Shown piece after piece: positions 1-60,674 of a DNA stretch of 60,674 nt. This DNA comes from a virus, in the IMG/VR virus record IMGVR_UViG_3300003792_000001; one strand, 5' to 3'. Positions within the stretch are counted from its first letter, which is position 1. The number at the start of each line of letters is the position of its first letter. The notes beneath the pieces were generated by a model, which was not told the origin of the DNA, made no database searches, and saw only the letters and a list, made by a program, of their open reading frames with translations. The position numbers were made by a program, and so were the translations under genes.

Positions 1-57
1 GGTTTTTTCTGAGGGAGGGGGGGCATATCGATCTTCGAAAGCCCGCCGCCGTAGGGC
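1..57. repeat. Terminal direct repeat, identical to 60618..60674. This is the overlap of a circular or terminally redundant molecule.
   Basis: The same 57-nt string, ggttttttctgagggagggggggcatatcgatcttcgaaagcccgccgccgtagggc, is read at both window ends. Confidence 0.95.
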
Positions 58-141
58 CCGCGCGGCCCTCATCCGCAGATTATTTTTCTGATCTGAAAAA
101 AATGGGCTGAGGTCCATCACGTTAAAGCAAAAAGAGGATTT

Positions 142-954
142 TTGAAGTCCGTGTTGGAAAAAATGAACTGGGCCGCTTACGAGGTCGAGCGGCGGGCGGT
201 TTCAGCCTTGAAACCCTATGCCCGCAATCCGCGCACACATTCGGATGAACAGGTGGCGCAGATCGCCGCCAGCATCCGCGAGTGGGGATGGACGACGCCG
301 ATCCTGATTGACGAAAAGGGCGGGGTGATCGCCGGGCATGGCCGCCTGATGGCGGCAAAATCGCTGGGCGTGGCCGAGGTGCCGGTCATCATCGCCAAAG
401 GATGGACCGAGGCGCAAAAGCAAGCCTACGTGATCGCCGACAATCAGCTGGCCATCAATGCCGGGTGGGATGAAGGGCTATTGCGGGTCAATATCGGCGC
501 GCTCGATGATTTGGGCTTCGACAGGTCGTTGCTGGGCTTCGGCGAGGATTATCTTGCCGACCTGTTCGCCGAGCCCGCCGAGCCGGAACCGCCGAAGGCA
601 TCGCTTGCCGAGCGTTTCGGCCTGCCGCCTTTCACGGTGCTCAATGCCCGCGAGGGATGGTGGCAGGATCGCAAGAACGCATGGATTGCGCTGGGCATCC
701 AGAGCGAGCTTGGCCGGGGCGAAAACCTTTTGCAGTTTTCCGACACGATCAACGAGCCTGATCCGGCCAAGCGCGCCAAGCGCAAGGCGAACGGCAAGAC
801 CGCCGCGCGGACATTCGGGCAGGATTTGATGCGCGGCGAGCACGTCGTCGGCAATGGCAAGGCAAGCAAGGAAACCGCGAGCCTGAAAGGCGGATTGGTG
901 CGCAATATCACCTCCGATGCCTACCGGGCGCGGGATAAGGAAAAGCTGCAATGA
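142..954 (+). CDS. ParB-like nuclease domain protein
   Basis: The N-terminus (KPYARNPRTHSDEQVAQIAASIREWGWTTPILIDEKGGVIAGHGRLMAAKSLG) matches the ParB/Sulfiredoxin-type nuclease domain pattern. The start is uncertain, with alternatives at GTG 151 and ATG 163. ATGA overlap with the next gene. Confidence 0.75.
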   Translation: MKSVLEKMNWAAYEVERRAVSALKPYARNPRTHSDEQVAQIAASIREWGWTTPILIDEKGGVIAGHGRLMAAKSLGVAEVPVIIAKGWTEAQKQAYVIADNQLAINAGWDEGLLRVNIGALDDLGFDRSLLGFGEDYLADLFAEPAEPEPPKASLAERFGLPPFTVLNAREGWWQDRKNAWIALGIQSELGRGENLLQFSDTINEPDPAKRAKRKANGKTAARTFGQDLMRGEHVVGNGKASKETASLKGGLVRNITSDAYRARDKEKLQ

Positions 955-1796
955 CGCGCAAGGCCAACGGGGCAAAGGCAATCCAGACGCAAGACTGGGT
1001 AAACGACAAGATTTCCGAGGGCGATATCGAAGGCGGCATGTCGGCTGGGCAATCGGGGACATCGATTTTCGACCCGGTGCTGTGTGAACTTGCCTATCGC
1101 TGGTTTTGCCCGCCGGGCGGCCTGATCCTCGATCCTTTCTCCGGCGGCTCGGTGCGCGGGATCGTGGCAAGCGTACTCGGTCGACCATATTTCGGGATCG
1201 ATCTGTCGGCCCGCCAGATCGCCGCCAATATCGATCAGGCGGCGAAGATTTGCCGCGATCCGGCACCGCAATGGACGGTAGGCGATAGCCGCAATATTGA
1301 TCGCCTGGCGAATGGCCTGGCCGCCGATTTCATTTTTTCGTGCCCGCCCTATGCCGACCTCGAAATCTATTCGGACGATCCGCAAGACCTGTCCACGCTC
1401 ACCTATCCTGAATTCCGCGAGGCCTACAGCGAGATCATCGCCAAGGCGTGCGCGCTGCTAAAGCCGGATCGCTTCGCCTGTTTCGTGGTCGGCGACGTGC
1501 GCGGCAAGGATGGCGCTTATTATGGCTTCGTGCCCGATACCGTCGCGGCCTTCCAGGCGGCGGGGCTGAAATATTACAACGAGGCGATCCTTGTGACCGC
1601 CGCCGGATCGTTGCCGATCCGCGCCGCCAAGCAATTCGAGGCGACCCGCAAGCTCGGCAAGACGCATCAGAATGTTCTGGTCTTTTGCAAGGGCGATCCC
1701 AAGAAGGCGACGGCGGCCATCGGGCCGGTGGAATTCGGCGACTTCGGGGCCGAGGCGCCGGAGGGCGGCGACGCGCAATTCGGCGAGGCTTTGTGA
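951..1796 (+). CDS. SAM-dependent DNA methyltransferase (N6-A/N4-C type, variant CPPY catalytic motif)
   Basis: Motif I-like DPFSGGSVRG...GIDLS is followed by FIFSCPPYADLE, a (D/N/S)PPY-type motif IV with Cys in the first position. Translationally coupled to the ParB-like gene, a pairing common in phages. Confidence 0.75.
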   Translation: MTRKANGAKAIQTQDWVNDKISEGDIEGGMSAGQSGTSIFDPVLCELAYRWFCPPGGLILDPFSGGSVRGIVASVLGRPYFGIDLSARQIAANIDQAAKICRDPAPQWTVGDSRNIDRLANGLAADFIFSCPPYADLEIYSDDPQDLSTLTYPEFREAYSEIIAKACALLKPDRFACFVVGDVRGKDGAYYGFVPDTVAAFQAAGLKYYNEAILVTAAGSLPIRAAKQFEATRKLGKTHQNVLVFCKGDPKKATAAIGPVEFGDFGAEAPEGGDAQFGEAL

Positions 1797-2506
1797 CCGC
1801 CGCGCCGATCATTACCGAGCATGACGGAATCCTCGTCGTTCGCGACGATCTATTCCCCGGCGGGACCAAGGCGCGGTTCATTCCGGCGCTTTTCGAGGAT
1901 GCCGACGAACTGGTCTATGCCAGCCCGCCCGAAGGCGGCGCACAGACGGCGATTGCGACATGCGCGGCAGCATTGGGCAAGCGATGCACGATCCTTGTAG
2001 CCAAGCGCCAGCGCCCGCACCCGCGCTCGCTGATGGCCAAGGCGTTGGGCGCCAAGGTGCTGCAAGTATCGCCGGGCTATCTGACGGTTGTCCAAGCCCG
2101 CGCCCGCGCCTATGTCGCGGCCAACGCCGCCCATGGCGCGCGATTGCTGCCGTTCGGCCTTGATGTGGAGATAGCCGGGTCATTCATCGCGGAGGCGGCG
2201 CTGGCGACGGGTGCCCACCCGGACGAAATCTGGTGCGCTGCGGGATCGGGCGTCCTTGCGAGGGGGTTAAAGGCGGCTTGGCCGGATGCCCGCTTGAACG
2301 TGGTTCAGATCGGCAGGGAGGTCAGCGCGGCGCGGGTAGGCGGCACAGTGCACGTCCATCCCCTCGGCTTTTCTGATCGATGCAAGAGCCGCCCGCCATT
2401 CCCAAGCGATCCGCATTACGACGCGAAGGCTTGGGAGATATGCAAAACCCGGCGTGGGGCCGGGTCGGTGCTTTTCTGGAATGTGACCGCCGAGGCGGCG
2501 GTCTAA
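1793..2506 (+). CDS. Short fold-type II PLP-dependent enzyme-like protein (ACC deaminase/D-cysteine desulfhydrase-like)
   Basis: VVRDDLFPGGTKARF resembles the RDDL..GGNKxRK PLP-lysine motif. A later AAGSGV glycine loop is present. The GTG start at 1793 overlaps the upstream stop (GTGA). The 1448-1792 part of the tracked ORF overlaps the MTase and is rejected. Confidence 0.5.
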   Translation: MTAAPIITEHDGILVVRDDLFPGGTKARFIPALFEDADELVYASPPEGGAQTAIATCAAALGKRCTILVAKRQRPHPRSLMAKALGAKVLQVSPGYLTVVQARARAYVAANAAHGARLLPFGLDVEIAGSFIAEAALATGAHPDEIWCAAGSGVLARGLKAAWPDARLNVVQIGREVSAARVGGTVHVHPLGFSDRCKSRPPFPSDPHYDAKAWEICKTRRGAGSVLFWNVTAEAAV

Positions 2507-2583
2507 TCGATATAGATGTCTCGGAAATAAATGGAGGCGGCGATTAAGATGATGATGCCGCCGAAAATGTAGAAAACTTCCAT
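2503..2583 (-). CDS. 26-aa hydrophobic micro-protein (MEVFYIFGGIIILIAASIYFRDIYID)
   Basis: Translated by hand. A strong SD (GAGGGAGCGAA) precedes the ATG. Absent from the ORF track because it is under 60 aa. Single predicted TM helix. Confidence 0.3.
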   Translation of the reverse strand: MEVFYIFGGIIILIAASIYFRDIYID

Positions 2584-2604
2584 TTCGCTCCCTCTCGCGG
2601 ATAA

Positions 2605-2627
2605 GGCGGCGCCTCTCTGGCGCCGCC
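2605..2627. repeat. Perfect 9-bp inverted repeat (ggcggcgcc tctct ggcgccgcc), a hairpin or possible terminator for the minus-strand block
   Basis: Arms at 2605-2613 and 2619-2627 are exact reverse complements. Confidence 0.6.
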
Positions 2628-2653
2628 CTACACACCTATCTCAATCAATGCGG

Positions 2654-2684
2654 GAAGCAACTTCTAATTGCTTGGTTTTGCTCC
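2654..2684. repeat. 31-nt element, copy A (gaagcaacttctaattgcttggttttgctcc)
   Basis: 27/31 identical, in the same orientation, to 4125..4155. An 11-nt core, gaagcaactcc, recurs at 50681-50691. Confidence 0.85.
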
Positions 2685-3074
2685 ACTTTTTGGTCTTTTC
2701 TGATAATGGCTGATACGCATCTGATTGGGGCTGAAATCGACCAGAAGCGGGCTTTCATCGGCGACCGCTTGGCGGATCGCATCGGCCTCGATGAATTCGA
2801 CTCCATCGTCGCCGCCAAAGCTGGCATTCTTCGCCGCCCACCACTCGTCAAAATCCATGGTGGTCGGATCGCACTCGGCGGCATAGACGACGAGCGGCTT
2901 TTCGTCATCGGCAAGCACGGCGTTAGACATCAGATAGACGCCTTGATCGCCGACCAGCCATAGGCCGGGGCCGTCGTTGGGTTCGCCATACCGCTCGCGC
3001 TGACCTTTCGGCCAGCGCGCTTCGGAAAAAATGAGGAGTTCGCGCAGCTGCGCGGCGGGAAAAGTCAATCGCAT
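2664..3074 (-). CDS. Hypothetical protein, DUF3085-like
   Basis: GLWLVGDQGVYLMSNAV resembles the DQGVYLMSNG signature I associate with DUF3085 proteins of plasmid/ICE leading regions. Unverified. Confidence 0.5.
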   Translation of the reverse strand: MRLTFPAAQLRELLIFSEARWPKGQRERYGEPNDGPGLWLVGDQGVYLMSNAVLADDEKPLVVYAAECDPTTMDFDEWWAAKNASFGGDDGVEFIEADAIRQAVADESPLLVDFSPNQMRISHYQKRPKSGAKPSN

Positions 3075-3304
3075 TTTGGCTCCTTTGCTGCGAATGCTTC
3101 GGCTTCGGCAAGGCTCCTGAAAGCGGTGCCGGTATCGCCCACCATAAAGAGCCGTCCGAATCGTGATCCGACCGGGCGGATTTTATGGCCGTTGATGGTG
3201 GAGACAACCGAGGCGGCACAATGCGCCTCGAATTGCCGGTTATATTCCGCCGCGCCCACCCGTTCGATCAGGTGGGCGCGGGCTACGGGATCATCCCAAT
3301 TCAT
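3065..3304 (-). CDS. Hypothetical protein (79 aa)
   Basis: ORF in an operon-like arrangement with a short overlap to its neighbours. Confidence 0.55.
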   Translation of the reverse strand: MNWDDPVARAHLIERVGAAEYNRQFEAHCAASVVSTINGHKIRPVGSRFGRLFMVGDTGTAFRSLAEAEAFAAKEPKCD

Positions 3305-3309
3305 CGGGA

Positions 3310-4053
3310 TCAGCCTTGCGCCGGGGCGGTGGACTCGGCGCCCTCGGCCTCGGTGGCCTTGGGTGCCGATTTCGCGGCCTTGCGCTGTGCCTCAAGGGCG
3401 ATCACCGCAAGGTTCCGATATTTGTCCATAGCCTTCGGCGAGGATGAAATCGGATTGATCGGGAAGGCCTTCAAAGCCTTGATGTCGCCCTTTTCGACGA
3501 GGGCGGCGATCTCATCAAGCCGCTTGCGAAAGCGGGCATGCGTGGCGGCGGAAAAATCCGGCTTTGCGGGCAAAACCCCGGCCTCGGCGGAGGCCAAAAG
3601 TTCGGCGCGCTTGCCATGCTTTTCCGGGGCGGCGGCTTTCGGAGCCTTCGCGGGCTTCGCGGGCTTTTCAGCCTTGGGCGCCTTGCCCTTCGGGCGGGCG
3701 GTTTCCGTGGCCGAGGTGGGCGCGTTGCCGAGATCGGCAAGGATCGCCGCCGGGCCCTTGATCGCCTTTTCCGCCTTGGCCTTGGCTTTCGCCTTGGCCT
3801 TGGCATTGAAGCCCGCGCCGGAGATGACCGTCTGATTTCCGTCGGCGTCGAAGGCCTTGAGGATCGGCTTGGCCTTTGCCGCCGGGTGATCAGCGACCAG
3901 CTTTTCGGCGGCTGCTTCGATTTCCGGGCGGGTCGCTGCCTCGGCGTTGGCATATTCGCCGGTGCCGAGGAAAAGCGATGCGGTAAAGCGGGTGGCGTTC
4001 TCGATGATCGCGGCGGCGTAGGCTTCCGGCGACTTCATGTTCGGAGTGGTCAT
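3310..4053 (-). CDS. Lys/Ala-rich repeat protein (histone H1/AlgP-like tail)
   Basis: Contains AKAKAKAKAKAEKA and KGKAPKAEKPAKPAKAPKAAAPEK tracts. The start is set at MTTPNMKS, with SD GGAAAGGA upstream. Confidence 0.7.
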   Translation of the reverse strand: MTTPNMKSPEAYAAAIIENATRFTASLFLGTGEYANAEAATRPEIEAAAEKLVADHPAAKAKPILKAFDADGNQTVISGAGFNAKAKAKAKAKAEKAIKGPAAILADLGNAPTSATETARPKGKAPKAEKPAKPAKAPKAAAPEKHGKRAELLASAEAGVLPAKPDFSAATHARFRKRLDEIAALVEKGDIKALKAFPINPISSSPKAMDKYRNLAVIALEAQRKAAKSAPKATEAEGAESTAPAQG

Positions 4054-4124
4054 TTCGGTATTCCTTTCCCTCTGGTTTGCCGCGCCAATTTGGCGTGCCT
4101 CCACTCCTATATGGACCGCGATCA

Positions 4125-4155
4125 GAAGCAACTCCTAAGTGGTTGTTTTTGCTCC
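4125..4155. repeat. 31-nt element, copy B (gaagcaactcctaagtggttgtttttgctcc)
   Basis: 27/31 identical to 2654..2684. Lies between the divergent Lys/Ala-rich gene and terS. Confidence 0.85.
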
Positions 4156-4170
4156 GAAAGATGAAAGACC

Positions 4171-4569
4171 ATGAAACAGAAACAGAACAAAGCCGGGCGA
4201 CCGGCGCACGCGCCCGATGCCAAAGACCGGCAGATGGTCGAGGTGCTTGCGGGCTTTGCGGTGCCGACCGCGAAAATCGCGGCGGTCCTGAACATCACTC
4301 AGGCGACGCTATTCAAGCACTATCGCCTGGAAATCCAACGGGGCGGCGCGCTCGTCGAAGCCAAGCTCGTCGGAAACCTCTTGCGGCTCGCGGGCGGCAA
4401 GGATGGCACGGCCCTGAAAGCGATCACCTTTGCGCTGCAATGCCGCTTCGGCTGGTCGCAATATGTGCCGCGCCCTGATCCTGAGCGCCCGCTCGGCAAG
4501 AAAGAGGTGCAACAGATCGCCGCCGAAACCGGCCATGAAAACACCGAGTGGGGCCACTTGCTCCAGTGA
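4171..4569 (+). CDS. terS: Terminase small subunit (HTH)
   Basis: Small basic HTH protein (TAKIAAVLNITQATLFKHYR) immediately upstream of, and overlapping, the large terminase. Confidence 0.7.
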   Translation: MKQKQNKAGRPAHAPDAKDRQMVEVLAGFAVPTAKIAAVLNITQATLFKHYRLEIQRGGALVEAKLVGNLLRLAGGKDGTALKAITFALQCRFGWSQYVPRPDPERPLGKKEVQQIAAETGHENTEWGHLLQ

Positions 4570-6239
4570 CAAAATGGGAATTTGCCTGCCCGGATTGGGA
4601 GAAACGCCTCCAAGCCGGAACCACGCTGATCCCCGATTTGCCGCTCAATGAAAAAGAGGCCGGGCGCGCGGTCGCCATCTTCGACAAGCTGCGCCTGCCA
4701 GACGTCCCCGGCCAACCGACCATGCGCGAGGCGGCTGGGCAATGGCAGCGCGATATGGTGCGGACGATATTCGGCTCGCTGATCGACGGAATCCGCATGG
4801 TGCCGGGCGTCTTTTGCATGGTGCCGAAAAAGAACTCGAAAACCACCGGCGGCGCCGCGATCACCTTGACCGGCCTGCTGATGAATATGCGCCCGCGCGC
4901 CGAATTTATTTACATCGGCCCGACGCATGAGGTCTCCGATCTGGCCTTTCAGCAGACGGTGGGGATGATCGAGGCCGACGAATATCTGACGCAGCGCTTT
5001 CACATCGCGCATCATACCAAGACGATTACCGACCGGCGGAACAAGGCGCGGCTCAAGGTCAAGACCTTCGATATGAAGGTCATCACCGGATCAAAGCCCG
5101 CTTTCGTGCTGCTCGATGAATTGCACCTTATGGCGACGATCAACGGCGCCGCGCGGATCATCGGGCAAATCAGGGGCGGCCTTCTGCCCAATCCAGAAGC
5201 CGTGCTGATCATGATCACGACGCAAAGCGATGAGCCGCCAGCGGGCGCGTTCAAGGCTGAGCTTCAATATGCGCGCGGCATCCGCGACGGGCGGATCAGC
5301 GGCGAGGTGTTGCCGATCCTCTATGAATTCCCCGAAGCGATGCAAAAGGGCGTCGCATGGCGGGAGCCGGATAATTGGCCGATGGTGCTGCCCAATCTTG
5401 GCCGCTCGATCTCGCTTGACCGGCTGATTGCCGATTTCGAATCCGCCAAGGCCAAGGGCGAGGAAGAAGAACGCCGCTGGGCAAGCCAGCACTTGAACGT
5501 CGAAATCGGGCTGGCGCTGCATACCGACCGCTGGATCGGTGCCGATTACTGGCTTTCCGCCGCTGATCCGACCATTTCGCTCGACTCGCTGATCGACGAC
5601 TCCGATTGCATCGTCTTCGGCATCGATGGCGGCGGCCTGGACGACCTTTATGGATTGGCCGCCATTGGCCGACACAAGATTACCCGCGATTGGCGGCTGT
5701 GGACGCATGCGTGGGCGCATGAGGACGTGCTGTTCCGCCGCAAGGAAATTGCCGACCGCCTGCGCGATTTCGAGGCTGATGGTGATCTGACCATCTGCAA
5801 GGACGCGACGCAGGATGTCCGCGACATTGCCAACATCATCGAGCGCGTCCGCGACGCCGATCTCCTGCCGCAAAAGGCGGGCGTCGGCCTCGATCCGGTC
5901 GGGATCGCCGCAATGGTCGAGGCCTTGGCCGCGCGCAATATCACCGGCGAGCAGGTCGTGGCCATCGGCCAGGGCTACCGGCTTTCCGGCTCGGTATGGG
6001 GAATGGAGCGCAAGCTCAAGGACGGCACGCTTTGGCATTGCGGCTCGCCGCTGATGTCGTGGTGCGTCGGCAACGCCAAGGTCGAATTGCGCGGCAACGC
6101 GATAGCGATCACCAAGCAAGCCTCCGGCAAGGCCAAGATTGACCCGCTGATTGCCGCGTTTGACGCAGCGGAACTGATGAGCCGCACGCCGCAGGCGGCG
6201 CGGAAGCCCTCCTACCAAATGATGTTCATCGGGGCCTGA
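4548..6239 (+). CDS. terL: Terminase large subunit
   Basis: Shows a Terminase_1-like pattern: VPKKNSKTTGGAAI (P-loop-like), FVLLDELH (Walker B) and a C-terminal nuclease-like region. An alternative GTG start at 4566 gives a GTGA overlap with terS. Confidence 0.9.
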   Translation: MGPLAPVTKWEFACPDWEKRLQAGTTLIPDLPLNEKEAGRAVAIFDKLRLPDVPGQPTMREAAGQWQRDMVRTIFGSLIDGIRMVPGVFCMVPKKNSKTTGGAAITLTGLLMNMRPRAEFIYIGPTHEVSDLAFQQTVGMIEADEYLTQRFHIAHHTKTITDRRNKARLKVKTFDMKVITGSKPAFVLLDELHLMATINGAARIIGQIRGGLLPNPEAVLIMITTQSDEPPAGAFKAELQYARGIRDGRISGEVLPILYEFPEAMQKGVAWREPDNWPMVLPNLGRSISLDRLIADFESAKAKGEEEERRWASQHLNVEIGLALHTDRWIGADYWLSAADPTISLDSLIDDSDCIVFGIDGGGLDDLYGLAAIGRHKITRDWRLWTHAWAHEDVLFRRKEIADRLRDFEADGDLTICKDATQDVRDIANIIERVRDADLLPQKAGVGLDPVGIAAMVEALAARNITGEQVVAIGQGYRLSGSVWGMERKLKDGTLWHCGSPLMSWCVGNAKVELRGNAIAITKQASGKAKIDPLIAAFDAAELMSRTPQAARKPSYQMMFIGA

Positions 6240-6267
6240 TCCCCGCGCCTTACAGGACACCCAAGCC

Positions 6268-8244
6268 ATGAATCGTGGATATTCGATCCTGACCGTGAAA
6301 GCGGTCGAGGAGGAGCAGCGCATTATCCGGGGTACGGCGACGACGCCGACGCCGGATCGCCTTGGCGATATCGTCGAGCCGCTGGGCGTCAAATTCAAAA
6401 ACCCGATGCCGCTCCTTTGGCAGCACAGGAGCGACAAGCCGGTTGGCACGGTCAAATTCGACAAGCCGACCAAGGACGGAATTACCTTCGAAGCCCGCCT
6501 GCCAAAGATCGACGAGCCGGGCACCTTGAAGGATCGCATCGACGAGGCGTGGCAATCGGTCAAGGCCGGGCTCGTCGCCGCCGTCTCCATCGGCTTTCGC
6601 GCGATGGAATGGTCGTTCATCGAGGCGACCGGCGGCATCCGCTACAGCGAAACCGAGGTCATGGAGCTTTCGCTTGTGACCATCCCGGCTCAGGCCGAGG
6701 CCAGCATTTCCCTAATCAAGTCGATAGACGCCCCTCTGCTCGCCGCGTCAGGCAAGGAGCCGAAGGCACATGATCGACCTGTTGCTCCCGGCGTCACGGG
6801 AAAATCCCAACCCGTAACCACGCGCCTAAAGGACGCTCCGAAAATGAAGACGATTGCCGAACAGATCGCCGCGCTTGAAGCCAAGCGGGCGGCGAATACC
6901 TCCCGCATGGAGGAGGTAATGCAAAAGAGCATGGACGAAGGCCGCTCGACCGATGAGGCCGAACAGGAAGAATTCGACACGCTCGAAACCGAAGTCGATG
7001 CCATCGACAAGGACTTGAAGCGCCTGCGCATCCTCGAAAAGGCCAAGGCCTCGGCAGCAAAGCCGGTGCCGACCGCCACCATCCGCGAGAATGATGGCAC
7101 CCAAGCCCGCGCTGGCGTGATCGTCAAGACCCACGACAGGACCGCTCCAGGCATCCAGTTTGCTCGCATCGTCAAGTGCCTCGGCCTTGCGCAGGGCAAT
7201 CGCCGCGAAGCACTGGAAATGGCGCAGCAGCGCTATCCGAACGACGACGCCGTAATCAACGGCCTCAAGGCGGCGGTCGCGGCAGGCACGGTGGGCCACT
7301 CCACTTGGGCCGGGGCGCTGGTCGGCGACGAAACCACGGCGTTTGCGGATTTCGTGGAATTCCTCCGCCCGCAGACGATCCTCGGCAAGTTCGGCACCAA
7401 CGGCATTCCGTCGCTGCGCAACGTGCCGTTCCGGGCCGCGCTGATCGGCCAGACCTCCGGCGGCAACGCCTACTGGGTCGGCGAAGGCAAGCCCAAGCCG
7501 CTGACGAAGTTCGATTTCAGCCGCACCACGCTTGAGCCGTTGAAGGCCGCCAATATCGCGGTCGTCACCGACGAGGTGCTGCGGGATTCGAGCCCGTCTG
7601 CCGAAACCATCGTCCGCGACAGTCTGGCTGCGGCCCTGCGCGAACGCCTCGATACCGACTTCATCGATCCGGCCAAGGCCGCCTCGGCTGGGGTATCGCC
7701 CGCGTCGATCACCAACGGCGTCTCCGCTATCGCATCCACCGGCAATGATGCCGACGCGATCCGCGAAGATATCCGCCAGCTGTTCGGCGCCTTCATCGCC
7801 GCCAACAACGCGCCGACCTCCGGCGTGTGGATCATGTCGGCGACCACCGCGCTTGCGCTTTCGCAGATGCGCAATCCGCTCGGCCAGAAGGAATTCCCCG
7901 GCGTGACGATGCTGGGCGGTGATTTCGAAGGCCTGCCGGTGATCGTGTCCGAATACCTCTCGCCGGTTTCGGCGGGCGGCTTCGTGGCCCTGGTCAACGC
8001 GCAGGACATCTACCTCGCCGATGACGGTGGCATCCGTATCGACATGAGCCGCGAAGCATCGCTGCAAATGAACGATGCGCCCACCACGCAGGATGCGACG
8101 ACCGGCACCGGCACGTCGCTGGTTTCCCTGTGGCAGACCAACACGGTCGGCTTCCTTGCCGAGCGCACGATCAACTGGGCAAAGCGCCGCGCGTCGGCGG
8201 TGGCCCTGCTGGATGAGGTCAACTGGGGCGTTCCCGGTTCCTGA
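6268..8244 (+). CDS. Fused HK97-family prohead protease and major capsid protein
   Basis: The N-terminal ~165 aa (RIIRGTATTPTPDRLGDIV...LLWQHRSDKPVGTV) look like an S78 protease. A coiled-coil delta-like segment follows (KTIAEQIAALEAKRA...), then an HK97-fold MCP-like C-terminus. A possible internal start lies at ATG 6844. Confidence 0.85.
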   Translation: MNRGYSILTVKAVEEEQRIIRGTATTPTPDRLGDIVEPLGVKFKNPMPLLWQHRSDKPVGTVKFDKPTKDGITFEARLPKIDEPGTLKDRIDEAWQSVKAGLVAAVSIGFRAMEWSFIEATGGIRYSETEVMELSLVTIPAQAEASISLIKSIDAPLLAASGKEPKAHDRPVAPGVTGKSQPVTTRLKDAPKMKTIAEQIAALEAKRAANTSRMEEVMQKSMDEGRSTDEAEQEEFDTLETEVDAIDKDLKRLRILEKAKASAAKPVPTATIRENDGTQARAGVIVKTHDRTAPGIQFARIVKCLGLAQGNRREALEMAQQRYPNDDAVINGLKAAVAAGTVGHSTWAGALVGDETTAFADFVEFLRPQTILGKFGTNGIPSLRNVPFRAALIGQTSGGNAYWVGEGKPKPLTKFDFSRTTLEPLKAANIAVVTDEVLRDSSPSAETIVRDSLAAALRERLDTDFIDPAKAASAGVSPASITNGVSAIASTGNDADAIREDIRQLFGAFIAANNAPTSGVWIMSATTALALSQMRNPLGQKEFPGVTMLGGDFEGLPVIVSEYLSPVSAGGFVALVNAQDIYLADDGGIRIDMSREASLQMNDAPTTQDATTGTGTSLVSLWQTNTVGFLAERTINWAKRRASAVALLDEVNWGVPGS

Positions 8245-8318
8245 TGCCCAGCCATTTGCCCGGTCGCGATCCTGATGGACGCGACCGGGCTTTTCGTTGA
8301 TTTAAGGGAACCGCACCG

Positions 8319-8639
8319 ATGAGATACCAAGGCTACCTCAATCGCGCGCTCAAATCCTCCGACCCGCGATATCTCCAAATCTTTACCCGCATGGGCTACG
8401 GCGTCGCCGCGCCATCATCCCCGCCATATGTCCCGGCGCCTTTGCCCGATCCGCCGCCGCCGATTGAGGACGACGATGATGATGACGACGAGCCCGGCGG
8501 CCCGCCCGATAACCATGGCCAGCAATTGAAGGCCGCCCGCGAGGAATATGAGCGGGTGACCGGCAAGAAGCCGTTCAACGGCTGGGATGTCGCCGAGCTG
8601 CACAAGCGGATCGCCGATTATAAAAAAGCGAACAAATAG
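8319..8639 (+). CDS. Hypothetical protein with Pro-rich and poly-Asp tract
   Basis: ORF between the capsid and portal genes. Contains PPPPIEDDDDDDDEPGGPP and a C-terminal helical KKPFNGWDVAELHKRIADYKK segment. Confidence 0.55.
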   Translation: MRYQGYLNRALKSSDPRYLQIFTRMGYGVAAPSSPPYVPAPLPDPPPPIEDDDDDDDEPGGPPDNHGQQLKAAREEYERVTGKKPFNGWDVAELHKRIADYKKANK

Positions 8640-8651
8640 AAAGCTGCCGCC

Positions 8652-9998
8652 GTGCGCCTATTGGGGTTTCATGTGCCATTTACCGCCGACCGCCAGAAGG
8701 CGATTTCAGCGGTCACCGAAAACCGCTCCGGCTGGTTTCGGGTCTTTGAGAGCTTCGCGGGCGCATGGCAGCGCAATATCACTGTCGACCGCGATCTCGT
8801 CCTTACCTATCACGCCGTCTATGCGTGCATGACGCTGATTGCCGCCGATATCGCAAAATTGCGCATCAAGCTCGTAGAGCAGGATGAAAACGGCATCTGG
8901 ACAGAGGTCAAGAACCCGGCCTTTTCGCCGGTGCTGCGCAAGCCGAACGACTTTCAGAACCGTATTCAGTTTATGGAAAATTGGGTGCTGTCGAAGCTCA
9001 TTCGGGGCAATACCTATGTCCTGAAAGTGCGCGATAATCGCGGCATCGTCGTAAAGATGTATGTGCTCGATCCGAACCGCGTGACGCCGCTTGTGGCCGA
9101 TACCGGCGAGGTGTTTTACCAACTGATGACCGACAATATGGCGGCGATCCAGCAGGATATCGTCGTCCCGGCGCGCGAGATCATCCACGACCGGATGAAT
9201 TGCCTTTACCACCCGCTGGTCGGCACATCGCCGATTTTGGCGGCGGGCGTCGCGGCTACCCAAGGTATCCGCATCCAGAACAATTCGGCCACGTTCTTCG
9301 GCAATCAAAGCCAGCCGGGCGGCATCCTGATTGCGCCGGGCGCGATCTCCGATGAAACCGCCGCACGCCTCAAAGCCACATGGGAGGCGGGCTATACCGG
9401 CGACAATGCGGGCAAGATCGCGGTTGTCGGCGATGGCCTGGAATACAAGCCTTTGGCGATCACCGCCCATGACAGCCAATTGATCGAACAGCTCCGCTGG
9501 ACCGCCGAAGTGGTTTGCTCGGTCTTTCATGTGCCGCCCTATAAGATCGGCGTCGGCGCCATGCCGACCTACAACAATATCCAGTCCTTGAACGTCGAAT
9601 ATTATTCGCAGTGCTTGCAAAAGCTGATCGAGGACGCCGAGCTTTGCCTCGACGAGGGGCTTGGCACCGGCGAAGGCCGGGGCACCGAATTCGATACCGA
9701 AAATCTGCTGCGCATGGACAGCGTAAGCCAGATGGAAGCGCTGGAAAAGGCGAACGGCAAGATGACGCCGAACGAGCAGCGCAAGAAGCTCGATTTGAAG
9801 CCGGTCGCTGGCGGCGACAGCCCCATGATGCAGCAGCAAAACTTTTCGCTCGCCGCCTTGGCAAAGCGCGACGCGAAATCCGATCCGTTCGCCACGGAAA
9901 AACCCGAACCGGAGGCGGCGCCGGAGCCAGCCAACGACAATGAAGCCGAGATGGAAGCCCGCGCTGCCCTGATCGAAATTTTGAAGGGATTCCGCTGA
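8652..9998 (+). CDS. Portal protein (HK97 family)
   Basis: Size, position and sequence pattern typical of Phage_portal (GNTYVLKVRD..., YHPLVGTSPILAAG, acidic C-terminus). Confidence 0.88.
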   Translation: MRLLGFHVPFTADRQKAISAVTENRSGWFRVFESFAGAWQRNITVDRDLVLTYHAVYACMTLIAADIAKLRIKLVEQDENGIWTEVKNPAFSPVLRKPNDFQNRIQFMENWVLSKLIRGNTYVLKVRDNRGIVVKMYVLDPNRVTPLVADTGEVFYQLMTDNMAAIQQDIVVPAREIIHDRMNCLYHPLVGTSPILAAGVAATQGIRIQNNSATFFGNQSQPGGILIAPGAISDETAARLKATWEAGYTGDNAGKIAVVGDGLEYKPLAITAHDSQLIEQLRWTAEVVCSVFHVPPYKIGVGAMPTYNNIQSLNVEYYSQCLQKLIEDAELCLDEGLGTGEGRGTEFDTENLLRMDSVSQMEALEKANGKMTPNEQRKKLDLKPVAGGDSPMMQQQNFSLAALAKRDAKSDPFATEKPEPEAAPEPANDNEAEMEARAALIEILKGFR

Positions 9999-11158
9999 TG
10001 TTCGACGGTAAGGCATTCGGCGCTGAGATCGTCGGCGTCGTCAAAGATTACCTTGAGCGGCAGCTATCGCCGGTGCTTGACCGCATCGAGGCGTTGGAGA
10101 AGCAGCTGGCGGAATTGCCGACGCCCAAGGACGGCAAGGATGCCGACCCGCTCGTCGTCGCCTCGATGGTGGCGGGCGAGATCAAGGCCGATCTCGCGAA
10201 GATGCGGGAGACGCTCGATGCCATCCAACCCGCGCCGGAATTGCCGGACGTGGCGGGCATGATCGAGCGGGCCGTGGGCGCGATCCCGGCGCCGATCAGC
10301 GCCGACGAAATCAAAGGCATGATTGAGGGCGAACTTGCCGCGCTGCCGCCCGCGCCGGAATTGCCCGACGTCTCCGGCATGATCGAGGCGGCGGTCGCCG
10401 CGATCCCGGCCCCGATCAGCCCGGAAGAAATAAAGGCGCTCGCCGCCGAGGTGATCGATGCCCAGCCCGCGCCGGAGCCGGTGGCGATCAACTATTCACC
10501 ATCGCCGGAGCAAATCCGCGAATGGGCGGGAATGGTGGCCGACGTTATCGAATTGCCGGTGCCGAAGGGCATCACGCTTGAAGACGTCACGCCGATGATC
10601 GAGGAGCGGATCGCCAAGGGCTTCGCCGAATTGCCGGTGCCAAAGGACGGCAAGGACGGCAAGGATGGCGAACCCGGCAAGGATGGCGTGGGCATGGCTG
10701 GCGGCATCATCGACCGCGACGGTCATTTGAATTTCACCATGACGGACGGCACCTTGCGCGACCTCGGCAAGGTCTGCGGCAAGGATGGCGAGCCAGGCAA
10801 GCCGGGCGCCGACGGTTTCGGCTTCGAGGATATGTCCGAGGAATTGGCCGACGACGGGCGCACGCTGATCAAACGCTACATCAAGGGCGAGCGGGTCAAG
10901 GAATTCCGCCACGCCCTGTCTGTGGTGCTTTATCAAGGCATCTGGAAGGAAGGCACCGAATACCAGACCGGCGATAGCGTCACATTCAACGGCTCGCAGT
11001 TCATTGCGCGATGCCCGACGACCGCGAAGCCGGAGACCAGCAAGGATTGGCAGCTTTCCGTCAAGCGTGGCCGCGACGGCAAAGATGGGGTGATGAAGGC
11101 CGAAAAGCCGCGCGGCCCGATCAGCGTCGGGGTGCCCGCTAAAAAGGATGGTCAATAA
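9998..11158 (+). CDS. Repeat-containing collagen-like virion protein with a C-terminal carbohydrate-binding-like motif
   Basis: Carries a tandem 40-aa repeat and short G-X-Y runs (GKDGKDGEPGKDG, GKDGEPGKPGADG). The C-terminus, YQGIWKEGTEYQTGDSVTFNGSQFIA, resembles CBM5/12-like repeats seen in phage fibres. Confidence 0.7.
   Translation: MFDGKAFGAEIVGVVKDYLERQLSPVLDRIEALEKQLAELPTPKDGKDADPLVVASMVAGEIKADLAKMRETLDAIQPAPELPDVAGMIERAVGAIPAPISADEIKGMIEGELAALPPAPELPDVSGMIEAAVAAIPAPISPEEIKALAAEVIDAQPAPEPVAINYSPSPEQIREWAGMVADVIELPVPKGITLEDVTPMIEERIAKGFAELPVPKDGKDGKDGEPGKDGVGMAGGIIDRDGHLNFTMTDGTLRDLGKVCGKDGEPGKPGADGFGFEDMSEELADDGRTLIKRYIKGERVKEFRHALSVVLYQGIWKEGTEYQTGDSVTFNGSQFIARCPTTAKPETSKDWQLSVKRGRDGKDGVMKAEKPRGPISVGVPAKKDGQ
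10229..10480 (+). repeat. Tandem ~120-bp coding repeat (2 full copies plus a partial third)
   Basis: cccgcgccggaattgcc restarts at 10229 and 10349, and partially at 10466. The encoded segment is PAPELPDV.GMIE.AV.AIPAPIS..EIK. Confidence 0.8.
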
Positions 11159-11493
11159 TGGTCGCGCTTGTCACGGTTGAGCGCGTCAAGAGCGCGCTGC
11201 GGATCGATACCGATCAGGACGACGAATTGCTTGAGGCCTACATTCAAGCCGCCTCGGCGGCGGTGATTGCCTACCTCAAAGCGCAGGCCACCGTCTTGCT
11301 CGATCTGGATACCGGCGGCGACATCCCATCCGGCTTTGAGGTGCCGCCATCGATCCAGACGGCGACGATCATCCTCGTCGGCCATTTCTATCGGGAGCCG
11401 GATGGCAACACCGACGAGGCATTCGAGCGGGGATACCTGCCCAAGCCGGTCACCGCTTTGCTCTATCCGTTGCGTGATCCCGCCCTCGCATGA
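11158..11493 (+). CDS. Head-tail connector (gp6-like)
   Basis: VERVKSALRIDTDQDDELLEAYIQAASAAVIAYL is the typical gp6/Phage_connect_1 N-terminus. Confidence 0.8.
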   Translation: MVALVTVERVKSALRIDTDQDDELLEAYIQAASAAVIAYLKAQATVLLDLDTGGDIPSGFEVPPSIQTATIILVGHFYREPDGNTDEAFERGYLPKPVTALLYPLRDPALA

Positions 11494-12110
11494 AGCGGCC
11501 CGACTGGTTTCCTGATTGGCAGGGCGAGACGGTGGTGATCGTCGCCTCCGGGCCATCCGCCAAGGACGCCCCGCTGGAAATGGGGCTGGGCCGCGCGCGG
11601 TTCATGGCAATCAATACCTCATGGCAGCTTTGCCCATGGGCCGACATCCTTTTTGCATGCGACGTCGCATGGTGGAACAGCGCCCATGGATGCCCTGAAT
11701 TCGAAGGCATGAAGATTACCATCGATAAGAACGCCGCCCGCAAATATCAGGACATCCGCCTGGTCGAATGCCGCAAGGCCGACGACCGGCTCGTCCTGAA
11801 ACCGCACGGCACGGTCGGCTGGGGCGGCAATAGCGGCTTCCATTGCATCAATCTGGCGGTCCAGTTCGGATGCGCGAAAATCCTGCTGGTCGGCTACGAC
11901 ATGACGGTAGATCACGGCTTGCACTGGCATGGCGCGCACCCGGCGAACATGAACAATCCGAAGGCGGGCAATGTCGCGCGGTGGCGCCGGGCGGTCGATG
12001 CGGCGGCCAAGGTGATCGAGCCGCTCGGTATCCGGGTGATCAATTGCTCGGAGGTCTCGCGGCTGGAAAATTATCCGAAAATGTCGTTCGAGGAGGCAAT
12101 CCTCGGATGA
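11490..12110 (+). CDS. DUF115/Maf-like putative glycosyltransferase
   Basis: ETVVIVASGPSAKD and GGNSGFHCINLAVQFGCAKILLVGYDM match the DUF115 (MptE-like/motility-accessory-factor) pattern as I recall it. ATGA coupling on both sides. Confidence 0.5.
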   Translation: MKRPDWFPDWQGETVVIVASGPSAKDAPLEMGLGRARFMAINTSWQLCPWADILFACDVAWWNSAHGCPEFEGMKITIDKNAARKYQDIRLVECRKADDRLVLKPHGTVGWGGNSGFHCINLAVQFGCAKILLVGYDMTVDHGLHWHGAHPANMNNPKAGNVARWRRAVDAAAKVIEPLGIRVINCSEVSRLENYPKMSFEEAILG

Positions 12111-12709
12111 GCAAGGTGGTCGCCTGCGTCCTTCGATCCGGCGGCGAATATGGGCCGCAGCATGTCACCCGCTTGCGCGATCAGGTCGCCAGGCATTTGC
12201 CAGGCGTGCCATTTCATTGCCTGTCCGATATCGATGTGCCCGGCGTCCATACGATCCCGCTGCGTCACGATTGGCCGGGCTGGTGGGCAAAGATGGAGCT
12301 TTTCGACCCGGCGCATTCCGCCGACTGGCTTTATCTCGATCTCGACAGCGCGATTGTCGGCAGCTTGGCGGTTCTGGCCGCCATCAGGGCCCCGGCGATC
12401 ATGCGCGATATCTACCGCCCCGCCGGGTGGCAAAGCAGCGTCATGTCTATCCCGCAGGCGATCAAGGCGCCGATCTGGAACGCTTTCACGGCGGCGCCCG
12501 AAAAGCATATGCGCGAATTCGCGCTGGGCGGCGATCAAGCCTTCATCGAGGCGCACGGCGCCGACGCTGGATGGCGGTTGTGGCAGGAAATCTGCCCCGG
12601 TCAATTGTGCTCATACAAGGCCGATGTGCGGCGCCTTGGGATAGTCCCCGCCGGGACAAGCGTGGTGGTATTCCACGGCAAGCCCCGGCCATGGCAGGTA
12701 GGGTGGTAA
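12107..12709 (+). CDS. Putative nucleotide-sugar glycosyltransferase (DxD)
   Basis: WLYLDLDSAIVG is a DxD-type motif in a GT-A-like context. The start at ATG 12107 overlaps the upstream stop. Confidence 0.5.
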   Translation: MSKVVACVLRSGGEYGPQHVTRLRDQVARHLPGVPFHCLSDIDVPGVHTIPLRHDWPGWWAKMELFDPAHSADWLYLDLDSAIVGSLAVLAAIRAPAIMRDIYRPAGWQSSVMSIPQAIKAPIWNAFTAAPEKHMREFALGGDQAFIEAHGADAGWRLWQEICPGQLCSYKADVRRLGIVPAGTSVVVFHGKPRPWQVGW

Positions 12710-12901
12710 ATGGAAATCGAAGATATCCGGCGGATTGAATTCAGGCCGGGCGACCGGCTCGTCTTGCGCGTGGCCGGGCGCATCTCCATGGATGCGTGCG
12801 CGCACATCAAAGCCACCATGGAGGGGTTTGCGCCGGGCGTGCCGGTGCTGATCCTTGATGATGGCATGTCGCTGGATGTGCTTTCGGAGGTCGCCGAATG
12901 A
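12710..12901 (+). CDS. Hypothetical protein (63 aa)
   Basis: Tightly packed ORF between the glycosyltransferase and methyltransferase genes. Confidence 0.5.
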   Translation: MEIEDIRRIEFRPGDRLVLRVAGRISMDACAHIKATMEGFAPGVPVLILDDGMSLDVLSEVAE

Positions 12902-13464
12902 GCAAGCCGTTCGAACAGCGCGGAAAGGCAATCATCCGGCGCCTGCCGCCGAACGCGCGGGTGGCCGAGGTCGGCGTGCTGGTTGGCGCTTTGTCCGAAT
13001 ATCTGCTGCGGCAGCGAAAGGACATCACGCTTTATATGGTCGATAGCTGGCAAACGGCTGACAAGCAGCCGGATCATTACCGCGCGACCGGCGACGCCCA
13101 CGCCAACCATTTCGATCCGGCCCGCGTAAAGCGCCATCGCGCCGAGGCCGAGAACCGCGCCCGGCACTTTCCCGGTCGCGCCCGCATCATGGCGATGACG
13201 TCAATTGAGGCCGCCGCGCAATTCCCCGACGCCGCGCTCGATCACGTCTTCGTCGATGCCGATCACAGCTATATCGGCGTCAAAAGCGATCTGAAAGCGT
13301 GGCTTCCAAAGATCAGGCCGGGCGGCTGGATCGGCGGCCACGATTACAACAACCCGGACCCGGCGTTCAAATTCGAGGTCGCCAGGGCCGTGGATGAATG
13401 GGCCGAGGCGACCGGGCGCAAGATTGAGACCGACGCCAATTTTACGTGGTTCGCGAGGGTCTAA
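12898..13464 (+). CDS. Class I SAM-dependent methyltransferase (Methyltransf_24/TylF-like)
   Basis: VAEVGVLVGALSEYL (motif I), FVDADHSY and PGGWIGGHDY are typical of this O-methyltransferase-like family. Confidence 0.65.
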   Translation: MSKPFEQRGKAIIRRLPPNARVAEVGVLVGALSEYLLRQRKDITLYMVDSWQTADKQPDHYRATGDAHANHFDPARVKRHRAEAENRARHFPGRARIMAMTSIEAAAQFPDAALDHVFVDADHSYIGVKSDLKAWLPKIRPGGWIGGHDYNNPDPAFKFEVARAVDEWAEATGRKIETDANFTWFARV

Positions 13465-13844
13465 TGGCAAAGCGCAGCGCCGGGCAGCTTTACGAATATG
13501 TCGCCTTCGACGAGCGGCAAGCGGCAAGCGACGGCTATGGCAACAATACCGGCGGGTTCGCCCAAGTGATCGCCTGCCGCGCCGGATTTACCTATCTCCG
13601 GGGCTCTGAGGCGGTGATCGCATCCCGGCTTGAAGGCAAGCAGCCAATCGTCGTCCGGGTCCGGGCGACGCCGGAGACGCGGCAGATCGAGCCTGATTGG
13701 CGGATGCGGAATTTGCGAAAAGGCACGTGGGCCGACAGTGACGAGACGGAATGGACCGGGCCGATCTATGCGGTGCGATCCACCGCCGAATCGGAGGACC
13801 GCGCGTGGATCGACGTCATGGTCGAAGGCGGCGTAGCGGCATAA
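13464..13844 (+). CDS. Head-tail adaptor (head closure) protein
   Basis: Position and sequence pattern (YVAFDERQ...GGF..V...RAGFTYLRGSEAV) are typical of Phage_H_T_join. TAATG coupling. Confidence 0.7.
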   Translation: MAKRSAGQLYEYVAFDERQAASDGYGNNTGGFAQVIACRAGFTYLRGSEAVIASRLEGKQPIVVRVRATPETRQIEPDWRMRNLRKGTWADSDETEWTGPIYAVRSTAESEDRAWIDVMVEGGVAA

Positions 13845-13859
13845 AGGGAGCAAAACAGG

Positions 13860-14057
13860 ATGGCGTGGGTCAGATTTACGCGCGACTTCGATTGGAAGCC
13901 GACGAGGCAAACCACCATTGCTTACAAGAAGGGCAGCACCCTGATCGTCAAGGCGGCTTGCGCCGAGGCGGCGATCAGCAAGGGCGCCGCGATCCGGGTA
14001 AAGAAAGCCAGCCGCCACGCCGAGCCGGTCCCCGTCGAGGAGCCCGGCGCCGAATAA
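13860..14057 (+). CDS. Hypothetical protein (65 aa)
   Basis: ORF within the head-tail joining cluster. Confidence 0.5.
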   Translation: MAWVRFTRDFDWKPTRQTTIAYKKGSTLIVKAACAEAAISKGAAIRVKKASRHAEPVPVEEPGAE

Positions 14058-14482
14058 TGGCCAAACTCTTTGGCCTTGCCCGGCTTGATCGAAAGCTCAA
14101 GCGCCTGCCCGAACTGGCAAAAGCCGAAATCAAAGCGGCCATGGAAACCGCCGCCGAGGAAATAACCGCCACCATGAGGCGATTGGTCCCGATCAGCCCC
14201 GGCGGCGGCGATTTGCATGACAGCATCGGCTGGACATGGGGCAAGGCGCCGAAGGGCGCGGGCCTGGTCGCCTCCGTCAAGTCGCGCCTCGCCGGTGATT
14301 TGACCATCACGATCTACGCGGGCAACGCGAAGGCATTTTATGCCCGATGGCAGGAATTCGGCACGGTCAATCAACCGGCGCAGCCGTTCTTTTTCGTCGC
14401 CTATCGCGCCAACCGGAAATCAGCCAAGCGCCGCATTAACGGCGCGATCCGCAAGGCCGCTAAGAAGGTCGCCGCCTCATGA
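14057..14482 (+). CDS. HK97 gp10-family tail/neck component
   Basis: MAKLFGLARLDRKLKRLPE...FYARWQEFGT...QPFFF matches the gp10-family signature. Confidence 0.8.
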   Translation: MAKLFGLARLDRKLKRLPELAKAEIKAAMETAAEEITATMRRLVPISPGGGDLHDSIGWTWGKAPKGAGLVASVKSRLAGDLTITIYAGNAKAFYARWQEFGTVNQPAQPFFFVAYRANRKSAKRRINGAIRKAAKKVAAS

Positions 14483-14883
14483 CATCGCCCACCCTCGAAT
14501 TGCAGGGGCGCATCATCCAGCGCCTCAAGGCCGATACCGCGACCGCCGCAATTGTTGGCGCCCGCGTCTATGACAGCGTGCCGCAAGCGGCGGCCTTTCC
14601 CTATGCCGCGCTCGGCCCCAGCGACGAGACCAGCGACGACGCCGATTGCATTACCGGGTTCGACATTGCCTTTCAGATTGACTGCTATTCGCGCGCGGTC
14701 GGCTTCCCGCAGGTTCGGCAATTGGCCGACGCCGTGCGCGAGGCGATCCACGGCTATGAATTCGATCTGACCACCAATGCGCTTGTCTATTTCGAGCACC
14801 GACAGACGCGGTTTTTCCGCGATCCTGATGGGCTGACATCGCATGCCGCCATGACATTCGCCGCGTTCGTCGAGGCGCCGTAA
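14479..14883 (+). CDS. Tail completion protein (DUF3168-like)
   Basis: LQGRIIQRLKADTATAAIVGARVYDSVPQAAAFPY is typical of DUF3168/gp11-like proteins. Confidence 0.7.
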   Translation: MTSPTLELQGRIIQRLKADTATAAIVGARVYDSVPQAAAFPYAALGPSDETSDDADCITGFDIAFQIDCYSRAVGFPQVRQLADAVREAIHGYEFDLTTNALVYFEHRQTRFFRDPDGLTSHAAMTFAAFVEAP

Positions 14884-14972
14884 CCGCCCAACCCCGCATC
14901 AACCGAAATCCACCGATCCCCGCCAGCCGATGACGGGGTGCTTCCCGCTGTTGCCACGAAAGGAAAAATCAA

Positions 14973-15416
14973 ATGGCACCTCCAACCACTGCCCGCTTCG
15001 GCAAATTCCGGGTTCTCCTCGGCGACGGCGATAGCCCGGAAGTATTTGCCGCGCCTTGCGGCTTCACCTCGAAGTCGCTTGTCCTCTCCAAGAACCTGAC
15101 CGACGTCAATCTGCCTGATTGCGACGATCCCGACGCCCCGGCTTGGGTGGGCCGCGATGTCGAAAGCCTCACCGCCTCGATCACCGGCGAGGGCGTCATG
15201 GCGGCGGAATCCGCCCCGGACTGGATGGCGGCCTATGAAAGCGTCGACTCGATCAGCGTGAAGGTCGAGATCGAGTTCCCGCTGGTGACCTACGTCTATA
15301 CCGGCAAAATGCACATCGCCACGATGACGCTGGGCGCCGAGCAAGGTGGCCGCGTGACCAACAACGTCGAAATGCAAAGCGATGGCGAACTCGTGCGGAG
15401 CCAAGAAACCACATGA
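14973..15416 (+). CDS. Major tail protein (TP901-1/GTA gp9-like)
   Basis: Size, position and the FGKFRVLLGDG...PCGFTSKSL pattern. Confidence 0.8.
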   Translation: MAPPTTARFGKFRVLLGDGDSPEVFAAPCGFTSKSLVLSKNLTDVNLPDCDDPDAPAWVGRDVESLTASITGEGVMAAESAPDWMAAYESVDSISVKVEIEFPLVTYVYTGKMHIATMTLGAEQGGRVTNNVEMQSDGELVRSQETT

Positions 15417-15829
15417 GCCGCGACGCCTCGATCACCCTCGCTTGGGCAGACGGAGATTACCATTTCCGTCTGGCTTGGGGCGAACTCAAGCTGTTGCAAG
15501 AGGCGACGAATGCCGGGCCGCCCATCGTCCTCAAACGGCTGGAAAACGACCTGTGGCTCATCGAGGATATTTCCTCGGTGATCCGCTGTGGCCTGATCGG
15601 CGGCGGCATGACGCCGGTGCAGGCTTTGAAGCTGACGCGGGCGTATGTCGAAAGCCGCCCGCCCGCCGAGAATGTCCCCTATGCAATCGCCATCCTCCAA
15701 TGCGGCCTGTTCGGGGCGCCCGATGAGGACGAAACAAAAAAAGACGAGGGTCGGATGACGGCGACCGACTCGATGATCTCCCAAACGGAAAATTCCGGTT
15801 TGGAGCCGTCTATGGCACGGGCGCAGTGA
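15413..15829 (+). CDS. Tail assembly chaperone (GTA gp10-like)
   Basis: ITLAWADGDYHFRLAWGELKLLQEA pattern. Lies directly after the major tail gene. Confidence 0.7.
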   Translation: MSRDASITLAWADGDYHFRLAWGELKLLQEATNAGPPIVLKRLENDLWLIEDISSVIRCGLIGGGMTPVQALKLTRAYVESRPPAENVPYAIAILQCGLFGAPDEDETKKDEGRMTATDSMISQTENSGLEPSMARAQ

Positions 15830-15984
15830 TGGGGTTCACGCCCTCCGAAATCGATAAAATGAGCGTTTGGCAATTTATCCAAGCCTGCGACGGCTTTGCC
15901 AAGGCGCACGACCCTAACGCCGACAAGGAACTATCGTCCGCCGAAGCCGACGACCTTTGGGCGTGGATGCAAACCAAACACTGA
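15829..15984 (+). CDS. Small tail assembly chaperone (rcc01693/Phage_TAC_6-like), 51 aa
   Basis: Translated by hand: MGFTPSEIDKMSVWQFIQACDGFAKAHDPNADKELSSAEADDLWAWMQTKH. TGATG overlap. Absent from the track because it is under 60 aa. Confidence 0.6.
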   Translation: MGFTPSEIDKMSVWQFIQACDGFAKAHDPNADKELSSAEADDLWAWMQTKH

Positions 15985-15996
15985 GGATTTCCCCAC

Positions 15997-18900
15997 GTGG
16001 CAACCGACCTTGAGCGCCTCGTCGTGCAGCTTAGCGCCGACGTGAAATCCTATGAGCGCGGGCTACAGCGTGCGCGCGGCGTGACGAACCGCGAAATGGG
16101 CGCAATCGAAAAGCGCGCCAAGAGCATGAACCGCAACATCAGCGATATCGGCAAGGGCTTCGGGCGCGGCTTGGTCGCGCCTCTTGCCGGTGTCGCTGCC
16201 GCCTTGAGCGTGGCCGAGGTGATCAAATACGCCGACGCCTGGAAGCGCGCCGGAAACGCCCTCAAGGTATCCGGCGTCCCGGCGGGCCAACTTGCGGGCA
16301 CGCTTGACCGGCTATTCGACATCGCGCAAGGCGCGGGCGCCGATCTCGGTTCTACCGTCACCCTCTTTTCCCGCCTTTCCCAATCCGCCAACGAGCTGGG
16401 CGCCAATCAGGAACAGCTTTTCCAGTTCACCAAAGGCGTCGGCGACGCCTTGAAGGTAGCGGGGACCGACGCCGCGTCGGCCAGCGGCGCCTTGCTGCAA
16501 TTGAGCCAGGCGCTCGGCGGCAGCATCGTCCGGGCGGAAGAATTCAATTCGATCAACGAGGGCGCCCGGCCCATCCTGCAAGCCGTCGCCGATGGCCTCG
16601 ACGAGGCGGGCGGGTCGGTCGCAAAATTGCGCGAGATCGTGCTTGAGGGCGGCCTGACCTCGAAAGCCTTTTTCGAGGCGTTCCTGAAAGGATCGAAGGG
16701 GCTGGCAAAGCAGGCCGAACAGGCATCGACGACGTTCGGGCAGGCTTTCCAAAAGATCGAAAACGCCTTCACGAAATACATCGGCTCGACCGACGAAAGC
16801 CTCGGCGCATCGGCGCGGCTGATCGCCGGGCTTGAAGCGCTCGCCGATAATTTCGACGCGACCGCCGACGTCGCCATCGCTTTCGCCAGCATCCTTGCGG
16901 CGGGCCTGCTTGGCCGCGCGATTGGCGGGATGATTGCGCGGATCGGGCTGGGGATCGGCGCCCTCAATAATCTCGTCAAGGCATTCCGTGGCGTGCAGGT
17001 CGCGGCGGGTGCCAGCAGCGGCGCACTCGCAAGCCTTGGCGCTGCCGCCGGGCCGCTTGGCGCCATCGCGGGCCTTGGCGCCCTCGCGGTGACAACGGCC
17101 CTGATCGGCTTCCAGCAGGAGGCGGACGAGGCCGCCGCCAAAGCCGAAAAGATCAACGCCGAGCTGGAAAAGATGGGGCTCCTTGCCCCGAAGGCGGCGG
17201 ATGGTGTCGACGAGGCCGCCAAGTCCGTGGAGGAACTTTCCAAGGGTGCCAAGGCGCGCCAACTGAAAGATTTCAACGATGAGTTGGAACGCCTGCGCGG
17301 CGGTGGCACCGGCGGGAGCCTCGGCGACGAATTGGGCTCCATCGCCGAAAAGGCGCGGGCCGGGATGCGCGGCCTTGTCGGAATGTTTTCCACGTCGGAC
17401 ATCGATAGGGCGGCGCGCGAGTCCATCGCCGGTCTCGCCGATGGTTTCCGCGACGGCAATGTGGCGGCAGAGGCGGCGCTTGCCACGCTGCAAGAAATGG
17501 AAGCAACGGAAATCAGCACGCCGGTCCTTGAACTGAATAAGCAGCTACAGGAGACCATTAAGCGCTACCGCGCCGTGCAAACCGCCGCCGCCGGGCTGGG
17601 CGACACCAAAGAACTGGACCGCTACGCCGCCGCCGTGAAAAAGGCGCGCGACGAGGTGGTGGCGCTGTTCGATCACGCCCTCCGCTCCATCGACCGAAAC
17701 ACCATCTCGCCCGCAGCATTGAAGGAGCTTGAAGACCTGCGCGATGGTCTGGCCGAGGGCACGACCGGCGCCGACGAGGCCAAGGCCGCGCTGCAAAGGC
17801 TGGCGCGCGAAAACTATGGGTTCCAGGCCATCGCCGACGCATTCCAGCCGGTGCTCGATGTGTTCGGCCTTGCCATCAAAGCGCTGGATGAATTCAAGAC
17901 GAAGGCGGCAGGATTTACCATGCCGGGCACGAACGGCCCGCCCGGCTTTATGCGCGAGGGCGCGCAGGAGGAAATCCGCAGGCGCGACGTATCCACCTAT
18001 CTGCAAGAGCGCGAAGCACTGGAATTGCGCACGGCCCACGAAAAGGAACTCGCCGAGCTAACTGAAAAGATCATGAAAGACGCCAAGGAGGCGGGCAAGG
18101 CGATCACCGAGGCCGAGGCGGCGGCATCGGCGCGCAAGCGTTTGGAAAATCGCGAGACGGCGGAAGCGCGGCAAGGCTCGGTATCGAGCGCCGCGTCGAT
18201 GATCAAGCAATATGAAGGGTTCCGCTCGACGCCCTATTGGGACAAGAACGCTTATCGGGTCGGCTTTGGCTCGGATACCGTCACGCTGTCGGACAATTCG
18301 GTTCAAAAGGTGACGAAGGGCATCTCGATTTCGGTGGCCGATGCGAACCGCGACCTCAATCGCCGCATTGAGGAATTTCAGAACGGCATCAAGGGCGACA
18401 TCGGCGCCGAACGCTTCGCGGGCTTCAACGAGGATCAGCAAGGCGTCCTGACCAGCATCGCCTACAATTACGGCTCGCTGCCTGATCGCATCATAAAGGC
18501 AATCAAGGAAGGCACGACCGAGGATATTTACAACGCCATTCGCGGCCTTGGCAGCGACAACGGCGGGATCAATCGCAAGCGCCGCAACAAAGAGGCCGAA
18601 GAATTCCTGTCCGGGGCGCCGGAAGGAATCCGCGAGGACATCACCCTTCGCCGCGAGCAAAACCAGCTGATCAAGGATAAGGTCGCCGCCCTCGCCGAGG
18701 AAACGGCGGGCATCGCCGCTGATACATCGATGATGAGCGCCTCCAATGCGGAGCGCGAACGCGAGCGGGTCATTCGCGAAACCCTCAATGAACTGCAAAA
18801 GGAAGGCATCACGATCACCGACGAGGTGCGCGCTGCTGTCGAGGCCGAGGCCGCCGCCCGCTACGGCGCCGTGGCCGCCTATGATGCCGCCGAAAAGGCC

Positions 18901-19533
18901 GCCGACCGGCTCAAGCAAAGCCAAGAGGATTTGGCCGCCGTCCAGCAGGATATTTCCGGTGCATTCCAAGGCGCAATGAAGGGGTTCATCTCCGATCTCG
19001 TCCACGGAAAGACGGCGACCGAAGCGCTCTATAATGCCGTATCCCAGCTTGCCGACCGCTTGCTCGACATCGCCCTTGATCAGATTTTCAAATCGCTGTT
19101 TTCGCCAAGCACCGGCGCGACCGGCGGCGGCGGCTTCTTCGGCGCGCTGTTCGGCGGCCTTTTCGATAAGGGCGGCTATACCGGCGCGGGCGGCAAGTAC
19201 GAGCCCAAGGGCGTCGTCCATGGCGGCGAATATGTATTCTCCAAGGCGGCCACGAACCGCATCGGCGTCGGCAATCTTGATGCGATGCACAGGGCGGCGA
19301 AACGCGGCGGCTTTGCCGAGGGCGGCTATACCCTGCCGCGAATTCGCGGCGCCGGGGCACAGGTACAAGCTCAGGCCGCCCCGCCGAACGTGGACGCCAG
19401 GACGACGGTCATCAATCGCTTTGACGCCGCGTCGTTCCTTTCCGAAGCGATGGCCCAGCCAGCGGGCGCAAAGACGATCCTCAACGTGATCAAATCACAG
19501 CCCGCCGCGTTCCGGGCGGCGATGCAGGGGTAA
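15997..19533 (+). CDS. Tape measure protein with an internal lysozyme (GH24-like) domain
   Basis: 1178 aa, Ala/Gly-rich and helical. The internal segment IKQYEGFRSTPYWDKNAYRVGFGSDT...SIAYNYGS resembles the phage lysozyme catalytic region. Confidence 0.9.
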   Translation: MATDLERLVVQLSADVKSYERGLQRARGVTNREMGAIEKRAKSMNRNISDIGKGFGRGLVAPLAGVAAALSVAEVIKYADAWKRAGNALKVSGVPAGQLAGTLDRLFDIAQGAGADLGSTVTLFSRLSQSANELGANQEQLFQFTKGVGDALKVAGTDAASASGALLQLSQALGGSIVRAEEFNSINEGARPILQAVADGLDEAGGSVAKLREIVLEGGLTSKAFFEAFLKGSKGLAKQAEQASTTFGQAFQKIENAFTKYIGSTDESLGASARLIAGLEALADNFDATADVAIAFASILAAGLLGRAIGGMIARIGLGIGALNNLVKAFRGVQVAAGASSGALASLGAAAGPLGAIAGLGALAVTTALIGFQQEADEAAAKAEKINAELEKMGLLAPKAADGVDEAAKSVEELSKGAKARQLKDFNDELERLRGGGTGGSLGDELGSIAEKARAGMRGLVGMFSTSDIDRAARESIAGLADGFRDGNVAAEAALATLQEMEATEISTPVLELNKQLQETIKRYRAVQTAAAGLGDTKELDRYAAAVKKARDEVVALFDHALRSIDRNTISPAALKELEDLRDGLAEGTTGADEAKAALQRLARENYGFQAIADAFQPVLDVFGLAIKALDEFKTKAAGFTMPGTNGPPGFMREGAQEEIRRRDVSTYLQEREALELRTAHEKELAELTEKIMKDAKEAGKAITEAEAAASARKRLENRETAEARQGSVSSAASMIKQYEGFRSTPYWDKNAYRVGFGSDTVTLSDNSVQKVTKGISISVADANRDLNRRIEEFQNGIKGDIGAERFAGFNEDQQGVLTSIAYNYGSLPDRIIKAIKEGTTEDIYNAIRGLGSDNGGINRKRRNKEAEEFLSGAPEGIREDITLRREQNQLIKDKVAALAEETAGIAADTSMMSASNAERERERVIRETLNELQKEGITITDEVRAAVEAEAAARYGAVAAYDAAEKAADRLKQSQEDLAAVQQDISGAFQGAMKGFISDLVHGKTATEALYNAVSQLADRLLDIALDQIFKSLFSPSTGATGGGGFFGALFGGLFDKGGYTGAGGKYEPKGVVHGGEYVFSKAATNRIGVGNLDAMHRAAKRGGFAEGGYTLPRIRGAGAQVQAQAAPPNVDARTTVINRFDAASFLSEAMAQPAGAKTILNVIKSQPAAFRAAMQG

Positions 19534-19539
19534 GCCGCC

Positions 19540-20733
19540 TTGGCAACCGTCTGGCCCTATCTCCCGAACATCCGCCGCGAGGCCTATGTGATCGCGCGCG
19601 AATATCGAACCGACATCATCGTGTCGCGATCCGGCAAGGAGCAACGCCGCGCCCTGCGCCAGACGCCGCGCAAGCGGGTCGAATATCTGTCCGGCGTCGC
19701 GGGCGATTGCCTGCGCGCCTTTGATCGCTCGATGGTCACGGCGCAGCGCGAACAGCTCGCTATTCCTGATCGCGTGCGCTTTGTCAGGCTCGCCACCGGC
19801 CTTGGCGGTTCCGCCGACTCCGTGGTGATCAGCCCTGTCCCGTCGTGGATCGTCGCCGATGCCGCCTTGCTGCTGGTATCGGGATCGCGCGTCGCGGCGC
19901 GCACCGTCGAAAGCGTGGTCGGCACTACCGTCACGTTTGTCGAAAGCGAGGCCGCATCATGGCCCGCAGGCACCCGCCTTCATCCCTCCCTGCATGGATA
20001 TCTTGAAGCATCGATCACGGCGCCGGTGATCTCGCCGCGCGGCGTCGTGGATATTTCCGTGGCGTTCGAGGTCGATCCCGGCAGCGAGCCGCCGGAAGAT
20101 ATCGGCTCGGCGGCGGTCACATTCGCATCGCGCGAGGTGTTTTTGACCCGCCCGAACCGCTGGCGGCAGATCACCCTGAATAGGGTCCAAGACGGCGCCG
20201 CCGCCACTGATTATGGCTTTGGGCGGGTGCAAAGGTTCTTCCCCATCGAATTCGCCACCCGCATGTGGGAGGCCGACTATACCGGCTGCGATTTCGACCA
20301 CGCCGATGCCATCCGGCAATTGTTCGACCGCATGCAAGGGCGGCGCGGCGAGTTCTATATGCCGACATGGCAAAGGGATTTTGTCCCGCTTGCCGGGCTG
20401 ACATCCGCCGGGACGACACTGATCGTCGAAGGCACGGCGGCGCAGGCCTATAGCGGAGACACCGTGTTCAAGGCCATTGCCGTCCGCAAGAAAGACGGCA
20501 CGTGGCTATTGCGCACCGTCACCAGCATTGGCCCCTCCGGCGGCACAAATAGCGCCCTGACAGTCAATGCGGCATGGGGCGAGACCGTCGCGCTGGCCAA
20601 TATCGACATGGTTTGCTGGCTCCCGGTCTGGCGCTTCTCATCCGACATCCTGACCATGAGCTGGCCGCGCGAGGATGTCGCCGAAATCAAACTCCCTATT
20701 CAGATGATTGAAAACCTCACGGCGGAAACATGA
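19540..20733 (+). CDS. Distal tail protein candidate
   Basis: Lies between the TMP and the BR0599-type protein, the slot of GTA gp12. No motif recognised. TTG start. Confidence 0.55.
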   Translation: MATVWPYLPNIRREAYVIAREYRTDIIVSRSGKEQRRALRQTPRKRVEYLSGVAGDCLRAFDRSMVTAQREQLAIPDRVRFVRLATGLGGSADSVVISPVPSWIVADAALLLVSGSRVAARTVESVVGTTVTFVESEAASWPAGTRLHPSLHGYLEASITAPVISPRGVVDISVAFEVDPGSEPPEDIGSAAVTFASREVFLTRPNRWRQITLNRVQDGAAATDYGFGRVQRFFPIEFATRMWEADYTGCDFDHADAIRQLFDRMQGRRGEFYMPTWQRDFVPLAGLTSAGTTLIVEGTAAQAYSGDTVFKAIAVRKKDGTWLLRTVTSIGPSGGTNSALTVNAAWGETVALANIDMVCWLPVWRFSSDILTMSWPREDVAEIKLPIQMIENLTAET

Positions 20734-21563
20734 CCTTTCAAGCCCTCGAAACCAGCCGCCAATTGGGCGAGCCGGTCACGCTCTATCGCTTCCGGTATTC
20801 CGAGACCGCGAATTTCGCTTACACCGACGCCGAGCAGGCGATCACCCACGGCGGGATCACCTATGAGCCCATTCCGATCATGCGCGACGCGGTGACGGCA
20901 TCGGGCACGCTGGACAAATCGGCGCTCGCCATCCGCATGCCGCGCGATGTGGAGCTTTCCGAGCTTTTCCGGGTCTATCCACCGGCGCAAGTCGTCGCCC
21001 TGATCATCCGCCAAGGCCACTTGTCCGATACCCCGACGCCGGAATTCCTCGTCGTATGGTCCGGGCGCGTGCTTTCGGTCGGGCGCGAGGGCGAGGAATG
21101 TGTGGTGTCTTGCGAGCCGGTATCATCGTCGCTGCGGCGGCCAGGCTTGCGCAGGCACTACCAATTCGGCTGCCCGCATCAGCTCTACGGTTCGCATTGC
21201 AAGGCGAACAAGGCGACGCACTCGGTCACGGCCACGGTCGCCAGTATCACCGGGACGCTCGTCGTCATGGAGCCCGGATGGAATGGCGCGTTCGATACCG
21301 CCAATTTCCGCGAGGGCATGATCGAATGGACCAATGACGCGGGCGGGACAGAGCGCCGGAAAATCCTCCGGGTAGCGACCAACAATCTGCGCGTCGGCGG
21401 CCTGCTGCGCGATCTGACGGCGGGCGAAACCGTGACCGCCAGCCTCGGCTGCAATCATCAAATGACCGACTGCCAAGACCTTTTCAACAATATCCAGAAT
21501 TTCGGCGGGTGCCCTTGGATACCAACGGACAACCCTATCGGCGTTCGCAACAATTACTATTGA
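20730..21563 (+). CDS. DUF2163/BR0599-family tail protein (GTA gp13-like)
   Basis: C-terminal GCNHQMTDCQDLFNNIQNFGGCPWIP matches the BR0599 signature (GCD..C..F.N..NFGG.P.IP). Confidence 0.8.
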   Translation: MTFQALETSRQLGEPVTLYRFRYSETANFAYTDAEQAITHGGITYEPIPIMRDAVTASGTLDKSALAIRMPRDVELSELFRVYPPAQVVALIIRQGHLSDTPTPEFLVVWSGRVLSVGREGEECVVSCEPVSSSLRRPGLRRHYQFGCPHQLYGSHCKANKATHSVTATVASITGTLVVMEPGWNGAFDTANFREGMIEWTNDAGGTERRKILRVATNNLRVGGLLRDLTAGETVTASLGCNHQMTDCQDLFNNIQNFGGCPWIPTDNPIGVRNNYY

Positions 21564-21575
21564 GGACCGGCGCCG

Positions 21576-21803
21576 ATGGCATGGTTTATCCCACTCCTGC
21601 TGGCAATCATCTTCAATGTGATTGCCTATCTGCTGGCGCCCAAGCCGAAAAAGCAAAAGCCGCCAGAGGCCAAAGACCTCGATAATCCGTCCGCTGATGC
21701 CGGGCGCCCAATCCCGGTCATTTTCGGCACTGTGACAATCAAGGGGCTGAACGTCCTTTGGTTCGGCGACAAGTCGAAAGAGACGAAAAAGGTCTCGGCG
21801 TGA
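21576..21803 (+). CDS. N-terminal fragment of the J-like/GTA gp15-like tail hub protein (TM helix plus PIPVIFGTV motif)
   Basis: MAWFIPLLLAIIFNVIAYLLAPKP...GRPIPVIFGTVTIKGLNVLWFGD corresponds to the N-terminus of gp15/J-type proteins. It is in the same reading frame as 21975..25238 but separated from it by three stops. Confidence 0.6.
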   Translation: MAWFIPLLLAIIFNVIAYLLAPKPKKQKPPEAKDLDNPSADAGRPIPVIFGTVTIKGLNVLWFGDKSKETKKVSA

Positions 21804-22003
21804 GCCTCATCACCATTACCGACATCCGCGCTGCGGGCCACTGCGTAAGCGGCACCCGCAAATGGTTTGAGCGGCATGGGATCGATTTTCGCGCCTTCCT
21901 GAAAGACGGCATTTCCGAAGAAGAATTGCTGGCGACCGGCGACGCCTTGGCGGCCCAAGTCATCAAGCATAAGCGTGAAAGGGATCGCGCCCGTGGGCGG
22001 TAA
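21800..22003 (+). CDS. Embedded 67-aa ORF interrupting the tail hub gene
   Basis: The GTG start overlaps the TGA of the upstream fragment (GTGA). The product is VSLITITDIRAAGHCVSGTRKWFERHGIDFRAFLKDGISEEELLATGDALAAQVIKHKRERDRARGR. The tracked ORF extends upstream to 21758. Confidence 0.45.
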   Translation: MSLITITDIRAAGHCVSGTRKWFERHGIDFRAFLKDGISEEELLATGDALAAQVIKHKRERDRARGR

Positions 22004-25000
22004 GAACGACAAGCCGAAACAGGAGGTGACCCTCTATTATATGTCCGAGCATTTCGGCATTTGCCACGGCCCGCTGGACTATATTTCGAAGATCATCATC
22101 AACGAAAAGACCGCGTGGGAGGGCGAGCGCTCGATCCAGAGCAACATCAGCATCAATAAGCCGGAGCTTTTCGGCGGCGTGAAAAAGGAGGGCGGCGCGG
22201 TGGGCGTCGTCCACTATTTGCCCGGCGGCGCGACGCAGACGATCCCCGAAGAAATCGCCGCCAAGCATGGCAGGACGACGGCAACGATGCCCGCCTATCG
22301 CGGTATATCCACCGCCTTTTTCCATGATGGCCAAGGCCAAGAGGGCTTTTACTGGTCGGCGAATTCGCCCTATTTGCCGGGCGTCTGGATCAAAGCGTCG
22401 CGCGCATCGACGCGGCTGGGCGAAGACTACGCCCGCATCTATCGCGACGGCTCGACTCGCGAAAAGCGAACGGTCGCGAACTTCACCGCCGAAAGCGACG
22501 TTAACGCATGGCGGCTGTACGACGTTTACGGGTCAACGCTGGCGCATTATTCCGCCGATCTCGAACAATTGATTATTGAGGATTTGCGCGCCGGGACGGT
22601 CCACGCGGCCATCACTCTTTCTGATCCGCCAATGTGGGTCTACATCTCGCCGTCGCAAAGCGAGGTTCTGGTGCTGGGCCCTACGGGCGTTCTTGATAGC
22701 TACACGCTGACCGGGGCGGCAAAGGCAAGCGTGTCGCTCGGCATTGACCCGACGCAACCGGGCGACAGCCTCGGACAATTGGACGGCCCGCCTACCGAGA
22801 TCGTCGTCGGCGGCACGACCTATATGTTTTTCATGGTCTACACCGCCGTCGTCTGCTGCAAGAACAGCGGCGGCGGATGGTCGTTCGAATGGATCGACAG
22901 CGGCGGCCCTCAATATGGCGGCGTTGTGGCCGCATCCCCTACGCATCTCGTCGTCCGAAATCCGTTCGGCCATTGCACCTACGTCGCCTGGACGCCGGGC
23001 ATCGCGCCGGTCGGTGGCCTTGGCGCCTACTACACGATTGATTTTGAGACATTGCTTGGATGGAACGTCGGTTTCACGCACGCGATCAATAGCGTGACCT
23101 ATGTCCCGGCGACCGATAGATGGTTTTTCACCGTCGCCACCGGCCCGCTTGCGACGCTCAATTCGGATTGTACCGCCGTCGTGGCCAGCGGCACCACGGA
23201 CGCGGCATTTGGCACGTCCGAGCGACAGCCGGTCAAATCGCGGCGCATCCTTATGGAAGGGGATAGCGTCGCCGCGTTCATCAATGACCGCGCGGTCTAT
23301 TTGTTCGATATCGCGACCTGTGAGCAAATCCAGAAAATCCCTCTGTCGGAGTGGGACTTGGGCGACACGATAGTTGAGGACGACGCCGGATATTCCCCGG
23401 AGGAAAGGGCCTTCTTCCTCGTCACCGGCAATTTCAATGACGGCTACGTCGTCATGCTGCCGAATGGCGATTTTGACAGCAATCCGGCACATATCATTTA
23501 CGACGCCCTGACCAATACCGACTGGGGCATGGCCTCGCCATCCACCGCCATCGATGTCGCCAGTTTCGAGGCCGCCGCCGCCGTCCTTTATGACGAGGCT
23601 TTCGGCCTGTCATTCATTTGGACGAAGCAATCGACCATCGAGAGCTTTATTTCCGAAGTGCTCGATCACATCGAGGCGGTGCTGTTCGTCAATCCGATGA
23701 ATGGCCTGCTGACCCTCAAGTTGATCCGCGATGATTATGAGGTCGATGACTTGCCGGTCTTTACCCCGGACAATTCCGTCGTCACCAAATTCGGGCGCAA
23801 GCTGTGGGGCGAGACGATCAACGAAATTGTGGTGACGTGGACCAATCCAAAGAACGAGGAAGAACAGACCGTCATCGCGCAGGACAACGCCAATATCGAA
23901 GCGCAAGGCGGCATTGTATCGGATGGCCGGAATTACTACGGCGTGCGGGTCCGGGGCTTGGCCATGAAGCTCGCCCAGCGCGATCTGCGCGCTGCGTCCA
24001 CGCCGCTTGCATCCGGGGATATGGAGGTCAATCGCGACGCCTGGAATTTGCTGCCCGGCGACGTGATCGTGCTGAATTCGCCGGAGGATGGCATCGACAG
24101 TATCGTCATGCGCGTGGGCCCGGTCGATTATGGCAAGCCCGGTGATCCCACGGTCAAGGTTCAACTGGTCGAGGATATCTTTTCGCTGCCGCTGGCCGAC
24201 TACGATATTCCGCCGGATACCGAGTGGCAGCCGGTATCCGAGGAGCCGTCGCCCGCCGACGATACGCTGGCTTTCACCTTGCCCTATTATTTGGTGGCCA
24301 ACGAGGTCGATCCGACCGTCCTTGCGCTGGGCGTCGAATATCCCGAAGTCTTTGCCGGGGTGCTCGCCGCCGAAAGCGGGCAGGATACGGCGGAATTCGA
24401 ACTTTACGATTCGGCGGCTGATGATCTCGGCACAAAGACCATTGTCAGCCGCGCCGAACTTGCCGCCGGGATCGATGCCGAGGTGGAAACCGATCTGCCG
24501 ACATTCCCCGACCGGACGCAGGGCAACGCGCCGACGGTTGGCGGCTTTATCCTGATCGAGGGCACCGACGAGACCGACGTCGAGCTTTGCGAAATCACCG
24601 CCTCGGATGATACCGGCTATACGGTCAAGCGCGGCGCGCTCGATACCATCCCGCGCGCTTGGCCATCGGGGACGCCGGTGTGGTTCATCGACGGCAATCT
24701 CGAAAACACCGACGATACGGTCAGATCGGAAGCCGAGGTTGTCGGCTATAAGGTGCTGACGCGCACGTCGCTCGGCTTGCTGGAATTTGCCGCCGCGCCG
24801 ACGATCTCCCTGACGCTGACGGCCCGTCCATATTTGCCGCTGCGGCCCGCCGACGTGAAAGTCAACGGCGACGATGGCTTTGCCGGGATTGTCGACTGCG
24901 ACGGGGTGGACCCGATCCCGGTCACATGGGCCAACCGCAACCGGCTCACCGAGGACTCGGTCATTCTCGCCTGGGACGCGGCAGACGTGACGCCGGAGGA

Positions 25001-25238
25001 TGGTCAGACCACCCGGATCGAAGTGCTCGATTTGGCCGAAACCGTCCTGACCACCCACGATGATCTGACAGGCACCAGCTTTGATGTGCCCGCCGCGTCG
25101 TTCCTTGGCGAGACGGCTGGATACATTCGGGTCAGCTCAAAGCGCGACGGGCTGATTTCCCTGCAAGCGCATCAAATTGAGGTCGTGCTTTCGACCGGCT
25201 ACGGCTACGGCTACGGCCTGAATTATGGAGGGGCATAA
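21975..25238 (+). CDS. Tail hub/host specificity protein (lambda J / GTA gp15-like), main part
   Basis: GGKNDKPKQEVTLYYMSEHFGICHGP and NPAHIIYDALTNTDWGMASPSTAIDVASFE parallel conserved J/gp15 segments. 1087 aa. Confidence 0.85.
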   Translation: MKGIAPVGGKNDKPKQEVTLYYMSEHFGICHGPLDYISKIIINEKTAWEGERSIQSNISINKPELFGGVKKEGGAVGVVHYLPGGATQTIPEEIAAKHGRTTATMPAYRGISTAFFHDGQGQEGFYWSANSPYLPGVWIKASRASTRLGEDYARIYRDGSTREKRTVANFTAESDVNAWRLYDVYGSTLAHYSADLEQLIIEDLRAGTVHAAITLSDPPMWVYISPSQSEVLVLGPTGVLDSYTLTGAAKASVSLGIDPTQPGDSLGQLDGPPTEIVVGGTTYMFFMVYTAVVCCKNSGGGWSFEWIDSGGPQYGGVVAASPTHLVVRNPFGHCTYVAWTPGIAPVGGLGAYYTIDFETLLGWNVGFTHAINSVTYVPATDRWFFTVATGPLATLNSDCTAVVASGTTDAAFGTSERQPVKSRRILMEGDSVAAFINDRAVYLFDIATCEQIQKIPLSEWDLGDTIVEDDAGYSPEERAFFLVTGNFNDGYVVMLPNGDFDSNPAHIIYDALTNTDWGMASPSTAIDVASFEAAAAVLYDEAFGLSFIWTKQSTIESFISEVLDHIEAVLFVNPMNGLLTLKLIRDDYEVDDLPVFTPDNSVVTKFGRKLWGETINEIVVTWTNPKNEEEQTVIAQDNANIEAQGGIVSDGRNYYGVRVRGLAMKLAQRDLRAASTPLASGDMEVNRDAWNLLPGDVIVLNSPEDGIDSIVMRVGPVDYGKPGDPTVKVQLVEDIFSLPLADYDIPPDTEWQPVSEEPSPADDTLAFTLPYYLVANEVDPTVLALGVEYPEVFAGVLAAESGQDTAEFELYDSAADDLGTKTIVSRAELAAGIDAEVETDLPTFPDRTQGNAPTVGGFILIEGTDETDVELCEITASDDTGYTVKRGALDTIPRAWPSGTPVWFIDGNLENTDDTVRSEAEVVGYKVLTRTSLGLLEFAAAPTISLTLTARPYLPLRPADVKVNGDDGFAGIVDCDGVDPIPVTWANRNRLTEDSVILAWDAADVTPEDGQTTRIEVLDLAETVLTTHDDLTGTSFDVPAASFLGETAGYIRVSSKRDGLISLQAHQIEVVLSTGYGYGYGLNYGGA

Positions 25239-25987
25239 TGCCTTCAAGGACACTTCCCGGCCTTGGCCTTACCGGCTTTTGGGATTTGGGGTTCGATGGT
25301 TGGAAAGACCCGATGGACGTCAATTTGCGGCTCCTGTCCGCGCTCGTCCAGCCGCGCGCGATCAGCCGCACCACGGCTTTGCCGGGTTCGCCTACCGATG
25401 GCGATATTTATATTGTCCCGGATGGCGCGGGCAGCAATCCCAACGAGATCGCGATCCGCGACAATGGCGCTTGGGTCTATGTCGTCCCCGCCGAGGGCTT
25501 TACCGCCTATGTCGAGGACGATGCCGAAAACGTCCAGTTCGACGGCACGGATTGGGTGGGGCTTGCCGCCGGGATCGCCGATGCGCCCAGCGACGGCACG
25601 ATCTACGGTCGGAAAGACGGCGCGTGGGAAGCGGTCCCCGATGGCGTGACAAAGATAGAACTTTCGTTCTTTGCGGGCGGCACGTTCGACGCGACGGAAT
25701 TGCTGTTCCGGCATGTGGCCACGCAAGCGTTCACCTTCCCGGCGGGGCTCACGGACTCGCGCGGATCGTCGGCGCTGGCGGCGACCGGCAGCGCCGCCCT
25801 ATCGATCAAAAAGAATGGTTCCGAGGTCGGCACGGCCACATGGTCGGCGGCGGGCACCACGGCGACGATGGCGATGGCCTCGCCGACGAGCTTTGCCGCT
25901 GGCGACGTTCTGTCCGTCACCGGCCCCGCCACGCCGGACGCCACGCTCGGCGACGTCTCTGTTTCACTGATTGGGGAACTGGCATGA
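25238..25987 (+). CDS. DUF2793-type tail fibre protein
   Basis: ALPGSPTDGDIYIVPDGA...IAIRDNGAWVYVVPAEGFTAYVEDD...FDGTDW is the DUF2793 pattern seen in alphaproteobacterial GTA/phage fibres. Confidence 0.7.
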   Translation: MPSRTLPGLGLTGFWDLGFDGWKDPMDVNLRLLSALVQPRAISRTTALPGSPTDGDIYIVPDGAGSNPNEIAIRDNGAWVYVVPAEGFTAYVEDDAENVQFDGTDWVGLAAGIADAPSDGTIYGRKDGAWEAVPDGVTKIELSFFAGGTFDATELLFRHVATQAFTFPAGLTDSRGSSALAATGSAALSIKKNGSEVGTATWSAAGTTATMAMASPTSFAAGDVLSVTGPATPDATLGDVSVSLIGELA

Positions 25988-27006
25988 GCATCCTTTTCGC
26001 GACATCATCCATCGCCGATTTCGACACAATCGTTGGCTGCGTCGCACAGACGTCGTCGACCTATTTCGATAACACGTATGCCACGGAAGCCATTGAGGTC
26101 AACGAGTCGGGCTCATCCAACCTCGCGGTAAAGACGCTGCCGTCGGCGGATACTGATCTCTGGCTAGCGGCCCGCTATTTTTGGTCCTCAGCCCTTGCCT
26201 CATTGAATGGTTCGTGGATCGCCTTTTACGATACCGCCTTCGGCGCGACAGCAATCGCGCGGATTCGCTCCACATTCTCCAGCCCGAACTACATTCACAA
26301 CTTGGAAATCTACAACGGCGCGACCTATGACACCGTGCTGACGTTTAACAATTTAATCGTCGCTGAAAATACCCGACGCCACCTCGCGGTGCATTTGAAG
26401 CTCCACGACACCACCGGCAAATTCGAGGTCTATTTCGACAAGGCGCTGATAGCGTCCTTTACCGGCGATACGATCCGGGCGGGATATACGCAGGTCAACA
26501 AATTCCATCTCGGCAATCCGGCTGGATCAGTCGGCGGTAGCGAGATGGAATGGAGCGAGGTCATCGTTGCGGGCGGTGGCGAGGTTCCCATCGATTATCG
26601 CCTCAAGACCCACACGCCGAACGCCAACGGTGCCAACACCGCATGGACCGGCGACTATACGGCAATCGACGAGACCGGCATCAATGACGCCGACCTGATC
26701 ACCACCGCCGTCGCCAACGACAAGGAAACATACGGCTGCACCGACCTTGTATCCGGCACAACGGATCGCGCGTGCCGGGCTGTGGTGGTCGCCAGCAGGT
26801 GCAAGCTCGGAGCGACCGGGCCGCAAAATCTCAAAAACGCGGTACGGGTCGGCGGCACCGACTACCTGTCCAGCAACGTGGCCGGGCTGACCTCCGCGCA
26901 ATTCGTGCCGACGCAGACGATATGGGAAACGAGCCCCGCAACGAGCGCCAAATGGACAGCAGCGGAAATCAACGCCATGGAAATCGGCGTTCAAGCCATC
27001 GCCTAA
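25984..27006 (+). CDS. Putative receptor-binding/fibre-associated protein, paralog 1
   Basis: ATGA-coupled start at 25984. Shares blocks with 27020..28066 (H..LH.KLH..TG..E.Y.D..L.A.F.G.T; ...GTDY.SS.V...W.T.PAT...W). The 25225-25983 part of the tracked ORF is rejected. Confidence 0.65.
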   Translation: MSILFATSSIADFDTIVGCVAQTSSTYFDNTYATEAIEVNESGSSNLAVKTLPSADTDLWLAARYFWSSALASLNGSWIAFYDTAFGATAIARIRSTFSSPNYIHNLEIYNGATYDTVLTFNNLIVAENTRRHLAVHLKLHDTTGKFEVYFDKALIASFTGDTIRAGYTQVNKFHLGNPAGSVGGSEMEWSEVIVAGGGEVPIDYRLKTHTPNANGANTAWTGDYTAIDETGINDADLITTAVANDKETYGCTDLVSGTTDRACRAVVVASRCKLGATGPQNLKNAVRVGGTDYLSSNVAGLTSAQFVPTQTIWETSPATSAKWTAAEINAMEIGVQAIA

Positions 27007-27019
27007 GAGGGAGTGAATC

Positions 27020-28066
27020 GTGACGATCTATTTTGCAGGTTCCGCGCCGTGCGATTTCAAAAGCATGGGTTTGGCCTTCTCGACGATAGCCGCCGAAATC
27101 GATACCAACTTCGTCCAGGCCGGAGTATCGGTCGACTCTGCGAGTGAAGCGTTCGCTGATCTGAGCACGAGCGGCGTGACCGATGCGTGGTTTCATATCA
27201 GGACGTTCATCAACGCGCTCAATACAGAAAAGTCATTCATCAGAGTGATGACGCTCGCGCAAAGGATGACATCGACAGCCCTAGTGCGGATTCGTTGTTC
27301 GACAGCCGCCAGCGGCTCGTCCAGCTTGTCCGGCACGGCGGCGCTGCAACTTGAATTTCTCGACGCCACCGGGGCGGCCTATACGGCGGTGGATTCCCCG
27401 TTCAACGTGGTGATCGATGTGGTCCACACATTCGATCTGCATGTGAAACTCCACGGATCGACCGGCGTGATCGAGCTTTATATGGACGGCGTGCTCGTCG
27501 CGGATTTCAGCGGCAATACCGCGCCCAGCGCGGCGGCGGCTGATGGGATGTCCATTCTCGCATTGAGGCAAAGTTTTTCTCTCGGCACTGGAAGCCAAAC
27601 CTACACTATCGGCTATTCCGAGGTGATCGTCGCCAACGAAAATACCTTGGATTGGCGGCTGGCCGAATTGATCCCCACCGGCGCGGGCGCAAACAGCGGA
27701 TGGGCTGGGGCTTATACCGATGTCGACGACGTGACCCTGCCGAGCACCGGCGATCTCGACATGATCACCGCCGCCGCCAACGATCTGAAATCGACCTATG
27801 TCATGGGCGACATCAGCGGATCAATCAGCGGAATGGCCATCGTCGCCGTGGGAGTCGTCGCCCGCGCGCGCAAAGGCACGACCGGGCCGCAGCATATGCG
27901 CGGCGTGGTGCGGATTTCCGGCACCGACTATGAAACATCCGACGTCAGCCCGGACATCGCGCTCGCGCCGACGCGGATGATATGGGACACCAATCCGGCC
28001 ACGTCCGGGGCCTGGTCAATCAGCGCCGTCAACGGTGCCGAGTTTGGCATGAAAGCGACGGCGTAA
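27020..28066 (+). CDS. Putative receptor-binding/fibre-associated protein, paralog 2
   Basis: GTG start with SD AAGAGGGAG upstream. Paralogous to the upstream gene. Confidence 0.65.
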   Translation: MTIYFAGSAPCDFKSMGLAFSTIAAEIDTNFVQAGVSVDSASEAFADLSTSGVTDAWFHIRTFINALNTEKSFIRVMTLAQRMTSTALVRIRCSTAASGSSSLSGTAALQLEFLDATGAAYTAVDSPFNVVIDVVHTFDLHVKLHGSTGVIELYMDGVLVADFSGNTAPSAAAADGMSILALRQSFSLGTGSQTYTIGYSEVIVANENTLDWRLAELIPTGAGANSGWAGAYTDVDDVTLPSTGDLDMITAAANDLKSTYVMGDISGSISGMAIVAVGVVARARKGTTGPQHMRGVVRISGTDYETSDVSPDIALAPTRMIWDTNPATSGAWSISAVNGAEFGMKATA

Positions 28067-28067
28067 C

Positions 28068-28322
28068 ATGGTCGATGTCTCCAAGGTCTACGGCTACACC
28101 GTCTATGGCCCGCCGCAAGACGAAATCGCCATCGACAGGGTTCGGGGCTATTCCGTCTCAGGCCAACCGGACGACGCCGAAACAATAACGCAGATGCGCG
28201 CCTTTGCCGTGATGAGCCCCGGCAGCGACCGGCTCGCCGCGTCACAAATGCGGGTCTTTGTCGTCCTGAAACCGGCGGTCAGCGAAAACAAGCGGCGCGT
28301 CCAGAACGTCAACTTTTTCTAA
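28068..28322 (+). CDS. Hypothetical protein (84 aa)
   Basis: Last ORF of the tail module. Confidence 0.5.
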   Translation: MVDVSKVYGYTVYGPPQDEIAIDRVRGYSVSGQPDDAETITQMRAFAVMSPGSDRLAASQMRVFVVLKPAVSENKRRVQNVNFF

Positions 28323-28343
28323 TCCAGATCAGGAGCGCCAGTC

Positions 28344-29210
28344 ATGGTGGCCAGCAGCTTTAAGGCGGCACTCGCTCGCGTGCTCGTCCATGAGGGCGGG
28401 TATGTCAATCACCCGCGCGATCCCGGCGGCGCGACCAATCAGGGGATTACGCAACGAACCTATGACGCCTATCGGCGCGGCAAGAAACTGCGCACCCGGA
28501 ATGTCCGCTCATTGGTGCCGCCGGAGCGCGACGATATCTACCGCCACCAATATTGGGACGCGATCCGGGGCGACAAGCTGCCGGAGGGGCTTGATTACGT
28601 GTTGTTCGACGGCTGCGTCCATTCCGGCCCGAAGCAATCGATCAAGTGGTTACAGCGCGCGCTCGGCGCGGCCTATCGCGGCGAGATTGACGGGGTGATC
28701 GGCCTTGGCACCTTGGCCGCCATCGATGAGACCGAAAATCTTGACGCGCTGATCGACCGGATTTGCGACCGGCGCATGATCTATCTCCGCGCGCTGGATA
28801 CTTGGCGGGATTTTGGGCGCGGCTGGACCGCGCGCGTCGCTGGCGTCCGGTCGGTCGGCCAGGCGATGGCCGATAACAAGAAGGATGCCGAGGAGGTCGT
28901 CGTTTTTGCGGCGGCGGGTTCCGGGGAAAAGGCGCTTATCGAGGATGCGCGCAAATCGCCGTCCAAGGCACCCGCCGACGCGGCCACCGGCGGCGGCATC
29001 GGCGCGGGCGGTATCTCGGCGACGCTACAGGGCTTGCAGGATCAGCTCACGCCCTACAGTTCGGCGGGCGCGTGGATCGGCAATCTCGTCGTCGGGCTCG
29101 CGGTGCTAGGCGCGGCGCTCGCAATCGGCGGCATCGGCTACCGCTGGTATGCTAATCGCCAGCAAAAGCGAATCGCCGACGCGCTCGATGTGGCGGCGGC
29201 GCCGGTATGA
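28344..29210 (+). CDS. Endolysin: GH108 domain, PG_binding_3 domain and a C-terminal TM helix
   Basis: VLVHEGGYVNHPRDPGGATNQGITQRTY (GH108), RRMIYLRALDTWRDFGRGWTARV (PG_binding_3), and the C-terminal hydrophobic stretch WIGNLVVGLAVLGAALAIGGIGY. Confidence 0.85.
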   Translation: MVASSFKAALARVLVHEGGYVNHPRDPGGATNQGITQRTYDAYRRGKKLRTRNVRSLVPPERDDIYRHQYWDAIRGDKLPEGLDYVLFDGCVHSGPKQSIKWLQRALGAAYRGEIDGVIGLGTLAAIDETENLDALIDRICDRRMIYLRALDTWRDFGRGWTARVAGVRSVGQAMADNKKDAEEVVVFAAAGSGEKALIEDARKSPSKAPADAATGGGIGAGGISATLQGLQDQLTPYSSAGAWIGNLVVGLAVLGAALAIGGIGYRWYANRQQKRIADALDVAAAPV

Positions 29211-29491
29211 TCGCCTTCCTTACCGGGCCGCTCGGCAAGGCGCTGGCGGTGGCGCTGATCGCCGTCGCGCTATTCGGCGGCGGCTATTGGAAGGGCCGGG
29301 CGGATAGCCGGGCCGATCAACTCAAGGACACCATAGCCGCGATTGAAAAGCGGGAGAAAATCGATGATCGGGTCAAAGGCTTGGATGGCGTTGCTCTTTG
29401 CAACGAGCTTCTTGGCGGCGGGGTGCACGACGAATGCACTCAATTGCGCGGGGTGGAAGAAGATCGCCGTGGAGCCGGGCGCGGCCATTAA
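29207..29491 (+). CDS. i-spanin-like protein (Rz-like)
   Basis: N-terminal TM helix followed by a charged helical region. ATGA-coupled to the endolysin. Contains an overlapping lipoprotein ORF. Confidence 0.6.
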   Translation: MIAFLTGPLGKALAVALIAVALFGGGYWKGRADSRADQLKDTIAAIEKREKIDDRVKGLDGVALCNELLGGGVHDECTQLRGVEEDRRGAGRGH

Positions 29492-29579
29492 GCTCGCCAG
29501 CGACCCGGTGTTGATCCCCATCGGCCAAGGCGTAGCTGGGCACAATGCATTCGGGCGGGCACGGAAATGCTGGAAATGA
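29343..29579 (+). CDS. o-spanin-like lipoprotein (Rz1-like), overlapping the i-spanin gene in another frame
   Basis: Lipobox FLAAGC follows the hydrophobic signal WMALLFATS. The true start is probably an internal Met (29364 or later). Confidence 0.6.
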   Translation: MKSGRKSMIGSKAWMALLFATSFLAAGCTTNALNCAGWKKIAVEPGAAIKLASDPVLIPIGQGVAGHNAFGRARKCWK

Positions 29580-30040
29580 TGCGCGCAATCCTCTCCCATC
29601 TATGGTTCGGCTTTGCGCAAGCGGCGGGCGTGATCCTGATCGCCGGGGTAATCTCGTTCGGTGTCCTGCATATGTTTTCGGTCGATGGGCCGGTGGTCGA
29701 GGTAATCGAGGGGCCGAGCAATATATCCACATCGGTGCCTTATGGCGGCGTCCTGACCTATCGGATATCGACGAGGCGCAATGCATCCTGTCCCGGCACG
29801 GTGATCGCCAGCTTTTCCTTTCAGGGCGGCGGCCCGCCGGTGACGGTTTTGCTCAGCCGCCCAATCATGTCGACCGAAATCAAGCAAACCGACGATGCCA
29901 CGGTTTATTTCCAATTGCCCGAAAGCGTCTATCCGGGCCGGTGGCTCTATCGGTCGGTGGTCGATAGCGTGTGCCCGACGCGATCCCAGCAAGACGTGAC
30001 GGCGCAATTCCCATTTGAGGTGACCCGTCATGTGGACTGA
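29567..30040 (+). CDS. Membrane-anchored protein of unknown function
   Basis: One N-terminal TM helix (FAQAAGVILIAGVISFGVL) followed by a Cys-containing, beta-rich domain. Confidence 0.55.
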   Translation: MLEMMRAILSHLWFGFAQAAGVILIAGVISFGVLHMFSVDGPVVEVIEGPSNISTSVPYGGVLTYRISTRRNASCPGTVIASFSFQGGGPPVTVLLSRPIMSTEIKQTDDATVYFQLPESVYPGRWLYRSVVDSVCPTRSQQDVTAQFPFEVTRHVD

Positions 30041-30410
30041 TATCCTGAATTTCTTTGGCGCCGAGCGCTATTCGCAACATTCGATCTGCCTGACCAATGA
30101 TCCGGTCATGATCTTCCTTTATGTGCTGTCCGATCTTTCGACGTTCGCCTCCTATTTCGCCATCGGCCTCGCCCTAATTCTCGTCGGGCAAGTGCCGCCG
30201 CAAAGGGTAAGGCCGACGATGCGACTGCTATTCGGCGCTTTCATTTTCCTATGCGGCCTGTCGCACCTGACATCGGTCGTCACGCTATTCGCAGGCGTCT
30301 ATCGGCTGGACATTCTTGTGCGCGCCGCCATGGCCGCCGTCTCGGTCGTGACCGCAATCGCGGTCATTGCCGATTACATAGCCGGGCGCCGGGAGCGGAG
30401 GGCTTCGTGA
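30030..30410 (+). CDS. Stand-alone ethylene-binding-domain (ETR1 N-terminal)-like membrane protein
   Basis: Three TM segments carry LSDLSTFASYFAIGLAL, FGAFIFLCGLSHL and AAMAAVSVVTAIAV. These parallel ETR1 ISDFFIAIAYFSIPLEL, FGAFIVLCGATHL and AKVLTAVVSCATAL, including the Cu-ligand Cys/His positions. Confidence 0.55.
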   Translation: MWTDILNFFGAERYSQHSICLTNDPVMIFLYVLSDLSTFASYFAIGLALILVGQVPPQRVRPTMRLLFGAFIFLCGLSHLTSVVTLFAGVYRLDILVRAAMAAVSVVTAIAVIADYIAGRRERRAS

Positions 30411-30411
30411 T

Positions 30412-30603
30412 ATGGACGTGGAGGCTTATGTGACCGTACTCGCCACGGTCGCCGTGGCCATTGGGTGCGGCATGGTCACATATAGAATATCGATTCGGCA
30501 GGCGAAGAAGGAAATCGCCGAGGCTTTCGAAGCGCATATCCAGCAGATGCATGTCGACCATAAGGAATTCGTCCAGGCGGTGAAATCGGAAAGCAAGGAA
30601 TGA
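30412..30603 (+). CDS. Small single-TM protein (holin-like candidate)
   Basis: 63 aa. TM VTVLATVAVAIGCGMV followed by a charged C-terminus. Confidence 0.5.
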   Translation: MDVEAYVTVLATVAVAIGCGMVTYRISIRQAKKEIAEAFEAHIQQMHVDHKEFVQAVKSESKE

Positions 30604-30606
30604 ATT

Positions 30607-30933
30607 GTGGACCTCGCGCCCTTGCTCACCTTTGGCGGGGCCGTCTTGACGGCGATCTTCACCGTTATCGGCACCATCTATGTCGCCCGGTCAAAGACGC
30701 GCGCCGACATTGGCGCATCGATTACGACGGGTTTCCGCGAGCTGACCGATCAGCTCCAAGAGGAGCGCAATCAGCTAAGCGAGATCATCAAACGGCAGCG
30801 CGACGAACTGAAAGAGGCCGAAAGGGATAAGATGAAGCAAGAGGCGCTCATCCGCCGGATGCGCCGCCAGATTTCGCTGTTGGAGGAAAAGCTGGCAAAG
30901 GCCGGTATCCACATCCCACCGATGAATTTCTAG
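30607..30933 (+). CDS. Single-TM coiled-coil protein
   Basis: GTG start. TM LLTFGGAVLTAIFTVIGTIYV followed by a coiled coil (LQEERNQLSEIIKRQRDELKEAERDKMKQEALIRRMRRQISLLEEKL). Confidence 0.55.
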   Translation: MDLAPLLTFGGAVLTAIFTVIGTIYVARSKTRADIGASITTGFRELTDQLQEERNQLSEIIKRQRDELKEAERDKMKQEALIRRMRRQISLLEEKLAKAGIHIPPMNF

Positions 30934-30974
30934 CCCCGCGCGGGCTCTTTTCTCCTGTTCGCCCGCGCATACTC

Positions 30975-31010
30975 GCCCCGCCTTGGCTTCGGCCTCGGCG
31001 GGGCTTTTTT
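30975..31010 (+). terminator. Rho-independent terminator ending the late/lysis operon
   Basis: Stem gccccgcc (30975-30982) pairs with ggcggggc (30997-31004) and is followed by tttttt (31005-31010). Confidence 0.75.
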
Positions 31011-31121
31011 GCGTTTCGGCCATAGCGGGCCGCTGACGCGCGTTTGCCGGGCGCGGGCATCATTGGGCGCCCATGGGCTGTGCGCGCGCTGACGGCGGCG
31101 ACATGGGGCCAATACGCCGGA

Positions 31122-31493
31122 TTAATCTTTGATTTTCTTTGACGCCTTCACTTGGGCGCGGCGGATAGCATCCGCCTCGTCGCGGCTCTGTTGTCGCGTC
31201 TTTGCTCTTGCGTCCTCCGATGGCCCCAAATTCTCCACCACCGTCGAGTTTCGCGCCCTTTCCAAAAGCACCTCGATATCTGTTTTTTTAGCGGCCTCAT
31301 CGAGGTCTTGGAAATATCCCTCGATCTCCCAGCGATCCCATATCACCCGACTGCCTACCCGCTTCGGCTTTGGCATTCGGCCCTCAGCCACAAGTTTGTC
31401 GAATGTCGATGCGCTGACGCCGATGTAGCGGGCGGCGGTTTCCCGCGACATGCCGCGCGGAGGGTATGAATATCTATCTTCCTTGTTGGGCAT
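31122..31493 (-). CDS. xis: Excisionase/AlpA-family HTH protein
   Basis: MSRETAARYIGVSASTFDKLVAEGRMPKPKRVGSRVIWDRWEI is the HTH_17/AlpA pattern. Adjacent to attP and the integrase. An alternative TTG start lies at 31508. Confidence 0.7.
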   Translation of the reverse strand: MPNKEDRYSYPPRGMSRETAARYIGVSASTFDKLVAEGRMPKPKRVGSRVIWDRWEIEGYFQDLDEAAKKTDIEVLLERARNSTVVENLGPSEDARAKTRQQSRDEADAIRRAQVKASKKIKD

Positions 31494-31506
31494 ACGACTT
31501 TCGCGC

Positions 31507-31541
31507 AAAAATTAAATGGCGATTAAATAGCTGATTTTCAG
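31507..31541. repeat. attP arm-type repeat, left copy (aaaaattaaatggcgattaaatagctgattttcag)
   Basis: Direct repeat of 31727..31757. Contains an internal tandem ATTAAATrG. Confidence 0.8.
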
Positions 31542-31579
31542 TGAGGAGGAAGAATTCCGAATTCATCAAGGAAATCAAA

Positions 31580-31628
31580 TGGCTGGGGAAAGTGGATTCG
31601 AACCACTACTAACGGAGTCAGAGTCCGT
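31580..31628 (-). other. 3' portion of a tRNA-Gln(CUG) gene, the candidate attP core
   Basis: The minus strand reads acgga-ctCTGac-tccgt-tagt-agtgg-ttcgaat-ccact-ttcccca-g-cca (anticodon arm, T arm, 3' acceptor strand, CCA). The sequence where the 5' acceptor strand should be cannot pair with it. Confidence 0.65.
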
Positions 31629-31726
31629 CTCAAGCCAATTCGTTGAAATTCTTTCACATTGATACGCATTGATTTGATTGAGTTATTCTTGCGTTTGCCT
31701 TCGTTCGAATTCGTTCAACTCTTGCA

Positions 31727-31757
31727 TAAAAATTAAATGGTGATTAAATGGATTTCA
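31727..31757. repeat. attP arm-type repeat, right copy (aaaaattaaatggtgattaaatggatttcag)
   Basis: Near-identical direct repeat of 31507..31541, on the other side of the tRNA-like core. Confidence 0.8.
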
Positions 31758-31802
31758 GCGGAGTTGACTCCGTTGGCCTTGATTTCCAGGAGGGGAACCC
31801 AC

Positions 31803-33017
31803 ATGCCGCGACTGACAGAACCCCGCGTATTGCGCGAAACGCTCCCGCCCAAGGGAAAATTGAAGTGGCTGCGTTGCTCTGAGGTTAAGGGTTTTTGCGC
31901 TTGCATCACCCCGAACGGTGCCCGCACATGGTATGTGCTGGTGCGCGAAAAAACTGGCAAGCAAAAGCCATACAGCCTCGGCCCGGTCGGCGTCTTGCCA
32001 TTCGAGGGCCCGCCGGAAGAACCCGGCGCGCGGGACTTGGCCTTGGCGGCGCTGAACGCCGCCCGGCGCGGCGATGACGTGGCGCTGGCGATCAACCTCA
32101 AAAAGGAGCCCGCCGGGCTCACCCTCAATGAAATCTGGAAGGCGCACAAAGAGGCTGGCTTTCCCAAGGTTCGCGGCACAGGCCGCAAGGGGCCCCGCAC
32201 GATCAAAGCCGACTCGGATCGATGGGCTTTGTATGTGGAGAAGGAATTCGGCAAGAAGCCGGTCTCCGAAATCGATAACGCGGCGGTCCTTCGCTGGCTT
32301 GATAAGATCGCCAAGAAGGGTCAGCGGGCGCAATGCCTGACGCTGGTCAAATCGATGCTTTCCTTTGCGGCAAAGCGCGGGCTGGCGACCGTCCACGAAA
32401 TTTCCGAAAAGCCATCCAAGCCGAATAAGATCAACAATTATTATACCGACGCGCAGCTTGCGGCCATCGATCTTACCGCAACGGAGATGGGCGCCGAGAG
32501 CGAGGATCGGCTTCCATATTTCGCCGCTGTCCGGCTTTTGCTTCACACCGGCGCGCGCTCGGAGGAAATTCGCGCCGCCCGCTGGTCTCAGATCAGGGGC
32601 AACGTGCTGATCCGTGATCACCACAAAGGCGGCGAGGATACGAAGGAAATCCTGCTCACCGACGAGGCTGTGGAAATCATCAAGGGATTGCCCCGCCTGC
32701 GCGGGTGCCCTTGGCTGTTCCCCGCCGAGTCCAAGGCCGGGCACATCATGAATATCGAGTCGGCTTGGGATGATGTGTGCAAGCGGGCAGGGGTGCCGCG
32801 CTACCGTCCGCATGATTTGCGGCATTCCTTCGCGTCGGCTTTCATCAGGGCAGGGGGATCGCTGGCGGCTTTGCAAAAGCTGATGGGCCACGCTGATATC
32901 CAGACGACGATGCGCTACGTGCATGTGGAGCAAGAAACCCAACGCCTCCATTTGAACCGGATGGCCGAGGCAAGGCGCGCGGCGCTAAAGCCAGCGGGAT
33001 CGGAAAAGGCCGCGTGA
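31803..33017 (+). CDS. int: Tyrosine integrase
   Basis: C-terminal HDLRHSFASAFIRAGGSLAALQKLMGHADIQTTMRYVHV (R..H.R..Y catalytic pattern). SD AGGAGG lies upstream of ATG 31803. Confidence 0.9.
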   Translation: MPRLTEPRVLRETLPPKGKLKWLRCSEVKGFCACITPNGARTWYVLVREKTGKQKPYSLGPVGVLPFEGPPEEPGARDLALAALNAARRGDDVALAINLKKEPAGLTLNEIWKAHKEAGFPKVRGTGRKGPRTIKADSDRWALYVEKEFGKKPVSEIDNAAVLRWLDKIAKKGQRAQCLTLVKSMLSFAAKRGLATVHEISEKPSKPNKINNYYTDAQLAAIDLTATEMGAESEDRLPYFAAVRLLLHTGARSEEIRAARWSQIRGNVLIRDHHKGGEDTKEILLTDEAVEIIKGLPRLRGCPWLFPAESKAGHIMNIESAWDDVCKRAGVPRYRPHDLRHSFASAFIRAGGSLAALQKLMGHADIQTTMRYVHVEQETQRLHLNRMAEARRAALKPAGSEKAA

Positions 33018-33027
33018 GCGGCCTCTT

Positions 33028-33255
33028 TCATTTGCTTTTCTGTAGGCGCCGGGCTTCCACTTCCTTGATCGACCAAAGCGGGAAAATCAGCCGCTTGCCG
33101 AACCGGGTGCCTTTCAATCCCCATCCCCGCCAGTTGGTAATGATCGTGTTGGGCTCGCAATGCCAGCGCTCTGCCAACTGTGGCACCTCAAGAAAAATGT
33201 CATCCCCTTCGACCTGATCGCGGCCTGCGGAAATATCGTGGATTTTTGCAATCAT
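33028..33255 (-). CDS. HTH_17/excisionase-family DNA-binding protein
   Basis: LEVPQLAERWHCEPNTIITNWRGWGLKGTRFGKRLIFPLWSIKEVE. Confidence 0.6.
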   Translation of the reverse strand: MIAKIHDISAGRDQVEGDDIFLEVPQLAERWHCEPNTIITNWRGWGLKGTRFGKRLIFPLWSIKEVEARRLQKSK

Positions 33256-33521
33256 TTCGCAGCGGCCTCCATAACCTTTTGCATTCGATCATTGTAGAGT
33301 TTGATATTCGCGACGGTGATTTTGACCACCGGCCAGCCGCCGGGCTGCAATTCATCCACCAGCGTCAGATAGCCTTGTTCGACCATCCGCCGCGCCGCCG
33401 CGAATTTCCCGAAGGCCGGGAGGAAATGGCCGTTCCCCACCTTGCTGTAAGCATCGATGCAATCGACGATCACACTCCATTCATAGGCCGTCAGGCCGAG
33501 CGGGTGGCTATGCTTCGTCAT
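33252..33521 (-). CDS. Hypothetical protein (89 aa)
   Basis: ATGA-type coupled ORF in the minus-strand early operon. Confidence 0.55.
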   Translation of the reverse strand: MTKHSHPLGLTAYEWSVIVDCIDAYSKVGNGHFLPAFGKFAAARRMVEQGYLTLVDELQPGGWPVVKITVANIKLYNDRMQKVMEAAAK

Positions 33522-34015
33522 TGCACATCAGGCGGCGCCGCCGCTGCCTCCTTGCGGGCGTCCTTGCCCTCCGGCCTGTCGGTCGTCTGCGCCGTGCGCC
33601 GATGCATGGCGACGTCATGGCCGCTATCCCCGGCGCAAAGCGGGCAGGAATCGGACCCGTCAAACGACGCGGGCAGCACGCTATCGAAGCCGCACTCCGG
33701 GCACTCGAAATAATCAAAGCCGGGCTGTTCCTGTTGCGGATGTCCAGCCGCGCCGAACAGCTCCTCGTCGGCCACGACGGTCAGCTCAGTAATCATCTGA
33801 TGCTGCATCGCCAAAAGCTGCTCGCGCAGGAAAGGCGGGTGCCCGGCAAGCCACGTAGCCGTCAGATCGGCAAGCACCGCGCCCTGGACCTCCGGCGGAT
33901 GTCCGTGGAGCAGCGGCCCGATCTGATTGTAGAGCTTTGTGGAAAGCTCGGCGCCCTCGTCGGCGGTCATCTCGTGAACGGTCATTTTCGGCTCTGTCAT
34001 TTTCGGCTCCCTCAT
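33518..34015 (-). CDS. Hypothetical protein with a C-terminal zinc ribbon
   Basis: CPECGFDSV...CPLCAG. The N-terminal EPKMTEPKMT comes from a 15-bp tandem duplication (gtcattttcggctc x2 at about 33981-34010). The start is uncertain. Confidence 0.55.
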   Translation of the reverse strand: MREPKMTEPKMTVHEMTADEGAELSTKLYNQIGPLLHGHPPEVQGAVLADLTATWLAGHPPFLREQLLAMQHQMITELTVVADEELFGAAGHPQQEQPGFDYFECPECGFDSVLPASFDGSDSCPLCAGDSGHDVAMHRRTAQTTDRPEGKDARKEAAAAPPDVQ

Positions 34016-34278
34016 TTGCGCCCCGCCATTACATCGTCGGCAAAATCGTTCAATTCGTTTTCGAATAGCAGCTTTACCATTTCCAGCCGGTGTTCATTGC
34101 CCAGCCCGGCGAGCGCCTCGACGGTCTTGAGGAGGGCGAGATATCCGTGGCACCCGGCATAGAAGGCGCGGCGCACCTCAATCAACTGATTGCCCTTGAT
34201 CGGGCTGTCGTAAACCTTGCGCACATAGGAATCCCAAAGCTGCTCAATGGGCCGTGGCGATGGAGTGTCCATGATCAT
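34012..34278 (-). CDS. Hypothetical protein (88 aa)
   Basis: Coupled ORF. Confidence 0.55.
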   Translation of the reverse strand: MIMDTPSPRPIEQLWDSYVRKVYDSPIKGNQLIEVRRAFYAGCHGYLALLKTVEALAGLGNEHRLEMVKLLFENELNDFADDVMAGRK

Positions 34279-34286
34279 TCTCCCGG

Positions 34287-35108
34287 TTAAAGCGAGCGCA
34301 GATATTTCCGCGCCTCATCGACGGTGATCTCGCCCCGGATCACCCGCGCGGCGGTCGCACAGCACGTTTTGATGAAGCCTGAATTGTTCGGCAAATGGAC
34401 GAGCCAGCCGGTTTGCACGCTGAGCATATTATCCAGCAGCGTTTCCGGCTTGAGGTTGGGATCGGTCGCATACTGCAAAATCTTGTCGATAGCCTCGGCT
34501 TTCAGCCCATCCAAATGTCCGGGCGGCGGGTTCGACCCGCCGGGCTTATCGGCGATTTGCTGGGCGGCGGATGCGACGGGCACCTCCTGATCCGGGGTGG
34601 CAGCGGTGACGGGGCGTGGGGGCTTGTCACCGCTGCCTTCGTCGGTCGCGGGATGAGGGGGTGTCCCGACCGACGATTCTGCCTCTTTGCCTGATCCGCG
34701 CGATTCTTTCGAGAGGGTTTCGGGATCGACGCCGGTGATCCGATAGAGCAGGTGCATCGCGCCTTCGTAAAAGGATTCGAATTCCGGCTCGGTCAGATCA
34801 TTGAGGCTTTTCGGATAGCGCACCGTGGCGCCGCTGACCGTCAGTCCTTGGTCGACAATGCCAAGGGCGAGTTTCAGCGCTTGGCTGGCCTCGGCGGAGG
34901 TGTTCCAGGGAGACGGACAATCATCGATCACGCGCCGCAGGATCGCCCAATATTTTTTACGCAGCTTGCTTTGCGGATCGGTGACCGGCTGAAAGAACAA
35001 TTCCGAGCCGTTGCGATAGGAGTCGAGCCGTTCCGCCGAATAGGGATCAGCGGGCGTGAGCTTGCCTGAGCTTACGATCATTCGAAAGGGAGGGAGTTCA
35101 TATTTCAT
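34287..35108 (-). CDS. Hypothetical protein (273 aa) with a Pro/Gly-rich linker
   Basis: Long ORF on the coding strand of the operon. No motif recognised with confidence. Confidence 0.6.
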   Translation of the reverse strand: MKYELPPFRMIVSSGKLTPADPYSAERLDSYRNGSELFFQPVTDPQSKLRKKYWAILRRVIDDCPSPWNTSAEASQALKLALGIVDQGLTVSGATVRYPKSLNDLTEPEFESFYEGAMHLLYRITGVDPETLSKESRGSGKEAESSVGTPPHPATDEGSGDKPPRPVTAATPDQEVPVASAAQQIADKPGGSNPPPGHLDGLKAEAIDKILQYATDPNLKPETLLDNMLSVQTGWLVHLPNNSGFIKTCCATAARVIRGEITVDEARKYLRSL

Positions 35109-35749
35109 GATGGCACCGCCTCGTCGAGCAGGTTGTCAAAGCGCCGCCGCATCCGCGCCAGCTCATCAATCGCGGCCCAGCCATCGCGCTTGGCCTCCTC
35201 AATCAGCAACGGGTAGCCGGATGTCACCGACTCCTCGATCTCGGCGCGGGTGGCGGTTCGGCCCCGCGCATAGAATTCGACCGAGTCCGGTTCGCCGATG
35301 ATAAACAGGACGCCGCGCGTGGCGTGCATGAGCTGATAGGAGCGCGTCATCCACAGCGCCGTGACGCCGGGGTTCCGCTCGATCATCGTTCCGGCCACAA
35401 ACTTATTCTCCGGCAAGCCGCGCTCATTGCGCCGGGCGGTGGGCGTCGTCAGGAACGGGCAGTTCGTCGCGGCAAAGATTGCGCAGTCGCGGTGGCTGGG
35501 CGGCTCGGCTGAAATCCGGTTAATGCAGCACATCGGGCCGATGACGAAAGCCTTGTGCGTCCCCATGGGATCGCCGCAAATCCAGCAGGCGTTGCGCTTG
35601 ATGCACTTCGCCATGTGGTTCGGATCGATGATGCGGAAATCAGGCACGCCGTCTTTCCAGTGAACGAACTTGGGGACCGGATAGCCACGCGCATCGCGTG
35701 GGAGGCGATCAATGCGCGCGGTCACATTATTGAGCGGGCGGTTGATCAT
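35105..35749 (-). CDS. Hypothetical Cys-rich protein (214 aa)
   Basis: CWICGDP...GPMCCINR...HRDCAIFAATNCPF suggests metal binding. Confidence 0.6.
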   Translation of the reverse strand: MINRPLNNVTARIDRLPRDARGYPVPKFVHWKDGVPDFRIIDPNHMAKCIKRNACWICGDPMGTHKAFVIGPMCCINRISAEPPSHRDCAIFAATNCPFLTTPTARRNERGLPENKFVAGTMIERNPGVTALWMTRSYQLMHATRGVLFIIGEPDSVEFYARGRTATRAEIEESVTSGYPLLIEEAKRDGWAAIDELARMRRRFDNLLDEAVPS

Positions 35750-36081
35750 GCCGCCACCTCATCGGCGATAATAACCGTCGCCTGGCGACCGCCGATTTTG
35801 TGCGGGCCCTTGCCGAACGCCTCGCGAGCCCGCTTCAATGCATCGCCGAAAGTCCACGGCATGTCGCGCACGATCTCGTTCCACGCGGGCGGCAAAACCG
35901 TCGGCCCGAAGGCGTGCGGCAGGTATGCATATTTGTTATCGACGACCGCGCCATTGAACCCGCGATAGTGCAGGTATTGCGTCAGGGCACAGTGCCGCCC
36001 ATCGATATAATCGTATGTCTCTTTCGGGCTTTTCGACGCCAGAAAATCGATCAGGCTGCTATTGTCGAAAACGGGCTTCAT
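35746..36081 (-). CDS. Hypothetical protein (111 aa)
   Basis: Coupled ORF. Confidence 0.55.
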   Translation of the reverse strand: MKPVFDNSSLIDFLASKSPKETYDYIDGRHCALTQYLHYRGFNGAVVDNKYAYLPHAFGPTVLPPAWNEIVRDMPWTFGDALKRAREAFGKGPHKIGGRQATVIIADEVAA

Positions 36082-36350
36082 TGGCGTAATCCTTCCATGT
36101 CCCCGGCGGGGAAAAACGCTTGCTGGTAATTATCCAAGGCGGTGGTGGTCAAAGCGGTGAGGAACCTGATCGCTGCGGCCTTGGCGTGCGGCGGCGCGTC
36201 GCGAAAGCGGATCGTATAGGCGGCCATCGCCATCTTCACCGCCTCCTCACAGAATTCCTCCTGTTCCAGCGCGTTGGCGCATGCGTTCAGCTCCGCGCAA
36301 AGAAAGGCGTCGATCCTTTTCCGCATTTTCCTAACTGCCGGTTTCATCAT
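36078..36350 (-). CDS. Hypothetical protein (90 aa)
   Basis: Coupled ORF. Confidence 0.55.
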   Translation of the reverse strand: MMKPAVRKMRKRIDAFLCAELNACANALEQEEFCEEAVKMAMAAYTIRFRDAPPHAKAAAIRFLTALTTTALDNYQQAFFPAGDMEGLRQ

Positions 36351-37546
36351 TTTGCTTTCCCCTTGTCCTCAATCATCTTGATCCGGCGCAGCTTGATATT
36401 CAGGCAAATGTCTTGTGCATGATCGTCGCCTTCAAACCGGGCCATCGGGTCAAGGTTGGTCCAGATTTCCTCGACGGTTTCCACGTCGTTCGCCTCGAAC
36501 AGGCGGTCGCGCAATTCATTCACATAGGACTCCCAATCGTCGTCAATTGCCGAGCTGATCCCGCCGCCGATGATTTCGCCGTCCTCTGTGACAGCCTCGG
36601 TGTCCGTGGCGGCCTCGATCTCCGTGGTGGCCTCGGCATTCTCGCCGCCACTTTCGTCGATAGTCTCGCCGTCGATGATCGGGCCGCCCTTATCGCTGTC
36701 CTGCGGGGCATCGTTTGGCGCTTGGCTTGCGTCAGGCCGAGGGCCTGGCCGGGGCGGTCGCGGCGCTGGGGCGGCGGCCTCCGGGGACACAACCCGCATG
36801 TCGCTGTGCTCGGCGGCGTCTTCTATCCTGATAGCCTCGGCGAGTTCCGGGGATTGCGGAATACGCTTCGTCAGACGGCGGATTGCCGTCTTTTTCGACA
36901 TCTCGACTTCATCCGTGGCCCATGGCGTCGATTTGATTTTGCCTTCGGAGAAAGCCTTCCATCCGTCAGACCTATCGCGGATCGCGTGGGCTTGGGCGAC
37001 GGTGAGCGGTTCAAAATCGCTTTCGCCATCCTTGTATTTGACGACGGCGTAATAGCCGACGACGGGGCCACGATCCCCGAATAGATCGGGCTTGTGGACG
37101 AGCTTTTTGTCGTCGCCCAAGCTCGCCTCGAAGAAATCCTTGGCGTGGACCTCATGGGCATACATCATGCTTATCTCACCGGACTGGCGGCCCAGCTTGA
37201 TCAGCCCGCGATATCCGATGCGAAGCTGCGGTTCCTTGCGCTTCGCCTTGCCGTTCCACCCGGCGATCAGATAAGCCTCGCCGAGCTGCGGGTCTAAATA
37301 CAGGCCGAGCGCAGCCGCCTTTGAAATTTCGCGGAAGATGAGGCGCGGATCGAGGTCCATCAATTCCGGCGTCTGCATCATTGCGTTGACAAGGTTTCGC
37401 TCGAACCGCTCCGGCCTGACGTGCGGCGGCATCCCGGCGAAAAGCTCTGTCCGCTTATCAGGCGGTAAAACCTCCATTCGGAACTGATCAAGTCTCGTTT
37501 TCTGTGGCTGATCCTGATTTGTGGTTTTTGCAATTGCCTGATTCAT
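36347..37546 (-). CDS. recT: RecT-family single-strand annealing protein with an acidic C-terminal extension
   Basis: LGLYLDPQLGEAYLI...QLRIGYRGLIKLGRQSGEI...VVGYYAVVKYKDG...KKTAIRRLTKRIP matches the RecT pattern. Confidence 0.85.
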   Translation of the reverse strand: MNQAIAKTTNQDQPQKTRLDQFRMEVLPPDKRTELFAGMPPHVRPERFERNLVNAMMQTPELMDLDPRLIFREISKAAALGLYLDPQLGEAYLIAGWNGKAKRKEPQLRIGYRGLIKLGRQSGEISMMYAHEVHAKDFFEASLGDDKKLVHKPDLFGDRGPVVGYYAVVKYKDGESDFEPLTVAQAHAIRDRSDGWKAFSEGKIKSTPWATDEVEMSKKTAIRRLTKRIPQSPELAEAIRIEDAAEHSDMRVVSPEAAAPAPRPPRPGPRPDASQAPNDAPQDSDKGGPIIDGETIDESGGENAEATTEIEAATDTEAVTEDGEIIGGGISSAIDDDWESYVNELRDRLFEANDVETVEEIWTNLDPMARFEGDDHAQDICLNIKLRRIKMIEDKGKAK

Positions 37547-37560
37547 CGCCTTGCCTTTCC

Positions 37561-38559
37561 TTAAACTGTCCGCTGCTCCTCGACGATAATCATACCCGGC
37601 AGCGTGACCTTGGCGCGGGCGAGACGGTCGGCGAGAGTCTGCGCCGCTTGCTTGATTTCATCGTGATCTTTCACGGCAGCGAGGAAGAGGTCGAAGTCCT
37701 CGATCTTTCCGCTGCGATAGGTGCGCAGCGACGCGGTTCCGCTTTTGGGCCCGGCGCGCGGCTTCTGATATTCCGCGTCCTGCTTGGCCTCCATGGCGGC
37801 GGCGACCATCGCCCCGGCCTTGGCTTCCTCCTCCGGCGTCCTCGCCCTGGCGGCGGCTTCTTTTGCCTCTTGGCGCAGGCGTTCGGCCTCGGCCTCGGCG
37901 GCGGCGACGCGCTCGCGTTCGAGCCGCTGCTGTTCCAACAGCCATTTATCCAGATGCCGCTTTAGCAAGACCTTGTAGCCGTTCGGCTGCTCGCGCAATT
38001 CTTCCCACTTGGCGTCCACGCGCTTGGCCTTGACGATGTGCGGGGCCTTCTCATCGCCATGGAGCTTGTCGGCCCGCTTGGCGATGTCATGGCAGCGCTT
38101 TGACCAAATCGCCGCGCGGCTGGCTTCCTCTTTCGACGTGATCGGGGTTTTGAGAAATGCCTCGACCAACTCCTTTTCGCCGAGCCATTCGATATTCAGC
38201 GCGTCGAATGGATCGGCCTCGCTGAGATTGTGGCCGATGCCCGCCGGAGCTTCCGGCTCATCGGCCCAGCCCTTGCCTTCGGTAGCGCGGTCGAATGCTT
38301 CCTCGCTGATCGGCTGTCGCACGGCCCATTCGAAAAGATCGGATATGCGGTCAGGATCGACCGGCTGGCCGGATCGCGTGGCGTGCCAAAGGCCGAAATC
38401 ATCCTGCCAGAATTGGACCGGCTCCCAGGCTTCGCCCTTGCGGCGCACCCGAAAAAACCCGGTCCACACCTCGCCGGGGTGAATGACCAGCTTTCCGGTG
38501 CCAATCTTGCGCGGATTATCCAGCGCGGCCCGCCATTTTTCCCACGGATCAACCATCAT
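37561..38559 (-). CDS. Hypothetical protein (332 aa), coiled-coil C-terminus, RecT partner position
   Basis: ORF immediately upstream of recT. No nuclease motif recognised. Confidence 0.6.
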   Translation of the reverse strand: MMVDPWEKWRAALDNPRKIGTGKLVIHPGEVWTGFFRVRRKGEAWEPVQFWQDDFGLWHATRSGQPVDPDRISDLFEWAVRQPISEEAFDRATEGKGWADEPEAPAGIGHNLSEADPFDALNIEWLGEKELVEAFLKTPITSKEEASRAAIWSKRCHDIAKRADKLHGDEKAPHIVKAKRVDAKWEELREQPNGYKVLLKRHLDKWLLEQQRLERERVAAAEAEAERLRQEAKEAAARARTPEEEAKAGAMVAAAMEAKQDAEYQKPRAGPKSGTASLRTYRSGKIEDFDLFLAAVKDHDEIKQAAQTLADRLARAKVTLPGMIIVEEQRTV

Positions 38560-38762
38560 GTCGCATCATCCTCATATGCGCCGGGCGGCGCCTCGATCAT
38601 TGGCAAGCCGATCTGTCCGCGATAGCCGTTAAAGCGATCTAGGCAGGCCTTGCACACAAACCGGGGAACACCGGCCAGAATGACCGATGGCACCAGCATT
38701 GGGTTAAAACTGAAAACTCGATTGCATCCGAGGCAGGGCGCGATAGCGAAAACAGACATCAT
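38556..38762 (-). CDS. Small zinc-ribbon protein (68 aa)
   Basis: CLGCNRV...CKACLDRF. Confidence 0.55.
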   Translation of the reverse strand: MMSVFAIAPCLGCNRVFSFNPMLVPSVILAGVPRFVCKACLDRFNGYRGQIGLPMIEAPPGAYEDDAT

Positions 38763-39020
38763 TTGCCATGCCTCCTCGCCTGACTGACCGGCGCGTGTCC
38801 TGCGCCGGTCAGCCTTCCGTCAGCCAACAATCCAAGGAAGTCTTTGTTATGCACACCGCCGGAGCGATATTCGCCGGTGCACCATCATGAAAGCAAATCT
38901 TGCTCTGATGCACAAGGGGCTAGTAAGAAAAAATTGCAAAAGTGATTGGGAGGTTTTTCGCCGGGTAAGATTTCGGACGGCGGGAGGCGAGGCGGTCACC
39001 CGCCTCCCGACGCGAGTGGG

Positions 39021-39467
39021 TTATCGGCTCGCGCGATTGCGAGCGACCCACTGCTTGACGCGGATTAGGTCCATTTCGGCTTCGCTCAGCAGGAGCGGGA
39101 CCGGCGCGCGCTTGGGGAATTGCAGGAGATATCCATAGTCGCCCGTCGCCGGATCATAGGTCACGTGGCTGTGCCTGATATCGGGGTGGGCGCCCCGGCG
39201 GATCATGGCGGCAATCTGCCGCGCGCCGAAGTCGTTCTGTTGCCGGGTATGGAGGACCATAGCGGCGGCATTCTGGCTGGCTTCGTGGTGCACCCACGCG
39301 GCCTCATCAAGATAGCGGATGTGGGCGGCAAGCCGCTGGCCATCCTCGGTCGTCACATGCATGATTGATTGATTGTTTAAGCGGGTAATGCGGAATTCGG
39401 CTAATGCCGGTATATCGTCGGTCCCATCTAAAGCCGGAACCGTCTCGCAAGTTATCATCCGTCCCAT
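39021..39467 (-). CDS. Hypothetical protein (148 aa) downstream of the repressor gene
   Basis: ORF on the same strand as the CI-like gene. Confidence 0.55.
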   Translation of the reverse strand: MGRMITCETVPALDGTDDIPALAEFRITRLNNQSIMHVTTEDGQRLAAHIRYLDEAAWVHHEASQNAAAMVLHTRQQNDFGARQIAAMIRRGAHPDIRHSHVTYDPATGDYGYLLQFPKRAPVPLLLSEAEMDLIRVKQWVARNRASR

Positions 39468-39489
39468 ATTCGTGGCTCCCTTAGTGAAT

Positions 39490-39882
39490 TCAGGGCTTTT
39501 TCTTTTGCGCAGCCGCCTTTTGTTGCTCTAGCCACCGCAGCCGATTATCAATCATCGACTGAAAGTGTTCATAGAGCGGGTCGTATTCCTCCGGCGGCAG
39601 CAGCTCAAGTCTCGCATCTATGCTTTGCCTGCCAATTGGCGTGCCACCTCCGGTGGTCAGCCACACAAGGGATATGTCGAAGACGTCGGATATTCGTTCG
39701 AGATTTGCACGCTTGACGCCTTTCCCGACTTCCCAATTTCCTACCGCTCCGCGCGTCACGCCCAGACGCTCGGCAAAATCGGCCTGACGACCGATGCCAA
39801 GGACTTCCGTTCGCAGATATCGGATACGCTCGCCTAACTCCTGGTCGGCTTGCTGATCCTGTTCTTTTTTCCCCATTTTCAT
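39490..39882 (-). CDS. CI-like repressor (XRE HTH, no S24 peptidase domain)
   Basis: LGERIRYLRTEVLGIGRQADFAERLGVTRGAVGNWEVGKGVKRANLERISDVFDISLVWL. Divergent from a Cro-like gene. Confidence 0.75.
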   Translation of the reverse strand: MKMGKKEQDQQADQELGERIRYLRTEVLGIGRQADFAERLGVTRGAVGNWEVGKGVKRANLERISDVFDISLVWLTTGGGTPIGRQSIDARLELLPPEEYDPLYEHFQSMIDNRLRWLEQQKAAAQKKKP

Positions 39883-39961
39883 TCTTTTTGGCCGCCAATC
39901 TGGCGCAGCGTATGAAGCATGATTGCCCCTCGCTATCCGGTTTTATTGTCTAACCTTGCCA

Positions 39962-39987
39962 CAACCTTGCCACAACCAATACGGCCT
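39962..39987. promoter_or_regulatory. Tandem 11-bp repeats (aaccttgccac x2.4) in the CI/Cro divergent region, candidate operators
   Basis: Read directly: aaccttgccac aaccttgccac aacc. Confidence 0.5.
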
Positions 39988-40049
39988 CGGCAATAATTTT
40001 TCGTAAAAAACGATTGTGCATTTGGGAAAGATTTGCTTTCATCAGGAGC

Positions 40050-40298
40050 ATGGAACCCAGTAAGGAAACATTGCACTCGGACCCCAGCGCCATCGCCTGC
40101 GATGCTGCGAAGGCGCTTGCCGGTGGCGCCAACGCGCTCGCCAAGAAGCTCGGTGTAAAGCACCAAGTGGTCTACGGATGGACGCGGGTTCCTCCAAAAT
40201 GGGTGCTGCGCGTCGAAAAAGAGACCGGCATTTCCCGACACAAATTGCGCCCGGATGTTTTCGGCCCGGCGCCCGATAGCAAAGAAGCGGCGGCCTGA
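40050..40298 (+). CDS. Cro/YdaS-like HTH regulator
   Basis: ALAKKLGVKHQVVYGWTRVPPKWVLRVEKETGISRHKLRPDVF matches the YdaS/Cro-type pattern. SD caggag lies upstream of ATG 40050. Confidence 0.7.
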   Translation: MEPSKETLHSDPSAIACDAAKALAGGANALAKKLGVKHQVVYGWTRVPPKWVLRVEKETGISRHKLRPDVFGPAPDSKEAAA

Positions 40299-40414
40299 TG
40301 GCCGCCTGACACTGTTTCCCGCCGTGGCTCCAAACGACCGGCTGGGAAAGTGGCCACCGCGTTTTCCGGCACCTGCAGCGCGGTGGCCGCTCCAACCCTC
40401 AGAGGAGAACACCG

Positions 40415-40981
40415 ATGCATGCGACCATAGGCGACAATTCCAATGCGCTGACGCCCGGCGAGGCCAAAGCGCTATACATGCACCACTTCAAACTGATCCA
40501 AGCGCAGACGGAAATCGTCAAAGCCGAAAATGCTGCAAGAAAAAAGCTGCGCAAAGAGGCCAAGGCAGACGGAATCGTTCTTGCCGACATTGATTTCGGC
40601 CTCCGGGTGGCAACGCTTGAAGACCCGATGATTGTGGTCGAGGAACAGCGCCGCCGGGCCGAGATCGGGCGCTACTTCGCGCTGCCCATCGGCGCGCAGA
40701 CCGAGCTTGATTTCGGGCGCGAGCCGCTCGTCGAACGCGCCGCCCGCGAGGGCGAGCGGGCTGGCTACGAAGCCAAGAACGCCGACACATGCCCCTATGA
40801 CGCGGCATCCGATGCGGGCCGGGTCTGGCTGGACCACTGGAAGCAGGCACAAGCGCAAATGCTCGCCGACTGGAAATCCGGCATGGATAAGAAGCAGGCA
40901 GAGCGCGCCAGCGCCGCCAATCCTGCCGCCGCCGACAATGGCGAGAACGATCCGCCCGAAGATGACGACGAGATCGCATAA
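40415..40981 (+). CDS. Hypothetical protein with a C-terminal Rmf/CrpP-like motif
   Basis: GERAGYEAKNADTCPYDAASDAGRVWLDHWKQAQ resembles the RMF/CrpP fold signature. Confidence 0.55.
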   Translation: MHATIGDNSNALTPGEAKALYMHHFKLIQAQTEIVKAENAARKKLRKEAKADGIVLADIDFGLRVATLEDPMIVVEEQRRRAEIGRYFALPIGAQTELDFGREPLVERAAREGERAGYEAKNADTCPYDAASDAGRVWLDHWKQAQAQMLADWKSGMDKKQAERASAANPAAADNGENDPPEDDDEIA

Positions 40982-40993
40982 GGAGGCGCCGCT

Positions 40994-41446
40994 ATGCCTT
41001 TCAGCGATGAGGACCGCAGCCGAATTGCCGGGATGATCGAGGCGGGATGGTCGCGGCGCAGGATCGCTGACGTGTTCGGGATGGGGCGTAATGCCTTCAT
41101 TGGAAAATTCCACCGCGACAAACAGCTAAGGGGCATAGCCCCGCCGCCGAAACCACCGGCGAAACCAAGGGAAAGGCGTTCGTCCGTGCCATCTGTGCCC
41201 ATCCTAAAGAAGCACAAATCCGCGCCGGAAGTGGTGCGCAAGGAGCCGCCGCCGCCGGTGCCAGAAATGCGCCGCGTGCCGCTGTTCGAATTGGAACGCG
41301 GAGAATGCAAATGGCCCGTCGAAATGGACAGCAAAGTCCCCGGCGGCCACTTGTTTTGCGGGGCGGCGACGAAAGACCTGCAAGGCTGGTGCCCTTATCA
41401 CGTATTCCGTGGCTATTCCCCGGCGCGCACGCGGGGTGCCTCATGA
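40994..41446 (+). CDS. gcrA: GcrA-like cell-cycle regulator homolog
   Basis: N-terminal HTH (GWSRRRIADVFGMGRNAFIGKFHR) and C-terminal CKWPV...FCG...GWCPYH are as in GcrA. Confidence 0.75.
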   Translation: MPFSDEDRSRIAGMIEAGWSRRRIADVFGMGRNAFIGKFHRDKQLRGIAPPPKPPAKPRERRSSVPSVPILKKHKSAPEVVRKEPPPPVPEMRRVPLFELERGECKWPVEMDSKVPGGHLFCGAATKDLQGWCPYHVFRGYSPARTRGAS

Positions 41447-41580
41447 CCAATCCTGAAAGCCTCCGCACGAAATGCCCGCGATGCGGCAAGCGCTTAGGCG
41501 CGGCGGAACTCATCGAGCAGTTTTGCGACGACTGTGGCGATCTGCGGAATCTCAAGCCGAATGACAGAAAGGCGGCATGA
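41443..41580 (+). CDS. Small zinc-ribbon protein (45 aa)
   Basis: ATGA coupling. CPRCGKRL...CDDCG. Confidence 0.45.
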   Translation: MTNPESLRTKCPRCGKRLGAAELIEQFCDDCGDLRNLKPNDRKAA

Positions 41581-41581
41581 A

Positions 41582-41989
41582 ATGACACTGACCAACGATC
41601 ATATCGCCATCATCAAAGGCATGCTCCTGCGCGGCGATGACATCCACCATGTCGCGGCGCTCTTTGGCGAAAACGCCGGGCGCGTATCCGAGGTAAAAGC
41701 GGGCATTCCAGAATTTGCCGGGCCGCCCAAGCGCGGGAACGGCAAGCGCGTATTGCGGGGCGCGGAAGTGGCGCCTGCGCCGCCGGAGCGATTGCCGCCG
41801 CCGGGGCCATATTTTCTCAATCTGATTGCCGAGCGGGACATCGTACTTGATGGCCTGGAATCCGTCGAGGAGGCGGTCGCCTACTACGTCGATGCCTATA
41901 AGGGCGAAGCGGCGCGGGACATGCAGCGCCGCTATCACAACGCGCTCGCCGAGCGGAAACGCGAACTTTACAAAGGCAGGCTGAGATAA
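41582..41989 (+). CDS. Hypothetical protein (135 aa)
   Basis: ORF with the start set at MTLTNDH. Confidence 0.5.
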   Translation: MTLTNDHIAIIKGMLLRGDDIHHVAALFGENAGRVSEVKAGIPEFAGPPKRGNGKRVLRGAEVAPAPPERLPPPGPYFLNLIAERDIVLDGLESVEEAVAYYVDAYKGEAARDMQRRYHNALAERKRELYKGRLR

Positions 41990-43011
41990 TGACGACGGCT
42001 GATCTGGTCAAATACGATGCGGCCTGCCGCGCCATCGCCGAAGCCAAAAGCATCGATGAGGTCAAGGAAATCCGCGACGTCGCGATTGCGATGAAGGCCT
42101 ATGCCCGGCAAGCACAGAACAAGACGTTGGAGGCCGACGCCGCCGAAATTCGGATGCGGGCGACCAGGCGGCTTGATCAGATGCGGCAGGCGCAGAAGGA
42201 AACTGTCGGACTGGCGAAAGGCGGCCAGCCATATCAGGCTACCGGGTTATTAAAAAACCCAGTAGCACCCACGCTGGCCGAGGCCGGGATCAGCAAGAAC
42301 CTCGCCAATGAGGGGCGCAAGCTCGGCGCCTTGAGCGACGCCGAATTCGAGGTCGCGGTGGCGGAAACCCGCAAGGCCGTCACCAGCGCCACGAAAAATG
42401 TCATCAACAAAATGACCAAGGCGAGCGACCGGGCCGACCGCGAGGCCGCCCTTGGCGAAAAGATACGGGCATCCAAGGATCAGCTCGGACGCGCGGTGAA
42501 AACCTATGGCGTCATCCTCGCTGATCCGCCGTGGCAATTTGAGCCTTATAGCCGCGACACCGGCATGGACCGGGCGGCTGACAACCACTATCCGACGTCG
42601 CCCGTCAGCGAATTGTCCGACCTCAAGCCGCCGAGCGCGAATGATGCGGTGCTGTTCATGTGGGCGACCGTCCCGATGCTACCCGACGCGCTGGAACTGA
42701 TGGAGGCGTGGGGCTTCACTTATCGCTCGCACGTGATCTGGACCAAGGATCGATTGGGCACCGGCTATTGGGCGCGCAATAAGCACGAACTTCTGCTGAT
42801 CGGCACACAAGGGAACGTTCCGGCCCCGGCGCCGGGCCATCAGCCGGAGTCGGTGATCCTCGCCTCGCTTGGGCGCCATTCGGAAAAGCCGGAGGTGTTT
42901 TATGAAATCATCGAGACGATGTTTCCGAGCTTGCCGAAGTTGGAAATGTTCGCGCGTTCGGGGCGCCCTGGCTGGGATCATTGGGGCGCCGAAGCGCCGG
43001 AGGCCGCGTGA
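41989..43011 (+). CDS. MT-A70-family N6-adenine DNA methyltransferase
   Basis: VILADPPWQFEPYSRDTGMDRAADNHYPT (DPPW motif) plus a conserved C-terminal half (HSEKPEVFYEIIE). Confidence 0.85.
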   Translation: MTTADLVKYDAACRAIAEAKSIDEVKEIRDVAIAMKAYARQAQNKTLEADAAEIRMRATRRLDQMRQAQKETVGLAKGGQPYQATGLLKNPVAPTLAEAGISKNLANEGRKLGALSDAEFEVAVAETRKAVTSATKNVINKMTKASDRADREAALGEKIRASKDQLGRAVKTYGVILADPPWQFEPYSRDTGMDRAADNHYPTSPVSELSDLKPPSANDAVLFMWATVPMLPDALELMEAWGFTYRSHVIWTKDRLGTGYWARNKHELLLIGTQGNVPAPAPGHQPESVILASLGRHSEKPEVFYEIIETMFPSLPKLEMFARSGRPGWDHWGAEAPEAA

Positions 43012-43586
43012 TGCTGATCCTCGGCCTCGATCAAAGTATCACGCAAACCGGCTGGGCGCTGTATTCCTATCCCGGCGACGAGCGGCACATAAAATGCGGT
43101 TCGTTCTCGTCCATCGGCGATGATGCTGAGGCTCAGTGCGCGCAGTTTGCTTATCATTTGAAGCGGGTGCTGGGGCCGAAGGATCGGCGCCCGGATTTTA
43201 TCTGCTGGGAGCGCGCCAAGCGCCAGATTTCCGCCTATCGAAAGAAACCAAACGCCGACCTGCTCGGCCTCGGCGGCGATGCCATCATGACCGTCAATGC
43301 CGATCAGCTCTTGCTGCCGGAGATACAGGGCATCATCCGCGCGGCGGCGATCTTTTATCGCATCCCCTATGAATCGGTGTCCCCGGCCACATGGCGGGCG
43401 GCGCTGTATGGCCGGGGCGGCGGCAAGCTCCCGCGCGCCGATGCCAAGGCCAAGGCCAAGGATTACTGCAAGGCGCTCGGCATCCGGTTTGAAAACGAGA
43501 ACGAGGCCGAGGCGGCATGCATCGCCCGCTGGGCGGCGACGTGCTCGATGCAATTCCGGCTCCATATGGCGGGAGCGGCGGCATGA
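43011..43586 (+). CDS. RuvC-like Holliday junction resolvase
   Basis: MLILGLDQSITQTGWALY (RuvC motif 1-like) and C-terminal ENENEAEAACIARWAA. Confidence 0.65.
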   Translation: MLILGLDQSITQTGWALYSYPGDERHIKCGSFSSIGDDAEAQCAQFAYHLKRVLGPKDRRPDFICWERAKRQISAYRKKPNADLLGLGGDAIMTVNADQLLLPEIQGIIRAAAIFYRIPYESVSPATWRAALYGRGGGKLPRADAKAKAKDYCKALGIRFENENEAEAACIARWAATCSMQFRLHMAGAAA

Positions 43587-43828
43587 TGGAAACCCGCAAT
43601 ATCGGTCAAAGGCTGATCCGAAGCGAGCAATTCCTGCTGGGGTGGCTGAGCGCCGCCGACGATAGCGCGCTGGGCGAATGCCATGGCGGGACGCTGGACG
43701 CGCTTGTCGCGCACGGCCTCGTCGAGATCGGGCCGACGCCGCCGGGCAAAGACCGCTTCTATAGCCGCGTGCGGCTCACAAAAACCGGGTGGGAGGTGCT
43801 GGCATGGCTGAGCAGCAGCTCGTCCTAA
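43583..43828 (+). CDS. Hypothetical protein (81 aa)
   Basis: ATGA-coupled ORF. Confidence 0.5.
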   Translation: MMETRNIGQRLIRSEQFLLGWLSAADDSALGECHGGTLDALVAHGLVEIGPTPPGKDRFYSRVRLTKTGWEVLAWLSSSSS

Positions 43829-44502
43829 GCCTTTTCCCCGGCATCGGCCTGCTCGACATGGCATTCGAGGAGGCCGGATTTTGCGTGGTGCGTGGCCCGG
43901 ACCTTCTATGGGGTGGCGATATCCATAAATTCTTTCCGCCGCCGGGCCGCTTTGACGGCGTGATCGGCGGGCCGCCCTGTCAGAAATTCAGCACGGCGGG
44001 CAACATCGTCGGCACCAGCGCAGTCGATCTGATCCCCGAATTTATGCGCGTGGTCGAGGCCGTGCAGCCCCGGTGGATCGTCATGGAGAATGTGCCGCAG
44101 GCTATCGGCCACCCGGCAATCCCGCGCGACTGGTTTCATTTCAAACTGCGCGATTACGATTGCGGCGGCGAGACGTCGCGGGTCCGGGCTTTCTGGACAT
44201 GGCCGTTCATGGCGCTTGTGGCGCCGCGCGCCAATGGCGAGGCCGCGCACTCGGTCATGGCAAGCACCTTCAAGCGTGGCGCCGGGCAATATGCCAAGGA
44301 CAAGGGCTTCTTGCCTGGCAATCTCCCTATTGCCGAATATGCGCGGCTCCAGGGCGTGCCGGAAATCGGCGAGCGCCTCGTCCAATTCAAGTCGTCGCGG
44401 GCTTTCGCAATCCACGTGCTCGGCAACGGCGTGCCGCTTGCCATGGGCCGGGCGGTCGCCAAGACGGTCCGTCAATGCTTGCAAGCGGAGGTGGCAGCGT
44501 GA
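43804..44502 (+). CDS. Compact DNA (cytosine-5) methyltransferase
   Basis: Motif I LFPGIGLLD, motif IV GGPPCQKFS, motif VI MENVP, motif X GNGVPLAMG. Confidence 0.85.
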   Translation: MAEQQLVLSLFPGIGLLDMAFEEAGFCVVRGPDLLWGGDIHKFFPPPGRFDGVIGGPPCQKFSTAGNIVGTSAVDLIPEFMRVVEAVQPRWIVMENVPQAIGHPAIPRDWFHFKLRDYDCGGETSRVRAFWTWPFMALVAPRANGEAAHSVMASTFKRGAGQYAKDKGFLPGNLPIAEYARLQGVPEIGERLVQFKSSRAFAIHVLGNGVPLAMGRAVAKTVRQCLQAEVAA

Positions 44503-44558
44503 CGCGCGGTCCCTGATGATCAGGGATCGGCATTCAAACCAACGGGAGAAAAAGAACG

Positions 44559-45089
44559 ATGCGCCAGCTTTACAAAATTGTCTTTCGGTCGAAGCGCGGT
44601 CCACTCACCGAGATTGGGACGCTACTTGTTTGCGCGGATGATGCCTCATGCGCCGAGGCCACCGTCGCAGCGCACCTCGATATCCCGTTTATGAGCATCG
44701 AATTTACGACCACCCGCGTAAAGCCGTCGATCTACGAGCTGCACCGCAAGGAATACGTGGATACCGAGGCGGTGGCCGCCGCCAAGGAAAACAAGGCGCC
44801 GCCGCCGCCGCCGCCTGTGCGCCCGATCCCATCGTCGCCGCCTTTGGTGCACGACATTACCGTTTCCGCAAATGTGGTGGCCTACTCCGAAAGCGTGGCG
44901 CTGCGGCGGCTGGCCGAAGCGCTTATTGAAAGTGCGTCGGCGCGGCGTTCCGCCTTGCCGCAGCATGTCAGCGACTTTGAGGTTCATGTCGGCATTAGGC
45001 CGTGCCAGCCCAAGCGTTCACGCCTGAGCGAGCAGGGACAGTACAAAGAATCGCGCATATTCCAAGGAGGCGCGGCTCGCCCGCGTTGA
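44559..45089 (+). CDS. Hypothetical protein (176 aa) with a poly-Pro tract
   Basis: ORF with KAPPPPPPVRPIPSSPP. Confidence 0.55.
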   Translation: MRQLYKIVFRSKRGPLTEIGTLLVCADDASCAEATVAAHLDIPFMSIEFTTTRVKPSIYELHRKEYVDTEAVAAAKENKAPPPPPPVRPIPSSPPLVHDITVSANVVAYSESVALRRLAEALIESASARRSALPQHVSDFEVHVGIRPCQPKRSRLSEQGQYKESRIFQGGAARPR

Positions 45090-45094
45090 TCCCA

Positions 45095-45388
45095 ATGATT
45101 ATCAAGCCCACCCTCATCGCCTTTTGCCTGTTGAGCCCCAGCGCTATCGCCCATGAGGCGCCCAGCGGCTGGTCCTATCCATTCAATTGTTGCAGCAATC
45201 AGGATTGCCGGGAGGTCGCCGACGTGCCGGAAATGGCGGACGGCTACCACGCCAGCAATGGCGAGACGATCCCCTATAGCGACCCGCGTATCAAGGAAAG
45301 CCCGGACGGCAAATTCCACCTTTGCACCGTCGCCGGGCAAGCGCAAAGCCGCGCCCTTTGCCTGTTTGTCCCGCCAAGGAGCTTTTAA
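45095..45388 (+). CDS. Secreted Cys-rich small protein
   Basis: Signal peptide MIIKPTLIAFCLLSPSAIAHE, then WSYPFNCCSNQDCREV...HLCTV...ALCLF. Confidence 0.6.
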   Translation: MIIKPTLIAFCLLSPSAIAHEAPSGWSYPFNCCSNQDCREVADVPEMADGYHASNGETIPYSDPRIKESPDGKFHLCTVAGQAQSRALCLFVPPRSF

Positions 45389-45390
45389 AA

Positions 45391-46182
45391 ATGACGGTCA
45401 AGCTGCGGGTCATATCGCTCGGTGCAGGCGTCCAGTCGACCACAATGGCGCTGATGGCTGCGCATGGCGAAATCGGGCCCATGCCTGATTGCGCGATATT
45501 CGCCGATACCGGGTGGGAGCCAAAGGCGGTCTATCAGCACCTTGAATGGCTGCGCTCGCCCAATGTGCTGCCGTTCCCGGTGCATATCGTCAGCAAGGGC
45601 GATCTCAGGGCCGACTCGCTGGCGCGCCGCAATACGGACGGCAAGCGGCACGCCTCGGTGCCATGGTTCCTGCGGATGCCGAACGGCGCCGAGGGCATGG
45701 GGCGGCGGCAATGCACGAATGAATACAAGCTCAAGCCGATCACCCGGCAGATCAAGGAATTGCTCGGCGGGCGGCCCAAGGGCGGCGCCGAGGTCTGGAT
45801 CGGTATCTCCACCGACGAGGCGATGCGGGTAAAGCCCGCCCGCGTTCAATATATGATCAATCGCCACCCGCTGATCGAAATGCGGATGAACCGCCTCGAT
45901 TGCCTCGCGTGGCTGGATCGGCACGGCTACCCGATGCCGCCGAAATCCTCCTGCATCGGATGCCCCTATCATAGCGCCGCGCATTGGCGCGCCATGGGCG
46001 CCGACGAACTTGCCGATGCCATCGAGGTAGACGAGGCGATCCGCAATCAGGCGGGCATGAAGGGGCAGCAATTCATGCACCGCTCGCGCCGCCCGCTGAG
46101 CGAGGTCGATCTGTCCACGGACGAGGATCGCGGCCAATTGAACCTCTTCATCAATGAATGTGAGGGGATGTGCGGCGTATGA
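45391..46182 (+). CDS. PAPS reductase-family (PP-loop) protein
   Basis: VISLGAGVQSTTMALMAAHGEI...CAIFADTGWEP and C-terminal SCIGCPYHS are typical of phage PAPS-reductase-like proteins. Confidence 0.75.
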   Translation: MTVKLRVISLGAGVQSTTMALMAAHGEIGPMPDCAIFADTGWEPKAVYQHLEWLRSPNVLPFPVHIVSKGDLRADSLARRNTDGKRHASVPWFLRMPNGAEGMGRRQCTNEYKLKPITRQIKELLGGRPKGGAEVWIGISTDEAMRVKPARVQYMINRHPLIEMRMNRLDCLAWLDRHGYPMPPKSSCIGCPYHSAAHWRAMGADELADAIEVDEAIRNQAGMKGQQFMHRSRRPLSEVDLSTDEDRGQLNLFINECEGMCGV

Positions 46183-46745
46183 CGAAGGCGGCGCTCAAGT
46201 GGATCAAATTCTATCCGGCCAATTGGCTCGGCGATCCCGGCTTGCGCACGTGCAGCGCCGCCGCGCGCGGTCTGTGGATCGATATGCTTTGCTTGATGGT
46301 CAATGCCAGCCCCTACGGCCACCTCAAGCTGGGCCGCAAAAAGATTGACGTGCCGACGCTCGCCGGGCTGACCAACATCCCGCCTGGCCGGGTCGAAAAG
46401 CTGCTCGCCGAATTGCAGAAAGCGGCGGTTTTCAGCGTCACAAATCACGGCGTGATCTATTCGCGCAGAATGGTTCGGGAGTCCAAGTGGAGGGAAAATG
46501 GAGAAAAAGCGGCGAAAGCCAGATGGTCGCAACCCACTGAAACAGAAGGAGGAATTCAAAAGCGCAATGCGGGGTCTAATGCTAAAGAGTATAAGAGTAA
46601 TAGAATCCAAAAATCTTTACCCCCTGAGCCCGGAGTCGCGCGCGCAAGGCCGGGAGCGAAAGAGCCCACCGATTACAGCAACGAACCAGTCGAACCGACA
46701 GAGGCGCTGATCCGATCACGCCTTGTCAGGAAATACACGCACTGA
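46179..46745 (+). CDS. DUF1376 (YdaU-like) protein
   Basis: WIKFYPANWLGDPGLRTCSAAARGLWIDMLCLM matches the DUF1376 pattern. ATGA coupling. Confidence 0.7.
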   Translation: MTKAALKWIKFYPANWLGDPGLRTCSAAARGLWIDMLCLMVNASPYGHLKLGRKKIDVPTLAGLTNIPPGRVEKLLAELQKAAVFSVTNHGVIYSRRMVRESKWRENGEKAAKARWSQPTETEGGIQKRNAGSNAKEYKSNRIQKSLPPEPGVARARPGAKEPTDYSNEPVEPTEALIRSRLVRKYTH

Positions 46746-46765
46746 AACCGAACAGGAGAAAAATC

Positions 46766-47056
46766 ATGGCTACCACCGAATTGCAGCACACGAGCCTCAA
46801 GCTGATCACCGAACAGGGCCCGGCCCGGACGCGGCTTGAGCGGACGCTCCGCGAAGCCCAAGCGCTGTCCAAGGCGCTCGGCGAACTGTCCATGGCGCTG
46901 ACAGGCGGCAAGTACCAGGAGCCCGCCTCATCGCGATCAGCGGGGCTGAGAAGCCCGGACGGCCTATTGCCGCAGATGGACGCCACCGCCCGCGACATCG
47001 AGACGGAAATCGCCAACATGCGCCAGCTGATCGACCACATCCGGCGCTTGATCTGA
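46766..47056 (+). CDS. Hypothetical protein (96 aa)
   Basis: ORF in the operon. Confidence 0.5.
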   Translation: MATTELQHTSLKLITEQGPARTRLERTLREAQALSKALGELSMALTGGKYQEPASSRSAGLRSPDGLLPQMDATARDIETEIANMRQLIDHIRRLI

Positions 47057-47065
47057 GGCCAGCCC

Positions 47066-47281
47066 ATGCCCGAATTTTTCGACGATCACGACGCCCTCAA
47101 GTTGCTCAAGAGCCACGGCTATCGGGAAACCGCGAACGGCGTCTTGCGCGGGGATTGGCGGGCCATGAACGAGGGATGCCGCGCTGCGGTGCGGTATCTC
47201 TGCGACGAGTGGGATTTTGTTTTTATCCAAGAACCGAAAGGCCAACCCAATGACGACGAGACGCATCAACGAAACAATTGA
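47066..47281 (+). CDS. Hypothetical protein (71 aa)
   Basis: ORF in the operon. Confidence 0.45.
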   Translation: MPEFFDDHDALKLLKSHGYRETANGVLRGDWRAMNEGCRAAVRYLCDEWDFVFIQEPKGQPNDDETHQRNN

Positions 47282-47447
47282 GTTCGTGAAACAATCTATC
47301 ATCGACAACGACCCGCCGATTACAACGCGGGCTGCCCATGAGAAGTTTTTGAATGGATTGCGGGCAGTCGAATCGGAGGCCGCCGCATATCTTGCTGGGG
47401 TCCGGGAATGCATAGCACTCGCCGAACAGGCCATGGTGGAGGATTGA
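47250..47447 (+). CDS. Hypothetical protein (65 aa)
   Basis: The start is set at MTTRRINE. Overlaps the previous ORF, so the boundaries are uncertain. Confidence 0.4.
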   Translation: MTTRRINETIEFVKQSIIDNDPPITTRAAHEKFLNGLRAVESEAAAYLAGVRECIALAEQAMVED

Positions 47448-47452
47448 GACCG

Positions 47453-47743
47453 ATGCACACGAAGGATTTTCTCGCCGGAGAGCTGGAAAAAGCCGGATTG
47501 CCGGCGATGGCCGAAAAGGCTCGGAAAGGCCTCTACCACGATTATCTGTCCCCGCTGGATTTCCCCGAAATGGAACTCGACCGCGATCTGGTCGAAGCGA
47601 TCAAAGCGGGCAACGAAGCGGCGGCGGCCTTGCGGGCGCGGCACCACGAAGGCGAATTCGACGCCTCCATGGAGGAAAGCGACGAGTGGGCCCAAAGCCC
47701 CGAAGGGCGGGCGGCATTGGGCGGATTGCTGGGCAAAAAATGA
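47453..47743 (+). CDS. Hypothetical protein (96 aa)
   Basis: ORF ATGA-coupled to the DpdA-like gene. Confidence 0.5.
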   Translation: MHTKDFLAGELEKAGLPAMAEKARKGLYHDYLSPLDFPEMELDRDLVEAIKAGNEAAAALRARHHEGEFDASMEESDEWAQSPEGRAALGGLLGKK

Positions 47744-48426
47744 TCCACTATCACGGCACACCGCTGACACCGCGCTCGGAACTCCTGAAAATGGCGGGGA
47801 AGCATTTTTGCGTATCCTTTGCCGCGCCGCAGGATGCCGACTGGTGCATGGCCCACGGACAATCGGTCATGTGGGATAGCGGCGCTTTCAGCTCATTCAC
47901 GAAGGGCGATGCCGTCGACTGGGAAAAATACTTCACGTGGCTTCGGGCGCGCTTGGCGCACCCGCATTGGGCGGTGATCCCCGACGCTATCGGCGGCGAC
48001 GTCGATGAGCAAAGGGCGCTCGTCGCCCGATGGCCATTCTCGCGGCGCTTGGGCGCCCCGGTATGGCATATGGCCCTGCCTATCGACTACTTGCTTGAGC
48101 TTGCCGGGGAATGGCCGCGCGTTTGCTTCGGCAGTTCGGCGCAATACTGGCAAGTGGGCTCGGATGCATGGTGCCGCCGATGCGACGAGGCATTCAATGC
48201 GCTTGCCCAGCGCGGCCTTTCGGATTGCTGGATTCACATGCTGCGGGGCTTGGTCCTCGCCGGAGACAAATGGCCCTTTGCATCGGGCGACAGCACCAAC
48301 GTCGCCCAAAATTTCGAACGAAACCGCATATGCCCGGAGCGAATGGCGCGGCGCCTGGACGCCGTGCAATGCCCGCTTTTCTGGACGCCGCGCCCGCAAC
48401 AGAAGGATATGTTCAATGTGGCTTAA
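47740..48426 (+). CDS. dpdA: DpdA-like DNA (7-deazaguanine) transglycosylase candidate
   Basis: VMWDSGAFSSF (compare the MDSGAF motif of DpdA/TGT), IHMLRGL (HGFG-like position) and ASGDSTNVAQN (compare the DSMAW position). Followed by a YhhQ-like transporter gene. Confidence 0.55.
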   Translation: MIHYHGTPLTPRSELLKMAGKHFCVSFAAPQDADWCMAHGQSVMWDSGAFSSFTKGDAVDWEKYFTWLRARLAHPHWAVIPDAIGGDVDEQRALVARWPFSRRLGAPVWHMALPIDYLLELAGEWPRVCFGSSAQYWQVGSDAWCRRCDEAFNALAQRGLSDCWIHMLRGLVLAGDKWPFASGDSTNVAQNFERNRICPERMARRLDAVQCPLFWTPRPQQKDMFNVA

Positions 48427-48943
48427 AACCTCGGCACTGATTGCCGCCTTTGCGGCGACGATCCCGGCGGCAAACTGGCTTATCGGCCACGCCGGATCGC
48501 ATTGTATCGAAGGCGGGCCGTGCCTGATCCCGGTCGGCTTCGGCCTCTATGCGCCATCCGGCGTGCTGATGATCGGCGCGGCGCTCGTCCTTCGTGATCT
48601 AATTCAGGAGGCAGGCGGCCTGCGGGCGGCGCTGGCGGCCATCGGCATCGGGGCGGCCCTGTCATGGCTGATTGCCCCTCCCGCGCTTGTAGCGGCCTCT
48701 GTGGCCGCTTTCCTGCTGGCCGAATTGGCTGACCTTGCGGTCTATACGCCGTTGCGGCGGCGGCAGCTGGGTCTGGCGGTGCTCGCAAGCGGCATGGTTG
48801 GCGCGATCATCGATAGCGCGGTGTTCCTTTGGCTGGCGTTCGGATCGCTGCAATTCATCGAGGGGCAAATCATCGGCAAGGCATGGATGAGCGCGGCGGC
48901 ATCCGTCGCGATAACCTTTCACAAGCAATGGAGGACGGCATGA
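48416..48943 (+). CDS. yhhQ: VUT/YhhQ-family (queuosine-precursor transporter-like) membrane protein
   Basis: ASVAAFLLAELADLAVYTPLRRRQLGLAVLASGMVGAIIDSAVFLWLAFG parallels E. coli YhhQ ASFMAYALGQILDVHVFNRLRQ...STLFGNVSDTLAFFFIAF. The 48005-48415 part of the tracked ORF is rejected. Confidence 0.7.
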   Translation: MWLKTSALIAAFAATIPAANWLIGHAGSHCIEGGPCLIPVGFGLYAPSGVLMIGAALVLRDLIQEAGGLRAALAAIGIGAALSWLIAPPALVAASVAAFLLAELADLAVYTPLRRRQLGLAVLASGMVGAIIDSAVFLWLAFGSLQFIEGQIIGKAWMSAAASVAITFHKQWRTA

Positions 48944-49377
48944 CTTACGCTTGGAAGATCAACCACCCGTCGAACCCGGTATTCTCGGCCACTTGGTTCA
49001 TCAATGCCCCATGGGCGCACCCGCTGTGGCAGCAATACTTGCTGGCGCTCTATGATCTGACCACGCCGACGACCAAGCCGCCGACGCTGCATCTGCGGGA
49101 TGCCACGCACGAATTCATGCTCTATGCGCTCGATCCTGAGCACCCGATTGCCAAGGATGCGATTGTGCAGCCGGAACAGGTCTACAAGTTGAGCCCGCCG
49201 AATTTCGCCTACCAGTTCAAGGCCAAGAGCAACGCCGAGGCCGAGGAGCGGATACAGGCGGTGGTCGATGGCATCGTAGCGCGGCAGATCAGCCCGGACA
49301 CGGATGCGCGATCCTTCTGGAATAACGGGCTATTCCCCGACGCCTATGCGCTGGTCAAATCCGCGTTCGCGGGCTGA
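48940..49377 (+). CDS. Hypothetical protein (145 aa) coupled to the YhhQ-like gene
   Basis: ATGA overlap. No motif recognised. Confidence 0.55.
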   Translation: MTYAWKINHPSNPVFSATWFINAPWAHPLWQQYLLALYDLTTPTTKPPTLHLRDATHEFMLYALDPEHPIAKDAIVQPEQVYKLSPPNFAYQFKAKSNAEAEERIQAVVDGIVARQISPDTDARSFWNNGLFPDAYALVKSAFAG

Positions 49378-49391
49378 GCCCCGGCAAGCAA

Positions 49392-49428
49392 AAAGCCCGC
49401 GCCGGTGCTTGGTCCCGACGCGGGCTTT
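49392..49428. terminator. Hairpin between convergent operons (bidirectional terminator candidate)
   Basis: aaagcccgcg (49392-49401) pairs with cgcgggcttt (49419-49428). Confidence 0.55.
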
Positions 49429-49477
49429 CCATGGGCAATCGTGGGTATCAGCTACTGACTGCCGCGAGCAGGATAGC

Positions 49478-49702
49478 CTATTTTGCAGCCGCGTTCAGCC
49501 GCCGGATTACGTCGGCCAGCAGCGCCATCCGCTCCTCGCAAATGCGCTGCAAATCCGCCGCCATCCCCGGTGATAGATCGGCGGCGCCGGAGGCCAACCG
49601 GCGAACGTGCCGGTCGGACATATCGAGATCGCGGGCGATGTCGGACTGCCAACGGGGCCCATAAAGGGCCTCGCCAGCTTCGTGAAGGATTTTAGAGGTC
49701 AA
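49478..49702 (-). CDS. Hypothetical protein (74 aa)
   Basis: ORF directly after 49705..49905. Confidence 0.5.
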   Translation of the reverse strand: MTSKILHEAGEALYGPRWQSDIARDLDMSDRHVRRLASGAADLSPGMAADLQRICEERMALLADVIRRLNAAAK

Positions 49703-49704
49703 TT

Positions 49705-49905
49705 TTAGCTCCTGCGCCCATGGGGATCATCGGATTCCTCTTTGTAGCCGCGCTCGAATTCATCGTGGCGGCGACCCGGAGGATAGGGGTTTCGCTTGGG
49801 CTTGCGGTTCTCGGCGGCAAACTGACCGGCAATCCAAGCATAATAGACCGGATCGTCTTGTCCGTTTTTGCGAAAAAAGCGCTTTTCCTTGCGAGGGTCT
49901 ACCAT
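49705..49905 (-). CDS. Small basic protein (66 aa), cassette 1
   Basis: Preceded by the conserved leader (see 49906..49945). NPYPPGRRHDEFERGY is faintly Rmf/CrpP-like. Confidence 0.5.
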   Translation of the reverse strand: MVDPRKEKRFFRKNGQDDPVYYAWIAGQFAAENRKPKRNPYPPGRRHDEFERGYKEESDDPHGRRS

Positions 49906-49950
49906 GGGTCTTCTCCCTGTTGCGGCGGGGCCAATCCCCGTCCGTGGTTG

Positions 49951-49977
49951 ATTTCCAAATCCGCCCCGGAGGGCGGA
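49951..49977 (-). terminator. Terminator of cassette 2
   Basis: On the minus strand: TCCGCCC-TCCG-GGGCGGA followed by TTTGG. Confidence 0.55.
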
Positions 49978-49992
49978 TGCGGAAAGCAGCCT

Positions 49993-50202
49993 TTATTTCG
50001 TTTCCTCGATGTAGATTGTGCCCGCATCGCCAAGGCGGCAATGCGCGCCGGAGCGGAGGGTGGCGGCGCATTCGGCGAGCGGCCATTCCGGCTCTTCCCA
50101 GCGGATGATTTGCGCGCCGCGTGCGGCGGCGGCATCGATGCTGGAAAAGTCTTCGATTGCGGCGTCTGCATCGTCGGGCAGGATGAAAAGGCGGTAGGCC
50201 AT
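49993..50202 (-). CDS. Small acidic protein (69 aa), cassette 2
   Basis: Own promoter-like element, conserved leader and terminator. Confidence 0.55.
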   Translation of the reverse strand: MAYRLFILPDDADAAIEDFSSIDAAAARGAQIIRWEEPEWPLAECAATLRSGAHCRLGDAGTIYIEETK

Positions 50203-50255
50203 CGGGTCTTCTCCCGTTTCGCGGCGGGGCCAATCCCCATCCGTCTATGTCCTAA

Positions 50256-50283
50256 AGTTAGGCCATCCGGTCTCAAAATGCAA
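50256..50283 (-). promoter_or_regulatory. Promoter-like element of cassette 2 (TTGCAT-N16-CTAACT)
   Basis: Read on the minus strand. Same spacing and flanks (CTAnnTTTAGGACA) as cassette 3. Confidence 0.45.
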
Positions 50284-50295
50284 CAGAAAAGACCA

Positions 50296-50321
50296 CGGCA
50301 AAGCCCGCCCCGAAGGGCGGG
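50296..50321 (-). terminator. Terminator of cassette 3
   Basis: On the minus strand: CCCGCCC-TTCG-GGGCGGG followed by CTTTG...TCTTTTCTG. Confidence 0.55.
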
Positions 50322-50344
50322 ATCAGATCGGCTTTAAGCGGCGC

Positions 50345-50608
50345 TTAGAGCGCTTGCCATTCCCCGCGCTCGAATGAATAGGAGCCGTCCTCAATATCGA
50401 ATTGGCAGGCTTCCATGGCGAGGTTTCCATCGCCGCCGACCGTGACCAGAACCAACCATTCATCGTGGCCGGGAACGCTCCCAATCAAGGTCTCTTTGGG
50501 CGCATCGGCAAAGATAGCAAATTCATCGTCGCCCATCGGTCTGAATTGCCCTGGCAGCGTCATTGCATGAAAGACTTGGAATGCTGAGAATGAAGGGGCT
50601 TTTGCCAT
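50345..50608 (-). CDS. Small protein (87 aa), cassette 3
   Basis: The start is set at MAKAPSFS, behind the conserved leader/SD GGGAAAGACCC. Confidence 0.55.
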   Translation of the reverse strand: MAKAPSFSAFQVFHAMTLPGQFRPMGDDEFAIFADAPKETLIGSVPGHDEWLVLVTVGGDGNLAMEACQFDIEDGSYSFERGEWQAL

Positions 50609-50659
50609 GTTCGGGTCTTTCCCTGTTACCGGCGGGGCCATTCCCCTGCCGTGTCCTAA

Positions 50660-50687
50660 ATCTAGGGCATCATGGGGCGAGAAGCAA
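50660..50687 (-). promoter_or_regulatory. Promoter-like element of cassette 3 (TTGCTT-N16-CTAGAT)
   Basis: Read on the minus strand. The -35-like part overlaps the 11-nt gaagcaactcc core shared with the 31-nt repeats. Confidence 0.45.
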
Positions 50688-50725
50688 CTCCGCAGACCGG
50701 GGAAAGCCTTTGATAAATCCGCCGC

Positions 50726-50941
50726 TTATCGGAGGAAAAGGCTCCAAAAGCGCGTCATGGGCCCGATTTGCAAAATGATGATCATCGATAGCAGCACCAG
50801 ATTGACGATGATGCACAATTGCATGAACCGGATGCCGCGCTTGATCCGGCGGGCGAGCCACTCCTGATAGGCGATCAGCACCTCAAGGCTTCGGCGCGGA
50901 TCACCGCCCGGCCACGGCGGCGGTCGGAATGGCGCGTTCAT
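50726..50941 (-). CDS. Small membrane protein (71 aa)
   Basis: C-terminal TM FMQLCIIVNLVLLSMIIILQI. Confidence 0.5.
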   Translation of the reverse strand: MNAPFRPPPWPGGDPRRSLEVLIAYQEWLARRIKRGIRFMQLCIIVNLVLLSMIIILQIGPMTRFWSLFLR

Positions 50942-51138
50942 TGGATCGTCGCCCTTGCGGCCTCATTGGCCGCTTCGGTCATTTCCGCGACATAGCAATC
51001 GTCGCATAGCGCCACGACGTCATCGGCGCTGAATAGCCGCCCGAAAGCCTTCGCATATTCGGCGCACGCCTCCTCAAGCGTCCACTCCGATTCGAATTCG
51101 TCGCCGCATCGGGCGCAGCAATAGGCGGTAACAGTCAT
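50938..51138 (-). CDS. Small zinc-ribbon protein (66 aa), paralog of 55843..56034
   Basis: CARCGDEFES.W..EEA.AEY...FG......ALCDDCY parallels CAMCDGEFMSIWPDEEAKAEYEVLFG...TVCDDCF. Confidence 0.55.
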   Translation of the reverse strand: MTVTAYCCARCGDEFESEWTLEEACAEYAKAFGRLFSADDVVALCDDCYVAEMTEAANEAARATIQ

Positions 51139-51533
51139 CGCTGGTTTTCCTTTGCGCGGGCGATCATCGCGACCGTGGCGTCAGCCTCGATTTTCAGGAT
51201 GCGGCGCACCGTCGTATCATGCCCGGCCTCGGCATCGTCCCACGTGCAATAGCGGTGGGTTTCGTGGTCTAGGTCGTCGGTGACAAAATTTTTGAGCAGC
51301 GGCGGCGGCTGGGAAAAGTCGCGTTCAAAGACCATCGTCTCGAATAGCACCGGCGGCCCACGGCCCCAGCTATGATCGAGGCCGAGGAAAACCGTGCTAA
51401 TCCAGAAAAGCTCGGTCGTGGTATCGCCCACATGCCGGTCGTTGACCTGAAACCATTCCGCCCAACCCATTAGATCGGTCTCGGCAACCTGATGATTTGG
51501 CAGGAGGATGTAATGCTTGCCGAAGGCACTCAT
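51135..51533 (-). CDS. Hypothetical protein (132 aa)
   Basis: Coupled ORF. TVFLGLDHSWGRGPPVLFETMVF looks like a conserved phage family of unknown function. Confidence 0.6.
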   Translation of the reverse strand: MSAFGKHYILLPNHQVAETDLMGWAEWFQVNDRHVGDTTTELFWISTVFLGLDHSWGRGPPVLFETMVFERDFSQPPPLLKNFVTDDLDHETHRYCTWDDAEAGHDTTVRRILKIEADATVAMIARAKENQR

Positions 51534-51844
51534 GGCGCATCCTCGTCAAGGCCGAGCCGTTGCCGAAATTCGCGGTTCTCGTCCGCCACCTCCTGCCGCG
51601 CCTTGGCCTTGGCATATTCATCGAGGAATAGGCGGGCGGTGGGCAATTGCCTGACGAACGGCAGCGATTCGAGGATTTGCGCGAGATTGGCAATCGGCCC
51701 GAACGGGGCCCGATATTTCAGCGGCCACGGCTCGGTATCATGGATGCGGTAGCTATCATGGACGACCGCCATTGCGGCCCCGGCCAGAAACGCCAACTGG
51801 CTTTCAAGCGATCTGATTCGCTCCTGATCTGATTCGTCCGTCAT
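51530..51844 (-). CDS. Hypothetical protein (104 aa)
   Basis: Coupled ORF. Confidence 0.55.
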   Translation of the reverse strand: MTDESDQERIRSLESQLAFLAGAAMAVVHDSYRIHDTEPWPLKYRAPFGPIANLAQILESLPFVRQLPTARLFLDEYAKAKARQEVADENREFRQRLGLDEDAP

Positions 51845-52083
51845 GGGTGGGTTACCGGGCGCACCATAGTCGGTCCCCTAACGCGCCTTCGGGGATGGCA
51901 GGCTACGTGGGATTTCCCCTGCCGTTTAACCAACTCGCGTGGCATTCCTTCGCAGGTTTTCACCACGCTCGGCTGCGATCCGCCGCCCGGTAATGCGATC
52001 TGATAGCCCATCGCGCCGCCGCCGCCAAGCCCAAGCGGAGGCGGTGTCATACGGCGAATTATGTAAGGATTTCTGTCCTTCAT
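51841..52083 (-). CDS. Hypothetical protein (80 aa)
   Basis: Coupled ORF (ATGA). The composition is odd (Gly/Pro-rich), so confidence is lower. Confidence 0.4.
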   Translation of the reverse strand: MKDRNPYIIRRMTPPPLGLGGGGAMGYQIALPGGGSQPSVVKTCEGMPRELVKRQGKSHVACHPRRRVRGPTMVRPVTHP

Positions 52084-52108
52084 TAGTGGCCCTATAATTT
52101 AGAGGATT

Positions 52109-52372
52109 CTACTTGGAGATGCGCCCGTCGAACTGGTCGATGTCCTCGCGGCTGGTCAGCGTCGCGATTCGGACAATCCGCTGCTGATGCTCGGCGATCA
52201 GCCGGGCTTGCTCCCTGATGAATTCCAAGCGCCGCGCGTCGGCGGCCACCAAAGGCATCCACGTGCCGTCTATCCGAATCGCGCAGACGCCCTCGCTGCC
52301 ATCATCATCCACAGAAAGCGCCAGCCAGACCTGATCTATCCGGGGCAAAGTATTAATCTGGGGGCTTTTCAT
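52109..52372 (-). CDS. Hypothetical protein (87 aa)
   Basis: ORF in the operon. Confidence 0.55.
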   Translation of the reverse strand: MKSPQINTLPRIDQVWLALSVDDDGSEGVCAIRIDGTWMPLVAADARRLEFIREQARLIAEHQQRIVRIATLTSREDIDQFDGRISK

Positions 52373-52557
52373 GCCGCTCGCTTTCTTTTGGGCTTCTGGT
52401 TAATCAATGCTTGAAGGGCCACGGCGATAAGCCTCGGCGCCCCTTCTACAGCATAGCGTTGCGAGGTCCGGCGCCCGATTCCGAGCGCCTGGGCGGCGGC
52501 GATGTGATCCCACTTTAGCGCAGCAAGTGCGGCTTTATATTCGGTCGCTGTCATCAT
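52369..52557 (-). CDS. Small HTH regulator (62 aa)
   Basis: MMTATEYKAALAALKWDHIAAAQALGIGRRTSQRYAVEG. Start with SD AGGA upstream. Divergent from another HTH gene. Confidence 0.6.
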   Translation of the reverse strand: MMTATEYKAALAALKWDHIAAAQALGIGRRTSQRYAVEGAPRLIAVALQALINQKPKRKRAA

Positions 52558-52710
52558 GTATCCCATCCTAAATGCCAAATTGGCGCAATTCAATATTGAC
52601 TTTGGGCAAAATAACGCAACCATAGGCCGCGCCACATTGGCGTCATGAAAGTAAACAAAAGCGGGCTCAAGGGCGCGTTTTCTGTCCCCCAACAAAGGCG
52701 AGGAAAGCAA

Positions 52711-52989
52711 ATGCAGGTCGTAGAATTCGAATCAGCTCGGCGGTTTAAAGCGGCGCGGGAAAAGCTCGGCGTCCAGGAATACAGTTTTCGCGATACTTAC
52801 GAGCTATGCGATTTCGTAGCGAAAGAAATTCGCGCGTCGAAAATGAAATACAGCAAACTGGCGGATAAGTGCGGCATTTGCTACTCGACCGTCTCCAATA
52901 TCGCAAGCGGCACGACCCGATCCCCGCGCGCCCATACCCTCCTGTCGATCCTCAAAGCCCTCGGCTACGAATTCTTCGTCCGAGGCTGA
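52711..52989 (+). CDS. XRE-type HTH regulator (92 aa)
   Basis: YSKLADKCGICYSTVSNIASGTTRSPRAHTLLSILKALG. SD GAGGAAAG lies upstream of ATG 52711. Confidence 0.65.
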   Translation: MQVVEFESARRFKAAREKLGVQEYSFRDTYELCDFVAKEIRASKMKYSKLADKCGICYSTVSNIASGTTRSPRAHTLLSILKALGYEFFVRG

Positions 52990-52991
52990 TT

Positions 52992-53468
52992 ATGGATATA
53001 GCCAACAAAATACTAGAGCAGATCGCGCATCATCGGGCCGAAATCTTGCGGCTCGAATCGGCCCTGCAGGTGATCATGGAAATGGGCGGCGGCGGCAAAT
53101 CCGCCAAGGGCCAGCAGCCCATGATTACCATCCGCAAGATTACCCCGGAGGCTCAAGCGCAGATCGAGCCGCCCAAGAAGGCGCCAAGCCAAGCGCCGCG
53201 AAAGACCGGGACTGATCGCCTCCGCGATATCGAGGCAAAGAAACGCCTGCGCGAAAACGTCCTCGATGCGCTTTCACGCGGGCCAATGTCGACCAAGGCC
53301 ATGATTGCCCGGTTCGGGCCGAAGAAGCCCAATGCCGCCGACAAGCAGGTCTTTTATGCGCTGATGTATGATCTGCATCAGGCGGGCCTCGTCCATCGCG
53401 AGAAAAACGGACAGGAGCGCATTTTCAGCCTAGTCCAGCAACCCCAGCAAATGGCGACGGCAAGCTGA
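52992..53468 (+). CDS. Hypothetical winged-helix-like protein (158 aa)
   Basis: C-terminal VLDALSRGPMSTKAMIARFG...FYALMYDLHQAGLVHRE. Confidence 0.55.
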   Translation: MDIANKILEQIAHHRAEILRLESALQVIMEMGGGGKSAKGQQPMITIRKITPEAQAQIEPPKKAPSQAPRKTGTDRLRDIEAKKRLRENVLDALSRGPMSTKAMIARFGPKKPNAADKQVFYALMYDLHQAGLVHREKNGQERIFSLVQQPQQMATAS

Positions 53469-53998
53469 TGTCCCGGCGTTGCGGCGAATGCACCCTCTGT
53501 TGCAGATTGCTGCCGGTGCCGGAATTCGACAAGCTGGCGGGCGTGCGTTGCGCCCACCAGCGTTCGCATAAGGGATGCGCGGTCTATGGCCATCATCCGC
53601 TTAGCTGTCGGGTCTGGTCGTGTAGCTGGTTAAGCGATGATGACGCGGGCGATCTAAGCCGCCCGGATCGGGCCCACTATGTAATCGACTGCATGCCGGA
53701 TTTTATCGAAATCGACGCGCATGATGGGCACCCGGCGCAAAAGGTGCCGGTCATTCAAATCTGGATTGATCCGAAATACCCAGACGCGCACCGCGATCCC
53801 GCCTTGCGCGCCTATATCGAGCGGCGGTCTATCCGCGAGGGCGGCATGGCCGCGCTCATCCGCTACGATAATCAAAGGGCGATTGTGCTGTTTCCACCAT
53901 CCGTCACCGACGAGGGGATTTGGCACGAGGAGGGATCGGGGTTAGCCGCCAAGGAGCATACCGCTGCCGAGATCGCGGCGGTGCTCAGGGCCGTTTAA
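53468..53998 (+). CDS. YkgJ-family Cys-cluster (UPF0153) protein
   Basis: N-terminal CGECTLCC motif plus further Cys residues. Confidence 0.65.
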   Translation: MSRRCGECTLCCRLLPVPEFDKLAGVRCAHQRSHKGCAVYGHHPLSCRVWSCSWLSDDDAGDLSRPDRAHYVIDCMPDFIEIDAHDGHPAQKVPVIQIWIDPKYPDAHRDPALRAYIERRSIREGGMAALIRYDNQRAIVLFPPSVTDEGIWHEEGSGLAAKEHTAAEIAAVLRAV

Positions 53999-54022
53999 AG
54001 GAAATCAGGGAGGAAACCGGGG

Positions 54023-54412
54023 ATGGTTCTAAGGACCAGAATACTAATCATGCGCCCTGATGCGCCGCACGAAACGCGGGCCGTCGAATTGCCGGGCCCC
54101 GGCGAGGAGGATTTCCCGCAGCGGCAGTTCGTCGAGAGCGCCTATCAGGCATTAAAGCAGATCGTCGAGCCTATCGTCGGCTATCCGTTGGAGCATGTGA
54201 CCGTGCTCGCCGACTTTTCCGGCGGCGCCAATTTCAAGCGCGCCGATATGTTCGTCAACGAGCTGGGTCATGAAAAACTGCTGCCGCGCAATGAGGCGGC
54301 GACGGAAATCTATCGCCGCAACGCGCTGCTCAATCAGGGCTACAGCGATCCCGAAGAATTGCCGTGGATCGCCGGGCCCGCCGTGCTGTTCGAACATATC
54401 GTCTGGTTTTAA
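54023..54412 (+). CDS. Hypothetical protein, possibly DUF3846-like
   Basis: DMFVNELGHEKLLPRNEAATEIY...IAGPAVLF resembles DUF3846 as I recall it. Unverified. Confidence 0.45.
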   Translation: MVLRTRILIMRPDAPHETRAVELPGPGEEDFPQRQFVESAYQALKQIVEPIVGYPLEHVTVLADFSGGANFKRADMFVNELGHEKLLPRNEAATEIYRRNALLNQGYSDPEELPWIAGPAVLFEHIVWF

Positions 54413-54424
54413 GGGGCGTCGGAA

Positions 54425-54925
54425 ATGCAGCCACGAGTCTACAAAAATGATTTTGTGCCGGGTCTCTCCCGCCGCGACCTACACGAAATGGCGGTCGCTT
54501 ACGCAGTCGTCGAATTCGAGCGCCGGGGCCGCGTGCCATCTATGTGGCTGATCGTCGCCGGGGCCGAGGTCACATGGATTGAAACCCCATGGGAGGACGA
54601 CCGCGAAAAAGAATGGTCCACGCGCGCATTGCGCGGCGTCATGAGGGAAATGGGCGCCCGCGCTTATTCCTTCATCACCGAGGCGTGGGTGGCATCGTAC
54701 CGCACGGATATTGACGATCCCGAAATCCTGCCCAGCGAAAGGCCGGAAAACGAGCGCGACGAAGTTTTGGTGATCATGACCTATGATCTGACGAGCGAAT
54801 TTGAGGCCACGCGATTTCTGGTCACGCCCCGCAAGAATGGCAACAATCTGCTCGGCCCGCGCGATGATGAAACATTCAAGGAATTTACGCTTGAAGGCCG
54901 GATGTTTAACCTGCTGGTGCGCTGA
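54425..54925 (+). CDS. Hypothetical protein (166 aa)
   Basis: ORF in the operon. Confidence 0.55.
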   Translation: MQPRVYKNDFVPGLSRRDLHEMAVAYAVVEFERRGRVPSMWLIVAGAEVTWIETPWEDDREKEWSTRALRGVMREMGARAYSFITEAWVASYRTDIDDPEILPSERPENERDEVLVIMTYDLTSEFEATRFLVTPRKNGNNLLGPRDDETFKEFTLEGRMFNLLVR

Positions 54926-55251
54926 TGCCGATCATTTCCCACGACAGCGAATTCGCGACCCGATGTCCGTTCTGCGGCGATACCCACGACAGGGCATCGC
55001 ACATCGCCGAACGCGGCAAAAGCCAGCATGCGCCCACTGACGGCGATCTGACGCTATGCATCGTCTGCGGCGAGTGGGCTTTCTTTGCCGCCGGTGTGCC
55101 TGGCGGGCTGCGAAAACCAACCGATGCGGAATATGAGGCCATAGCCGGGAATCCGCTGGTGCGCAAAATACGCAGGGCGTGGGTGGAAATGATGAAACAT
55201 CACCGCGCCGGGCCACCGCAAAATCCGAGGCATGCCCATGGCCGAAGATGA
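54925..55251 (+). CDS. Zinc-ribbon protein, paralog of 56632..56883
   Basis: CPFCGDTH...DLTLCIVCGEWAFFAAG..GGLRKP parallels CPSCRRQH...DFALCVRCGEWAAFTASGDLRKP. Confidence 0.55.
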   Translation: MPIISHDSEFATRCPFCGDTHDRASHIAERGKSQHAPTDGDLTLCIVCGEWAFFAAGVPGGLRKPTDAEYEAIAGNPLVRKIRRAWVEMMKHHRAGPPQNPRHAHGRR

Positions 55252-55624
55252 CGACGACAAGATCACAAAGCTGCCTGTCCGCTTCAAATCGCCGCCGTCG
55301 CCTGATGGCCCGATGCTCAAGATTGTCCCCGGCTACGGGCCCGGTGGCTGTAACCATCGCTGGTCCTTTCGCGATGATCCGGCGACGGGCCGCAGCCAAA
55401 GGATCAATGCGCAATATCTGATCCGCGAGGGCGATATCGAGGTGGAATGCAGCCTATGCAAAACGCGGCTCGATCCGATGTTCGTGCTGCGCATCCTTGC
55501 GGTCGAGGAAAACCACTGGAAAGAAACCCGCAGGCACTATCAGGCGGAAATGCAGCGATTGAATGAGCGAGAGAGAACGAAGTGTCAGCATTGCGGCAAG
55601 ATGACAAGGATAAGCAGGCGATGA
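55232..55624 (+). CDS. Hypothetical Cys-containing protein (130 aa)
   Basis: ORF with CSLCKTR...CQHCGK. Confidence 0.5.
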   Translation: MPMAEDDDDKITKLPVRFKSPPSPDGPMLKIVPGYGPGGCNHRWSFRDDPATGRSQRINAQYLIREGDIEVECSLCKTRLDPMFVLRILAVEENHWKETRRHYQAEMQRLNERERTKCQHCGKMTRISRR

Positions 55625-55827
55625 GCTTGGAGCTTTGGGTGGTCTATGACCATCCGATCGATTGGGACGGCTATATCGCCCGGAAATGGATAGGCGAGAC
55701 GCCGACCGGCGACACGATCCGTTCGGAAAGCCTCCGCGACGTGCGTGCCCAGCTGCGCGCGATGGCATTGGTCTGTCTTGGGCGCAGCCACAACGACGAC
55801 CCGAAAATCCTTGAAGTATGGGTCTAA
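55621..55827 (+). CDS. Hypothetical protein (68 aa)
   Basis: ATGA-coupled ORF. Confidence 0.5.
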   Translation: MSLELWVVYDHPIDWDGYIARKWIGETPTGDTIRSESLRDVRAQLRAMALVCLGRSHNDDPKILEVWV

Positions 55828-55842
55828 GGCGGGAGGGCAAAA

Positions 55843-56034
55843 ATGGCTGATCTTTACCGCTGCGCGATGTGCGACGGCGAATTCATGTCGATCTGGCCCG
55901 ATGAGGAGGCCAAGGCCGAATACGAGGTGCTTTTCGGCAAGCCCTACGGCGAAACGGAGGCGGCGACCGTCTGCGACGACTGCTTTTTCTCGGCGCTTGC
56001 CCGGATGTCGGTAGACCCGGAGGAAGAAGCATGA
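55843..56034 (+). CDS. Small zinc-ribbon protein (63 aa)
   Basis: See the paralog at 50938..51138. Confidence 0.55.
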   Translation: MADLYRCAMCDGEFMSIWPDEEAKAEYEVLFGKPYGETEAATVCDDCFFSALARMSVDPEEEA

Positions 56035-56267
56035 AGCCGGGCACCATCCTTAAGCCCGGCGACGTCGTGCAACTTGATCCTGATGCATGCCGCAATCGGA
56101 TGTTTGCCGCCTGCATGATGACGATTACCGAGCCCAAGGATTTCGGCGCGCAGGGCTTTGTCCAAGCCCTCGGCGAAAATGGCGAAATGGGCGGTCGCGC
56201 TTATTACCGCGCGCAATGGGAGGAGATGGAATTGGTCGGCAAAGCGGTATGGGCGCCAGCATCATGA
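56031..56267 (+). CDS. Hypothetical protein (78 aa)
   Basis: ATGA-coupled ORF. Confidence 0.5.
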   Translation: MKPGTILKPGDVVQLDPDACRNRMFAACMMTITEPKDFGAQGFVQALGENGEMGGRAYYRAQWEEMELVGKAVWAPAS

Positions 56268-56635
56268 AGGAAATCTTTGTTTTCGGCAGCAATCTTGCCG
56301 GGCGCCATGGCAAGGGCGCCGCGCTCTATGCCCGCGAGCATCATGGCGCGATCTATGGCAACGGCCACGGCATCCAAGGCAACAGCTATGCGATCCCGAC
56401 CAAGGACGAAAATCTGCGCACCTTGCCGCTCGATTTCATCGCCGCCTATGTGGCCCGCTTCCTGAAATTCGCCCGGCGGCATCCTGAGTGGACATTCAAG
56501 GTCACCGCCATCGGCTGCGGGCTTGCGGGCTACAAGCCGGATCAAATCGCATGGATGTTCCTCCCATGTCCTGAAAACGTGATCCTGCCCGATGAATTCC
56601 TAGCGCTGGGGAATCGTGAAAGAGCGGACCAATGA
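56264..56635 (+). CDS. Rossmann-like protein with a GSN..G.HG.GAA motif (LOG/DprA-superfamily-like)
   Basis: MKEIFVFGSNLAGRHGKGAALYA...GNSYAIPTKD...VTAIGCGLAGY is a recurrent phage family of unknown function. Confidence 0.5.
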   Translation: MKEIFVFGSNLAGRHGKGAALYAREHHGAIYGNGHGIQGNSYAIPTKDENLRTLPLDFIAAYVARFLKFARRHPEWTFKVTAIGCGLAGYKPDQIAWMFLPCPENVILPDEFLALGNRERADQ

Positions 56636-56883
56636 CGGATCACCGGGAAAGAATGATCATCATCCACCAACTTAAATATTGCCCCTCCTGTAGGCGCCAG
56701 CACAGCATGGCGACGCCGGTTGACGTGCCGTCGCCGAAAGAGGGGGATTTCGCGTTGTGTGTCCGGTGCGGTGAATGGGCGGCGTTTACCGCTTCCGGCG
56801 ATCTCCGTAAGCCCGGCGCCCCGGACCTAGAAAAGATGCTTGCTGAATATGATCGATATTCGTGGATGAAGAAGCTGCCATGA
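56632..56883 (+). CDS. Zinc-ribbon protein (83 aa)
   Basis: Paralog of 54925..55251. Confidence 0.55.
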   Translation: MTDHRERMIIIHQLKYCPSCRRQHSMATPVDVPSPKEGDFALCVRCGEWAAFTASGDLRKPGAPDLEKMLAEYDRYSWMKKLP

Positions 56884-57095
56884 AGTATTTCGAAAAGCTC
56901 CGCGTCGCCTGGATTATCGAAAGCATCGAAATCTACGGCTTTATCAATCGAAGCCATGTGGTGAAGAAATTCGGCATCACCGAGCAAGTAGCGTCCAAGG
57001 ATTTCGGGACGGTGCAAAAGCTCCACCCGCATCTGATGCGATATGATCCCAGCGCGAAATGCTATTTTCTCAAGGAACGAGCCGCCCATGAATAA
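56880..57095 (+). CDS. Hypothetical winged-helix-like protein (71 aa)
   Basis: ATGA-coupled. INRSHVVKKFGITEQVASKDF. Confidence 0.5.
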   Translation: MKYFEKLRVAWIIESIEIYGFINRSHVVKKFGITEQVASKDFGTVQKLHPHLMRYDPSAKCYFLKERAAHE

Positions 57096-57255
57096 TCACA
57101 GCAAACCCGATCTGATCGACATGCTGCTGGGCCGCGTCGGGCAAGAGTGGGAAATAGAGCGCTTGCGGCGGTGGGTGAAAATTCATCGGCTGATCAACGT
57201 CGCGCTGGCCGCCCTGCTGGTCTATGCCTATTTCCGCAAGGGAGAATGGTTCTGA
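57088..57255 (+). CDS. Small membrane protein (55 aa)
   Basis: C-terminal TM LINVALAALLVYAYF. Confidence 0.4.
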   Translation: MNNHSKPDLIDMLLGRVGQEWEIERLRRWVKIHRLINVALAALLVYAYFRKGEWF

Positions 57256-57467
57256 TGAAGTCAAAGCTACCCGCCAAGCCGCGCTTGCGGCGCTTGCGCC
57301 TCCGCGACATAGATCGCGAACTCGCCGAGCGCGTCGCCGTCCTCGAAATGGAGAACGCCCTGTTGCGGTCGCAGCGGGACTCGATACAGCGGATCGCCGA
57401 CCGCCGCCTCCAGATGATTTTGGGGTTTGACGGCGCGGAGGAGGACGCGGCGCCCGGTCTGCTATAA
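57255..57467 (+). CDS. Small basic coiled-coil protein (70 aa)
   Basis: TGATG coupling. Confidence 0.45.
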   Translation: MKSKLPAKPRLRRLRLRDIDRELAERVAVLEMENALLRSQRDSIQRIADRRLQMILGFDGAEEDAAPGLL

Positions 57468-58030
57468 TGGGCGCGTTTAGATTCGCTCCCAAGGAACGCG
57501 GCCCCATGGGGAAAACCAAGCCTGCAAGCACTCAGCACCGCGCCCTGCGCGGCGTGACCGTCGAAAATCCATTCTACAGCGGCGCCCATGCTGGCGACCG
57601 GACCAATCCCAAGCACATCGACGCCGTGGTCAATATTCGGGAAAGCGCGATCACCATGCTCGCCTCCCGCAATAAGATCGATGCCGCGCAAGTAGCCGCC
57701 GCCAACAAATTCCGGGCTTTATGGGAGGCCATGGGCGGCAAGGGCGCCAGCGCCATCGACTATGGCCGCGATCATGTAGACGGCGGCAAGCGGGCCGATC
57801 CGATCAGCGAGCGCCAAATCAATGCCGCCGATGAATTGCGCCGCGCCCACCGCAAGCTGGGCGACCAAGGCTATTGGCTGGTGTCCAGGATATGCGGAGA
57901 GGGCTTTTCGCTGCATGAGGTGGTGCGCCCTGGCGGCAGCAAGCGCAGCAAACTCGCCGCCGCCGATAATCTCCGAGCTTGCCTCGATAAGCTCGCCGAA
58001 TTGTGGGGCATCGCCACCCGGCGTCACTAG
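57467..58030 (+). CDS. Putative transcriptional regulator (DUF6456/GafA-C-terminal-like)
   Basis: RQINAADELRRAHRKLGDQGYWLVSRICGEGFSLHEV looks like a sigma-region-4/HTH-type segment. Family recall is unverified. Followed by paired dyad sites. Confidence 0.45.
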   Translation: MGAFRFAPKERGPMGKTKPASTQHRALRGVTVENPFYSGAHAGDRTNPKHIDAVVNIRESAITMLASRNKIDAAQVAAANKFRALWEAMGGKGASAIDYGRDHVDGGKRADPISERQINAADELRRAHRKLGDQGYWLVSRICGEGFSLHEVVRPGGSKRSKLAAADNLRACLDKLAELWGIATRRH

Positions 58031-58081
58031 TGGCGACGGTGCCACTACCTTCGGGCGCCAAAGTAGTGGCAACGGTGCCAC
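58028..58081. promoter_or_regulatory. Two 18-bp sites (tagtggcRacggtgccac), each with a GTGGC-N6-GCCAC dyad, 36 bp apart
   Basis: Copies at 58028-58045 and 58064-58081, read directly. They lie just upstream of the gene starting at 58102. Confidence 0.6.
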
Positions 58082-58101
58082 CATCTGAAAGGGGATCAGA
58101 T

Positions 58102-58461
58102 ATGCGGATATGTGCAAATCATTGGGAAATGTGCTGGAATTCCGTGAAAGATCACGGCCTCGGCGATCTCGTCAATAAGGGCCCGGAGGTCGATGCCGCC
58201 ACCATCATGCAAAACGACATTGTGGAAAATCCGGCCCAATTCGACCCGCTGATCTCGATGCACTGGCATTTCACCAACCAAGCCCTGAAATACGGCGGCG
58301 CCTATCTGCTCGGCCCCGATATGGAGGGAAACCCGCATTGCCCAATCTGCGAATTCGAGCAGCATTCCAAGGGATTTGAGGCAAAGCAAGAGATCGATAA
58401 CGTGGCGGTCCAAATGGCGGTATGGGCCCGCTCGGTCTCCCTGATCCCGCCAATCAGTTGA
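58102..58461 (+). CDS. Hypothetical Cys-containing protein (119 aa)
   Basis: SD GAAAGGGGA lies upstream of ATG 58102. Confidence 0.55.
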   Translation: MRICANHWEMCWNSVKDHGLGDLVNKGPEVDAATIMQNDIVENPAQFDPLISMHWHFTNQALKYGGAYLLGPDMEGNPHCPICEFEQHSKGFEAKQEIDNVAVQMAVWARSVSLIPPIS

Positions 58462-58474
58462 GGGAGCCGATAGA

Positions 58475-58660
58475 ATGCAAAAAGCCCCATGGAGCCCGGA
58501 GACGGTCGAAGCCTTGAACCGCCATCAGCAAGACGGGCGCTTCCATCCCTATACCTGTCCCGGCGATAAGCCGGAATGCCACGCCCAGCGCGATCTGATC
58601 GCTACCGCCGATGGCTGGATTTGCCAGTGCGGCGCCTACAAACAGGATTGGGCACACTAG
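58475..58660 (+). CDS. Small Cys/His-rich protein (61 aa)
   Basis: HPYTCPGDKPECH...WICQCG. Confidence 0.5.
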   Translation: MQKAPWSPETVEALNRHQQDGRFHPYTCPGDKPECHAQRDLIATADGWICQCGAYKQDWAH

Positions 58661-58800
58661 CCGAAAAGCGCGGAAAACCATTAGGGGGAATTGTCTGTTT
58701 TTTTCGGCCAATTCTCCCTAGTTGCGCATATATGCTCCGTTTCCGCTTCCTTGAGGCGCATATCTGCGCTAACGTAAATCATCGAAATGAGGGAAACGGC

Positions 58801-58947
58801 AATGCAAATTACCAAGATTACAAAGCGGGTTTCGGTAGTCACCGGCAAATACGACTCGGTGGTCATTACCCCCTTCGGTCGCTTCACGGTCGATAGCCAC
58901 GAAGCCGGTATTCAGGCCGCGCAGGCCTATGTCGCGCAAAGCAAATA
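58801..58947 (+). CDS. Small protein (48 aa)
   Basis: Translated by hand: MQITKITKRVSVVTGKYDSVVITPFGRFTVDSHEAGIQAAQAYVAQSK. SD GAGGGAAACGG upstream. Confidence 0.4.
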
Positions 58948-58963
58948 AGAGGGAGCCGCCGCA

Positions 58964-59257
58964 ATGACCTACCGCATCGAATTTCCAGATTTTGACCCGA
59001 CCACGATGCCCTCCATTCCGGAGGGCTTTGCTGACGTTTCTTGGCACAATGATGCCTGCCCATCCTTCCACAATGCGGCAATGGGGCTGGTTTTGTTTGT
59101 CGATTATGCCGACGCCCGCAATCGCGAATTCCCCGAAACGCCCCGCTTTCTCCTTTGCGCCTGCGATGCCGAAGGCGCCCCGGAGGATACGCTCCTCGCC
59201 ACCGAATATTGGGCCGAGGTGGTCGATGCGCTTTCCGAAGTCGGGGTGCAGGCATGA
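58964..59257 (+). CDS. Hypothetical protein (97 aa)
   Basis: ORF. Confidence 0.5.
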   Translation: MTYRIEFPDFDPTTMPSIPEGFADVSWHNDACPSFHNAAMGLVLFVDYADARNREFPETPRFLLCACDAEGAPEDTLLATEYWAEVVDALSEVGVQA

Positions 59258-59448
59258 AAGCCGCCGCCCTGATCGCATGGCGCGAGCGCCTGCATCTATC
59301 GCAAGCCGCCGCCGCAGCCCTCTTGGGGTGCGGCAGGCGGTCTGTTCAAGTGTGGGAGAGTGGCGTCAATCCGATCCCGAAATATATAGCCCTTGCCTGC
59401 GCGGCTGTGGCGCTCGGCATTTCGCCGCCGCCCGAATGGGAACGCTAA
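59254..59448 (+). CDS. Small XRE-type HTH protein (64 aa)
   Basis: WRERLHLSQAAAAALLGCGRRSVQVWESGVNPIPKYIALA. ATGA coupling. Confidence 0.55.
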   Translation: MKAAALIAWRERLHLSQAAAAALLGCGRRSVQVWESGVNPIPKYIALACAAVALGISPPPEWER

Positions 59449-59687
59449 GCATCGATCCGCGCGAATAGCTGCCCATCGCATTTGACGTTTTGCTTCATCA
59501 GTTCCACCCGGCGCGCAGCGTCGGCGTGATCGCGCGCCCAAAACTGGAACGAGAATTCAGTGTCGCCGTCCCGATAGCTGGCGGAAAAGGCGAACCATGC
59601 GACGCCATCATAGGTCGCCACGAATTCCTCGTCGGGCTCCTCGCGCTTTGCCCGCTCCCGGCACAGGTCGATGACAAAATCTGTCAT
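59445..59687 (-). CDS. Hypothetical protein (80 aa), convergent with the HTH gene
   Basis: The start is set at MTDFVID, with SD GAGGA upstream. The longer tracked ORF (to 60056) is rejected. Confidence 0.5.
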   Translation of the reverse strand: MTDFVIDLCRERAKREEPDEEFVATYDGVAWFAFSASYRDGDTEFSFQFWARDHADAARRVELMKQNVKCDGQLFARIDA

Positions 59688-59795
59688 GGTGCTTGATCCT
59701 CGATGCACGAATCGGTCCCGAATAGTAGGGCCAAATCGCGGAAATAAATCTTCTGTTTTTGTCCTTGACATCAATTTGCGTGATTTGCTTGCCGA

Positions 59796-59825
59796 TTGAC
59801 AGTCTGTGACCGAACACCATATAAA
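59796..59825 (+). promoter_or_regulatory. Near-consensus sigma70-type promoter (TTGACA-N18-TATAAA)
   Basis: ttgaca at 59796-59801 and tataaa at 59820-59825. A second ttgaca lies at 59765-59770. Confidence 0.5.
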
Positions 59826-59889
59826 GCTGCTATCTCCCGGACTTGCCACTACAGATCGACAGGAAGCCCGCCCTCGGGCGCCCCGACCC

Positions 59890-60267
59890 ATGGCCAAACT
59901 TCGTCTCCTGAAAGCAAATGTGGCGCCGCTTGCGCCCCGCATCGGCTTTGCCCCGGATGATGAGAAGGCGCGCGATAAGCAGCGCCGCACCCACCAGCCT
60001 TGGCGCCAATGGTACAACAGCAAGCGGTGGGCACGCCTGCGGCAGGCGGTATTCATCCGCGATGCCTATATCTGTCAGCGCACCGGGATTGTATGCATGG
60101 GCAAGAGCCCGGCACCGGATAGCGCGGTCGCCAACCACAAGACGCCGCATCGAGGAAACCCTCGGCTCTTTTGGGATATCAACAATATCGAGACGGTATC
60201 CAAGGAAGTCCACGACGGGCTGATCCAGCGCGAGGAGCAAGCGATCCCGCGCGGCCAATGGGATTGA
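59890..60267 (+). CDS. HNH endonuclease
   Basis: WARLRQAVFIRDAYICQRTG...ANHKTPHRGNPRLFWDINNIETVSKEVHD is a phage HNH pattern, of the type associated with packaging. Confidence 0.8.
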   Translation: MAKLRLLKANVAPLAPRIGFAPDDEKARDKQRRTHQPWRQWYNSKRWARLRQAVFIRDAYICQRTGIVCMGKSPAPDSAVANHKTPHRGNPRLFWDINNIETVSKEVHDGLIQREEQAIPRGQWD

Positions 60268-60273
60268 GGGAAT

Positions 60274-60426
60274 ATGGACCGCAAGAACCTTGCTCAGGTG
60301 GCCATCGTGCTCGCCATCCTTTTCGTGGCCTTGCTGATTGTAAGCTGCGCCCAGCGCGGCGCCGCCGATATCGATGACGCCACCGCTGCCGAAATGGCAA
60401 AGACCGTCCAGGGCCAACAGAAATGA
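60274..60426 (+). CDS. Small lipoprotein candidate (50 aa)
   Basis: Translated by hand: MDRKNLAQVAIVLAILFVALLIVSCAQRG..., with lipobox IVSC. Confidence 0.45.
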   Translation: MDRKNLAQVAIVLAILFVALLIVSCAQRGAADIDDATAAEMAKTVQGQQK

Positions 60427-60629
60427 ACGGGGAATGGCAAGGTGCCCAATGGGTGCTGGCTACCCTCCTTGCCGCAAGCGTGATCCTGCCGCCGCTGATC
60501 CGATACGGCGCGATCATGAACGGCTTCGAACCAAAGAATGATTGGCCCGATTTCTTCGGTCGCCGCCTGGCCGATCTGATTGCCAAAATGGTGTTGGTCG
60601 CGATCCTGATTTGGGGTGGTTTTTTCTGA
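60423..60629 (+). CDS. Small two-TM membrane protein (68 aa)
   Basis: ATGA coupling. WVLATLLAASVILPPLI and MVLVAILIWGGFF. The stop lies inside the terminal repeat. Confidence 0.5.
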   Translation: MNGEWQGAQWVLATLLAASVILPPLIRYGAIMNGFEPKNDWPDFFGRRLADLIAKMVLVAILIWGGFF

Positions 60630-60674
60630 GGGAGGGGGGGCATATCGATCTTCGAAAGCCCGCCGCCGTAGGGC
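60618..60674. repeat. Second copy of the 57-bp terminal direct repeat
   Basis: Identical to 1..57 by direct comparison. Confidence 0.95.

Follow-up and report, generated by a model that had tools for sequence, protein, structure and literature searches.

Organization of the locus

The window, that is, the whole stretch of DNA analysed (60,674 nucleotides; IMG/VR record IMGVR_UViG_3300003792_000001), belongs to a temperate phage of alphaproteobacteria, with an integrase gene at 31737-33017. Four translationally coupled genes, ORFs A to D, occupy positions 11490-13464 of its + strand, between a gp6-like connector gene and a head-completion gene (Table 1); an earlier note on this DNA had placed a cassette of four ORFs there, and its coordinates proved correct. 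The head-completion gene is followed by a 65-aa ORF, HK97-gp10_like and Tail_completion_gp17 genes, the tail tube gene and the tail assembly chaperone gene.

Table 1. Genes of the cassette, its flanks and a candidate acceptor loop, with positions in the window
Feature	Positions	Strand	Assignment
Thr-rich loop NDAPTTQDATTGTGTS, residues 602-617, C-terminal region of the protease-capsid fusion	8071..8118	+	Candidate acceptor
gp6-like head-tail connector gene, upstream flank	11158..11493	+	Pfam Phage_connect_1, E 4e-12
ORF A, 206 aa	11490..12110	+	CstII/Maf-like (GT42/DUF115-fold) putative transferase
ORF B, 200 aa	12107..12709	+	GT8-type GT-A glycosyltransferase
ORF C, 63 aa	12710..12901	+	Conserved small protein
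ORF D, 188 aa	12898..13464	+	Class I SAM methyltransferase, Methyltransf_24
Head completion/closure gene, downstream flank	13464..13844	+	Pfam Phage_HCP, E 1e-9

The connector/A, A/B and C/D junctions are ATGA overlaps, and at the junction of ORF D with the head-completion gene (TAATG) the stop of the former overlaps the start of the latter. The B/C junction, TAAATG, where the stop abuts the start, is the only one of the cassette without an overlap. ORF B starts at the ATG at 12107, not at the TTG upstream. The region 5500-16500 yielded no promoter-like site on the + strand, and no + strand terminator-like site was found within or adjoining the cassette; together with the overlapping start and stop codons, this supports the co-expression with virion genes that had been proposed. 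The third-position GC content (GC3) of the cassette ORFs (0.77-0.79) is like that of their neighbours, and in comparison with L084, the closest relative, the four ORFs have dN/dS values of 0.09-0.16 (0.09 for ORF A, 0.16 for ORF C) and the flanking structural genes values of 0.09-0.14. All four are real genes under purifying selection. No transmembrane segment was found in their products, the lone above-threshold hydrophobic stretch being part of the folded GT-A core of ORF B, and ORFs A, B and D encode soluble enzymes. Searched at the nucleotide level against known phages, the region matched over 77 nt only, hence the phage has no close cultured relative.

ORF A, a putative CstII/Maf-like transferase core

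ORF A, which matches PHROG 4603 (E 1e-52), had been described as DUF115/Maf-like, a description that its fold upholds, with a Pfam score short of the cut-off: the MptE-like model (PF01973/DUF115) reaches 22.7 bits, over residues 109-139 only, against a curated gathering cut-off of 34.6. About one third of the close homologues have a precomputed PF01973 match, and three members of the family lie above the cut-off (P0345, 66.4 bits; P0264, 43.6 bits; P0384, 41.5 bits). The AF2 model of ORF A (pLDDT 97.3) is a single domain with a CstII-like Rossmann-type fold. Its best match among solved structures is Campylobacter jejuni CstII, a GT42 enzyme (Foldseek, 1ro7/1ro8, E 3.5e-5, probability 1.0, TM 0.53-0.55), and other PDB matches include ST8SiaIII (GT29) and the P. 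multocida sialyltransferase. The fold neighbours in BFVD are viral proteins annotated as MptE-like, DUF115 or GT29.

At the level of sequence the relationship fades. Searches of PDB sequences with ORF A alone returned nothing meaningful, a profile of 52 homologues gave no match at E <= 10, and with hhalign the alignment to CstII extended over 28 columns at 5% probability, covering the NSG...G-D motif only. With so little from the profile search and hhalign, and no significant similarity to GT42 members, membership of that family is not claimed from sequence. That ORF A lacks a sequence-level match to solved glycosyltransferases counts against the role in virion glycosylation proposed below.

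Residues G21, P22, N42, D58, G135, D137, H145, W146, H147 and H150 are invariant in the family. By eye only, ORF A and CstII share a similar nucleotide-binding G-x-G-P-S motif at the N-terminus and similar (T/N)SG...G(I/Y)D and H-aromatic-x-G-x-H stretches, so that ASGPSA, NSG...GYD and H145, H147 and H150 of ORF A resemble the CMP-binding positions and the catalytic His188 of CstII. ORF A is about 50 residues shorter, with most of the lid region apparently missing, and CstII acts on lipooligosaccharide, not on protein. We regard ORF A as a putative minimal CstII/Maf-like (GT42/DUF115-fold) CMP-ulosonic-acid transferase.

A further parallel is offered by the Maf enzymes of M. magneticum (structure) and C. 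botulinum. The central domain of Maf (pfam01973) resembles CstII and is flanked by N-terminal and C-terminal domains (PMC11339370), and in E. coli CbMaf uses CMP donors to O-glycosylate surface Ser/Thr residues with Neu5Ac or Kdo (PMC11339370). Maf and ORF A have in common a CstII-like catalytic fold and a soluble, cytoplasmic nature, and the match of ORF A to the Pfam MptE-like model covers the NSG...G-D motif. Maf takes Pse, Leg, Neu5Ac or Kdo in CMP-activated form and links it directly to surface Ser/Thr residues of a protein whose self-assembly comes later. In contrast with the three-domain architecture of Maf, ORF A is one domain of 206 aa, a catalytic core devoid of the N- and C-terminal domains and with a Pfam score below the cut-off; moreover, its proposed acceptor is a virion protein, whereas that of Maf is flagellin.

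ORFs B, C and D

The earlier identification of ORF B as a DxD glycosyltransferase is borne out by its fold, by profile matches and by aligned motifs. ORF B matches PHROG 1962 (E 6e-51), which is placed in the category 'moron / host takeover', and no Pfam family, Glyco_transf_8 included, at E <= 0.1. The AF2 model (pLDDT 97.0) retrieves glycogenin (Foldseek, 3qvb, E 9.5e-9, TM 0.70), GlyE, Skp1 AgtA and LgtC, and a profile of homologues matches the GT8 structure 6mw5 (E 1.4e-5) and glycogenin (E 2e-3) in the PDB. Its invariant D78/D80, D143/Q144 and H190 align with the DxD, GGDQ and His of glycogenin and AgtA. ORF B thus shows the structural traits of CAZy family GT8, namely a GT-A fold, a DxD, a GGDQ-type motif and a C-terminal His metal ligand. 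It shares them with glycogenin, S. pneumoniae GlyE and Dictyostelium Skp1 AgtA, protein-directed GT8 enzymes that are among its best structural matches, from which it differs in being shorter and in lacking the Pfam match. ORF B is a GT8-type GT-A enzyme, by analogy a retaining one, with a UDP-hexose probably as donor. Since LPS enzymes, LgtC among them, likewise belong to GT8, the fold leaves the class of acceptor unfixed.

ORF C has no Pfam, PHROG or NCBIfam match. Homologues are found in L004/L084 (87%), L049/L163 (67%), L014, L176 and L177, and elsewhere in the head module in L088, L109, L118 and L123. It is an optional member of the cassette, with homologues placed upstream of the portal gene in other phages. 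The gp05 protein of phage PAJU2, considered as a homologue, has no similarity to ORF C.

ORF D had been called TylF/Methyltransf_24-like. The second name stands, with a Methyltransf_24 match of 63.5 bits against a 26.3-bit cut-off (E 3.8e-17); the first does not, as no Pfam TylF match appears at E <= 0.1. One related cassette (L076) does contain a gene of the TylF family. D120, D122, H123, H148 and D149 are invariant, and weak PDB profile matches are to O-methyltransferases and to a methyltransferase-domain entry, 6g7d. The PHROG family that ORF D matches, 2675, is labelled 'DNA methyltransferase', and the (D/N/S)PP(Y/F/W/H) and PCQ motifs of DNA N6, N4 and C5 methyltransferases are absent from ORF D and from all the cassette proteins. 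The Methyltransf_24 group includes sugar O-methyltransferases, and the motifs of ORF D resemble those of cation-dependent O-methyltransferases; ORF D is therefore a probable sugar O-methyltransferase, not a DNA methylase. In one natural protein, P0277, an A domain is fused to Methyltransf_24, which ties ORF A and ORF D to one product.

Distribution and related cassettes

The cassette is an accessory insertion. When head-neck loci were collected by their portal gene only, 28 of the 36 that were complete and distinct proved devoid of it, and in at least nine of those the head-completion gene follows the connector after 20-28 nt only; the earlier statement that the cassette interrupts a canonical gene order was therefore justified. 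ORF A homologues lie within the head/neck module, defined by portal, capsid or connector genes on one side and, where downstream sequence is present, head-completion, gp10 or tail-tube genes on the other, in 80 of 80 IMG/VR loci, which span at least two head-module types and three different insertion points. In bacterial genomes, phage structural neighbours were seen at 36 of 46 ORF A loci, and the scan of these 46 found no homologue in a cellular glycan locus. The family comprises 6562 representative clusters, P1 pmgO and PAJU2 gp10 included, and abounds in phages that infect Proteobacteria. No study of DUF115-like genes within structural operons of phages turned up in searches of the literature.

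ORF A is the sole gene common to every related cassette. In some, as in Paracoccus-type prophages, it is the only enzyme, hence it must act on a pre-existing acceptor. Elsewhere its partners are glycosyltransferases (GT2, GT8-like, GT9, GT-D), methyltransferases (TylF, CmcI/rhamnosyl-O-MT, FkbM, Methyltransf_3/23/24), hexapeptide acyltransferases and a sulfotransferase. Nucleotide-sugar genes are sometimes present, as with the PMM-like and cytidylyltransferase-like genes of L088. No nonulosonic-acid synthase gene was found in the related cassettes, nor was a flippase, polymerase or other membrane protein seen among them. The related cassettes are glycan tool-kits with varying partners, and this variability suggests that the glycan itself is under diversifying pressure.

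Comparison with known phage systems

According to PMC11600133 and PMC11256854, which both cite Freeman 2023, cassettes of glycosyltransferases and an O-methyltransferase glycosylate the capsid and tail tube of mycobacteriophages; for cluster O, the former describes three glycosyltransferase genes downstream of an O-methyltransferase gene, with capsid and tail tube modified. The Che8 and cluster O Corndog-type cassettes (Freeman et al. 2023, cited in PMC11600133, PMC11256854 and PMC12619734) resemble that of the window in being accessory and in encoding glycosyltransferases and an O-methyltransferase, and the genes of Che8-type phages are located near the genome end, unlike the window cassette in its neck operon. 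The window cassette has the composition of the mycobacteriophage type, glycosyltransferases and an O-methyltransferase associated with structural genes. A Corndog-type cassette likewise lies in the virion structural operon. In contrast to the mycobacteriophage systems, the host here is Gram-negative (Alphaproteobacteria), and the constant enzyme of the window cassette has a CstII/Maf fold, which points to a CMP-ulosonic-acid donor. The earlier note had expected a phage version of Maf acting on virion proteins to be unusual. This needs qualifying: virion cassettes of glycosyltransferases and O-methyltransferases are already known from mycobacteriophages, where the core enzyme is a different one, and the ORF A family is abundant.

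Phages P1 and PAJU2 provide named relatives. P1 pmgO and PAJU2 gp10 are homologues of ORF A (28% and 33% identity), P1 pmgP is a second DUF115-like protein and pmgQ a homologue of ORF B (35%). The pmgO-pmgP-pmgQ genes lie outside the head/neck operon, unlike the window cassette, and are non-essential, which fits an accessory decoration. PAJU2 gp10-gp12 have the same genome layout as the window, with a methyltransferase two genes downstream, but follow the head-closure gene instead of the connector; the methyltransferase, gp12, has no similarity to ORF D and belongs to Methyltransf_23. PAJU2 ORF010 is the ORF A homologue, and its GenBank label, 'structural protein', counts against the role proposed here in hinting at a different one. 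Phage XacN1, which has at least two virion glycoproteins, carries an ORF A homologue.

Proposed role of the cassette

Synteny, the composition of the cassette and the analogy with known systems suggest that, in the cytoplasm and no later than assembly, it O-glycosylates at least one particle protein of the phage itself, and we favour this reading with modest confidence. In the model, an accessory glycosylation module is produced alongside the head and neck proteins. ORF A, acting like the catalytic core of Maf, would transfer a CMP-activated ulosonic acid directly onto exposed Ser/Thr residues. CMP-Kdo is made by every Gram-negative host, and the donor could be this or, where the host has them, CMP-pseudaminic or CMP-legionaminic acid. 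No sugar-biosynthesis gene was recognised among the ORFs scanned elsewhere in the window, hence the donor would be host-derived. The part of ORF B would be a retaining transfer of hexose from a UDP-sugar, with Mn2+ bound by the DxD and His190, and that of ORF D the O-methylation of a hydroxyl on a sugar, perhaps capping it, so that the glycan on the virion would be methylated. The likely benefit would be a variable glycan coat providing stability, masking or altered surface interactions, with no requirement for assembly. The narrower proposal, that a minimal Maf/CstII-like family draws on the host CMP-sugar pool and links Kdo, or some other ulosonic acid, straight onto Ser/Thr residues of proteins of the capsid or neck, is put forward tentatively, as a possibility that we rate below even chances.

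Alternatively, the enzymes might remodel glycans of the host envelope (LPS core or O-antigen, capsule, glycosylated flagellin or pilin) and not phage proteins, either late in infection, against re-adsorption to debris or superinfection, or through leaky expression in lysogens. GT8 (LgtC-like), GT9 (heptosyltransferase-like) and CMP-sugar transferases are classic enzymes of LPS biosynthesis, which also weighs against virion glycosylation; flagellin is the target of Maf enzymes, the phage is temperate, and the PHROG category of ORF B fits a moron. However, the genes have no detectable promoter or terminator of their own and are tightly coupled in translation inside the late operon, the four proteins have no transmembrane segment, and no flippase or Gtr-type partner accompanies them. 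Moreover, the head/neck position is kept in all 80 viral loci and over several insertion points, for which there would be no reason in a moron aimed at the host, and ORF A homologues were not found in cellular glycan loci in the genome scan, most of them lying in prophage structural modules. We therefore consider this alternative unlikely. As for its lysogenic form, a serotype-converting module, the earlier note had argued against it, rightly in that the cassette has no membrane-embedded component and no + strand promoter-like site.

It is considerably less probable that ORF A-type proteins are components of the particle, or bound to it, with a structural or post-injection role instead of one in decoration. 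The gene is always found among structural genes, the PAJU2 record gives the label 'structural protein' to three early ORFs only (the capsid fusion, the major tail protein and ORF010), and the label recurs in Klebsiella phage Eowyn, where it may just have been copied by homology. Against this, the family's invariant residues fall in motifs of nucleotide-binding or catalytic type (GPS, NSG...G-D, HWHG-H) and so point to an active enzyme; ORF A is missing from the majority of phages that share the head module, and P1 pmgO is dispensable. An enzyme bound to its virion substrate could also co-purify with it, a situation compatible with virion glycosylation.

Hypermodification of phage DNA by the cassette, with bases glycosylated and methylated around packaging, is very improbable: DNA modification is the best-known job of phage glycosyltransferases and methyltransferases, neck genes are expressed during packaging and the PHROG label of ORF D is in agreement, but ORF D has no DPPY/NPPY or PCQ and matches families of O-methyltransferase type, no hydroxymethylase, TET or base-exchange gene adjoins the cassette, a separate module with bona fide DNA methyltransferases and a DpdA-like gene sits in the early region of the phage, and the sugar-tailoring genes that accompany ORF A in relatives (rhamnosyl-O-MT/CmcI, TylF, sulfotransferase, hexapeptide acyltransferase, GT9) suit the chemistry of glycans, not of DNA.

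Glycosylation of phage particles has so far been shown experimentally mainly in mycobacteriophages, where antibody recognition is altered. If the proposed role is true, virion glycosylation would extend to phages of Proteobacteria with a different chemistry, based on a CMP-ulosonic acid and a Maf-like transferase, and the long-unexplained P1 pmgO, pmgP and pmgQ would acquire a function. ORF A would then be a compact soluble enzyme able to O-glycosylate a self-assembling protein with donors already in E. coli, of relevance to glyco-engineering and to the pharmacology of phage therapy. Should the proposal on Kdo or another ulosonic acid also hold, many phages of Gram-negative bacteria, classical laboratory ones included, would carry an overlooked glycan coat, acidic, variably extended and methylated.

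Candidate acceptors

A C-terminal extension of the capsid or tail-tube protein specific to phages with ORF A, in the mycobacteriophage style, was not seen, and the C-termini of these proteins showed no clear signature between phages with and without ORF A. A 386-aa repeat/collagen/CBM protein was considered as a co-varying partner and rejected, because it is found both with and without ORF A; NCBIfam gave nothing useful for this protein or for any cassette ORF. The Thr-rich loop near the C-terminus of the capsid protein (Table 1) is a speculative acceptor. Counting Ser and Thr in the 30 residues before the conserved VS[LM][WF]Q motif, the mean is 8.3 for phages where ORF A is present (n=22) and 5.75 where it is absent (n=12), a difference with a Mann-Whitney p of 1.8e-4, uncorrected for phylogeny, and with one counter-example, L091.

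The cassette within the late structural operon

The window represents the genome (about 60.7 kb) of a temperate siphophage in which four plus-strand ORFs, A to D, separate the gp6-like connector gene from the head-completion gene, in exactly the position that an earlier note, made from the sequence alone, gives for the cassette. From connector/A to D/head completion, the successive junctions read ATGA, ATGA, TAAATG, ATGA and TAATG. No sigma-70-like promoter was found on the plus strand between 5500 and 16500, and the only two plus-strand terminator-like sites, both weak, are located upstream of the cassette (9181 and 10712). The GC3 of the cassette (0.77-0.79) matches that of its neighbours, and the dN/dS values relative to the closest relative, locus L084 (A 0.09, B 0.16, C 0.16, D 0.09), are like those of the flanking structural genes (0.14 and 0.09). 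Hence, all four ORFs, the one of 63 amino acids included, are real genes under purifying selection. No membrane segment was found in any of the four proteins.

Main features of the window
Feature	Position	Strand	Remark
Large terminase	4548		structural arm
Protease-capsid fusion	6268-8244		prohead-protease/HK97-capsid fusion
106-aa protein	8319-8639	+	between capsid and portal genes; PHROG 29995
Portal	8652-9998		structural arm
386-aa repeat protein	9998-11158	+	between portal and connector genes; PHROG 1289
gp6-like connector	11158-11493		upstream cassette flank
ORF A	11490-12110	+	CstII/Maf-like putative transferase
ORF B	12107-12709	+	GT8-type glycosyltransferase
ORF C	12710-12901	+	63-aa protein
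ORF D	12898-13464	+	Methyltransf_24 methyltransferase
Head completion	13464-13844		downstream cassette flank
Integrase	31737-33017		beyond structural arm
DNA-modification-like genes	45322-48426	+	early region
Further DNA-modification-like genes	142-1796, 41989-43011, 43789-44502

The head-completion gene is followed, in this order, by HK97-gp10-like, tail completion, tail tube, chaperone and tape measure genes; RecT/exonuclease genes are placed, like the integrase, beyond the structural arm. With the capsid ahead of the portal (terminase-capsid-portal), the gene order is the inverse of the usual portal-protease-capsid, as it also is in PAJU2-type (Detrevirus) Pseudomonas phages. Two proteins encoded near the portal gene deserve mention. 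The 106-aa protein contains a Pro-rich stretch and then seven consecutive Asp (PPPPIEDDDDDDDEPGGPP). The 386-aa protein combines tandem Pro/Ala-rich repeats of about 35 amino acids (PAPELPDV.GMIE.AV.AIPAPIS..EIK) with short collagen-like G-x-y runs and a CBM_5_12-like C-terminal domain, and the label 'portal protein' of its PHROG is probably wrong. Homologous to PAJU2 gp07 and kept in all phages with the same head module, with the cassette present or absent, it possibly serves as a fibre or decoration protein of the head.

The CstII/Maf-like protein

ORF A matches PHROG 4603 ('alpha-2,3-sialyltransferase', E 1e-52), and its similarity to Pfam MptE-like/DUF115 is sub-threshold (22.7 bits, cut-off 34.6) and confined to residues 109-139. 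The AlphaFold model, built from 52 homologues, reached a pLDDT of 97.3. The only PDB fold matches at E < 1e-3 were two entries of C. jejuni CstII (GT42), with human ST8SiaIII (GT29) and a P. multocida sialyltransferase coming next; the BFVD fold neighbours are viral proteins annotated as MptE-like, DUF115 or GT29. Sequence and profile searches found no sequence-level link to solved structures, and hhalign against a CstII sequence validated against 2wqq/1ro7 aligned only N114-D141 with CstII T131-N158. The modelled fold places ORF A in the CstII/Maf fold superfamily, an assignment that does not imply strict GT42 or Maf membership. While Maf proteins have two domains beyond the catalytic core (PMC11339370), ORF A, with 206 amino acids, corresponds to the catalytic core alone.

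The family is large: at E <= 1e-3 it counts 6562 representatives of clusters formed at 50% identity, and at the stricter E <= 1e-10 still 4356. Among annotated phages it occurs in 72 records, with proteobacterial hosts wherever a bacterial host is named, some records naming none. Carriers include P1 (pmgO), PAJU2 (gp10), Caulobacter and Klebsiella jumbo phages, XacN1 and the mis-attributed record 'Tetraselmis viridis virus S20', whose cassette is larger (two A-like genes, GT2, GT-D and a methyltransferase). Variants of the family include a natural fusion of an A domain with a Methyltransf_24 domain (protein P0277) and tandem A domains.

ORFs B, C and D

ORF B (200 aa) matches PHROG 1962 ('glycosyltransferase', E 6e-51). 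Its model (pLDDT 97.0) has a GT8 fold, with a TM of 0.70 to glycogenin and further matches to GlyE, Skp1 AgtA and LgtC. A profile of its homologues recovered GT8 structures (6mw5, E 1.4e-5; glycogenin, about 2e-3), the invariant D78/D80, D143/Q144 and H190 aligning with the DxD, GGDQ and His ligand of glycogenin. ORF D (188 aa) matches Methyltransf_24 (E 3.8e-17) and has invariant D120, D122, H123, H148 and D149; its PDB profile matches, to cation-dependent O-methyltransferases, are weak.

No family was detected for ORF C in Pfam, PHROG or NCBIfam. Its homologues are located upstream of the portal gene in phages of the same head type (L088 4632-4811, L118 7669-7848, L123 452-631) and, in L192, between connector and ORF A. 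ORF C moves about within the head module and functionally may not belong with the sugar enzymes.

Distribution and composition of related cassettes

ORF A was found in the head/neck module in all 80 IMG/VR loci recruited with it, after portal, capsid or connector and, where downstream sequence was present, before head-completion, gp10 or tail-tube genes. This placement spans at least two unrelated head-module types. When loci were recruited by the portal gene alone, just 8 of 36 distinct complete ones carried ORF A, and in at least nine of this set head completion follows the connector within 20-28 nt. Other loci have ORF A directly after the capsid gene, in 5-6 kb of cargo ahead of the portal gene. 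The patchy presence and the varied insertion points indicate that the cassette is a mobile accessory insertion, yet one always inside the head/neck operon. Among ORF A loci in bacterial genomes, which are nearly all from Alphaproteobacteria, 36 of 46 have phage structural neighbours.

The partners of ORF A vary: transferases of GT2, GT8-like, GT9 and GT-D types, methyltransferases of TylF, CmcI/rhamnosyl-O-MT, FkbM and Methyltransf_3/23/24 types, hexapeptide acyltransferases, a sulfotransferase, and a gene pair encoding PMM-like and cytidylyltransferase-like proteins. In Paracoccus-type prophages ORF A is the sole enzyme. A sulfotransferase (Sulfotransfer_3) or hexapeptide-repeat acyltransferases adjoin ORF A at L036 8915-9556, L009 6621-7130 and L022 7175-7684, so that the glycans of some phages would be sulfated or acylated. 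In the closest of those relatives that have a longer cassette (L088 8025-12220, L090 12456-16749), the neighbours of ORF A encode a phosphomannomutase-like HAD protein, an FkbM methyltransferase and a cytidylyltransferase-like nucleotidyltransferase of 138 aa; from these genes, some phages may make their own activated sugar. The GT9 heptosyltransferase-like genes of L076 and L093 hint at heptose. A different insert of about 3 kb, without ORF A, occupies the connector/head-completion junction in L144 (11648-14958) and L092 (11509-14194) and encodes a 486-493-aa protein without Pfam match, a weakly Methyltransf_24-like protein and one of 188-196 aa. Cargo seems to collect preferentially at this junction.

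Proposed function

The composition of the cassette is that of a glycan-building and tailoring tool-kit. Since it is devoid of membrane, flippase and polymerase parts, is expressed with the virion proteins and is retained only in the head/neck region, it is most simply read as serving to O-glycosylate a particle protein in the cytoplasm. ORF A, being constant and sometimes alone, must work on an acceptor that already exists. If it behaves as Maf does, it would move a CMP-activated ulosonic acid directly to an exposed Ser/Thr. The addition of a hexose would fall to ORF B and the O-methylation of a sugar to ORF D. No sugar-synthesis gene was recognisable among the window ORFs scanned. P1 and like carriers grow on E. 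coli K-12, which is not known to make a sialic-acid-like sugar; CMP-Kdo is therefore a plausible donor for ORF A. Use of CMP-Kdo by a Maf enzyme has been shown in E. coli (PMC11339370). As to the acceptor, there is a weak hint at the capsid Thr-rich loop (window residues 602-617), placed directly before the conserved VS[LM][WF]Q motif: per 30 residues it contains 8.3 Ser/Thr in ORF A-positive versus 5.75 in ORF A-negative phages (p = 1.8e-4, kinship ignored), locus L091 being a counter-example.

The main alternative is that the enzymes remodel the host envelope, LPS synthesis being a typical task of GT8, GT9 and CMP-sugar enzymes; however, the cassette shows neither independent expression signals nor membrane partners, and its location is strictly in the structural operon. 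A structural or virion-associated ORF A is suggested by the label 'structural protein' that the depositors gave to its PAJU2 homologue, ORF010 (L164, AP009624, 7780-8349), and otherwise only to the capsid fusion and the major tail protein, although a substrate-bound enzyme could co-purify with particles. Should the label derive from an analysis of virion proteins, the transferase may be associated with the particle. Modification of DNA by the cassette is unlikely, as no DNA-methyltransferase motif was found in ORF D and a separate early-region module already has DNA methyltransferases and a DpdA-like gene.

It is established for mycobacteriophages that virions are glycosylated by phage glycosyltransferases together with an O-methyltransferase; according to PMC11600133, PMC11256854 and PMC12619734, which cite Freeman 2023, the modification targets capsid and tail tube and alters antibody recognition. 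In contrast to those cassettes, the window type has Gram-negative hosts and a constant enzyme that is CstII/Maf-like, from a large and phage-specific family, on which literature searches found no published study. PAJU2 shares the genome layout of the window, its neck region carrying a homologue of ORF A and, with an unknown gene in between, a methyltransferase. The virion of XacN1 contains at least two glycoproteins whose origin is unexplained. All that is known of pmgO, pmgP and pmgQ in P1 is that they are non-essential and bear the label 'putative morphogenetic'; the virion-glycosylation reading is readily testable in that phage.

Apart from the cassette, the early region carries a DpdA-like gene (PHROG 887, queuine tRNA-ribosyltransferase), a PAPS-reductase-like gene (PHROG 424) and three genes of DNA methyltransferase type, one of them either fused to a ParB-like nuclease domain or next to it, which suggests 7-deazaguanine-type and methyl modifications of the DNA.

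Follow-up and report, generated by a model that had tools for sequence, protein, structure and literature searches.

The window analysed here, the whole 60,674-nt stretch of the virus record IMGVR_UViG_3300003792_000001, carries a run of tail-tip genes in the order gpL-like gene, ORF1, ORF2 and ORF3 (Table 1). An earlier sequence-only reading had placed ORF1, ORF2, the hub ORF and a G_AAA_AAG heptamer correctly, and had taken the arrangement for a tail hub gene split by an embedded ORF. The frame of ORF1 contains three in-frame stops between 21801 and 21975, beyond which the hub ORF, open from GTG 21975 to 25238, returns to that frame; the -1 frame used by ORF2 is open from 21698. The gpL-like gene, which occupies the same place as Chi gp27, matched Pfam Phage_BR0599 (E = 4.6e-13) and Phage_phiJL001_Gp84_N (E = 4.5e-10) as well as PHROG 778 (E = 1.9e-77). 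An assembly error as the cause of the split was ruled out, because 14 contigs carry an identical ORF1 protein and the same three ORFs were found in independent relatives (74–95% identity). A nucleotide search against known phages returned at best 64–68% identity over 7–9% of the region, and by this comparison the source phage is without a close cultured relative. A rhizobial alphaproteobacterium is the probable host, as the nearest prophage (80% identity) lies in Sinorhizobium shofinae.

Table 1. Coordinates of genes and features at the tail-tip locus, as positions in the window.
Feature	Position	Strand	Remark
gpL-like tail-tip hub protein 1, 277 aa	20730..21563	+	counterpart of Chi gp27 / BH1P
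ORF1, 75 aa	21576..21803	+	ATG 21576 to TGA 21803; homologue of Chi gp28 ('tail assembly protein 1') and YuA gp74
ORF1 hydrophobic N-terminal helix WFIPLLLAIIFNVIAYLLA, residues 3-21	21582..21638	+	read from translation
ORF1 conserved motif GRPIPVIFGTVTIKGLNVLWFGD	21702..21770	+	alignment A3
G_AAA_AAG, proposed slippery site	21785..21791	+	most likely Lys-Lys codons only
ORF2, 67 aa, -1 frame	21800..22003	+	GTG 21800 to TAA 22003; homologue of Chi gp29 and YuA gp75
GTGA, ORF2 start overlapping ORF1 stop	21800..21803	+	NTGA overlap usual in relatives
GTGGGCGGTAA, probable hub start overlapping ORF2 end	21993..22003	+	junction type kept in 31/36 junctions
ORF3, J-like tail-tip hub / central fibre protein	21993..25238	+	1,081 aa from GTG 21993

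ORF3 matched Pfam PF13550 Phage-tail_3 (E = 1.5e-12; 48.2 bits against a gathering cut-off of 23), PHROG 1101 (E = 2e-221), the Chi minor tail protein (PDB 8VJH chain A; E = 3e-77) and the tip attachment protein J of JBD30 (8RK3, entry 8RK3_o; E = 3.3e-75). The longest reading of the gene starts at GTG 21975 and yields 1,087 aa, but the most likely start, to judge from its context, is GTG 21993, reading MGGKNDKPK..., which lies 8 nt downstream of a Shine-Dalgarno-like AAGGGA (21979–21984). At 31 of 36 related junctions the hub likewise begins with an ATG or GTG that encodes MG(G)K and is placed 7–10 nt before the end of the ORF2 stop. With this start ORF2 and the hub gene overlap by 11 nt, in place of the 29 nt first proposed. 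The N-termini of lambda J (MGKGSSK) and Chi gp30 (MGSKSKK) are similar to the MGGK of ORF3.

ORF1 aligned over its full length with PHROG 1180 (E = 1.7e-24; residues 2–73 on profile positions 2–73 of 78) and has the G-R-P-I-P-V-x-F-G motif of that family after its hydrophobic helix. Its gene lies between the gpL-like and J-like hub genes, as expected for a Chi gp28-like protein, and its product shares 38% identity with Chi gp28 and matched chain U of PDB 8VJH (76 aa; Chi tail tip; E = 1.9e-7); only residues 33–65 align with the YuA sequence, at 61% identity. The N-terminal helix is kept in alignment A3, where P22, P38, G43, F50 and G51 are invariant. Homologues of ORF1 are found in virions, as a built chain in 8VJH for Chi and as an annotated phage particle protein for YuA (gp74), and ORF1, with its single hydrophobic helix and conserved strand motif, is most likely a virion protein too. 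[quoted passage not shown] Homology to Chi gp28, together with a likeness to the C-terminal part of lambda gpI, itself a plug in the lumen, makes it most likely that ORF1 forms a trimer in the tail-tip lumen, where it would serve as a plug in the source phage.

The likeness to lambda gpI was found between ORF1 residues 10–55 and gpI residues 145–198 (blastp E = 2.8e-4 over 55 residues), and hhalign gave a weak match (E = 0.003, probability only 10.7%). Residues from about 142 to 201 of gpI consist of a hydrophobic helix, LAPK, a linker and G..LPVLYGEMRVG, an arrangement that aligns with ORF1, whose helix aligns with the hydrophobic stretch before LAPK and whose motif GRPIPVIFGTVTIKGLNVLWFGD matches GNVLPVLYGEMRVGSRVV of gpI. 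A Pfam-level assignment of ORF1 to Lambda_tail_I was rejected, with no match for ORF1 or any of 21 family members at E values up to 10 and with ORF1 only 75 aa long; unlike gpI, ORF1 is without the roughly 130-residue N-terminal part. The gpI gene is directly upstream of J, and ORF1 is also upstream of a J-like gene but with ORF2 intervening; unlike lambda, the source phage is without a gpK-like gene and has ORF2 there instead. ORF1 had been described as the canonical N-terminus of J-type proteins, which is true only of a fused subtype of hub (below): it aligns with the C-terminal part of gpI, and it is not the J N-terminus in general, because lambda J and Chi gp30 begin as ORF3 does.

ORF2 matched PHROG 1196 (E = 7.3e-26) and Chi gp29 (30% identity, E = 2e-9), and tblastn gave hits in 397 phage records. 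Six residues (D8, C15, G18, D29, G37 and D48) are invariant across distant homologues in alignment A1. The family comprises ~1,484 clusters; among the best 150 listed, nearly all proteins are 60–80 aa in length, with about 65–70 aa typical, and those of about 130–140 aa are tandem duplications of the ORF2 domain, which account for the 128-position profile of PHROG 1196. An AlphaFold2 model of ORF2 is all-helical with five predicted helices (pLDDT 90.2), and no match was found in a Pfam search or in PDB sequence and fold searches. An ArsC- or glutaredoxin-like fold, suggested by one JGI name and a weak PDB match (2kok, E = 0.73), was dropped because the model is all-helical and the PDB fold search returned no match.

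The arrangement of the three genes is widely conserved. In locus searches seeded with ORF1-like patterns, and thus biased toward close, split relatives, ORF2 lay directly after a free-standing ORF1 at 162 of 167 non-redundant loci from phages and prophages of Alpha-, Beta- and Gammaproteobacteria (87 of 90 from IMG/VR and phages; 75 of 77 from bacterial genomes). The three-gene order was present in VW-6B, PaMx28, AchV4, Chi, RcThunderbird and YuA. Close relatives carry separate, conserved genes with these boundaries, in essence the outcome that the earlier reading had itself named as refuting a split gene. All 105 homologues of ORF1 at ≥51% identity are 73–118 aa long. In Salmonella phage Chi (PDB 8VJH), gp28 (tail assembly protein 1), gp29 and gp30 (minor tail protein BH2P) follow the tape measure, distal tail and gpL-like genes in the same order, with sizes of 76, 79 and 1,296 aa compared to 75, 67 and about 1,081 aa in the source phage; sequence homology extends to all three genes, which abut or overlap in both cassettes. 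Chi differs in that the identity of the small proteins is only 30–38%, in that ORF3 has about 380 extra residues (about 118–500) between the regions aligned with gp30, and in the long C-terminal extension of gp30, which is absent from ORF3. Pseudomonas phage YuA has the same order of three genes (gp74, gp75 and gp76), the outer two annotated as particle proteins, but its sequences are distant and gp75 ends with a gap of 82 nt to the annotated start of gp76.

The gene junctions are conserved along with the gene order. Relatives usually have an NTGA overlap between ORF1 and ORF2, with ATG, GTG or TTG at the ORF2 start position within it, followed by a ATGGGTAA-type overlap between ORF2 and the hub gene, of the form ATG/GTG-GG(N)-(N)-TAA, which gives the hub an MG(G)K start. 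In the source phage a Shine-Dalgarno-like AAGG (21789–21792) lies 7 nt before the GTG of ORF2. ORF2 was in the -1 frame at 32 of 35 and 73 of 77 non-redundant loci, and in the 0 or +1 frame in lineages L008, L019-21, L032 and VW-6B. The common frame of ORF1 and ORF3 is a product of two conserved start/stop overlaps and not of one interrupted gene. From their sequence the overlaps look like translational coupling: GTGA and GTGGGCGGTAA would allow termination and reinitiation at both junctions, a mechanism that would give the pattern of a -1 and then a +1 frame change and that would involve no recoding. The region is very probably a conserved tail-tip cassette in which three separate genes are translationally coupled, homologous to Chi gp28-gp29-gp30 and YuA gp74-gp75-gp76, and its J-like hub, ORF3, would have a native N-terminus of its own, MGGK. 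As a discovery the cassette carries little weight, because the arrangement is annotated in hundreds of phage genomes and a homologue of ORF1 is part of a solved structure.

Three virion data sets bear on the role of ORF2. Homologues of ORF1 and the hub are present in the Chi tail-tip model (PDB 8VJH), which contains no homologue of ORF2; the YuA annotation names gp74 and gp76, but not gp75, as phage particle proteins; and in the virion mass spectrometry table of PIN1/PIN2, with genes matched to ORF1, ORF2 and ORF3 by synteny, genes _0030 and _0032 are present and _0031 is absent (PMC12264135). Because its homologues are absent from all three, ORF2 is probably a non-virion tail-tip assembly factor, in keeping with the tail accessory factor that was one of the roles suggested for it from sequence. 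It would be made in step with its neighbours without being built into the virion, and may act as a chaperone, for instance by holding the hub, or the hydrophobic product of ORF1, up to the point of tip assembly. The same three absences make it unlikely that ORF2 is instead a minor tail-tip virion component, disordered or of low copy number, even though proteins of this size (7 kDa) are easily overlooked by mass spectrometry and in cryo-EM maps, and even though ORF2 is coupled between two proteins at three copies per virion and should thus be made in similar amounts.

The ORF1 and ORF3 sequences are joined directly in single hub proteins at two loci, which make up the whole of the fused sample: Xanthomonas phage FoX4 gp33 and IMG/VR locus L128, both without ORF2. 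Each is one polypeptide with a Lys-rich linker, whereas the source phage has two polypeptides with ORF2 between them. The GRPIPVIFGTVTIKGLNVLWFGD motif region of ORF1 shares 43% identity with the N-terminal region of FoX4 gp33 (E = 1e-11), and PHROG 1101 spans both the ORF1 and ORF3 pieces. Given the fused hubs, ORF2 sits exactly at the fusion or fission point, at the Lys-rich linker where those hubs run on, and it is flanked by 13-nt imperfect direct repeats (CAAGTCGAAAGAG at 21770 and CAAGCCGAAACAG at 22010), all of which would fit the entry of a small selfish or mobile element, with ORF2 on it, into a hub gene that had been continuous until then. A mobile insertion that split the gene and a selfish passenger had both been put forward from sequence; neither held up, and a recent insertion is unsupported. 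A third copy of the repeat lies inside ORF1 at 21641 and all three copies are Lys-X-Lys codons, so that the repeat is probably a chance product of low-complexity Lys coding. Searches of ORF2 against Pfam, PHROG, PDB folds and Rfam revealed no endonuclease, transposase, intron or intein signature. The presence of ORF2 is not patchy: every locus at ≥44% identity to it carries it in the same place, and its position is fixed in the split loci counted above, across very distant hosts. It has also diverged much as its neighbours have (30% identity to Chi gp29 compared to 38% for ORF1 to gp28); any insertion would therefore be ancient, with ORF2 now a stable member of the cassette. As ORF3 starts with MGGK like unfused J proteins, lambda J included, an ancestrally separate hub with a later fusion fits at least as well, and the origin of the split by insertion is considered very unlikely.

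Under the cassette explanation, a few lineages have the ORF1 module fused to the hub and ORF2 absent. One possible but doubtful extension is that the ORF2 family is a dedicated holdase for the free-standing membrane-helix plug (ORF1 or Chi gp28), required only while the plug is a polypeptide of its own and lost in lineages that joined plug and hub; if so, the evolution of the phage tail tip would offer a minor example of a gene fusion taking the place of a chaperone. The family is in any case found widely, in tight linkage with the gene for the tail-tip plug.

Programmed -1 frameshifting at G_AAA_AAG, which would fuse ORF1 to ORF2 into a product with the junction peptide ...ETKKGLGVSLITITD and give two products as the lambda G/GT chaperones do, was judged highly improbable. 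AAA_AAG is able to slip in bacteria (dnaX, IS elements), ORF2 is in the -1 frame, which is open well upstream of its start, and both small genes carry the label 'tail assembly chaperone' in RefSeq and PHROG. However, the heptamer, read earlier as a dnaX-like slippery motif, is not of the X_XXY_YYZ type; its first position breaks that pattern, so that re-pairing in the P site would need a mismatch. In the three nearest relatives, L004 (95% identity) and L005 and L006 (both 87%), ACC AAG AAG or ACG AAG AAG stands at the site in its place, and a survey for strict and loose slippery heptamers, which covered the 3'-terminal 150 nt of ORF1 from 35 non-redundant relatives, found none conserved. The occurrence of G_AAA_AAG is no more than chance (AAAAAG count in the window, 35; expected, 25.7 ± 5.5), and a second in-frame copy within ORF1 (21647–21653) has no possible product. 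Folding of the RNA from 21770 to 21870 gave no sign of a downstream stimulator (z = -1.40; 17 of 200 shuffles fold as well): the heptamer is predicted to lie in the loop of a 5-bp hairpin with only a 3-bp stem downstream, and an Rfam scan returned no match. ORF2 has its own start codon and a Shine-Dalgarno-like element at nearly every locus, is not in the -1 frame in some lineages, and was never fused to ORF1 among the best 150 of 1,484 family representatives. The proposal that recoding produces alternative hub N-termini was rejected on the same survey, folding and Rfam results. Low-level, non-conserved slippage at AAA_AAG may occur in the source phage alone.

Like lambda G/GT, ORF1 and ORF2 are small tail genes lying side by side, the downstream one in the -1 frame, and RefSeq gives both the chaperone label. 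Unlike the G/GT pair, ORF1 and ORF2 are downstream and not upstream of the tape measure gene, they have no conserved slippery heptamer, ORF2 has its own start codon, and the first gene product would be a virion protein. Ordinary translational coupling can mimic recoding when a small -1-frame ORF that begins in an NTGA overlap stands beside Lys-Lys codons, and a reader may be misled in the same way by the name 'tail assembly chaperone' that RefSeq applies to both genes. An A_AAA_AAA heptamer is present at 15736–15742, elsewhere in the window, and is probably the canonical G/GT-type site of the source phage.

A 75-aa ORF (ORF1), a 67-aa ORF in the -1 frame (ORF2) and a large hub ORF (ORF3), with three in-frame stops between the first and the last and a G_AAA_AAG heptamer within the first, were all confirmed in the sequence as described in the sequence-only reading. 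The feature is an ordinary tail-tip cassette, already annotated in known phages. ORF1 matched the 78-position profile of PHROG 1180 end-to-end (E = 1.7e-24), ORF2 matched PHROG 1196 (E = 7.3e-26), and ORF3 matched PHROG 1101 (E = 2e-221) as well as the Pfam family Phage-tail_3, such that all three are assigned by profile to known phage tail families. Together with the genes upstream, identified in Pfam and PHROG searches, they make up a tail-tip module of the lambda or GTA kind.

Features of the tail-tip cassette in the window and in two related loci (L096 and L127)
Feature	Coordinates	Strand	Description
Tape measure gene	15997-19533		upstream part of tail-tip module
Distal-tail-like gene	19540-20733		upstream part of tail-tip module
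gpL-like gene	20730-21563	+	BR0599 domain; upstream part of tail-tip module
ORF1	ATG 21576 - TGA 21803	+	75 aa; hydrophobic N-terminal helix; motif GRPIPVIFGTVTIKGLNVLWFGD
G_AAA_AAG	21785-21791	+	inside ORF1
ORF2	GTG 21800 - TAA 22003	+	67 aa; -1 frame; GTG on ORF1 TGA (GTGA overlap)
Large ORF (ORF3)	GTG 21975 - 25238	+	ORF1's frame; 3 in-frame stops between ORF1 and ORF3
Divergent ORF in ORF2 slot	L096:391-657		between ORF1-like and hub genes
Divergent ORF in ORF2 slot	L127:3623-3907		between ORF1-like and hub genes

Matches by tblastn were found in 397 GenBank phage records for ORF2 and 267 for ORF1, from phages of Pseudomonas, Rhodobacter, Xanthomonas, Klebsiella, Vibrio, Ruegeria, Bordetella, and other hosts. 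The three-gene order and sizes are identically annotated in VW-6B, PaMx28, AchV4, RcThunderbird, YuA (gp74/75/76), and Salmonella phage Chi (gp28/29/30), with Chi gp28 and gp29 sharing 38% and 30% identity with ORF1 and ORF2, respectively. No cultured close relative of the window phage was found, and among prophages its nearest relative lies in Sinorhizobium shofinae. RefSeq and PHROGs apply the name ‘tail assembly chaperone’ to both small genes (Chi gp28/gp29, PaMx28 gp31/gp32, AchV4 gp21/gp22), although the product of the first belongs to the virion in Chi and YuA. In the case of Chi, the true chaperone frameshift pair (genes 23 and 24) carries the RefSeq label ‘tail length tape measure protein’.

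Junctions were compared among related loci collected from IMG/VR by way of ORF2 (n = 43), by way of ORF1 (n = 80), and from bacterial genomes (n = 80). The ORF2 start nearly always shares an ATGA, GTGA, or TTGA overlap with the stop of ORF1, which places ORF2 in the -1 frame (32/35 non-redundant junctions; 73/77 bacterial-genome loci). At the next junction, the hub ATG or GTG occurs 7–10 nt before the end of the ORF2 stop (ATGGGTAA and variants), with a hub N-terminus of MG(G)K; of 36 junctions, 31 show the resulting +1 step. The two steps together return ORF3 to the frame of ORF1, an outcome shared by 27 of 35 loci; lineages with other spacings (L008, L019-21, L032, VW-6B, and AchV4) have other frames. 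The common frame is thus a side effect of two coupling overlaps, not the mark of a single interrupted gene. Through these start/stop overlaps, translation of ORF2 would be coupled to that of ORF1 and ORF3. GTG 21993 is the most probable hub start in the window phage, as it yields the N-terminus MGGKNDKPK, is preceded 8 nt upstream by AAGGGA, and resembles the starts of lambda J (MGKGSSK) and Chi gp30 (MGSKSKK).

Six residues (D8, C15, G18, D29, G37, and D48) are invariant across distant ORF2 homologues, which marks ORF2 as a genuine gene subject to selection. An AlphaFold2 model (14 sequences) is a confident five-helix bundle (pLDDT 90.2); neither its fold nor the ORF2 sequence matched an entry in the PDB, and its viral fold matches were exclusively uncharacterised homologues, including a Pseudomonas phage B3 protein. 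Some other phages encode a tandem double ORF2 domain of ~130–170 aa (family representatives P0120, P0121, P0123, P0174, P0194, P0204, and P0245), which accounts for the 128 positions of the PHROG 1196 profile. In the Chi tail tip structure (PDB 8VJH), a 76-aa chain named “Tail assembly protein 1” matches ORF1 (E = 1.9e-7) and a 1,296-aa minor tail protein matches ORF3 (E = 3e-77). The YuA annotation lists both gp74 and gp76 as phage particle proteins and gp75 only as “hypothetical protein”, and in the virion mass spectrometry table of Klebsiella phages PIN1/PIN2, _0030 and _0032 are present and _0031, assigned as the ORF2 homologue by synteny only, is absent (PMC12264135). According to a phage T1 structure paper, the C-terminal coiled coil of the tape measure protein is supported by a trimeric protein in the lumen, a feature ascribed there to lambda and Chi as well (PMC11945409). 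We infer that ORF2 acts as a stoichiometric, non-structural assembly factor, because it is coupled to genes with products at three copies per virion, does not occur in three virion data sets, and is missing from loci with an ORF1-hub fusion. A tail accessory factor, one of the options initially proposed, is its best reading.

The proposal that a hub gene had been split held in one respect. Fused hubs do occur in FoX4 (gp33, 823 aa) and at the related locus L128 (821 aa), in which an N-terminal ORF1 sequence is followed by a Lys-rich linker and ORF3 sequence with no ORF2 at either locus, and PHROG 1101 spans both parts (ORF1 at profile positions 4–68, ORF3 from position 89). The split form, however, is overwhelmingly commoner. 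All 105 ORF1 homologues at ≥51% identity are 73–118 aa in length, and of 167 non-redundant split loci, 162 have a detectable ORF2 directly downstream. Among the five others, at least two (L096 and L127, inspected) have in the ORF2 slot an 88–94-aa ORF, possibly a highly diverged ORF2 relative, with a CGFCGRG motif and the same GRR-stop/MGG-start overlap; ORF2 was not detectable in the Halomonas prophages L139 and L140. The MGK start common to ORF3 and unfused J proteins favours fusion, over fission, as the derived state.

The C-terminal part of lambda gpI can likewise be aligned to ORF1 (hydrophobic helix, LAPK, linker, and G..LPVLYGEMRVG; blastp E = 2.8e-4; hhalign E = 0.003, low probability), a link for which Pfam returned no hit. 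Our reading is that ORF1 represents a plug module with three states: free in Chi and the window phage, behind an extra N-terminal domain in lambda gpI, and at the front of the hub in FoX4 and, structurally, Avs-1.

A programmed -1 frameshift at G_AAA_AAG, which would produce the junction peptide ETKKGLGVSLITITDIR, was not supported. The heptamer breaks the X_XXY_YYZ rule, occurs again in frame at 21647–21653, and consists largely of AAAAAG, which is unenriched in the window (35 observed; 25.7 ± 5.5 expected). The nearest relatives have ACC AAG AAG (L004, 95% ORF1 identity) or ACG AAG AAG (L005 and L006), and no lineage conserves a slippery heptamer near the ORF1 end. The predicted fold places the heptamer in the loop of a 5-bp hairpin with only a 3-bp stem after it (region z = -1.4), Rfam returned no match, and no ORF1-ORF2 fusion was present among the 150 best of 1,484 ORF2-family representatives, in which proteins of 130–140 aa proved to be tandem ORF2-domain duplications. 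The AAGG that closes the A-rich stretch lies 7 nt before GTG 21800, and relatives retain AAGGT at the same spacing, consistent with a site for ribosome binding ahead of ORF2. A strict A_AAA_AAA does occur in frame at 15736–15742 (codons ACA AAA AAA GAC), within a 138-aa ORF between the major tail protein and tape measure genes (region 15413–15984), and from it the -1 frame is open through a 52-aa ORF (15826–15984; MMGFTPSEIDKMSVWQF...). Both its placement, immediately ahead of the tape measure gene, and its form are those of the canonical frameshift in G/GT-type tail assembly chaperones.

A recent mobile insertion was unsupported. Three imperfect copies of CAAGCCGAAAAAG (21641–21653, 21770–21782, and 22010–22022) occur in the region, two of which flank ORF2; as all encode Lys-X-Lys within Lys-rich linkers, they probably reflect low complexity arising by chance, not a target-site duplication.

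Within ORF3, ~380 residues (~118–500, numbered from GTG 21975; window ~22326–23480) have no counterpart in Chi gp30 or the JBD30 hub, the alignments of which skip from query residue 117 to ~493–502. These residues may form an inserted domain specific to the lineage, with receptor binding as a possible role. Downstream, a DUF2793 tail-fibre-like gene (249 aa; 25238–25987) starts right at the hub stop codon and is overlapped in another frame by a 593-aa ORF (25225–27006), the N-terminal part of which is Arg/Pro-rich, alternative-frame-like, and probably spurious where it overlaps the DUF2793 gene.

What the first reader, a model, noticed from the sequence alone, without database searches (positions are those of the whole stretch)
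30030..30410. Stand-alone ethylene-binding-domain-like membrane protein in a phage lysis region
The 126-aa protein aligns by eye with the three-helix ethylene-binding domain of plant ETR1.
- LSDLSTFASYFAIGLAL against ISDFFIAIAYFSIPLEL. This conserves the Asp25 and Tyr32 positions.
- FGAFIFLCGLSHL against FGAFIVLCGATHL. This conserves the Cu(I)-ligand Cys65 and His69 positions.
- AAMAAVSVVTAIAV against AKVLTAVVSCATAL.
In plants and bacteria this domain is the N-terminal sensor of kinases or other signalling proteins. Here it has no output domain at all. It sits among small membrane proteins directly after the endolysin and spanin genes, overlapping its upstream neighbour by 11 nt. It could be a holin or antiholin whose gating responds to a small hydrophobic ligand or to copper. 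It could also be a decoy that binds or titrates the host receptor's ligand or metal. I am not aware of a described phage-encoded domain of this kind.
Basis: partly seen in the sequence, partly recalled or inferred. Interest (0 to 1): 0.75.

Follow-up and report, generated by a model that had tools for sequence, protein, structure and literature searches.

The report
Phage stand-alone ethylene-receptor-like membrane protein
A temperate phage of rhizobia carries, inside its cell-lysis gene cluster, a 126-residue membrane protein that is a genuine relative of the copper-containing ethylene-sensing domain of plant hormone receptors but has no signalling part. The same pairing with cell-wall-degrading enzymes recurs in unrelated phages, which points to an undescribed lysis-associated protein whose function is untested.

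Summary
ORF 30030-30410 (+) encodes a 126-aa, three-helix membrane protein. It matches Pfam ETR1_N (PF25487) at E=5.5e-19, 68.7 bits against a cut-off of 27. It keeps the Cu(I) ligands Cys75 and His79 (ETR1 C65 and H69), four of the five other ethylene-binding positions (Pro36 is Gly), and an invariant N-terminal Cys. dN/dS is about 0.1.

It has no output domain. Its cellular relatives are ETR1_N-PAS-histidine kinases.

It is the centre of a conserved module: a 155-aa protein with a periplasmic beta-sandwich, ETR1_N, and one or two proteins with a membrane helix and a coiled coil. In this window the module is packed against the endolysin and spanin genes, and terminator-like hairpins follow it.

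The module, or a lone ETR1_N gene, lies beside peptidoglycan hydrolases of six families in sipho- and myo-type phages and prophages of Rhizobiales and Bacteroidota. One is the virulent Maribacter phage Colly_1, where the gene sits in the holin position.

No PHROG, holin family, defence model or paper describes it.

A lysis-control role (holin, pinholin or regulator) is the best-supported reading, but it is inferred. Ethylene or copper gating is possible and untested. A sub-clade that lost the Cys/His pair but kept the module argues the metal site is not essential. I rate this a new variant of a known domain, of high-moderate interest.

The parts
28344..29210 (+). Endolysin: GH108 + PG_binding_3 with a C-terminal transmembrane helix (residues about 248-266)
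   Evidence: Pfam Glyco_hydro_108 E=2.1e-27 and PG_binding_3 E=4.4e-07. phrog_315 endolysin E=3.3e-51. Hydropathy shows the transmembrane helix.
29207..29491 (+). Putative i-spanin (N-terminal transmembrane helix plus a charged helical region). Its start overlaps the endolysin stop by 4 nt.
   Evidence: phrog_12535 E=3.5e-12 and phrog_8821 'Rz-like spanin' E=1.5e-4. Coordinates.
29343..29579 (+). Putative o-spanin: a lipoprotein-like ORF (…FLAAGC…) that starts inside the i-spanin gene in another frame and runs past it (overlapped architecture)
   Evidence: Translation. Weak phrog_37499 match, E=2.4e-4. The lipobox was read by eye.
29567..30040 (+). P155, the module partner: an N-terminal transmembrane helix plus a periplasmic eight-strand beta-sandwich with two invariant Cys (SCPG…CPT)
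   Evidence: AF2 pLDDT 84.7. Foldseek finds only generic Ig/FnIII-like folds. Alignment A2. A P155 hit (complete or fragmentary) lies directly upstream of ETR1_N in all but one of the close loci (L085 lacks it; L003/L011 keep only a 50-aa fragment).
30030..30410 (+). Stand-alone ETR1_N (ethylene-binding-domain) protein, 126 aa. Helices are at 25-51, 62-88 and 91-125. Key residues: H17, C20, D35, Y42, C75, H79.
   Evidence: Pfam PF25487 E=5.5e-19. AF2 pLDDT 87. Conservation. dN/dS about 0.1.
30412..30603 (+). S63: a 63-aa protein with one transmembrane helix and a charged helical tail. It starts 1 nt after the ETR1_N stop codon.
   Evidence: Translation. Conserved in synteny and weakly related to CC108.
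30607..30933 (+). CC108: a 108-aa protein with an N-terminal transmembrane helix and a coiled coil
   Evidence: phrog_2658 E=9e-12. Downstream of ETR1_N in every close locus.
30932..31005 (+). Two terminator-like hairpins (30932-30946 and 30985-31005, each followed by a T-run) immediately after the module. This is the probable end of the late operon.
   Evidence: No such site lies between 28344 and 30932.
31122..33017 (.). Context: an HTH_17 excisionase-like gene (31122-31508, -) and a tyrosine integrase (31737-33017, +). The module lies next to the integration region.
   Evidence: Pfam HTH_17 E=9.4e-05 and Phage_integrase E=7.9e-23.

Best explanation
The ORF encodes a real, selected, stand-alone homologue of the ethylene-binding domain. 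It is a three-helix inner-membrane protein, predicted N-terminus-out and C-terminus-in. It keeps the Cu(I)-binding Cys/His pair and the N-terminal Cys.

It is made late in infection, from the same tightly packed transcription unit as the endolysin and spanins. It is made together with three conserved partners: P155 (a periplasmic beta-sandwich on a membrane anchor) and S63 and CC108 (each a membrane anchor with a helical or coiled-coil tail predicted to be cytoplasmic).

I propose that this membrane complex acts in lysis control. The EBD protein would be either the membrane-permeabilising element (a class-I-like holin or pinholin that frees the membrane-tethered GH108 endolysin) or a regulator of when permeabilisation happens. 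Its metal site would give it the potential to respond to copper, redox state, ethylene or another small ligand.

Shown: homology, conservation, purifying selection, operon structure, module synteny, and recurrent adjacency to endolysins.

Inferred: topology, complex formation, late expression, any role in lysis, and any metal or ligand binding.
For: - Homology: Pfam ETR1_N E=5.5e-19. A family HMM aligns all three helices to ETR1.
- Conservation: C20, C75 and H79 are invariant in 51 diverse members.
- Selection: dN/dS is about 0.1.
- Model: AF2 gives a three-helix model with pLDDT 87.
- Operon: gene overlaps or gaps of 1-13 nt run from the endolysin to CC108. Terminator-like hairpins occur only after CC108.
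- Synteny: P155-ETR1_N-(S63)-CC108 is found in all close loci from Rhizobium, Sinorhizobium, Mesorhizobium, Methylorubrum, Bosea and IMG/VR contigs.
- Endolysin adjacency: the module or a lone ETR1_N gene lies beside peptidoglycan hydrolases of six families: GH108, CHAP, M15_4, GH19, Phage_lysozyme2 and Amidase_3. This holds in sipho-, Mu-like and P2-like contexts and in a GC-38% Bacteroidota-type phage contig.
- Virulent phage: in Maribacter phage Colly_1, gp063 (ETR1_N, E=3e-16) lies directly upstream of the amidase endolysin and is preceded by a transmembrane + coiled-coil protein. The authors list no holin for that phage (PMC8776804).
- No competitor in this window: no other small multi-helix membrane protein exists in the late region.
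- Possible pore function: a preprint reports that dimeric ETR1 and ERS1 conduct Ca2+ and that ethylene enhances this (10.1101/2025.10.20.683334). An EBD acting as a permeability element is therefore not far-fetched.
Against: - There is no similarity to any holin family in Pfam, PHROGs or NCBIfam. Fold search gives no significant holin match.
- Some related loci carry other holin candidates: a two-helix 109-aa ORF in L006 and a weak GTA_holin_3TM hit in L095. The EBD protein is therefore probably not the sole holin everywhere.
- Endolysins with a C-terminal transmembrane helix can act without a holin (M4Lys, PMC7143992 abstract). This phage need not encode one.
- A sub-clade lacks His79, and sometimes Cys75, His17 or Cys20, yet keeps the module. 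Metal or ligand binding is therefore not essential to the module's core job.
- Pro36 is Gly, and the Asp25 equivalent varies (N, H or E in about 15%).
- In this phage and its close relatives the module lies at the prophage end, next to att/int. That is also a typical place for lysogenic-conversion genes.
- There are no expression or phenotype data.
Confidence: 0.5

Rival explanations
1. Lysogenic-conversion or superinfection-exclusion module. The four membrane proteins are expressed from the prophage and change the envelope, for example by blocking DNA entry of other phages or by altering copper handling. They would have no role in lysis.
For: - In the window, L001, L008 and L097 the module is the last block before the attachment/integrase region, a classic location for accessory genes.
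- The module moves between unrelated phage types as a unit.
- L006 has a full set of lysis-like genes (endolysin, two-helix protein, spanin pair) in addition to the module.
- L098 keeps only S63 + CC108 next to a truncated integrase.
Against: - No promoter-like site was found, and no terminator separates the module from the spanins. Start and stop codons overlap, so it looks like the tail of the late operon.
- In L087 and L095 the module lies between tail genes and the endolysin, not at a prophage end.
- The virulent Maribacter phage has the ETR1_N gene in the holin position.
- There is no PADLOC match.
Confidence: 0.2
2. Ligand-independent structural holin. The EBD fold was recruited simply as a three-helix hole-forming protein. 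The Cys/His pair is retained for folding or oligomerisation, not for sensing.
For: - It has class-I-like architecture: three helices, predicted N-out/C-in, and a short basic tail (GRRERRAS).
- It sits in lysis-cassette positions across phages.
- The sub-clade without Cys/His keeps the module.
Against: - C75, H79 and C20 are invariant and H17 is near-invariant across 51 diverse members, with dN/dS about 0.1. That is much stronger conservation than a mere pore former needs.
- H17 and H79 are lost together, which suggests one functional site.
- Holins rarely need three conserved partner proteins.
Confidence: 0.15
3. Decoy or dominant-negative. The output-less EBD binds the host's ethylene or copper, or forms dead heterodimers with a host EBD histidine kinase, and so blinds the bacterium to plant ethylene.
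For: - The nearest cellular relatives are alphaproteobacterial ETR1_N-PAS-HWE kinases.
- A nodule Rhizobium replicon encodes a 35%-identical EBD protein.
- Hosts of the close family are plant-associated Rhizobiales.
- Bacterial EBD receptors bind ethylene and control root colonisation (PMC11819568).
Against: - Late-operon placement means the cell is about to die when the protein is made.
- The idea does not explain the three conserved partner proteins, the linkage to endolysins, or the homologues in marine Bacteroidota phages.
- No host receptor was identified in the actual host.
Confidence: 0.08

Closest known systems
Ethylene-binding domain of plant ETR1/ERS1 and of bacterial receptors (SynEtr1 of Synechocystis, AzoEtr1 of Azospirillum); Pfam PF25487 ETR1_N
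   Same: - It is a three-helix membrane domain.
- The Cu(I) ligands Cys and His sit one helical turn apart in helix 2.
- The Asp and Tyr of helix 1 are present.
- There is an N-terminal Cys.
- The profile match is well above the curated cut-off.
   Different: - It has no GAF, PAS, kinase or other output domain. The protein ends after helix 3.
- It is encoded by a phage inside a lysis cassette.
- It travels with three dedicated partner genes.
- Pro36 is Gly.
- It has a family-specific G-x-Y-R-L-D motif at the start of helix 3.
- Its Pfam score (69 bits) is lower than that of cellular EBDs (94-127 bits).
- Ethylene and copper binding are untested.
Class I holins (lambda S105) and pinholins (phage 21 S68)
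   Same: - It is a small inner-membrane protein.
- It has three helices with predicted N-out/C-in topology, as S105 does.
- It has a short basic C-terminal tail.
- It is encoded in the lysis cassette and co-transcribed with the endolysin and spanins.
- The endolysin here is membrane-tethered, a situation in which a depolarising pinholin suffices. (Holin properties are stated from established knowledge.)
   Different: - No sequence or significant fold similarity was found.
- There is no dual-start motif.
- Conservation of polar and metal-binding residues is unusually strong.
- It lies downstream of the spanins rather than upstream of the endolysin in this phage.
- Hole formation has not been shown.
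Lysis-timing regulators (T4 antiholins RI and RIII; lambda S107)
   Same: They are accessory membrane or periplasmic proteins in lysis cassettes that tune holin triggering in response to a signal. The module has periplasmic (P155), membrane (EBD) and cytoplasmic (S63/CC108) parts, as a sensor complex would.
   Different: There is no homology, no identified target holin in this window, and no known signal.
Endolysins with a C-terminal transmembrane domain (M4Lys of phage BSPM4, LysAP of phage AP1, the Enc34 endolysin)
   Same: The neighbouring GH108 endolysin has the same overall layout: an enzymatic N-terminus and a C-terminal membrane helix (abstracts).
   Different: This is the neighbour, not the finding itself. 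It matters because such enzymes may lyse without a classical holin, which weakens the argument that the EBD protein must be the holin.

Membership tests
Ethylene-binding domain (Pfam PF25487 ETR1_N) | Profile match above the curated gathering score | tested here: met
   68.7 bits against a cut-off of 27, E=5.5e-19, covering 87 of 97 profile positions.
Ethylene-binding domain (Pfam PF25487 ETR1_N) | Three transmembrane helices | tested here: met
   The AF2 model has helices at 25-51, 62-88 and 91-125, with pLDDT 87. Hydropathy gives three segments. N-out topology is inferred only from charge distribution.
Ethylene-binding domain (Pfam PF25487 ETR1_N) | Cu(I) ligands Cys65 and His69 in helix 2 | tested here: met
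   C75 and H79 align to C65 and H69. Both are invariant in 51 diverse family members. Both are present in 225 of 238 relatives.
Ethylene-binding domain (Pfam PF25487 ETR1_N) | Other residues needed for ethylene binding in ETR1: Asp25, Tyr32, Ile35 and Ile62. This list is recalled from Wang et al. 2006. PMC11819568 confirms that there are seven such residues, and PMC11971883 confirms the roles of D25, C65 and H69. | tested here: met
   D35, Y42, I45 and I72 align to these positions. In the stand-alone family the D position is D in 120 of 150 members, otherwise N, H or E.
Ethylene-binding domain (Pfam PF25487 ETR1_N) | Pro36 of helix 1 (one of the seven residues, recalled from Wang et al. 2006) | tested here: not met
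   The position is Gly46 in this protein and G, A or S in most of the rhizobial-phage family. Pro is kept in cellular EBDs and in the L089-L092 viral group.
Ethylene-binding domain (Pfam PF25487 ETR1_N) | N-terminal Cys that disulfide-links the dimer (ETR1 Cys4/Cys6) | tested here: inconclusive
   C20 is invariant and lies in a general bacterial motif, (P)H-G-x-C-L. Its equivalence to ETR1 Cys6 was judged by eye only, because the HMM alignment does not reach the ETR1 N-terminus.
Ethylene receptor (a complete signalling protein) | Cytoplasmic output module (GAF/PAS + histidine kinase, GGDEF, MCP and so on) fused after helix 3 | tested here: not met
   The protein has 126 aa and a stop codon about 13 residues after helix 3. 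Cellular relatives carry PAS + HWE_HK/HisKA_2.
Ethylene receptor (a complete signalling protein) | Saturable Cu-dependent ethylene binding | not testable with these tools
   This needs a 14C-ethylene binding assay on expressed protein, as was done for AzoEtr1[1-130] (PMC11819568).
Holin | Small membrane protein with at least one transmembrane helix and a charged C-terminus, encoded in the lysis cassette | tested here: met
   It has three helices and the tail …GRRERRAS, and it lies 820 nt downstream of the endolysin in the same gene string. Homologues are adjacent to six endolysin families.
Holin | Homology to a described holin family | tested here: not met
   There is no holin hit in Pfam, NCBIfam or PHROGs. 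BFVD holin matches have E of 2 or more.
Holin | It is the only candidate able to permeabilise the membrane in its phage | tested here: inconclusive
   No other multi-helix small protein exists in the late region of this window. However, L006 and L095 have extra candidates, and the endolysin has its own membrane helix.
Holin | Lethal, timed hole formation on expression, triggered by energy poisons | not testable with these tools
   This needs an experiment.
Anti-phage defence systems (PADLOC) | Match to a known defence protein model | tested here: not met
   There were no hits for P155 or ETR1_N, one weak match for S63 (tm_HEPN, E=0.0073, 14 bits), and several weak matches to the coiled-coil part of CC108 (E 8e-5 to 0.02) that I take to be coiled-coil noise.

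The most novel reading that the evidence does not exclude
Phages have turned the ethylene-binding domain into a ligand-gated lysis switch. In this reading, a disulfide-linked, Cu(I)-loaded EBD dimer works with a periplasmic beta-sandwich partner and cytoplasmic coiled-coil partners. It opens, or controls, a membrane permeability pathway that triggers lysis. In rhizobial phages its gating would respond to plant ethylene (or to copper or redox state), coupling phage release to the state of the plant host.
Probability: 0.15. Interest if true: 0.9.

Novelty: new variant of a known kind. Interest (0 to 1): 0.68.

Why it matters
1. It would be the first phage-borne, output-less ethylene-binding domain to be noticed. 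It is tied to the lysis cassette in several unrelated phage lineages. That suggests either a new holin or lysis-regulator family, or an input into lysis timing that nobody has looked for.

2. The hosts of the closest family are plant-associated rhizobia, where ethylene strongly affects symbiosis. A phage element able to sense ethylene or copper would link plant signalling to phage ecology.

3. No experimental structure of any ethylene-binding domain is in the PDB, by either sequence or fold search. A natural, strongly conserved 126-residue minimal domain from a bacterial system is an attractive target for structure determination, for testing the reported ion permeability of ETR1, and for ethylene biosensors.

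4. The joint loss of the N-terminal His and the helix-2 His hints that the N-terminal H-x-x-C motif belongs to the metal site of bacterial EBDs.

Tried and rejected
- tblastn of the 126-aa protein, of P155 and of CC108 against 50,697 GenBank phage genomes found nothing. Megablast of 20 kb of the window also found nothing. Only the more distant L092 variant found the Maribacter phages. The L088 variant found nothing.
- The PDB sequence search and the PDB fold search found no solved EBD. The best fold matches are generic three-helix subunits (NuoK/ND4L) at E above 0.4.
- The BFVD fold search gave one borderline hit of 289 aa (A0A8E4UZR7). It is probably Maribacter phage gp063, which has the same length, but I could not confirm the identity.
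- I tested whether P155 is a copper chaperone. Its model is a generic Ig/FnIII-like sandwich with no conserved His or Met, only two Cys that probably form a disulfide. The idea is not supported.
- PHROG scans of candidate holins in related loci returned no annotated holin family.
- PADLOC gave nothing meaningful.
- The search for related loci with the Cys/His-less sub-clade alignment failed because there was no conserved stretch. I used the look-up of encoding contigs instead.
- The names that sources give to CC108 homologues were uninformative.
- I considered that the ORF is a spurious high-GC ORF. I rejected this on dN/dS of about 0.1 and on more than 90 homologue clusters.
Full report
**1. 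The observation**

ORF 30030..30410 (+) is real. It starts with ATG, encodes 126 aa, overlaps the upstream 157-aa ORF by 11 nt, and has a GAGGTG motif 8-13 nt before the start.

Pfam ETR1_N (PF25487, 'Ethylene receptor 1-like, N-terminal domain') matches at E=5.5e-19 and 68.7 bits, against a curated cut-off of 27. The match covers residues 27-113. NCBIfam and PHROGs have no family for it.

BLASTP against the Arabidopsis ETR1 N-terminus gives 38% identity over 64 residues. A profile built from the phage family aligns all three helices to it at 50 bits. The aligned pairs are D25=D35, Y32=Y42, I35=I45, P36=G46, I62=I72, C65=C75 and H69=H79.

The third is shifted by one residue.

AlphaFold2, run with a 51-sequence alignment, gives two short N-terminal helices and three long helices (25-51, 62-88, 91-125) at mean pLDDT 87.

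Seven phage copies give dN/dS of about 0.1, with dS between 0.2 and 2. This is a selected protein-coding gene, not a chance ORF in GC-rich DNA.

**2. The family**

A search of 5.8 billion proteins found 97 clusters. Nearly all are 119-135 aa, stand-alone, and already labelled PF25487. The named ones come from Rhizobium, Mesorhizobium, Bradyrhizobium, Methylobacterium and Methylorubrum.

In 51 diverse members, C20, F71, C75, H79, G89 and S105 are invariant. H17, Y14, D24, P25, Y42, Y91, R92 and D94 are nearly invariant.

An exhaustive profile search of 1.84 billion representatives found 7,739 relatives. The top 45 or so are short stand-alone proteins. Below them the list merges into N-terminal domains of proteins 300-1,300 aa long. 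Those I scanned are ETR1_N + PAS + HWE_HK/HisKA_2 histidine kinases of Alphaproteobacteria, Bacteroidota and others.

The N-terminal H-x-x-C motif (QHSIC here, usually PHGxC) is general among bacterial EBDs.

No solved structure of any EBD is in the PDB, by sequence or by fold.

**3. The surroundings in the window**

The window is a temperate siphovirus-type genome in vegetative gene order:

| Feature | Position |
|---|---|
| Large terminase | 4548 |
| Protease-capsid fusion | 6268 |
| Portal | 8652 |
| Tape measure | 15997 |
| Tail protein | 21975 |
| Lysis genes | from 28344 |
| HTH_17 excisionase-like gene (-) | 31122 |
| Integrase (+) | 31737 |
| RecT (-) | 36347 |

The lysis end reads as follows:

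| Gene | Coordinates | Evidence |
|---|---|---|
| GH108 + PG_binding_3 endolysin with a C-terminal membrane helix | 28344-29210 | |
| Rz-like i-spanin | 29207-29491 | |
| Overlapping lipoprotein ORF (putative o-spanin) | 29343-29579 | |
| P155 | 29567-30040 | |
| EBD protein | 30030-30410 | |
| S63 | 30412-30603 | |
| CC108 | 30607-30933 | |

Neighbouring genes overlap or lie 1-3 nt apart. The two terminator-like hairpins on this strand downstream of the endolysin start sit directly after CC108. No other small multi-helix membrane protein lies in the late region.

**4. A conserved module**

In every close relative for which DNA was recovered, the EBD gene has a CC108 homologue downstream. S63 is either a separate gene or fused to CC108. 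Some loci add an 80-aa protein. In all but one of them (L085) a P155 homologue lies directly upstream; in L003/L011 only a 50-aa C-terminal fragment of it remains.

These loci are L001/L002 (Rhizobium ruizarguesonis), L097 (Sinorhizobium meliloti), L006 (Mesorhizobium), L004 (Methylorubrum extorquens), L003/L011 (Methylobacterium oryzisoli), L010 (Bosea), L012 (Chelatococcus), L008 (a metagenome contig), and L080-L087 (IMG/VR).

P155 is a membrane-anchored eight-strand beta-sandwich with two invariant Cys. Foldseek sees only generic Ig/FnIII-like folds. My idea that it might be a copper chaperone is therefore not supported.

**5. Linkage to lysis**

The module travels with different lysis enzymes and different virion types:

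| Enzyme family | Loci |
|---|---|
| GH108 | window, L001, L097 |
| CHAP | L006 (Mu-like baseplate genes) |
| PG_binding_1 (CHAP only a faint hit) | L004 |
| Peptidase_M15_4 | L008 (Mu-like) |
| GH19 | L086 |
| Phage_lysozyme2 | L087, where the module precedes the enzyme and follows tail genes |

More distant stand-alone EBD proteins occur in other viral contigs. In L088 (GC 38%, probably a Bacteroidota phage) a 171-aa EBD with a C-terminal coiled coil lies between a tail fibre and a GH108 endolysin. In L089-L092 it follows the tail-tip gene, among other membrane proteins.

The L092 variant led to isolated phages: Maribacter phages Colly_1 and Molly.
- Colly_1 gp063 (289 aa) is ETR1_N at E=3e-16.
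- It is preceded by gp062, a membrane helix plus coiled coil.
- It ends 4 nt before gp064, an Amidase_3 endolysin.
- The paper describing these phages lists no integrase and no holin for Molly, and mentions only TMD proteins near the lysin (PMC8776804).

This recurrence is the main argument that the protein works in lysis and is not a lysogeny accessory. It covers six hydrolase families, several gene orders, temperate and virulent phages, and two bacterial phyla.

**6. What argues for caution**

- There is no sequence or significant structural similarity to any holin.
- L006 has a separate two-helix 109-aa ORF plus a spanin pair. L095 has a weak GTA_holin_3TM hit downstream.
- Endolysins with a C-terminal membrane helix can lyse without a holin, as for M4Lys (abstract).
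- In the window and its closest relatives the module is also the last block before att/int, a typical place for accessory genes.
- About a dozen 50%-identity clusters of the stand-alone family have lost His79, and often Cys75, His17 or Cys20. Two of them were traced and still sit in the same module: P0121 in L095 (P155-EBD-S63-CC108) and P0131 in the short contig L096 (P155-EBD). Whatever the module does, it can be done without the metal site. Copper or ethylene would then be a modulator at most.
- Pro36 is replaced by Gly. By my recollection of Wang et al. 2006, Pro36 is one of the seven residues needed for ethylene binding in ETR1.
- The Asp25 equivalent varies in about 15-20% of members. 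D25N lowers the ethylene affinity of ETR1 about 100-fold (PMC11971883).

**7. Mechanism I commit to** (confidence about 0.5 for the lysis role and about 0.15 for ligand gating)

The EBD protein inserts in the inner membrane with its N-terminus in the periplasm. It dimerises, possibly through C20, and probably holds Cu(I) at C75/H79 with D35 and perhaps H17. It associates with P155 on the periplasmic side and with S63/CC108 on the cytoplasmic side.

Late in infection this complex either permeabilises the membrane or sets the time at which that happens. That releases the membrane-tethered GH108 endolysin, after which the spanins finish the job.

A recent preprint reports that ETR1 and ERS1 dimers conduct Ca2+, and that ethylene enhances this for ETR1 (10.1101/2025.10.20.683334). 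This makes a permeability function for a bare EBD plausible.

All steps after 'is a conserved EBD homologue co-transcribed with lysis genes' are inference.

**8. Rivals**

- A superinfection-exclusion or conversion module: about 0.2.
- A purely structural holin with no sensing: about 0.15.
- A decoy or dominant-negative against a host EBD kinase: about 0.08. A nodule Rhizobium does encode a 35%-identical cellular EBD protein.

**9. Novelty**

The domain family is known and Pfam already tags these proteins. What is new:
- the stand-alone form;
- its phage origin;
- its fixed partners;
- its repeated placement beside endolysins.

I found no paper that mentions an ethylene-binding domain together with phage. 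There is no PHROG family, and the isolates annotate the gene as 'hypothetical protein'. I rate it a new variant of a known kind, with interest 0.68.

Noticed in passing
family alignment (window residues H17 and H79); The N-terminal His of the H-x-x-C motif and the helix-2 copper-ligand His are kept together in 224 relatives and lost together in 10. Only 4 are discordant. This hints that the N-terminal motif is part of the metal site of bacterial EBDs. The count is not corrected for phylogeny, and the losses may stem from one clade.
   Followed up: partly
L095 1357-1719 and L096 150-527: Stand-alone EBD homologues lacking the Cys/His copper ligands (for example H79Q, C75A, C20A) still sit in the same module: P155-EBD-S63-CC108 in L095, and P155-EBD in the 539-bp contig L096. 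In L095 the module lies between a tail gene and an endolysin-like gene that has a C-terminal membrane helix.
   Followed up: partly
L100 (Maribacter phage Colly_1, NC_062752.1) 4519-6431: In an isolated virulent flavobacterial myovirus, gp063 (289 aa, annotated hypothetical) is an ETR1_N protein with an extra C-terminal domain of about 165 aa. It lies directly upstream of the Amidase_3 endolysin and follows a membrane helix + coiled-coil protein. It is the obvious holin candidate in a phage for which none was reported.
   Followed up: partly
L088 7905-8420 and L094 7992-8498: In two unrelated viral contigs (GC 38% and GC 70%) the EBD is fused to a short C-terminal coiled coil. This resembles a fusion of the EBD with a CC108-like tail.
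   Followed up: no
window 28344-29210: The GH108 endolysin carries a C-terminal transmembrane helix, as do the endolysin-like genes in L086 and L095. This layout is known from only a few phages (M4Lys, LysAP, Enc34).
   Followed up: partly
window 25225-27006 and 27020-28066: Two adjacent tail-fibre-like ORFs end in similar C-terminal sequences (…W(E/D)T(S/N)PATS…W…). They look like paralogous receptor-binding proteins. The listed start of the first ORF is probably too far upstream.
   Followed up: no
window 6268-8244 and 15997-19533: The major capsid protein is fused to an S78 prohead protease domain. The 1178-aa tape measure protein contains a Phage_lysozyme domain.
   Followed up: no
L098 5952-7327 (Rhizobium mulingense): This is a prophage remnant. 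Only S63 and CC108 survive, next to a truncated integrase, with no EBD or P155 gene.
   Followed up: no
L097 11168-12148 (Sinorhizobium meliloti): The prophage carrying the module is integrated next to a host gene with DUF1775 and LpqE-like (PF04314) domains, which I recall, unchecked, as copper-binding protein families. This is probably coincidence, but worth noting given the copper cofactor of EBDs.
   Followed up: no
L003/L011 9849-10001 (Methylobacterium oryzisoli): Here P155 is reduced to a 50-aa C-terminal fragment and the module abuts a divergently oriented RecT gene. The module sits away from lysis genes, possibly after a rearrangement.
   Followed up: no
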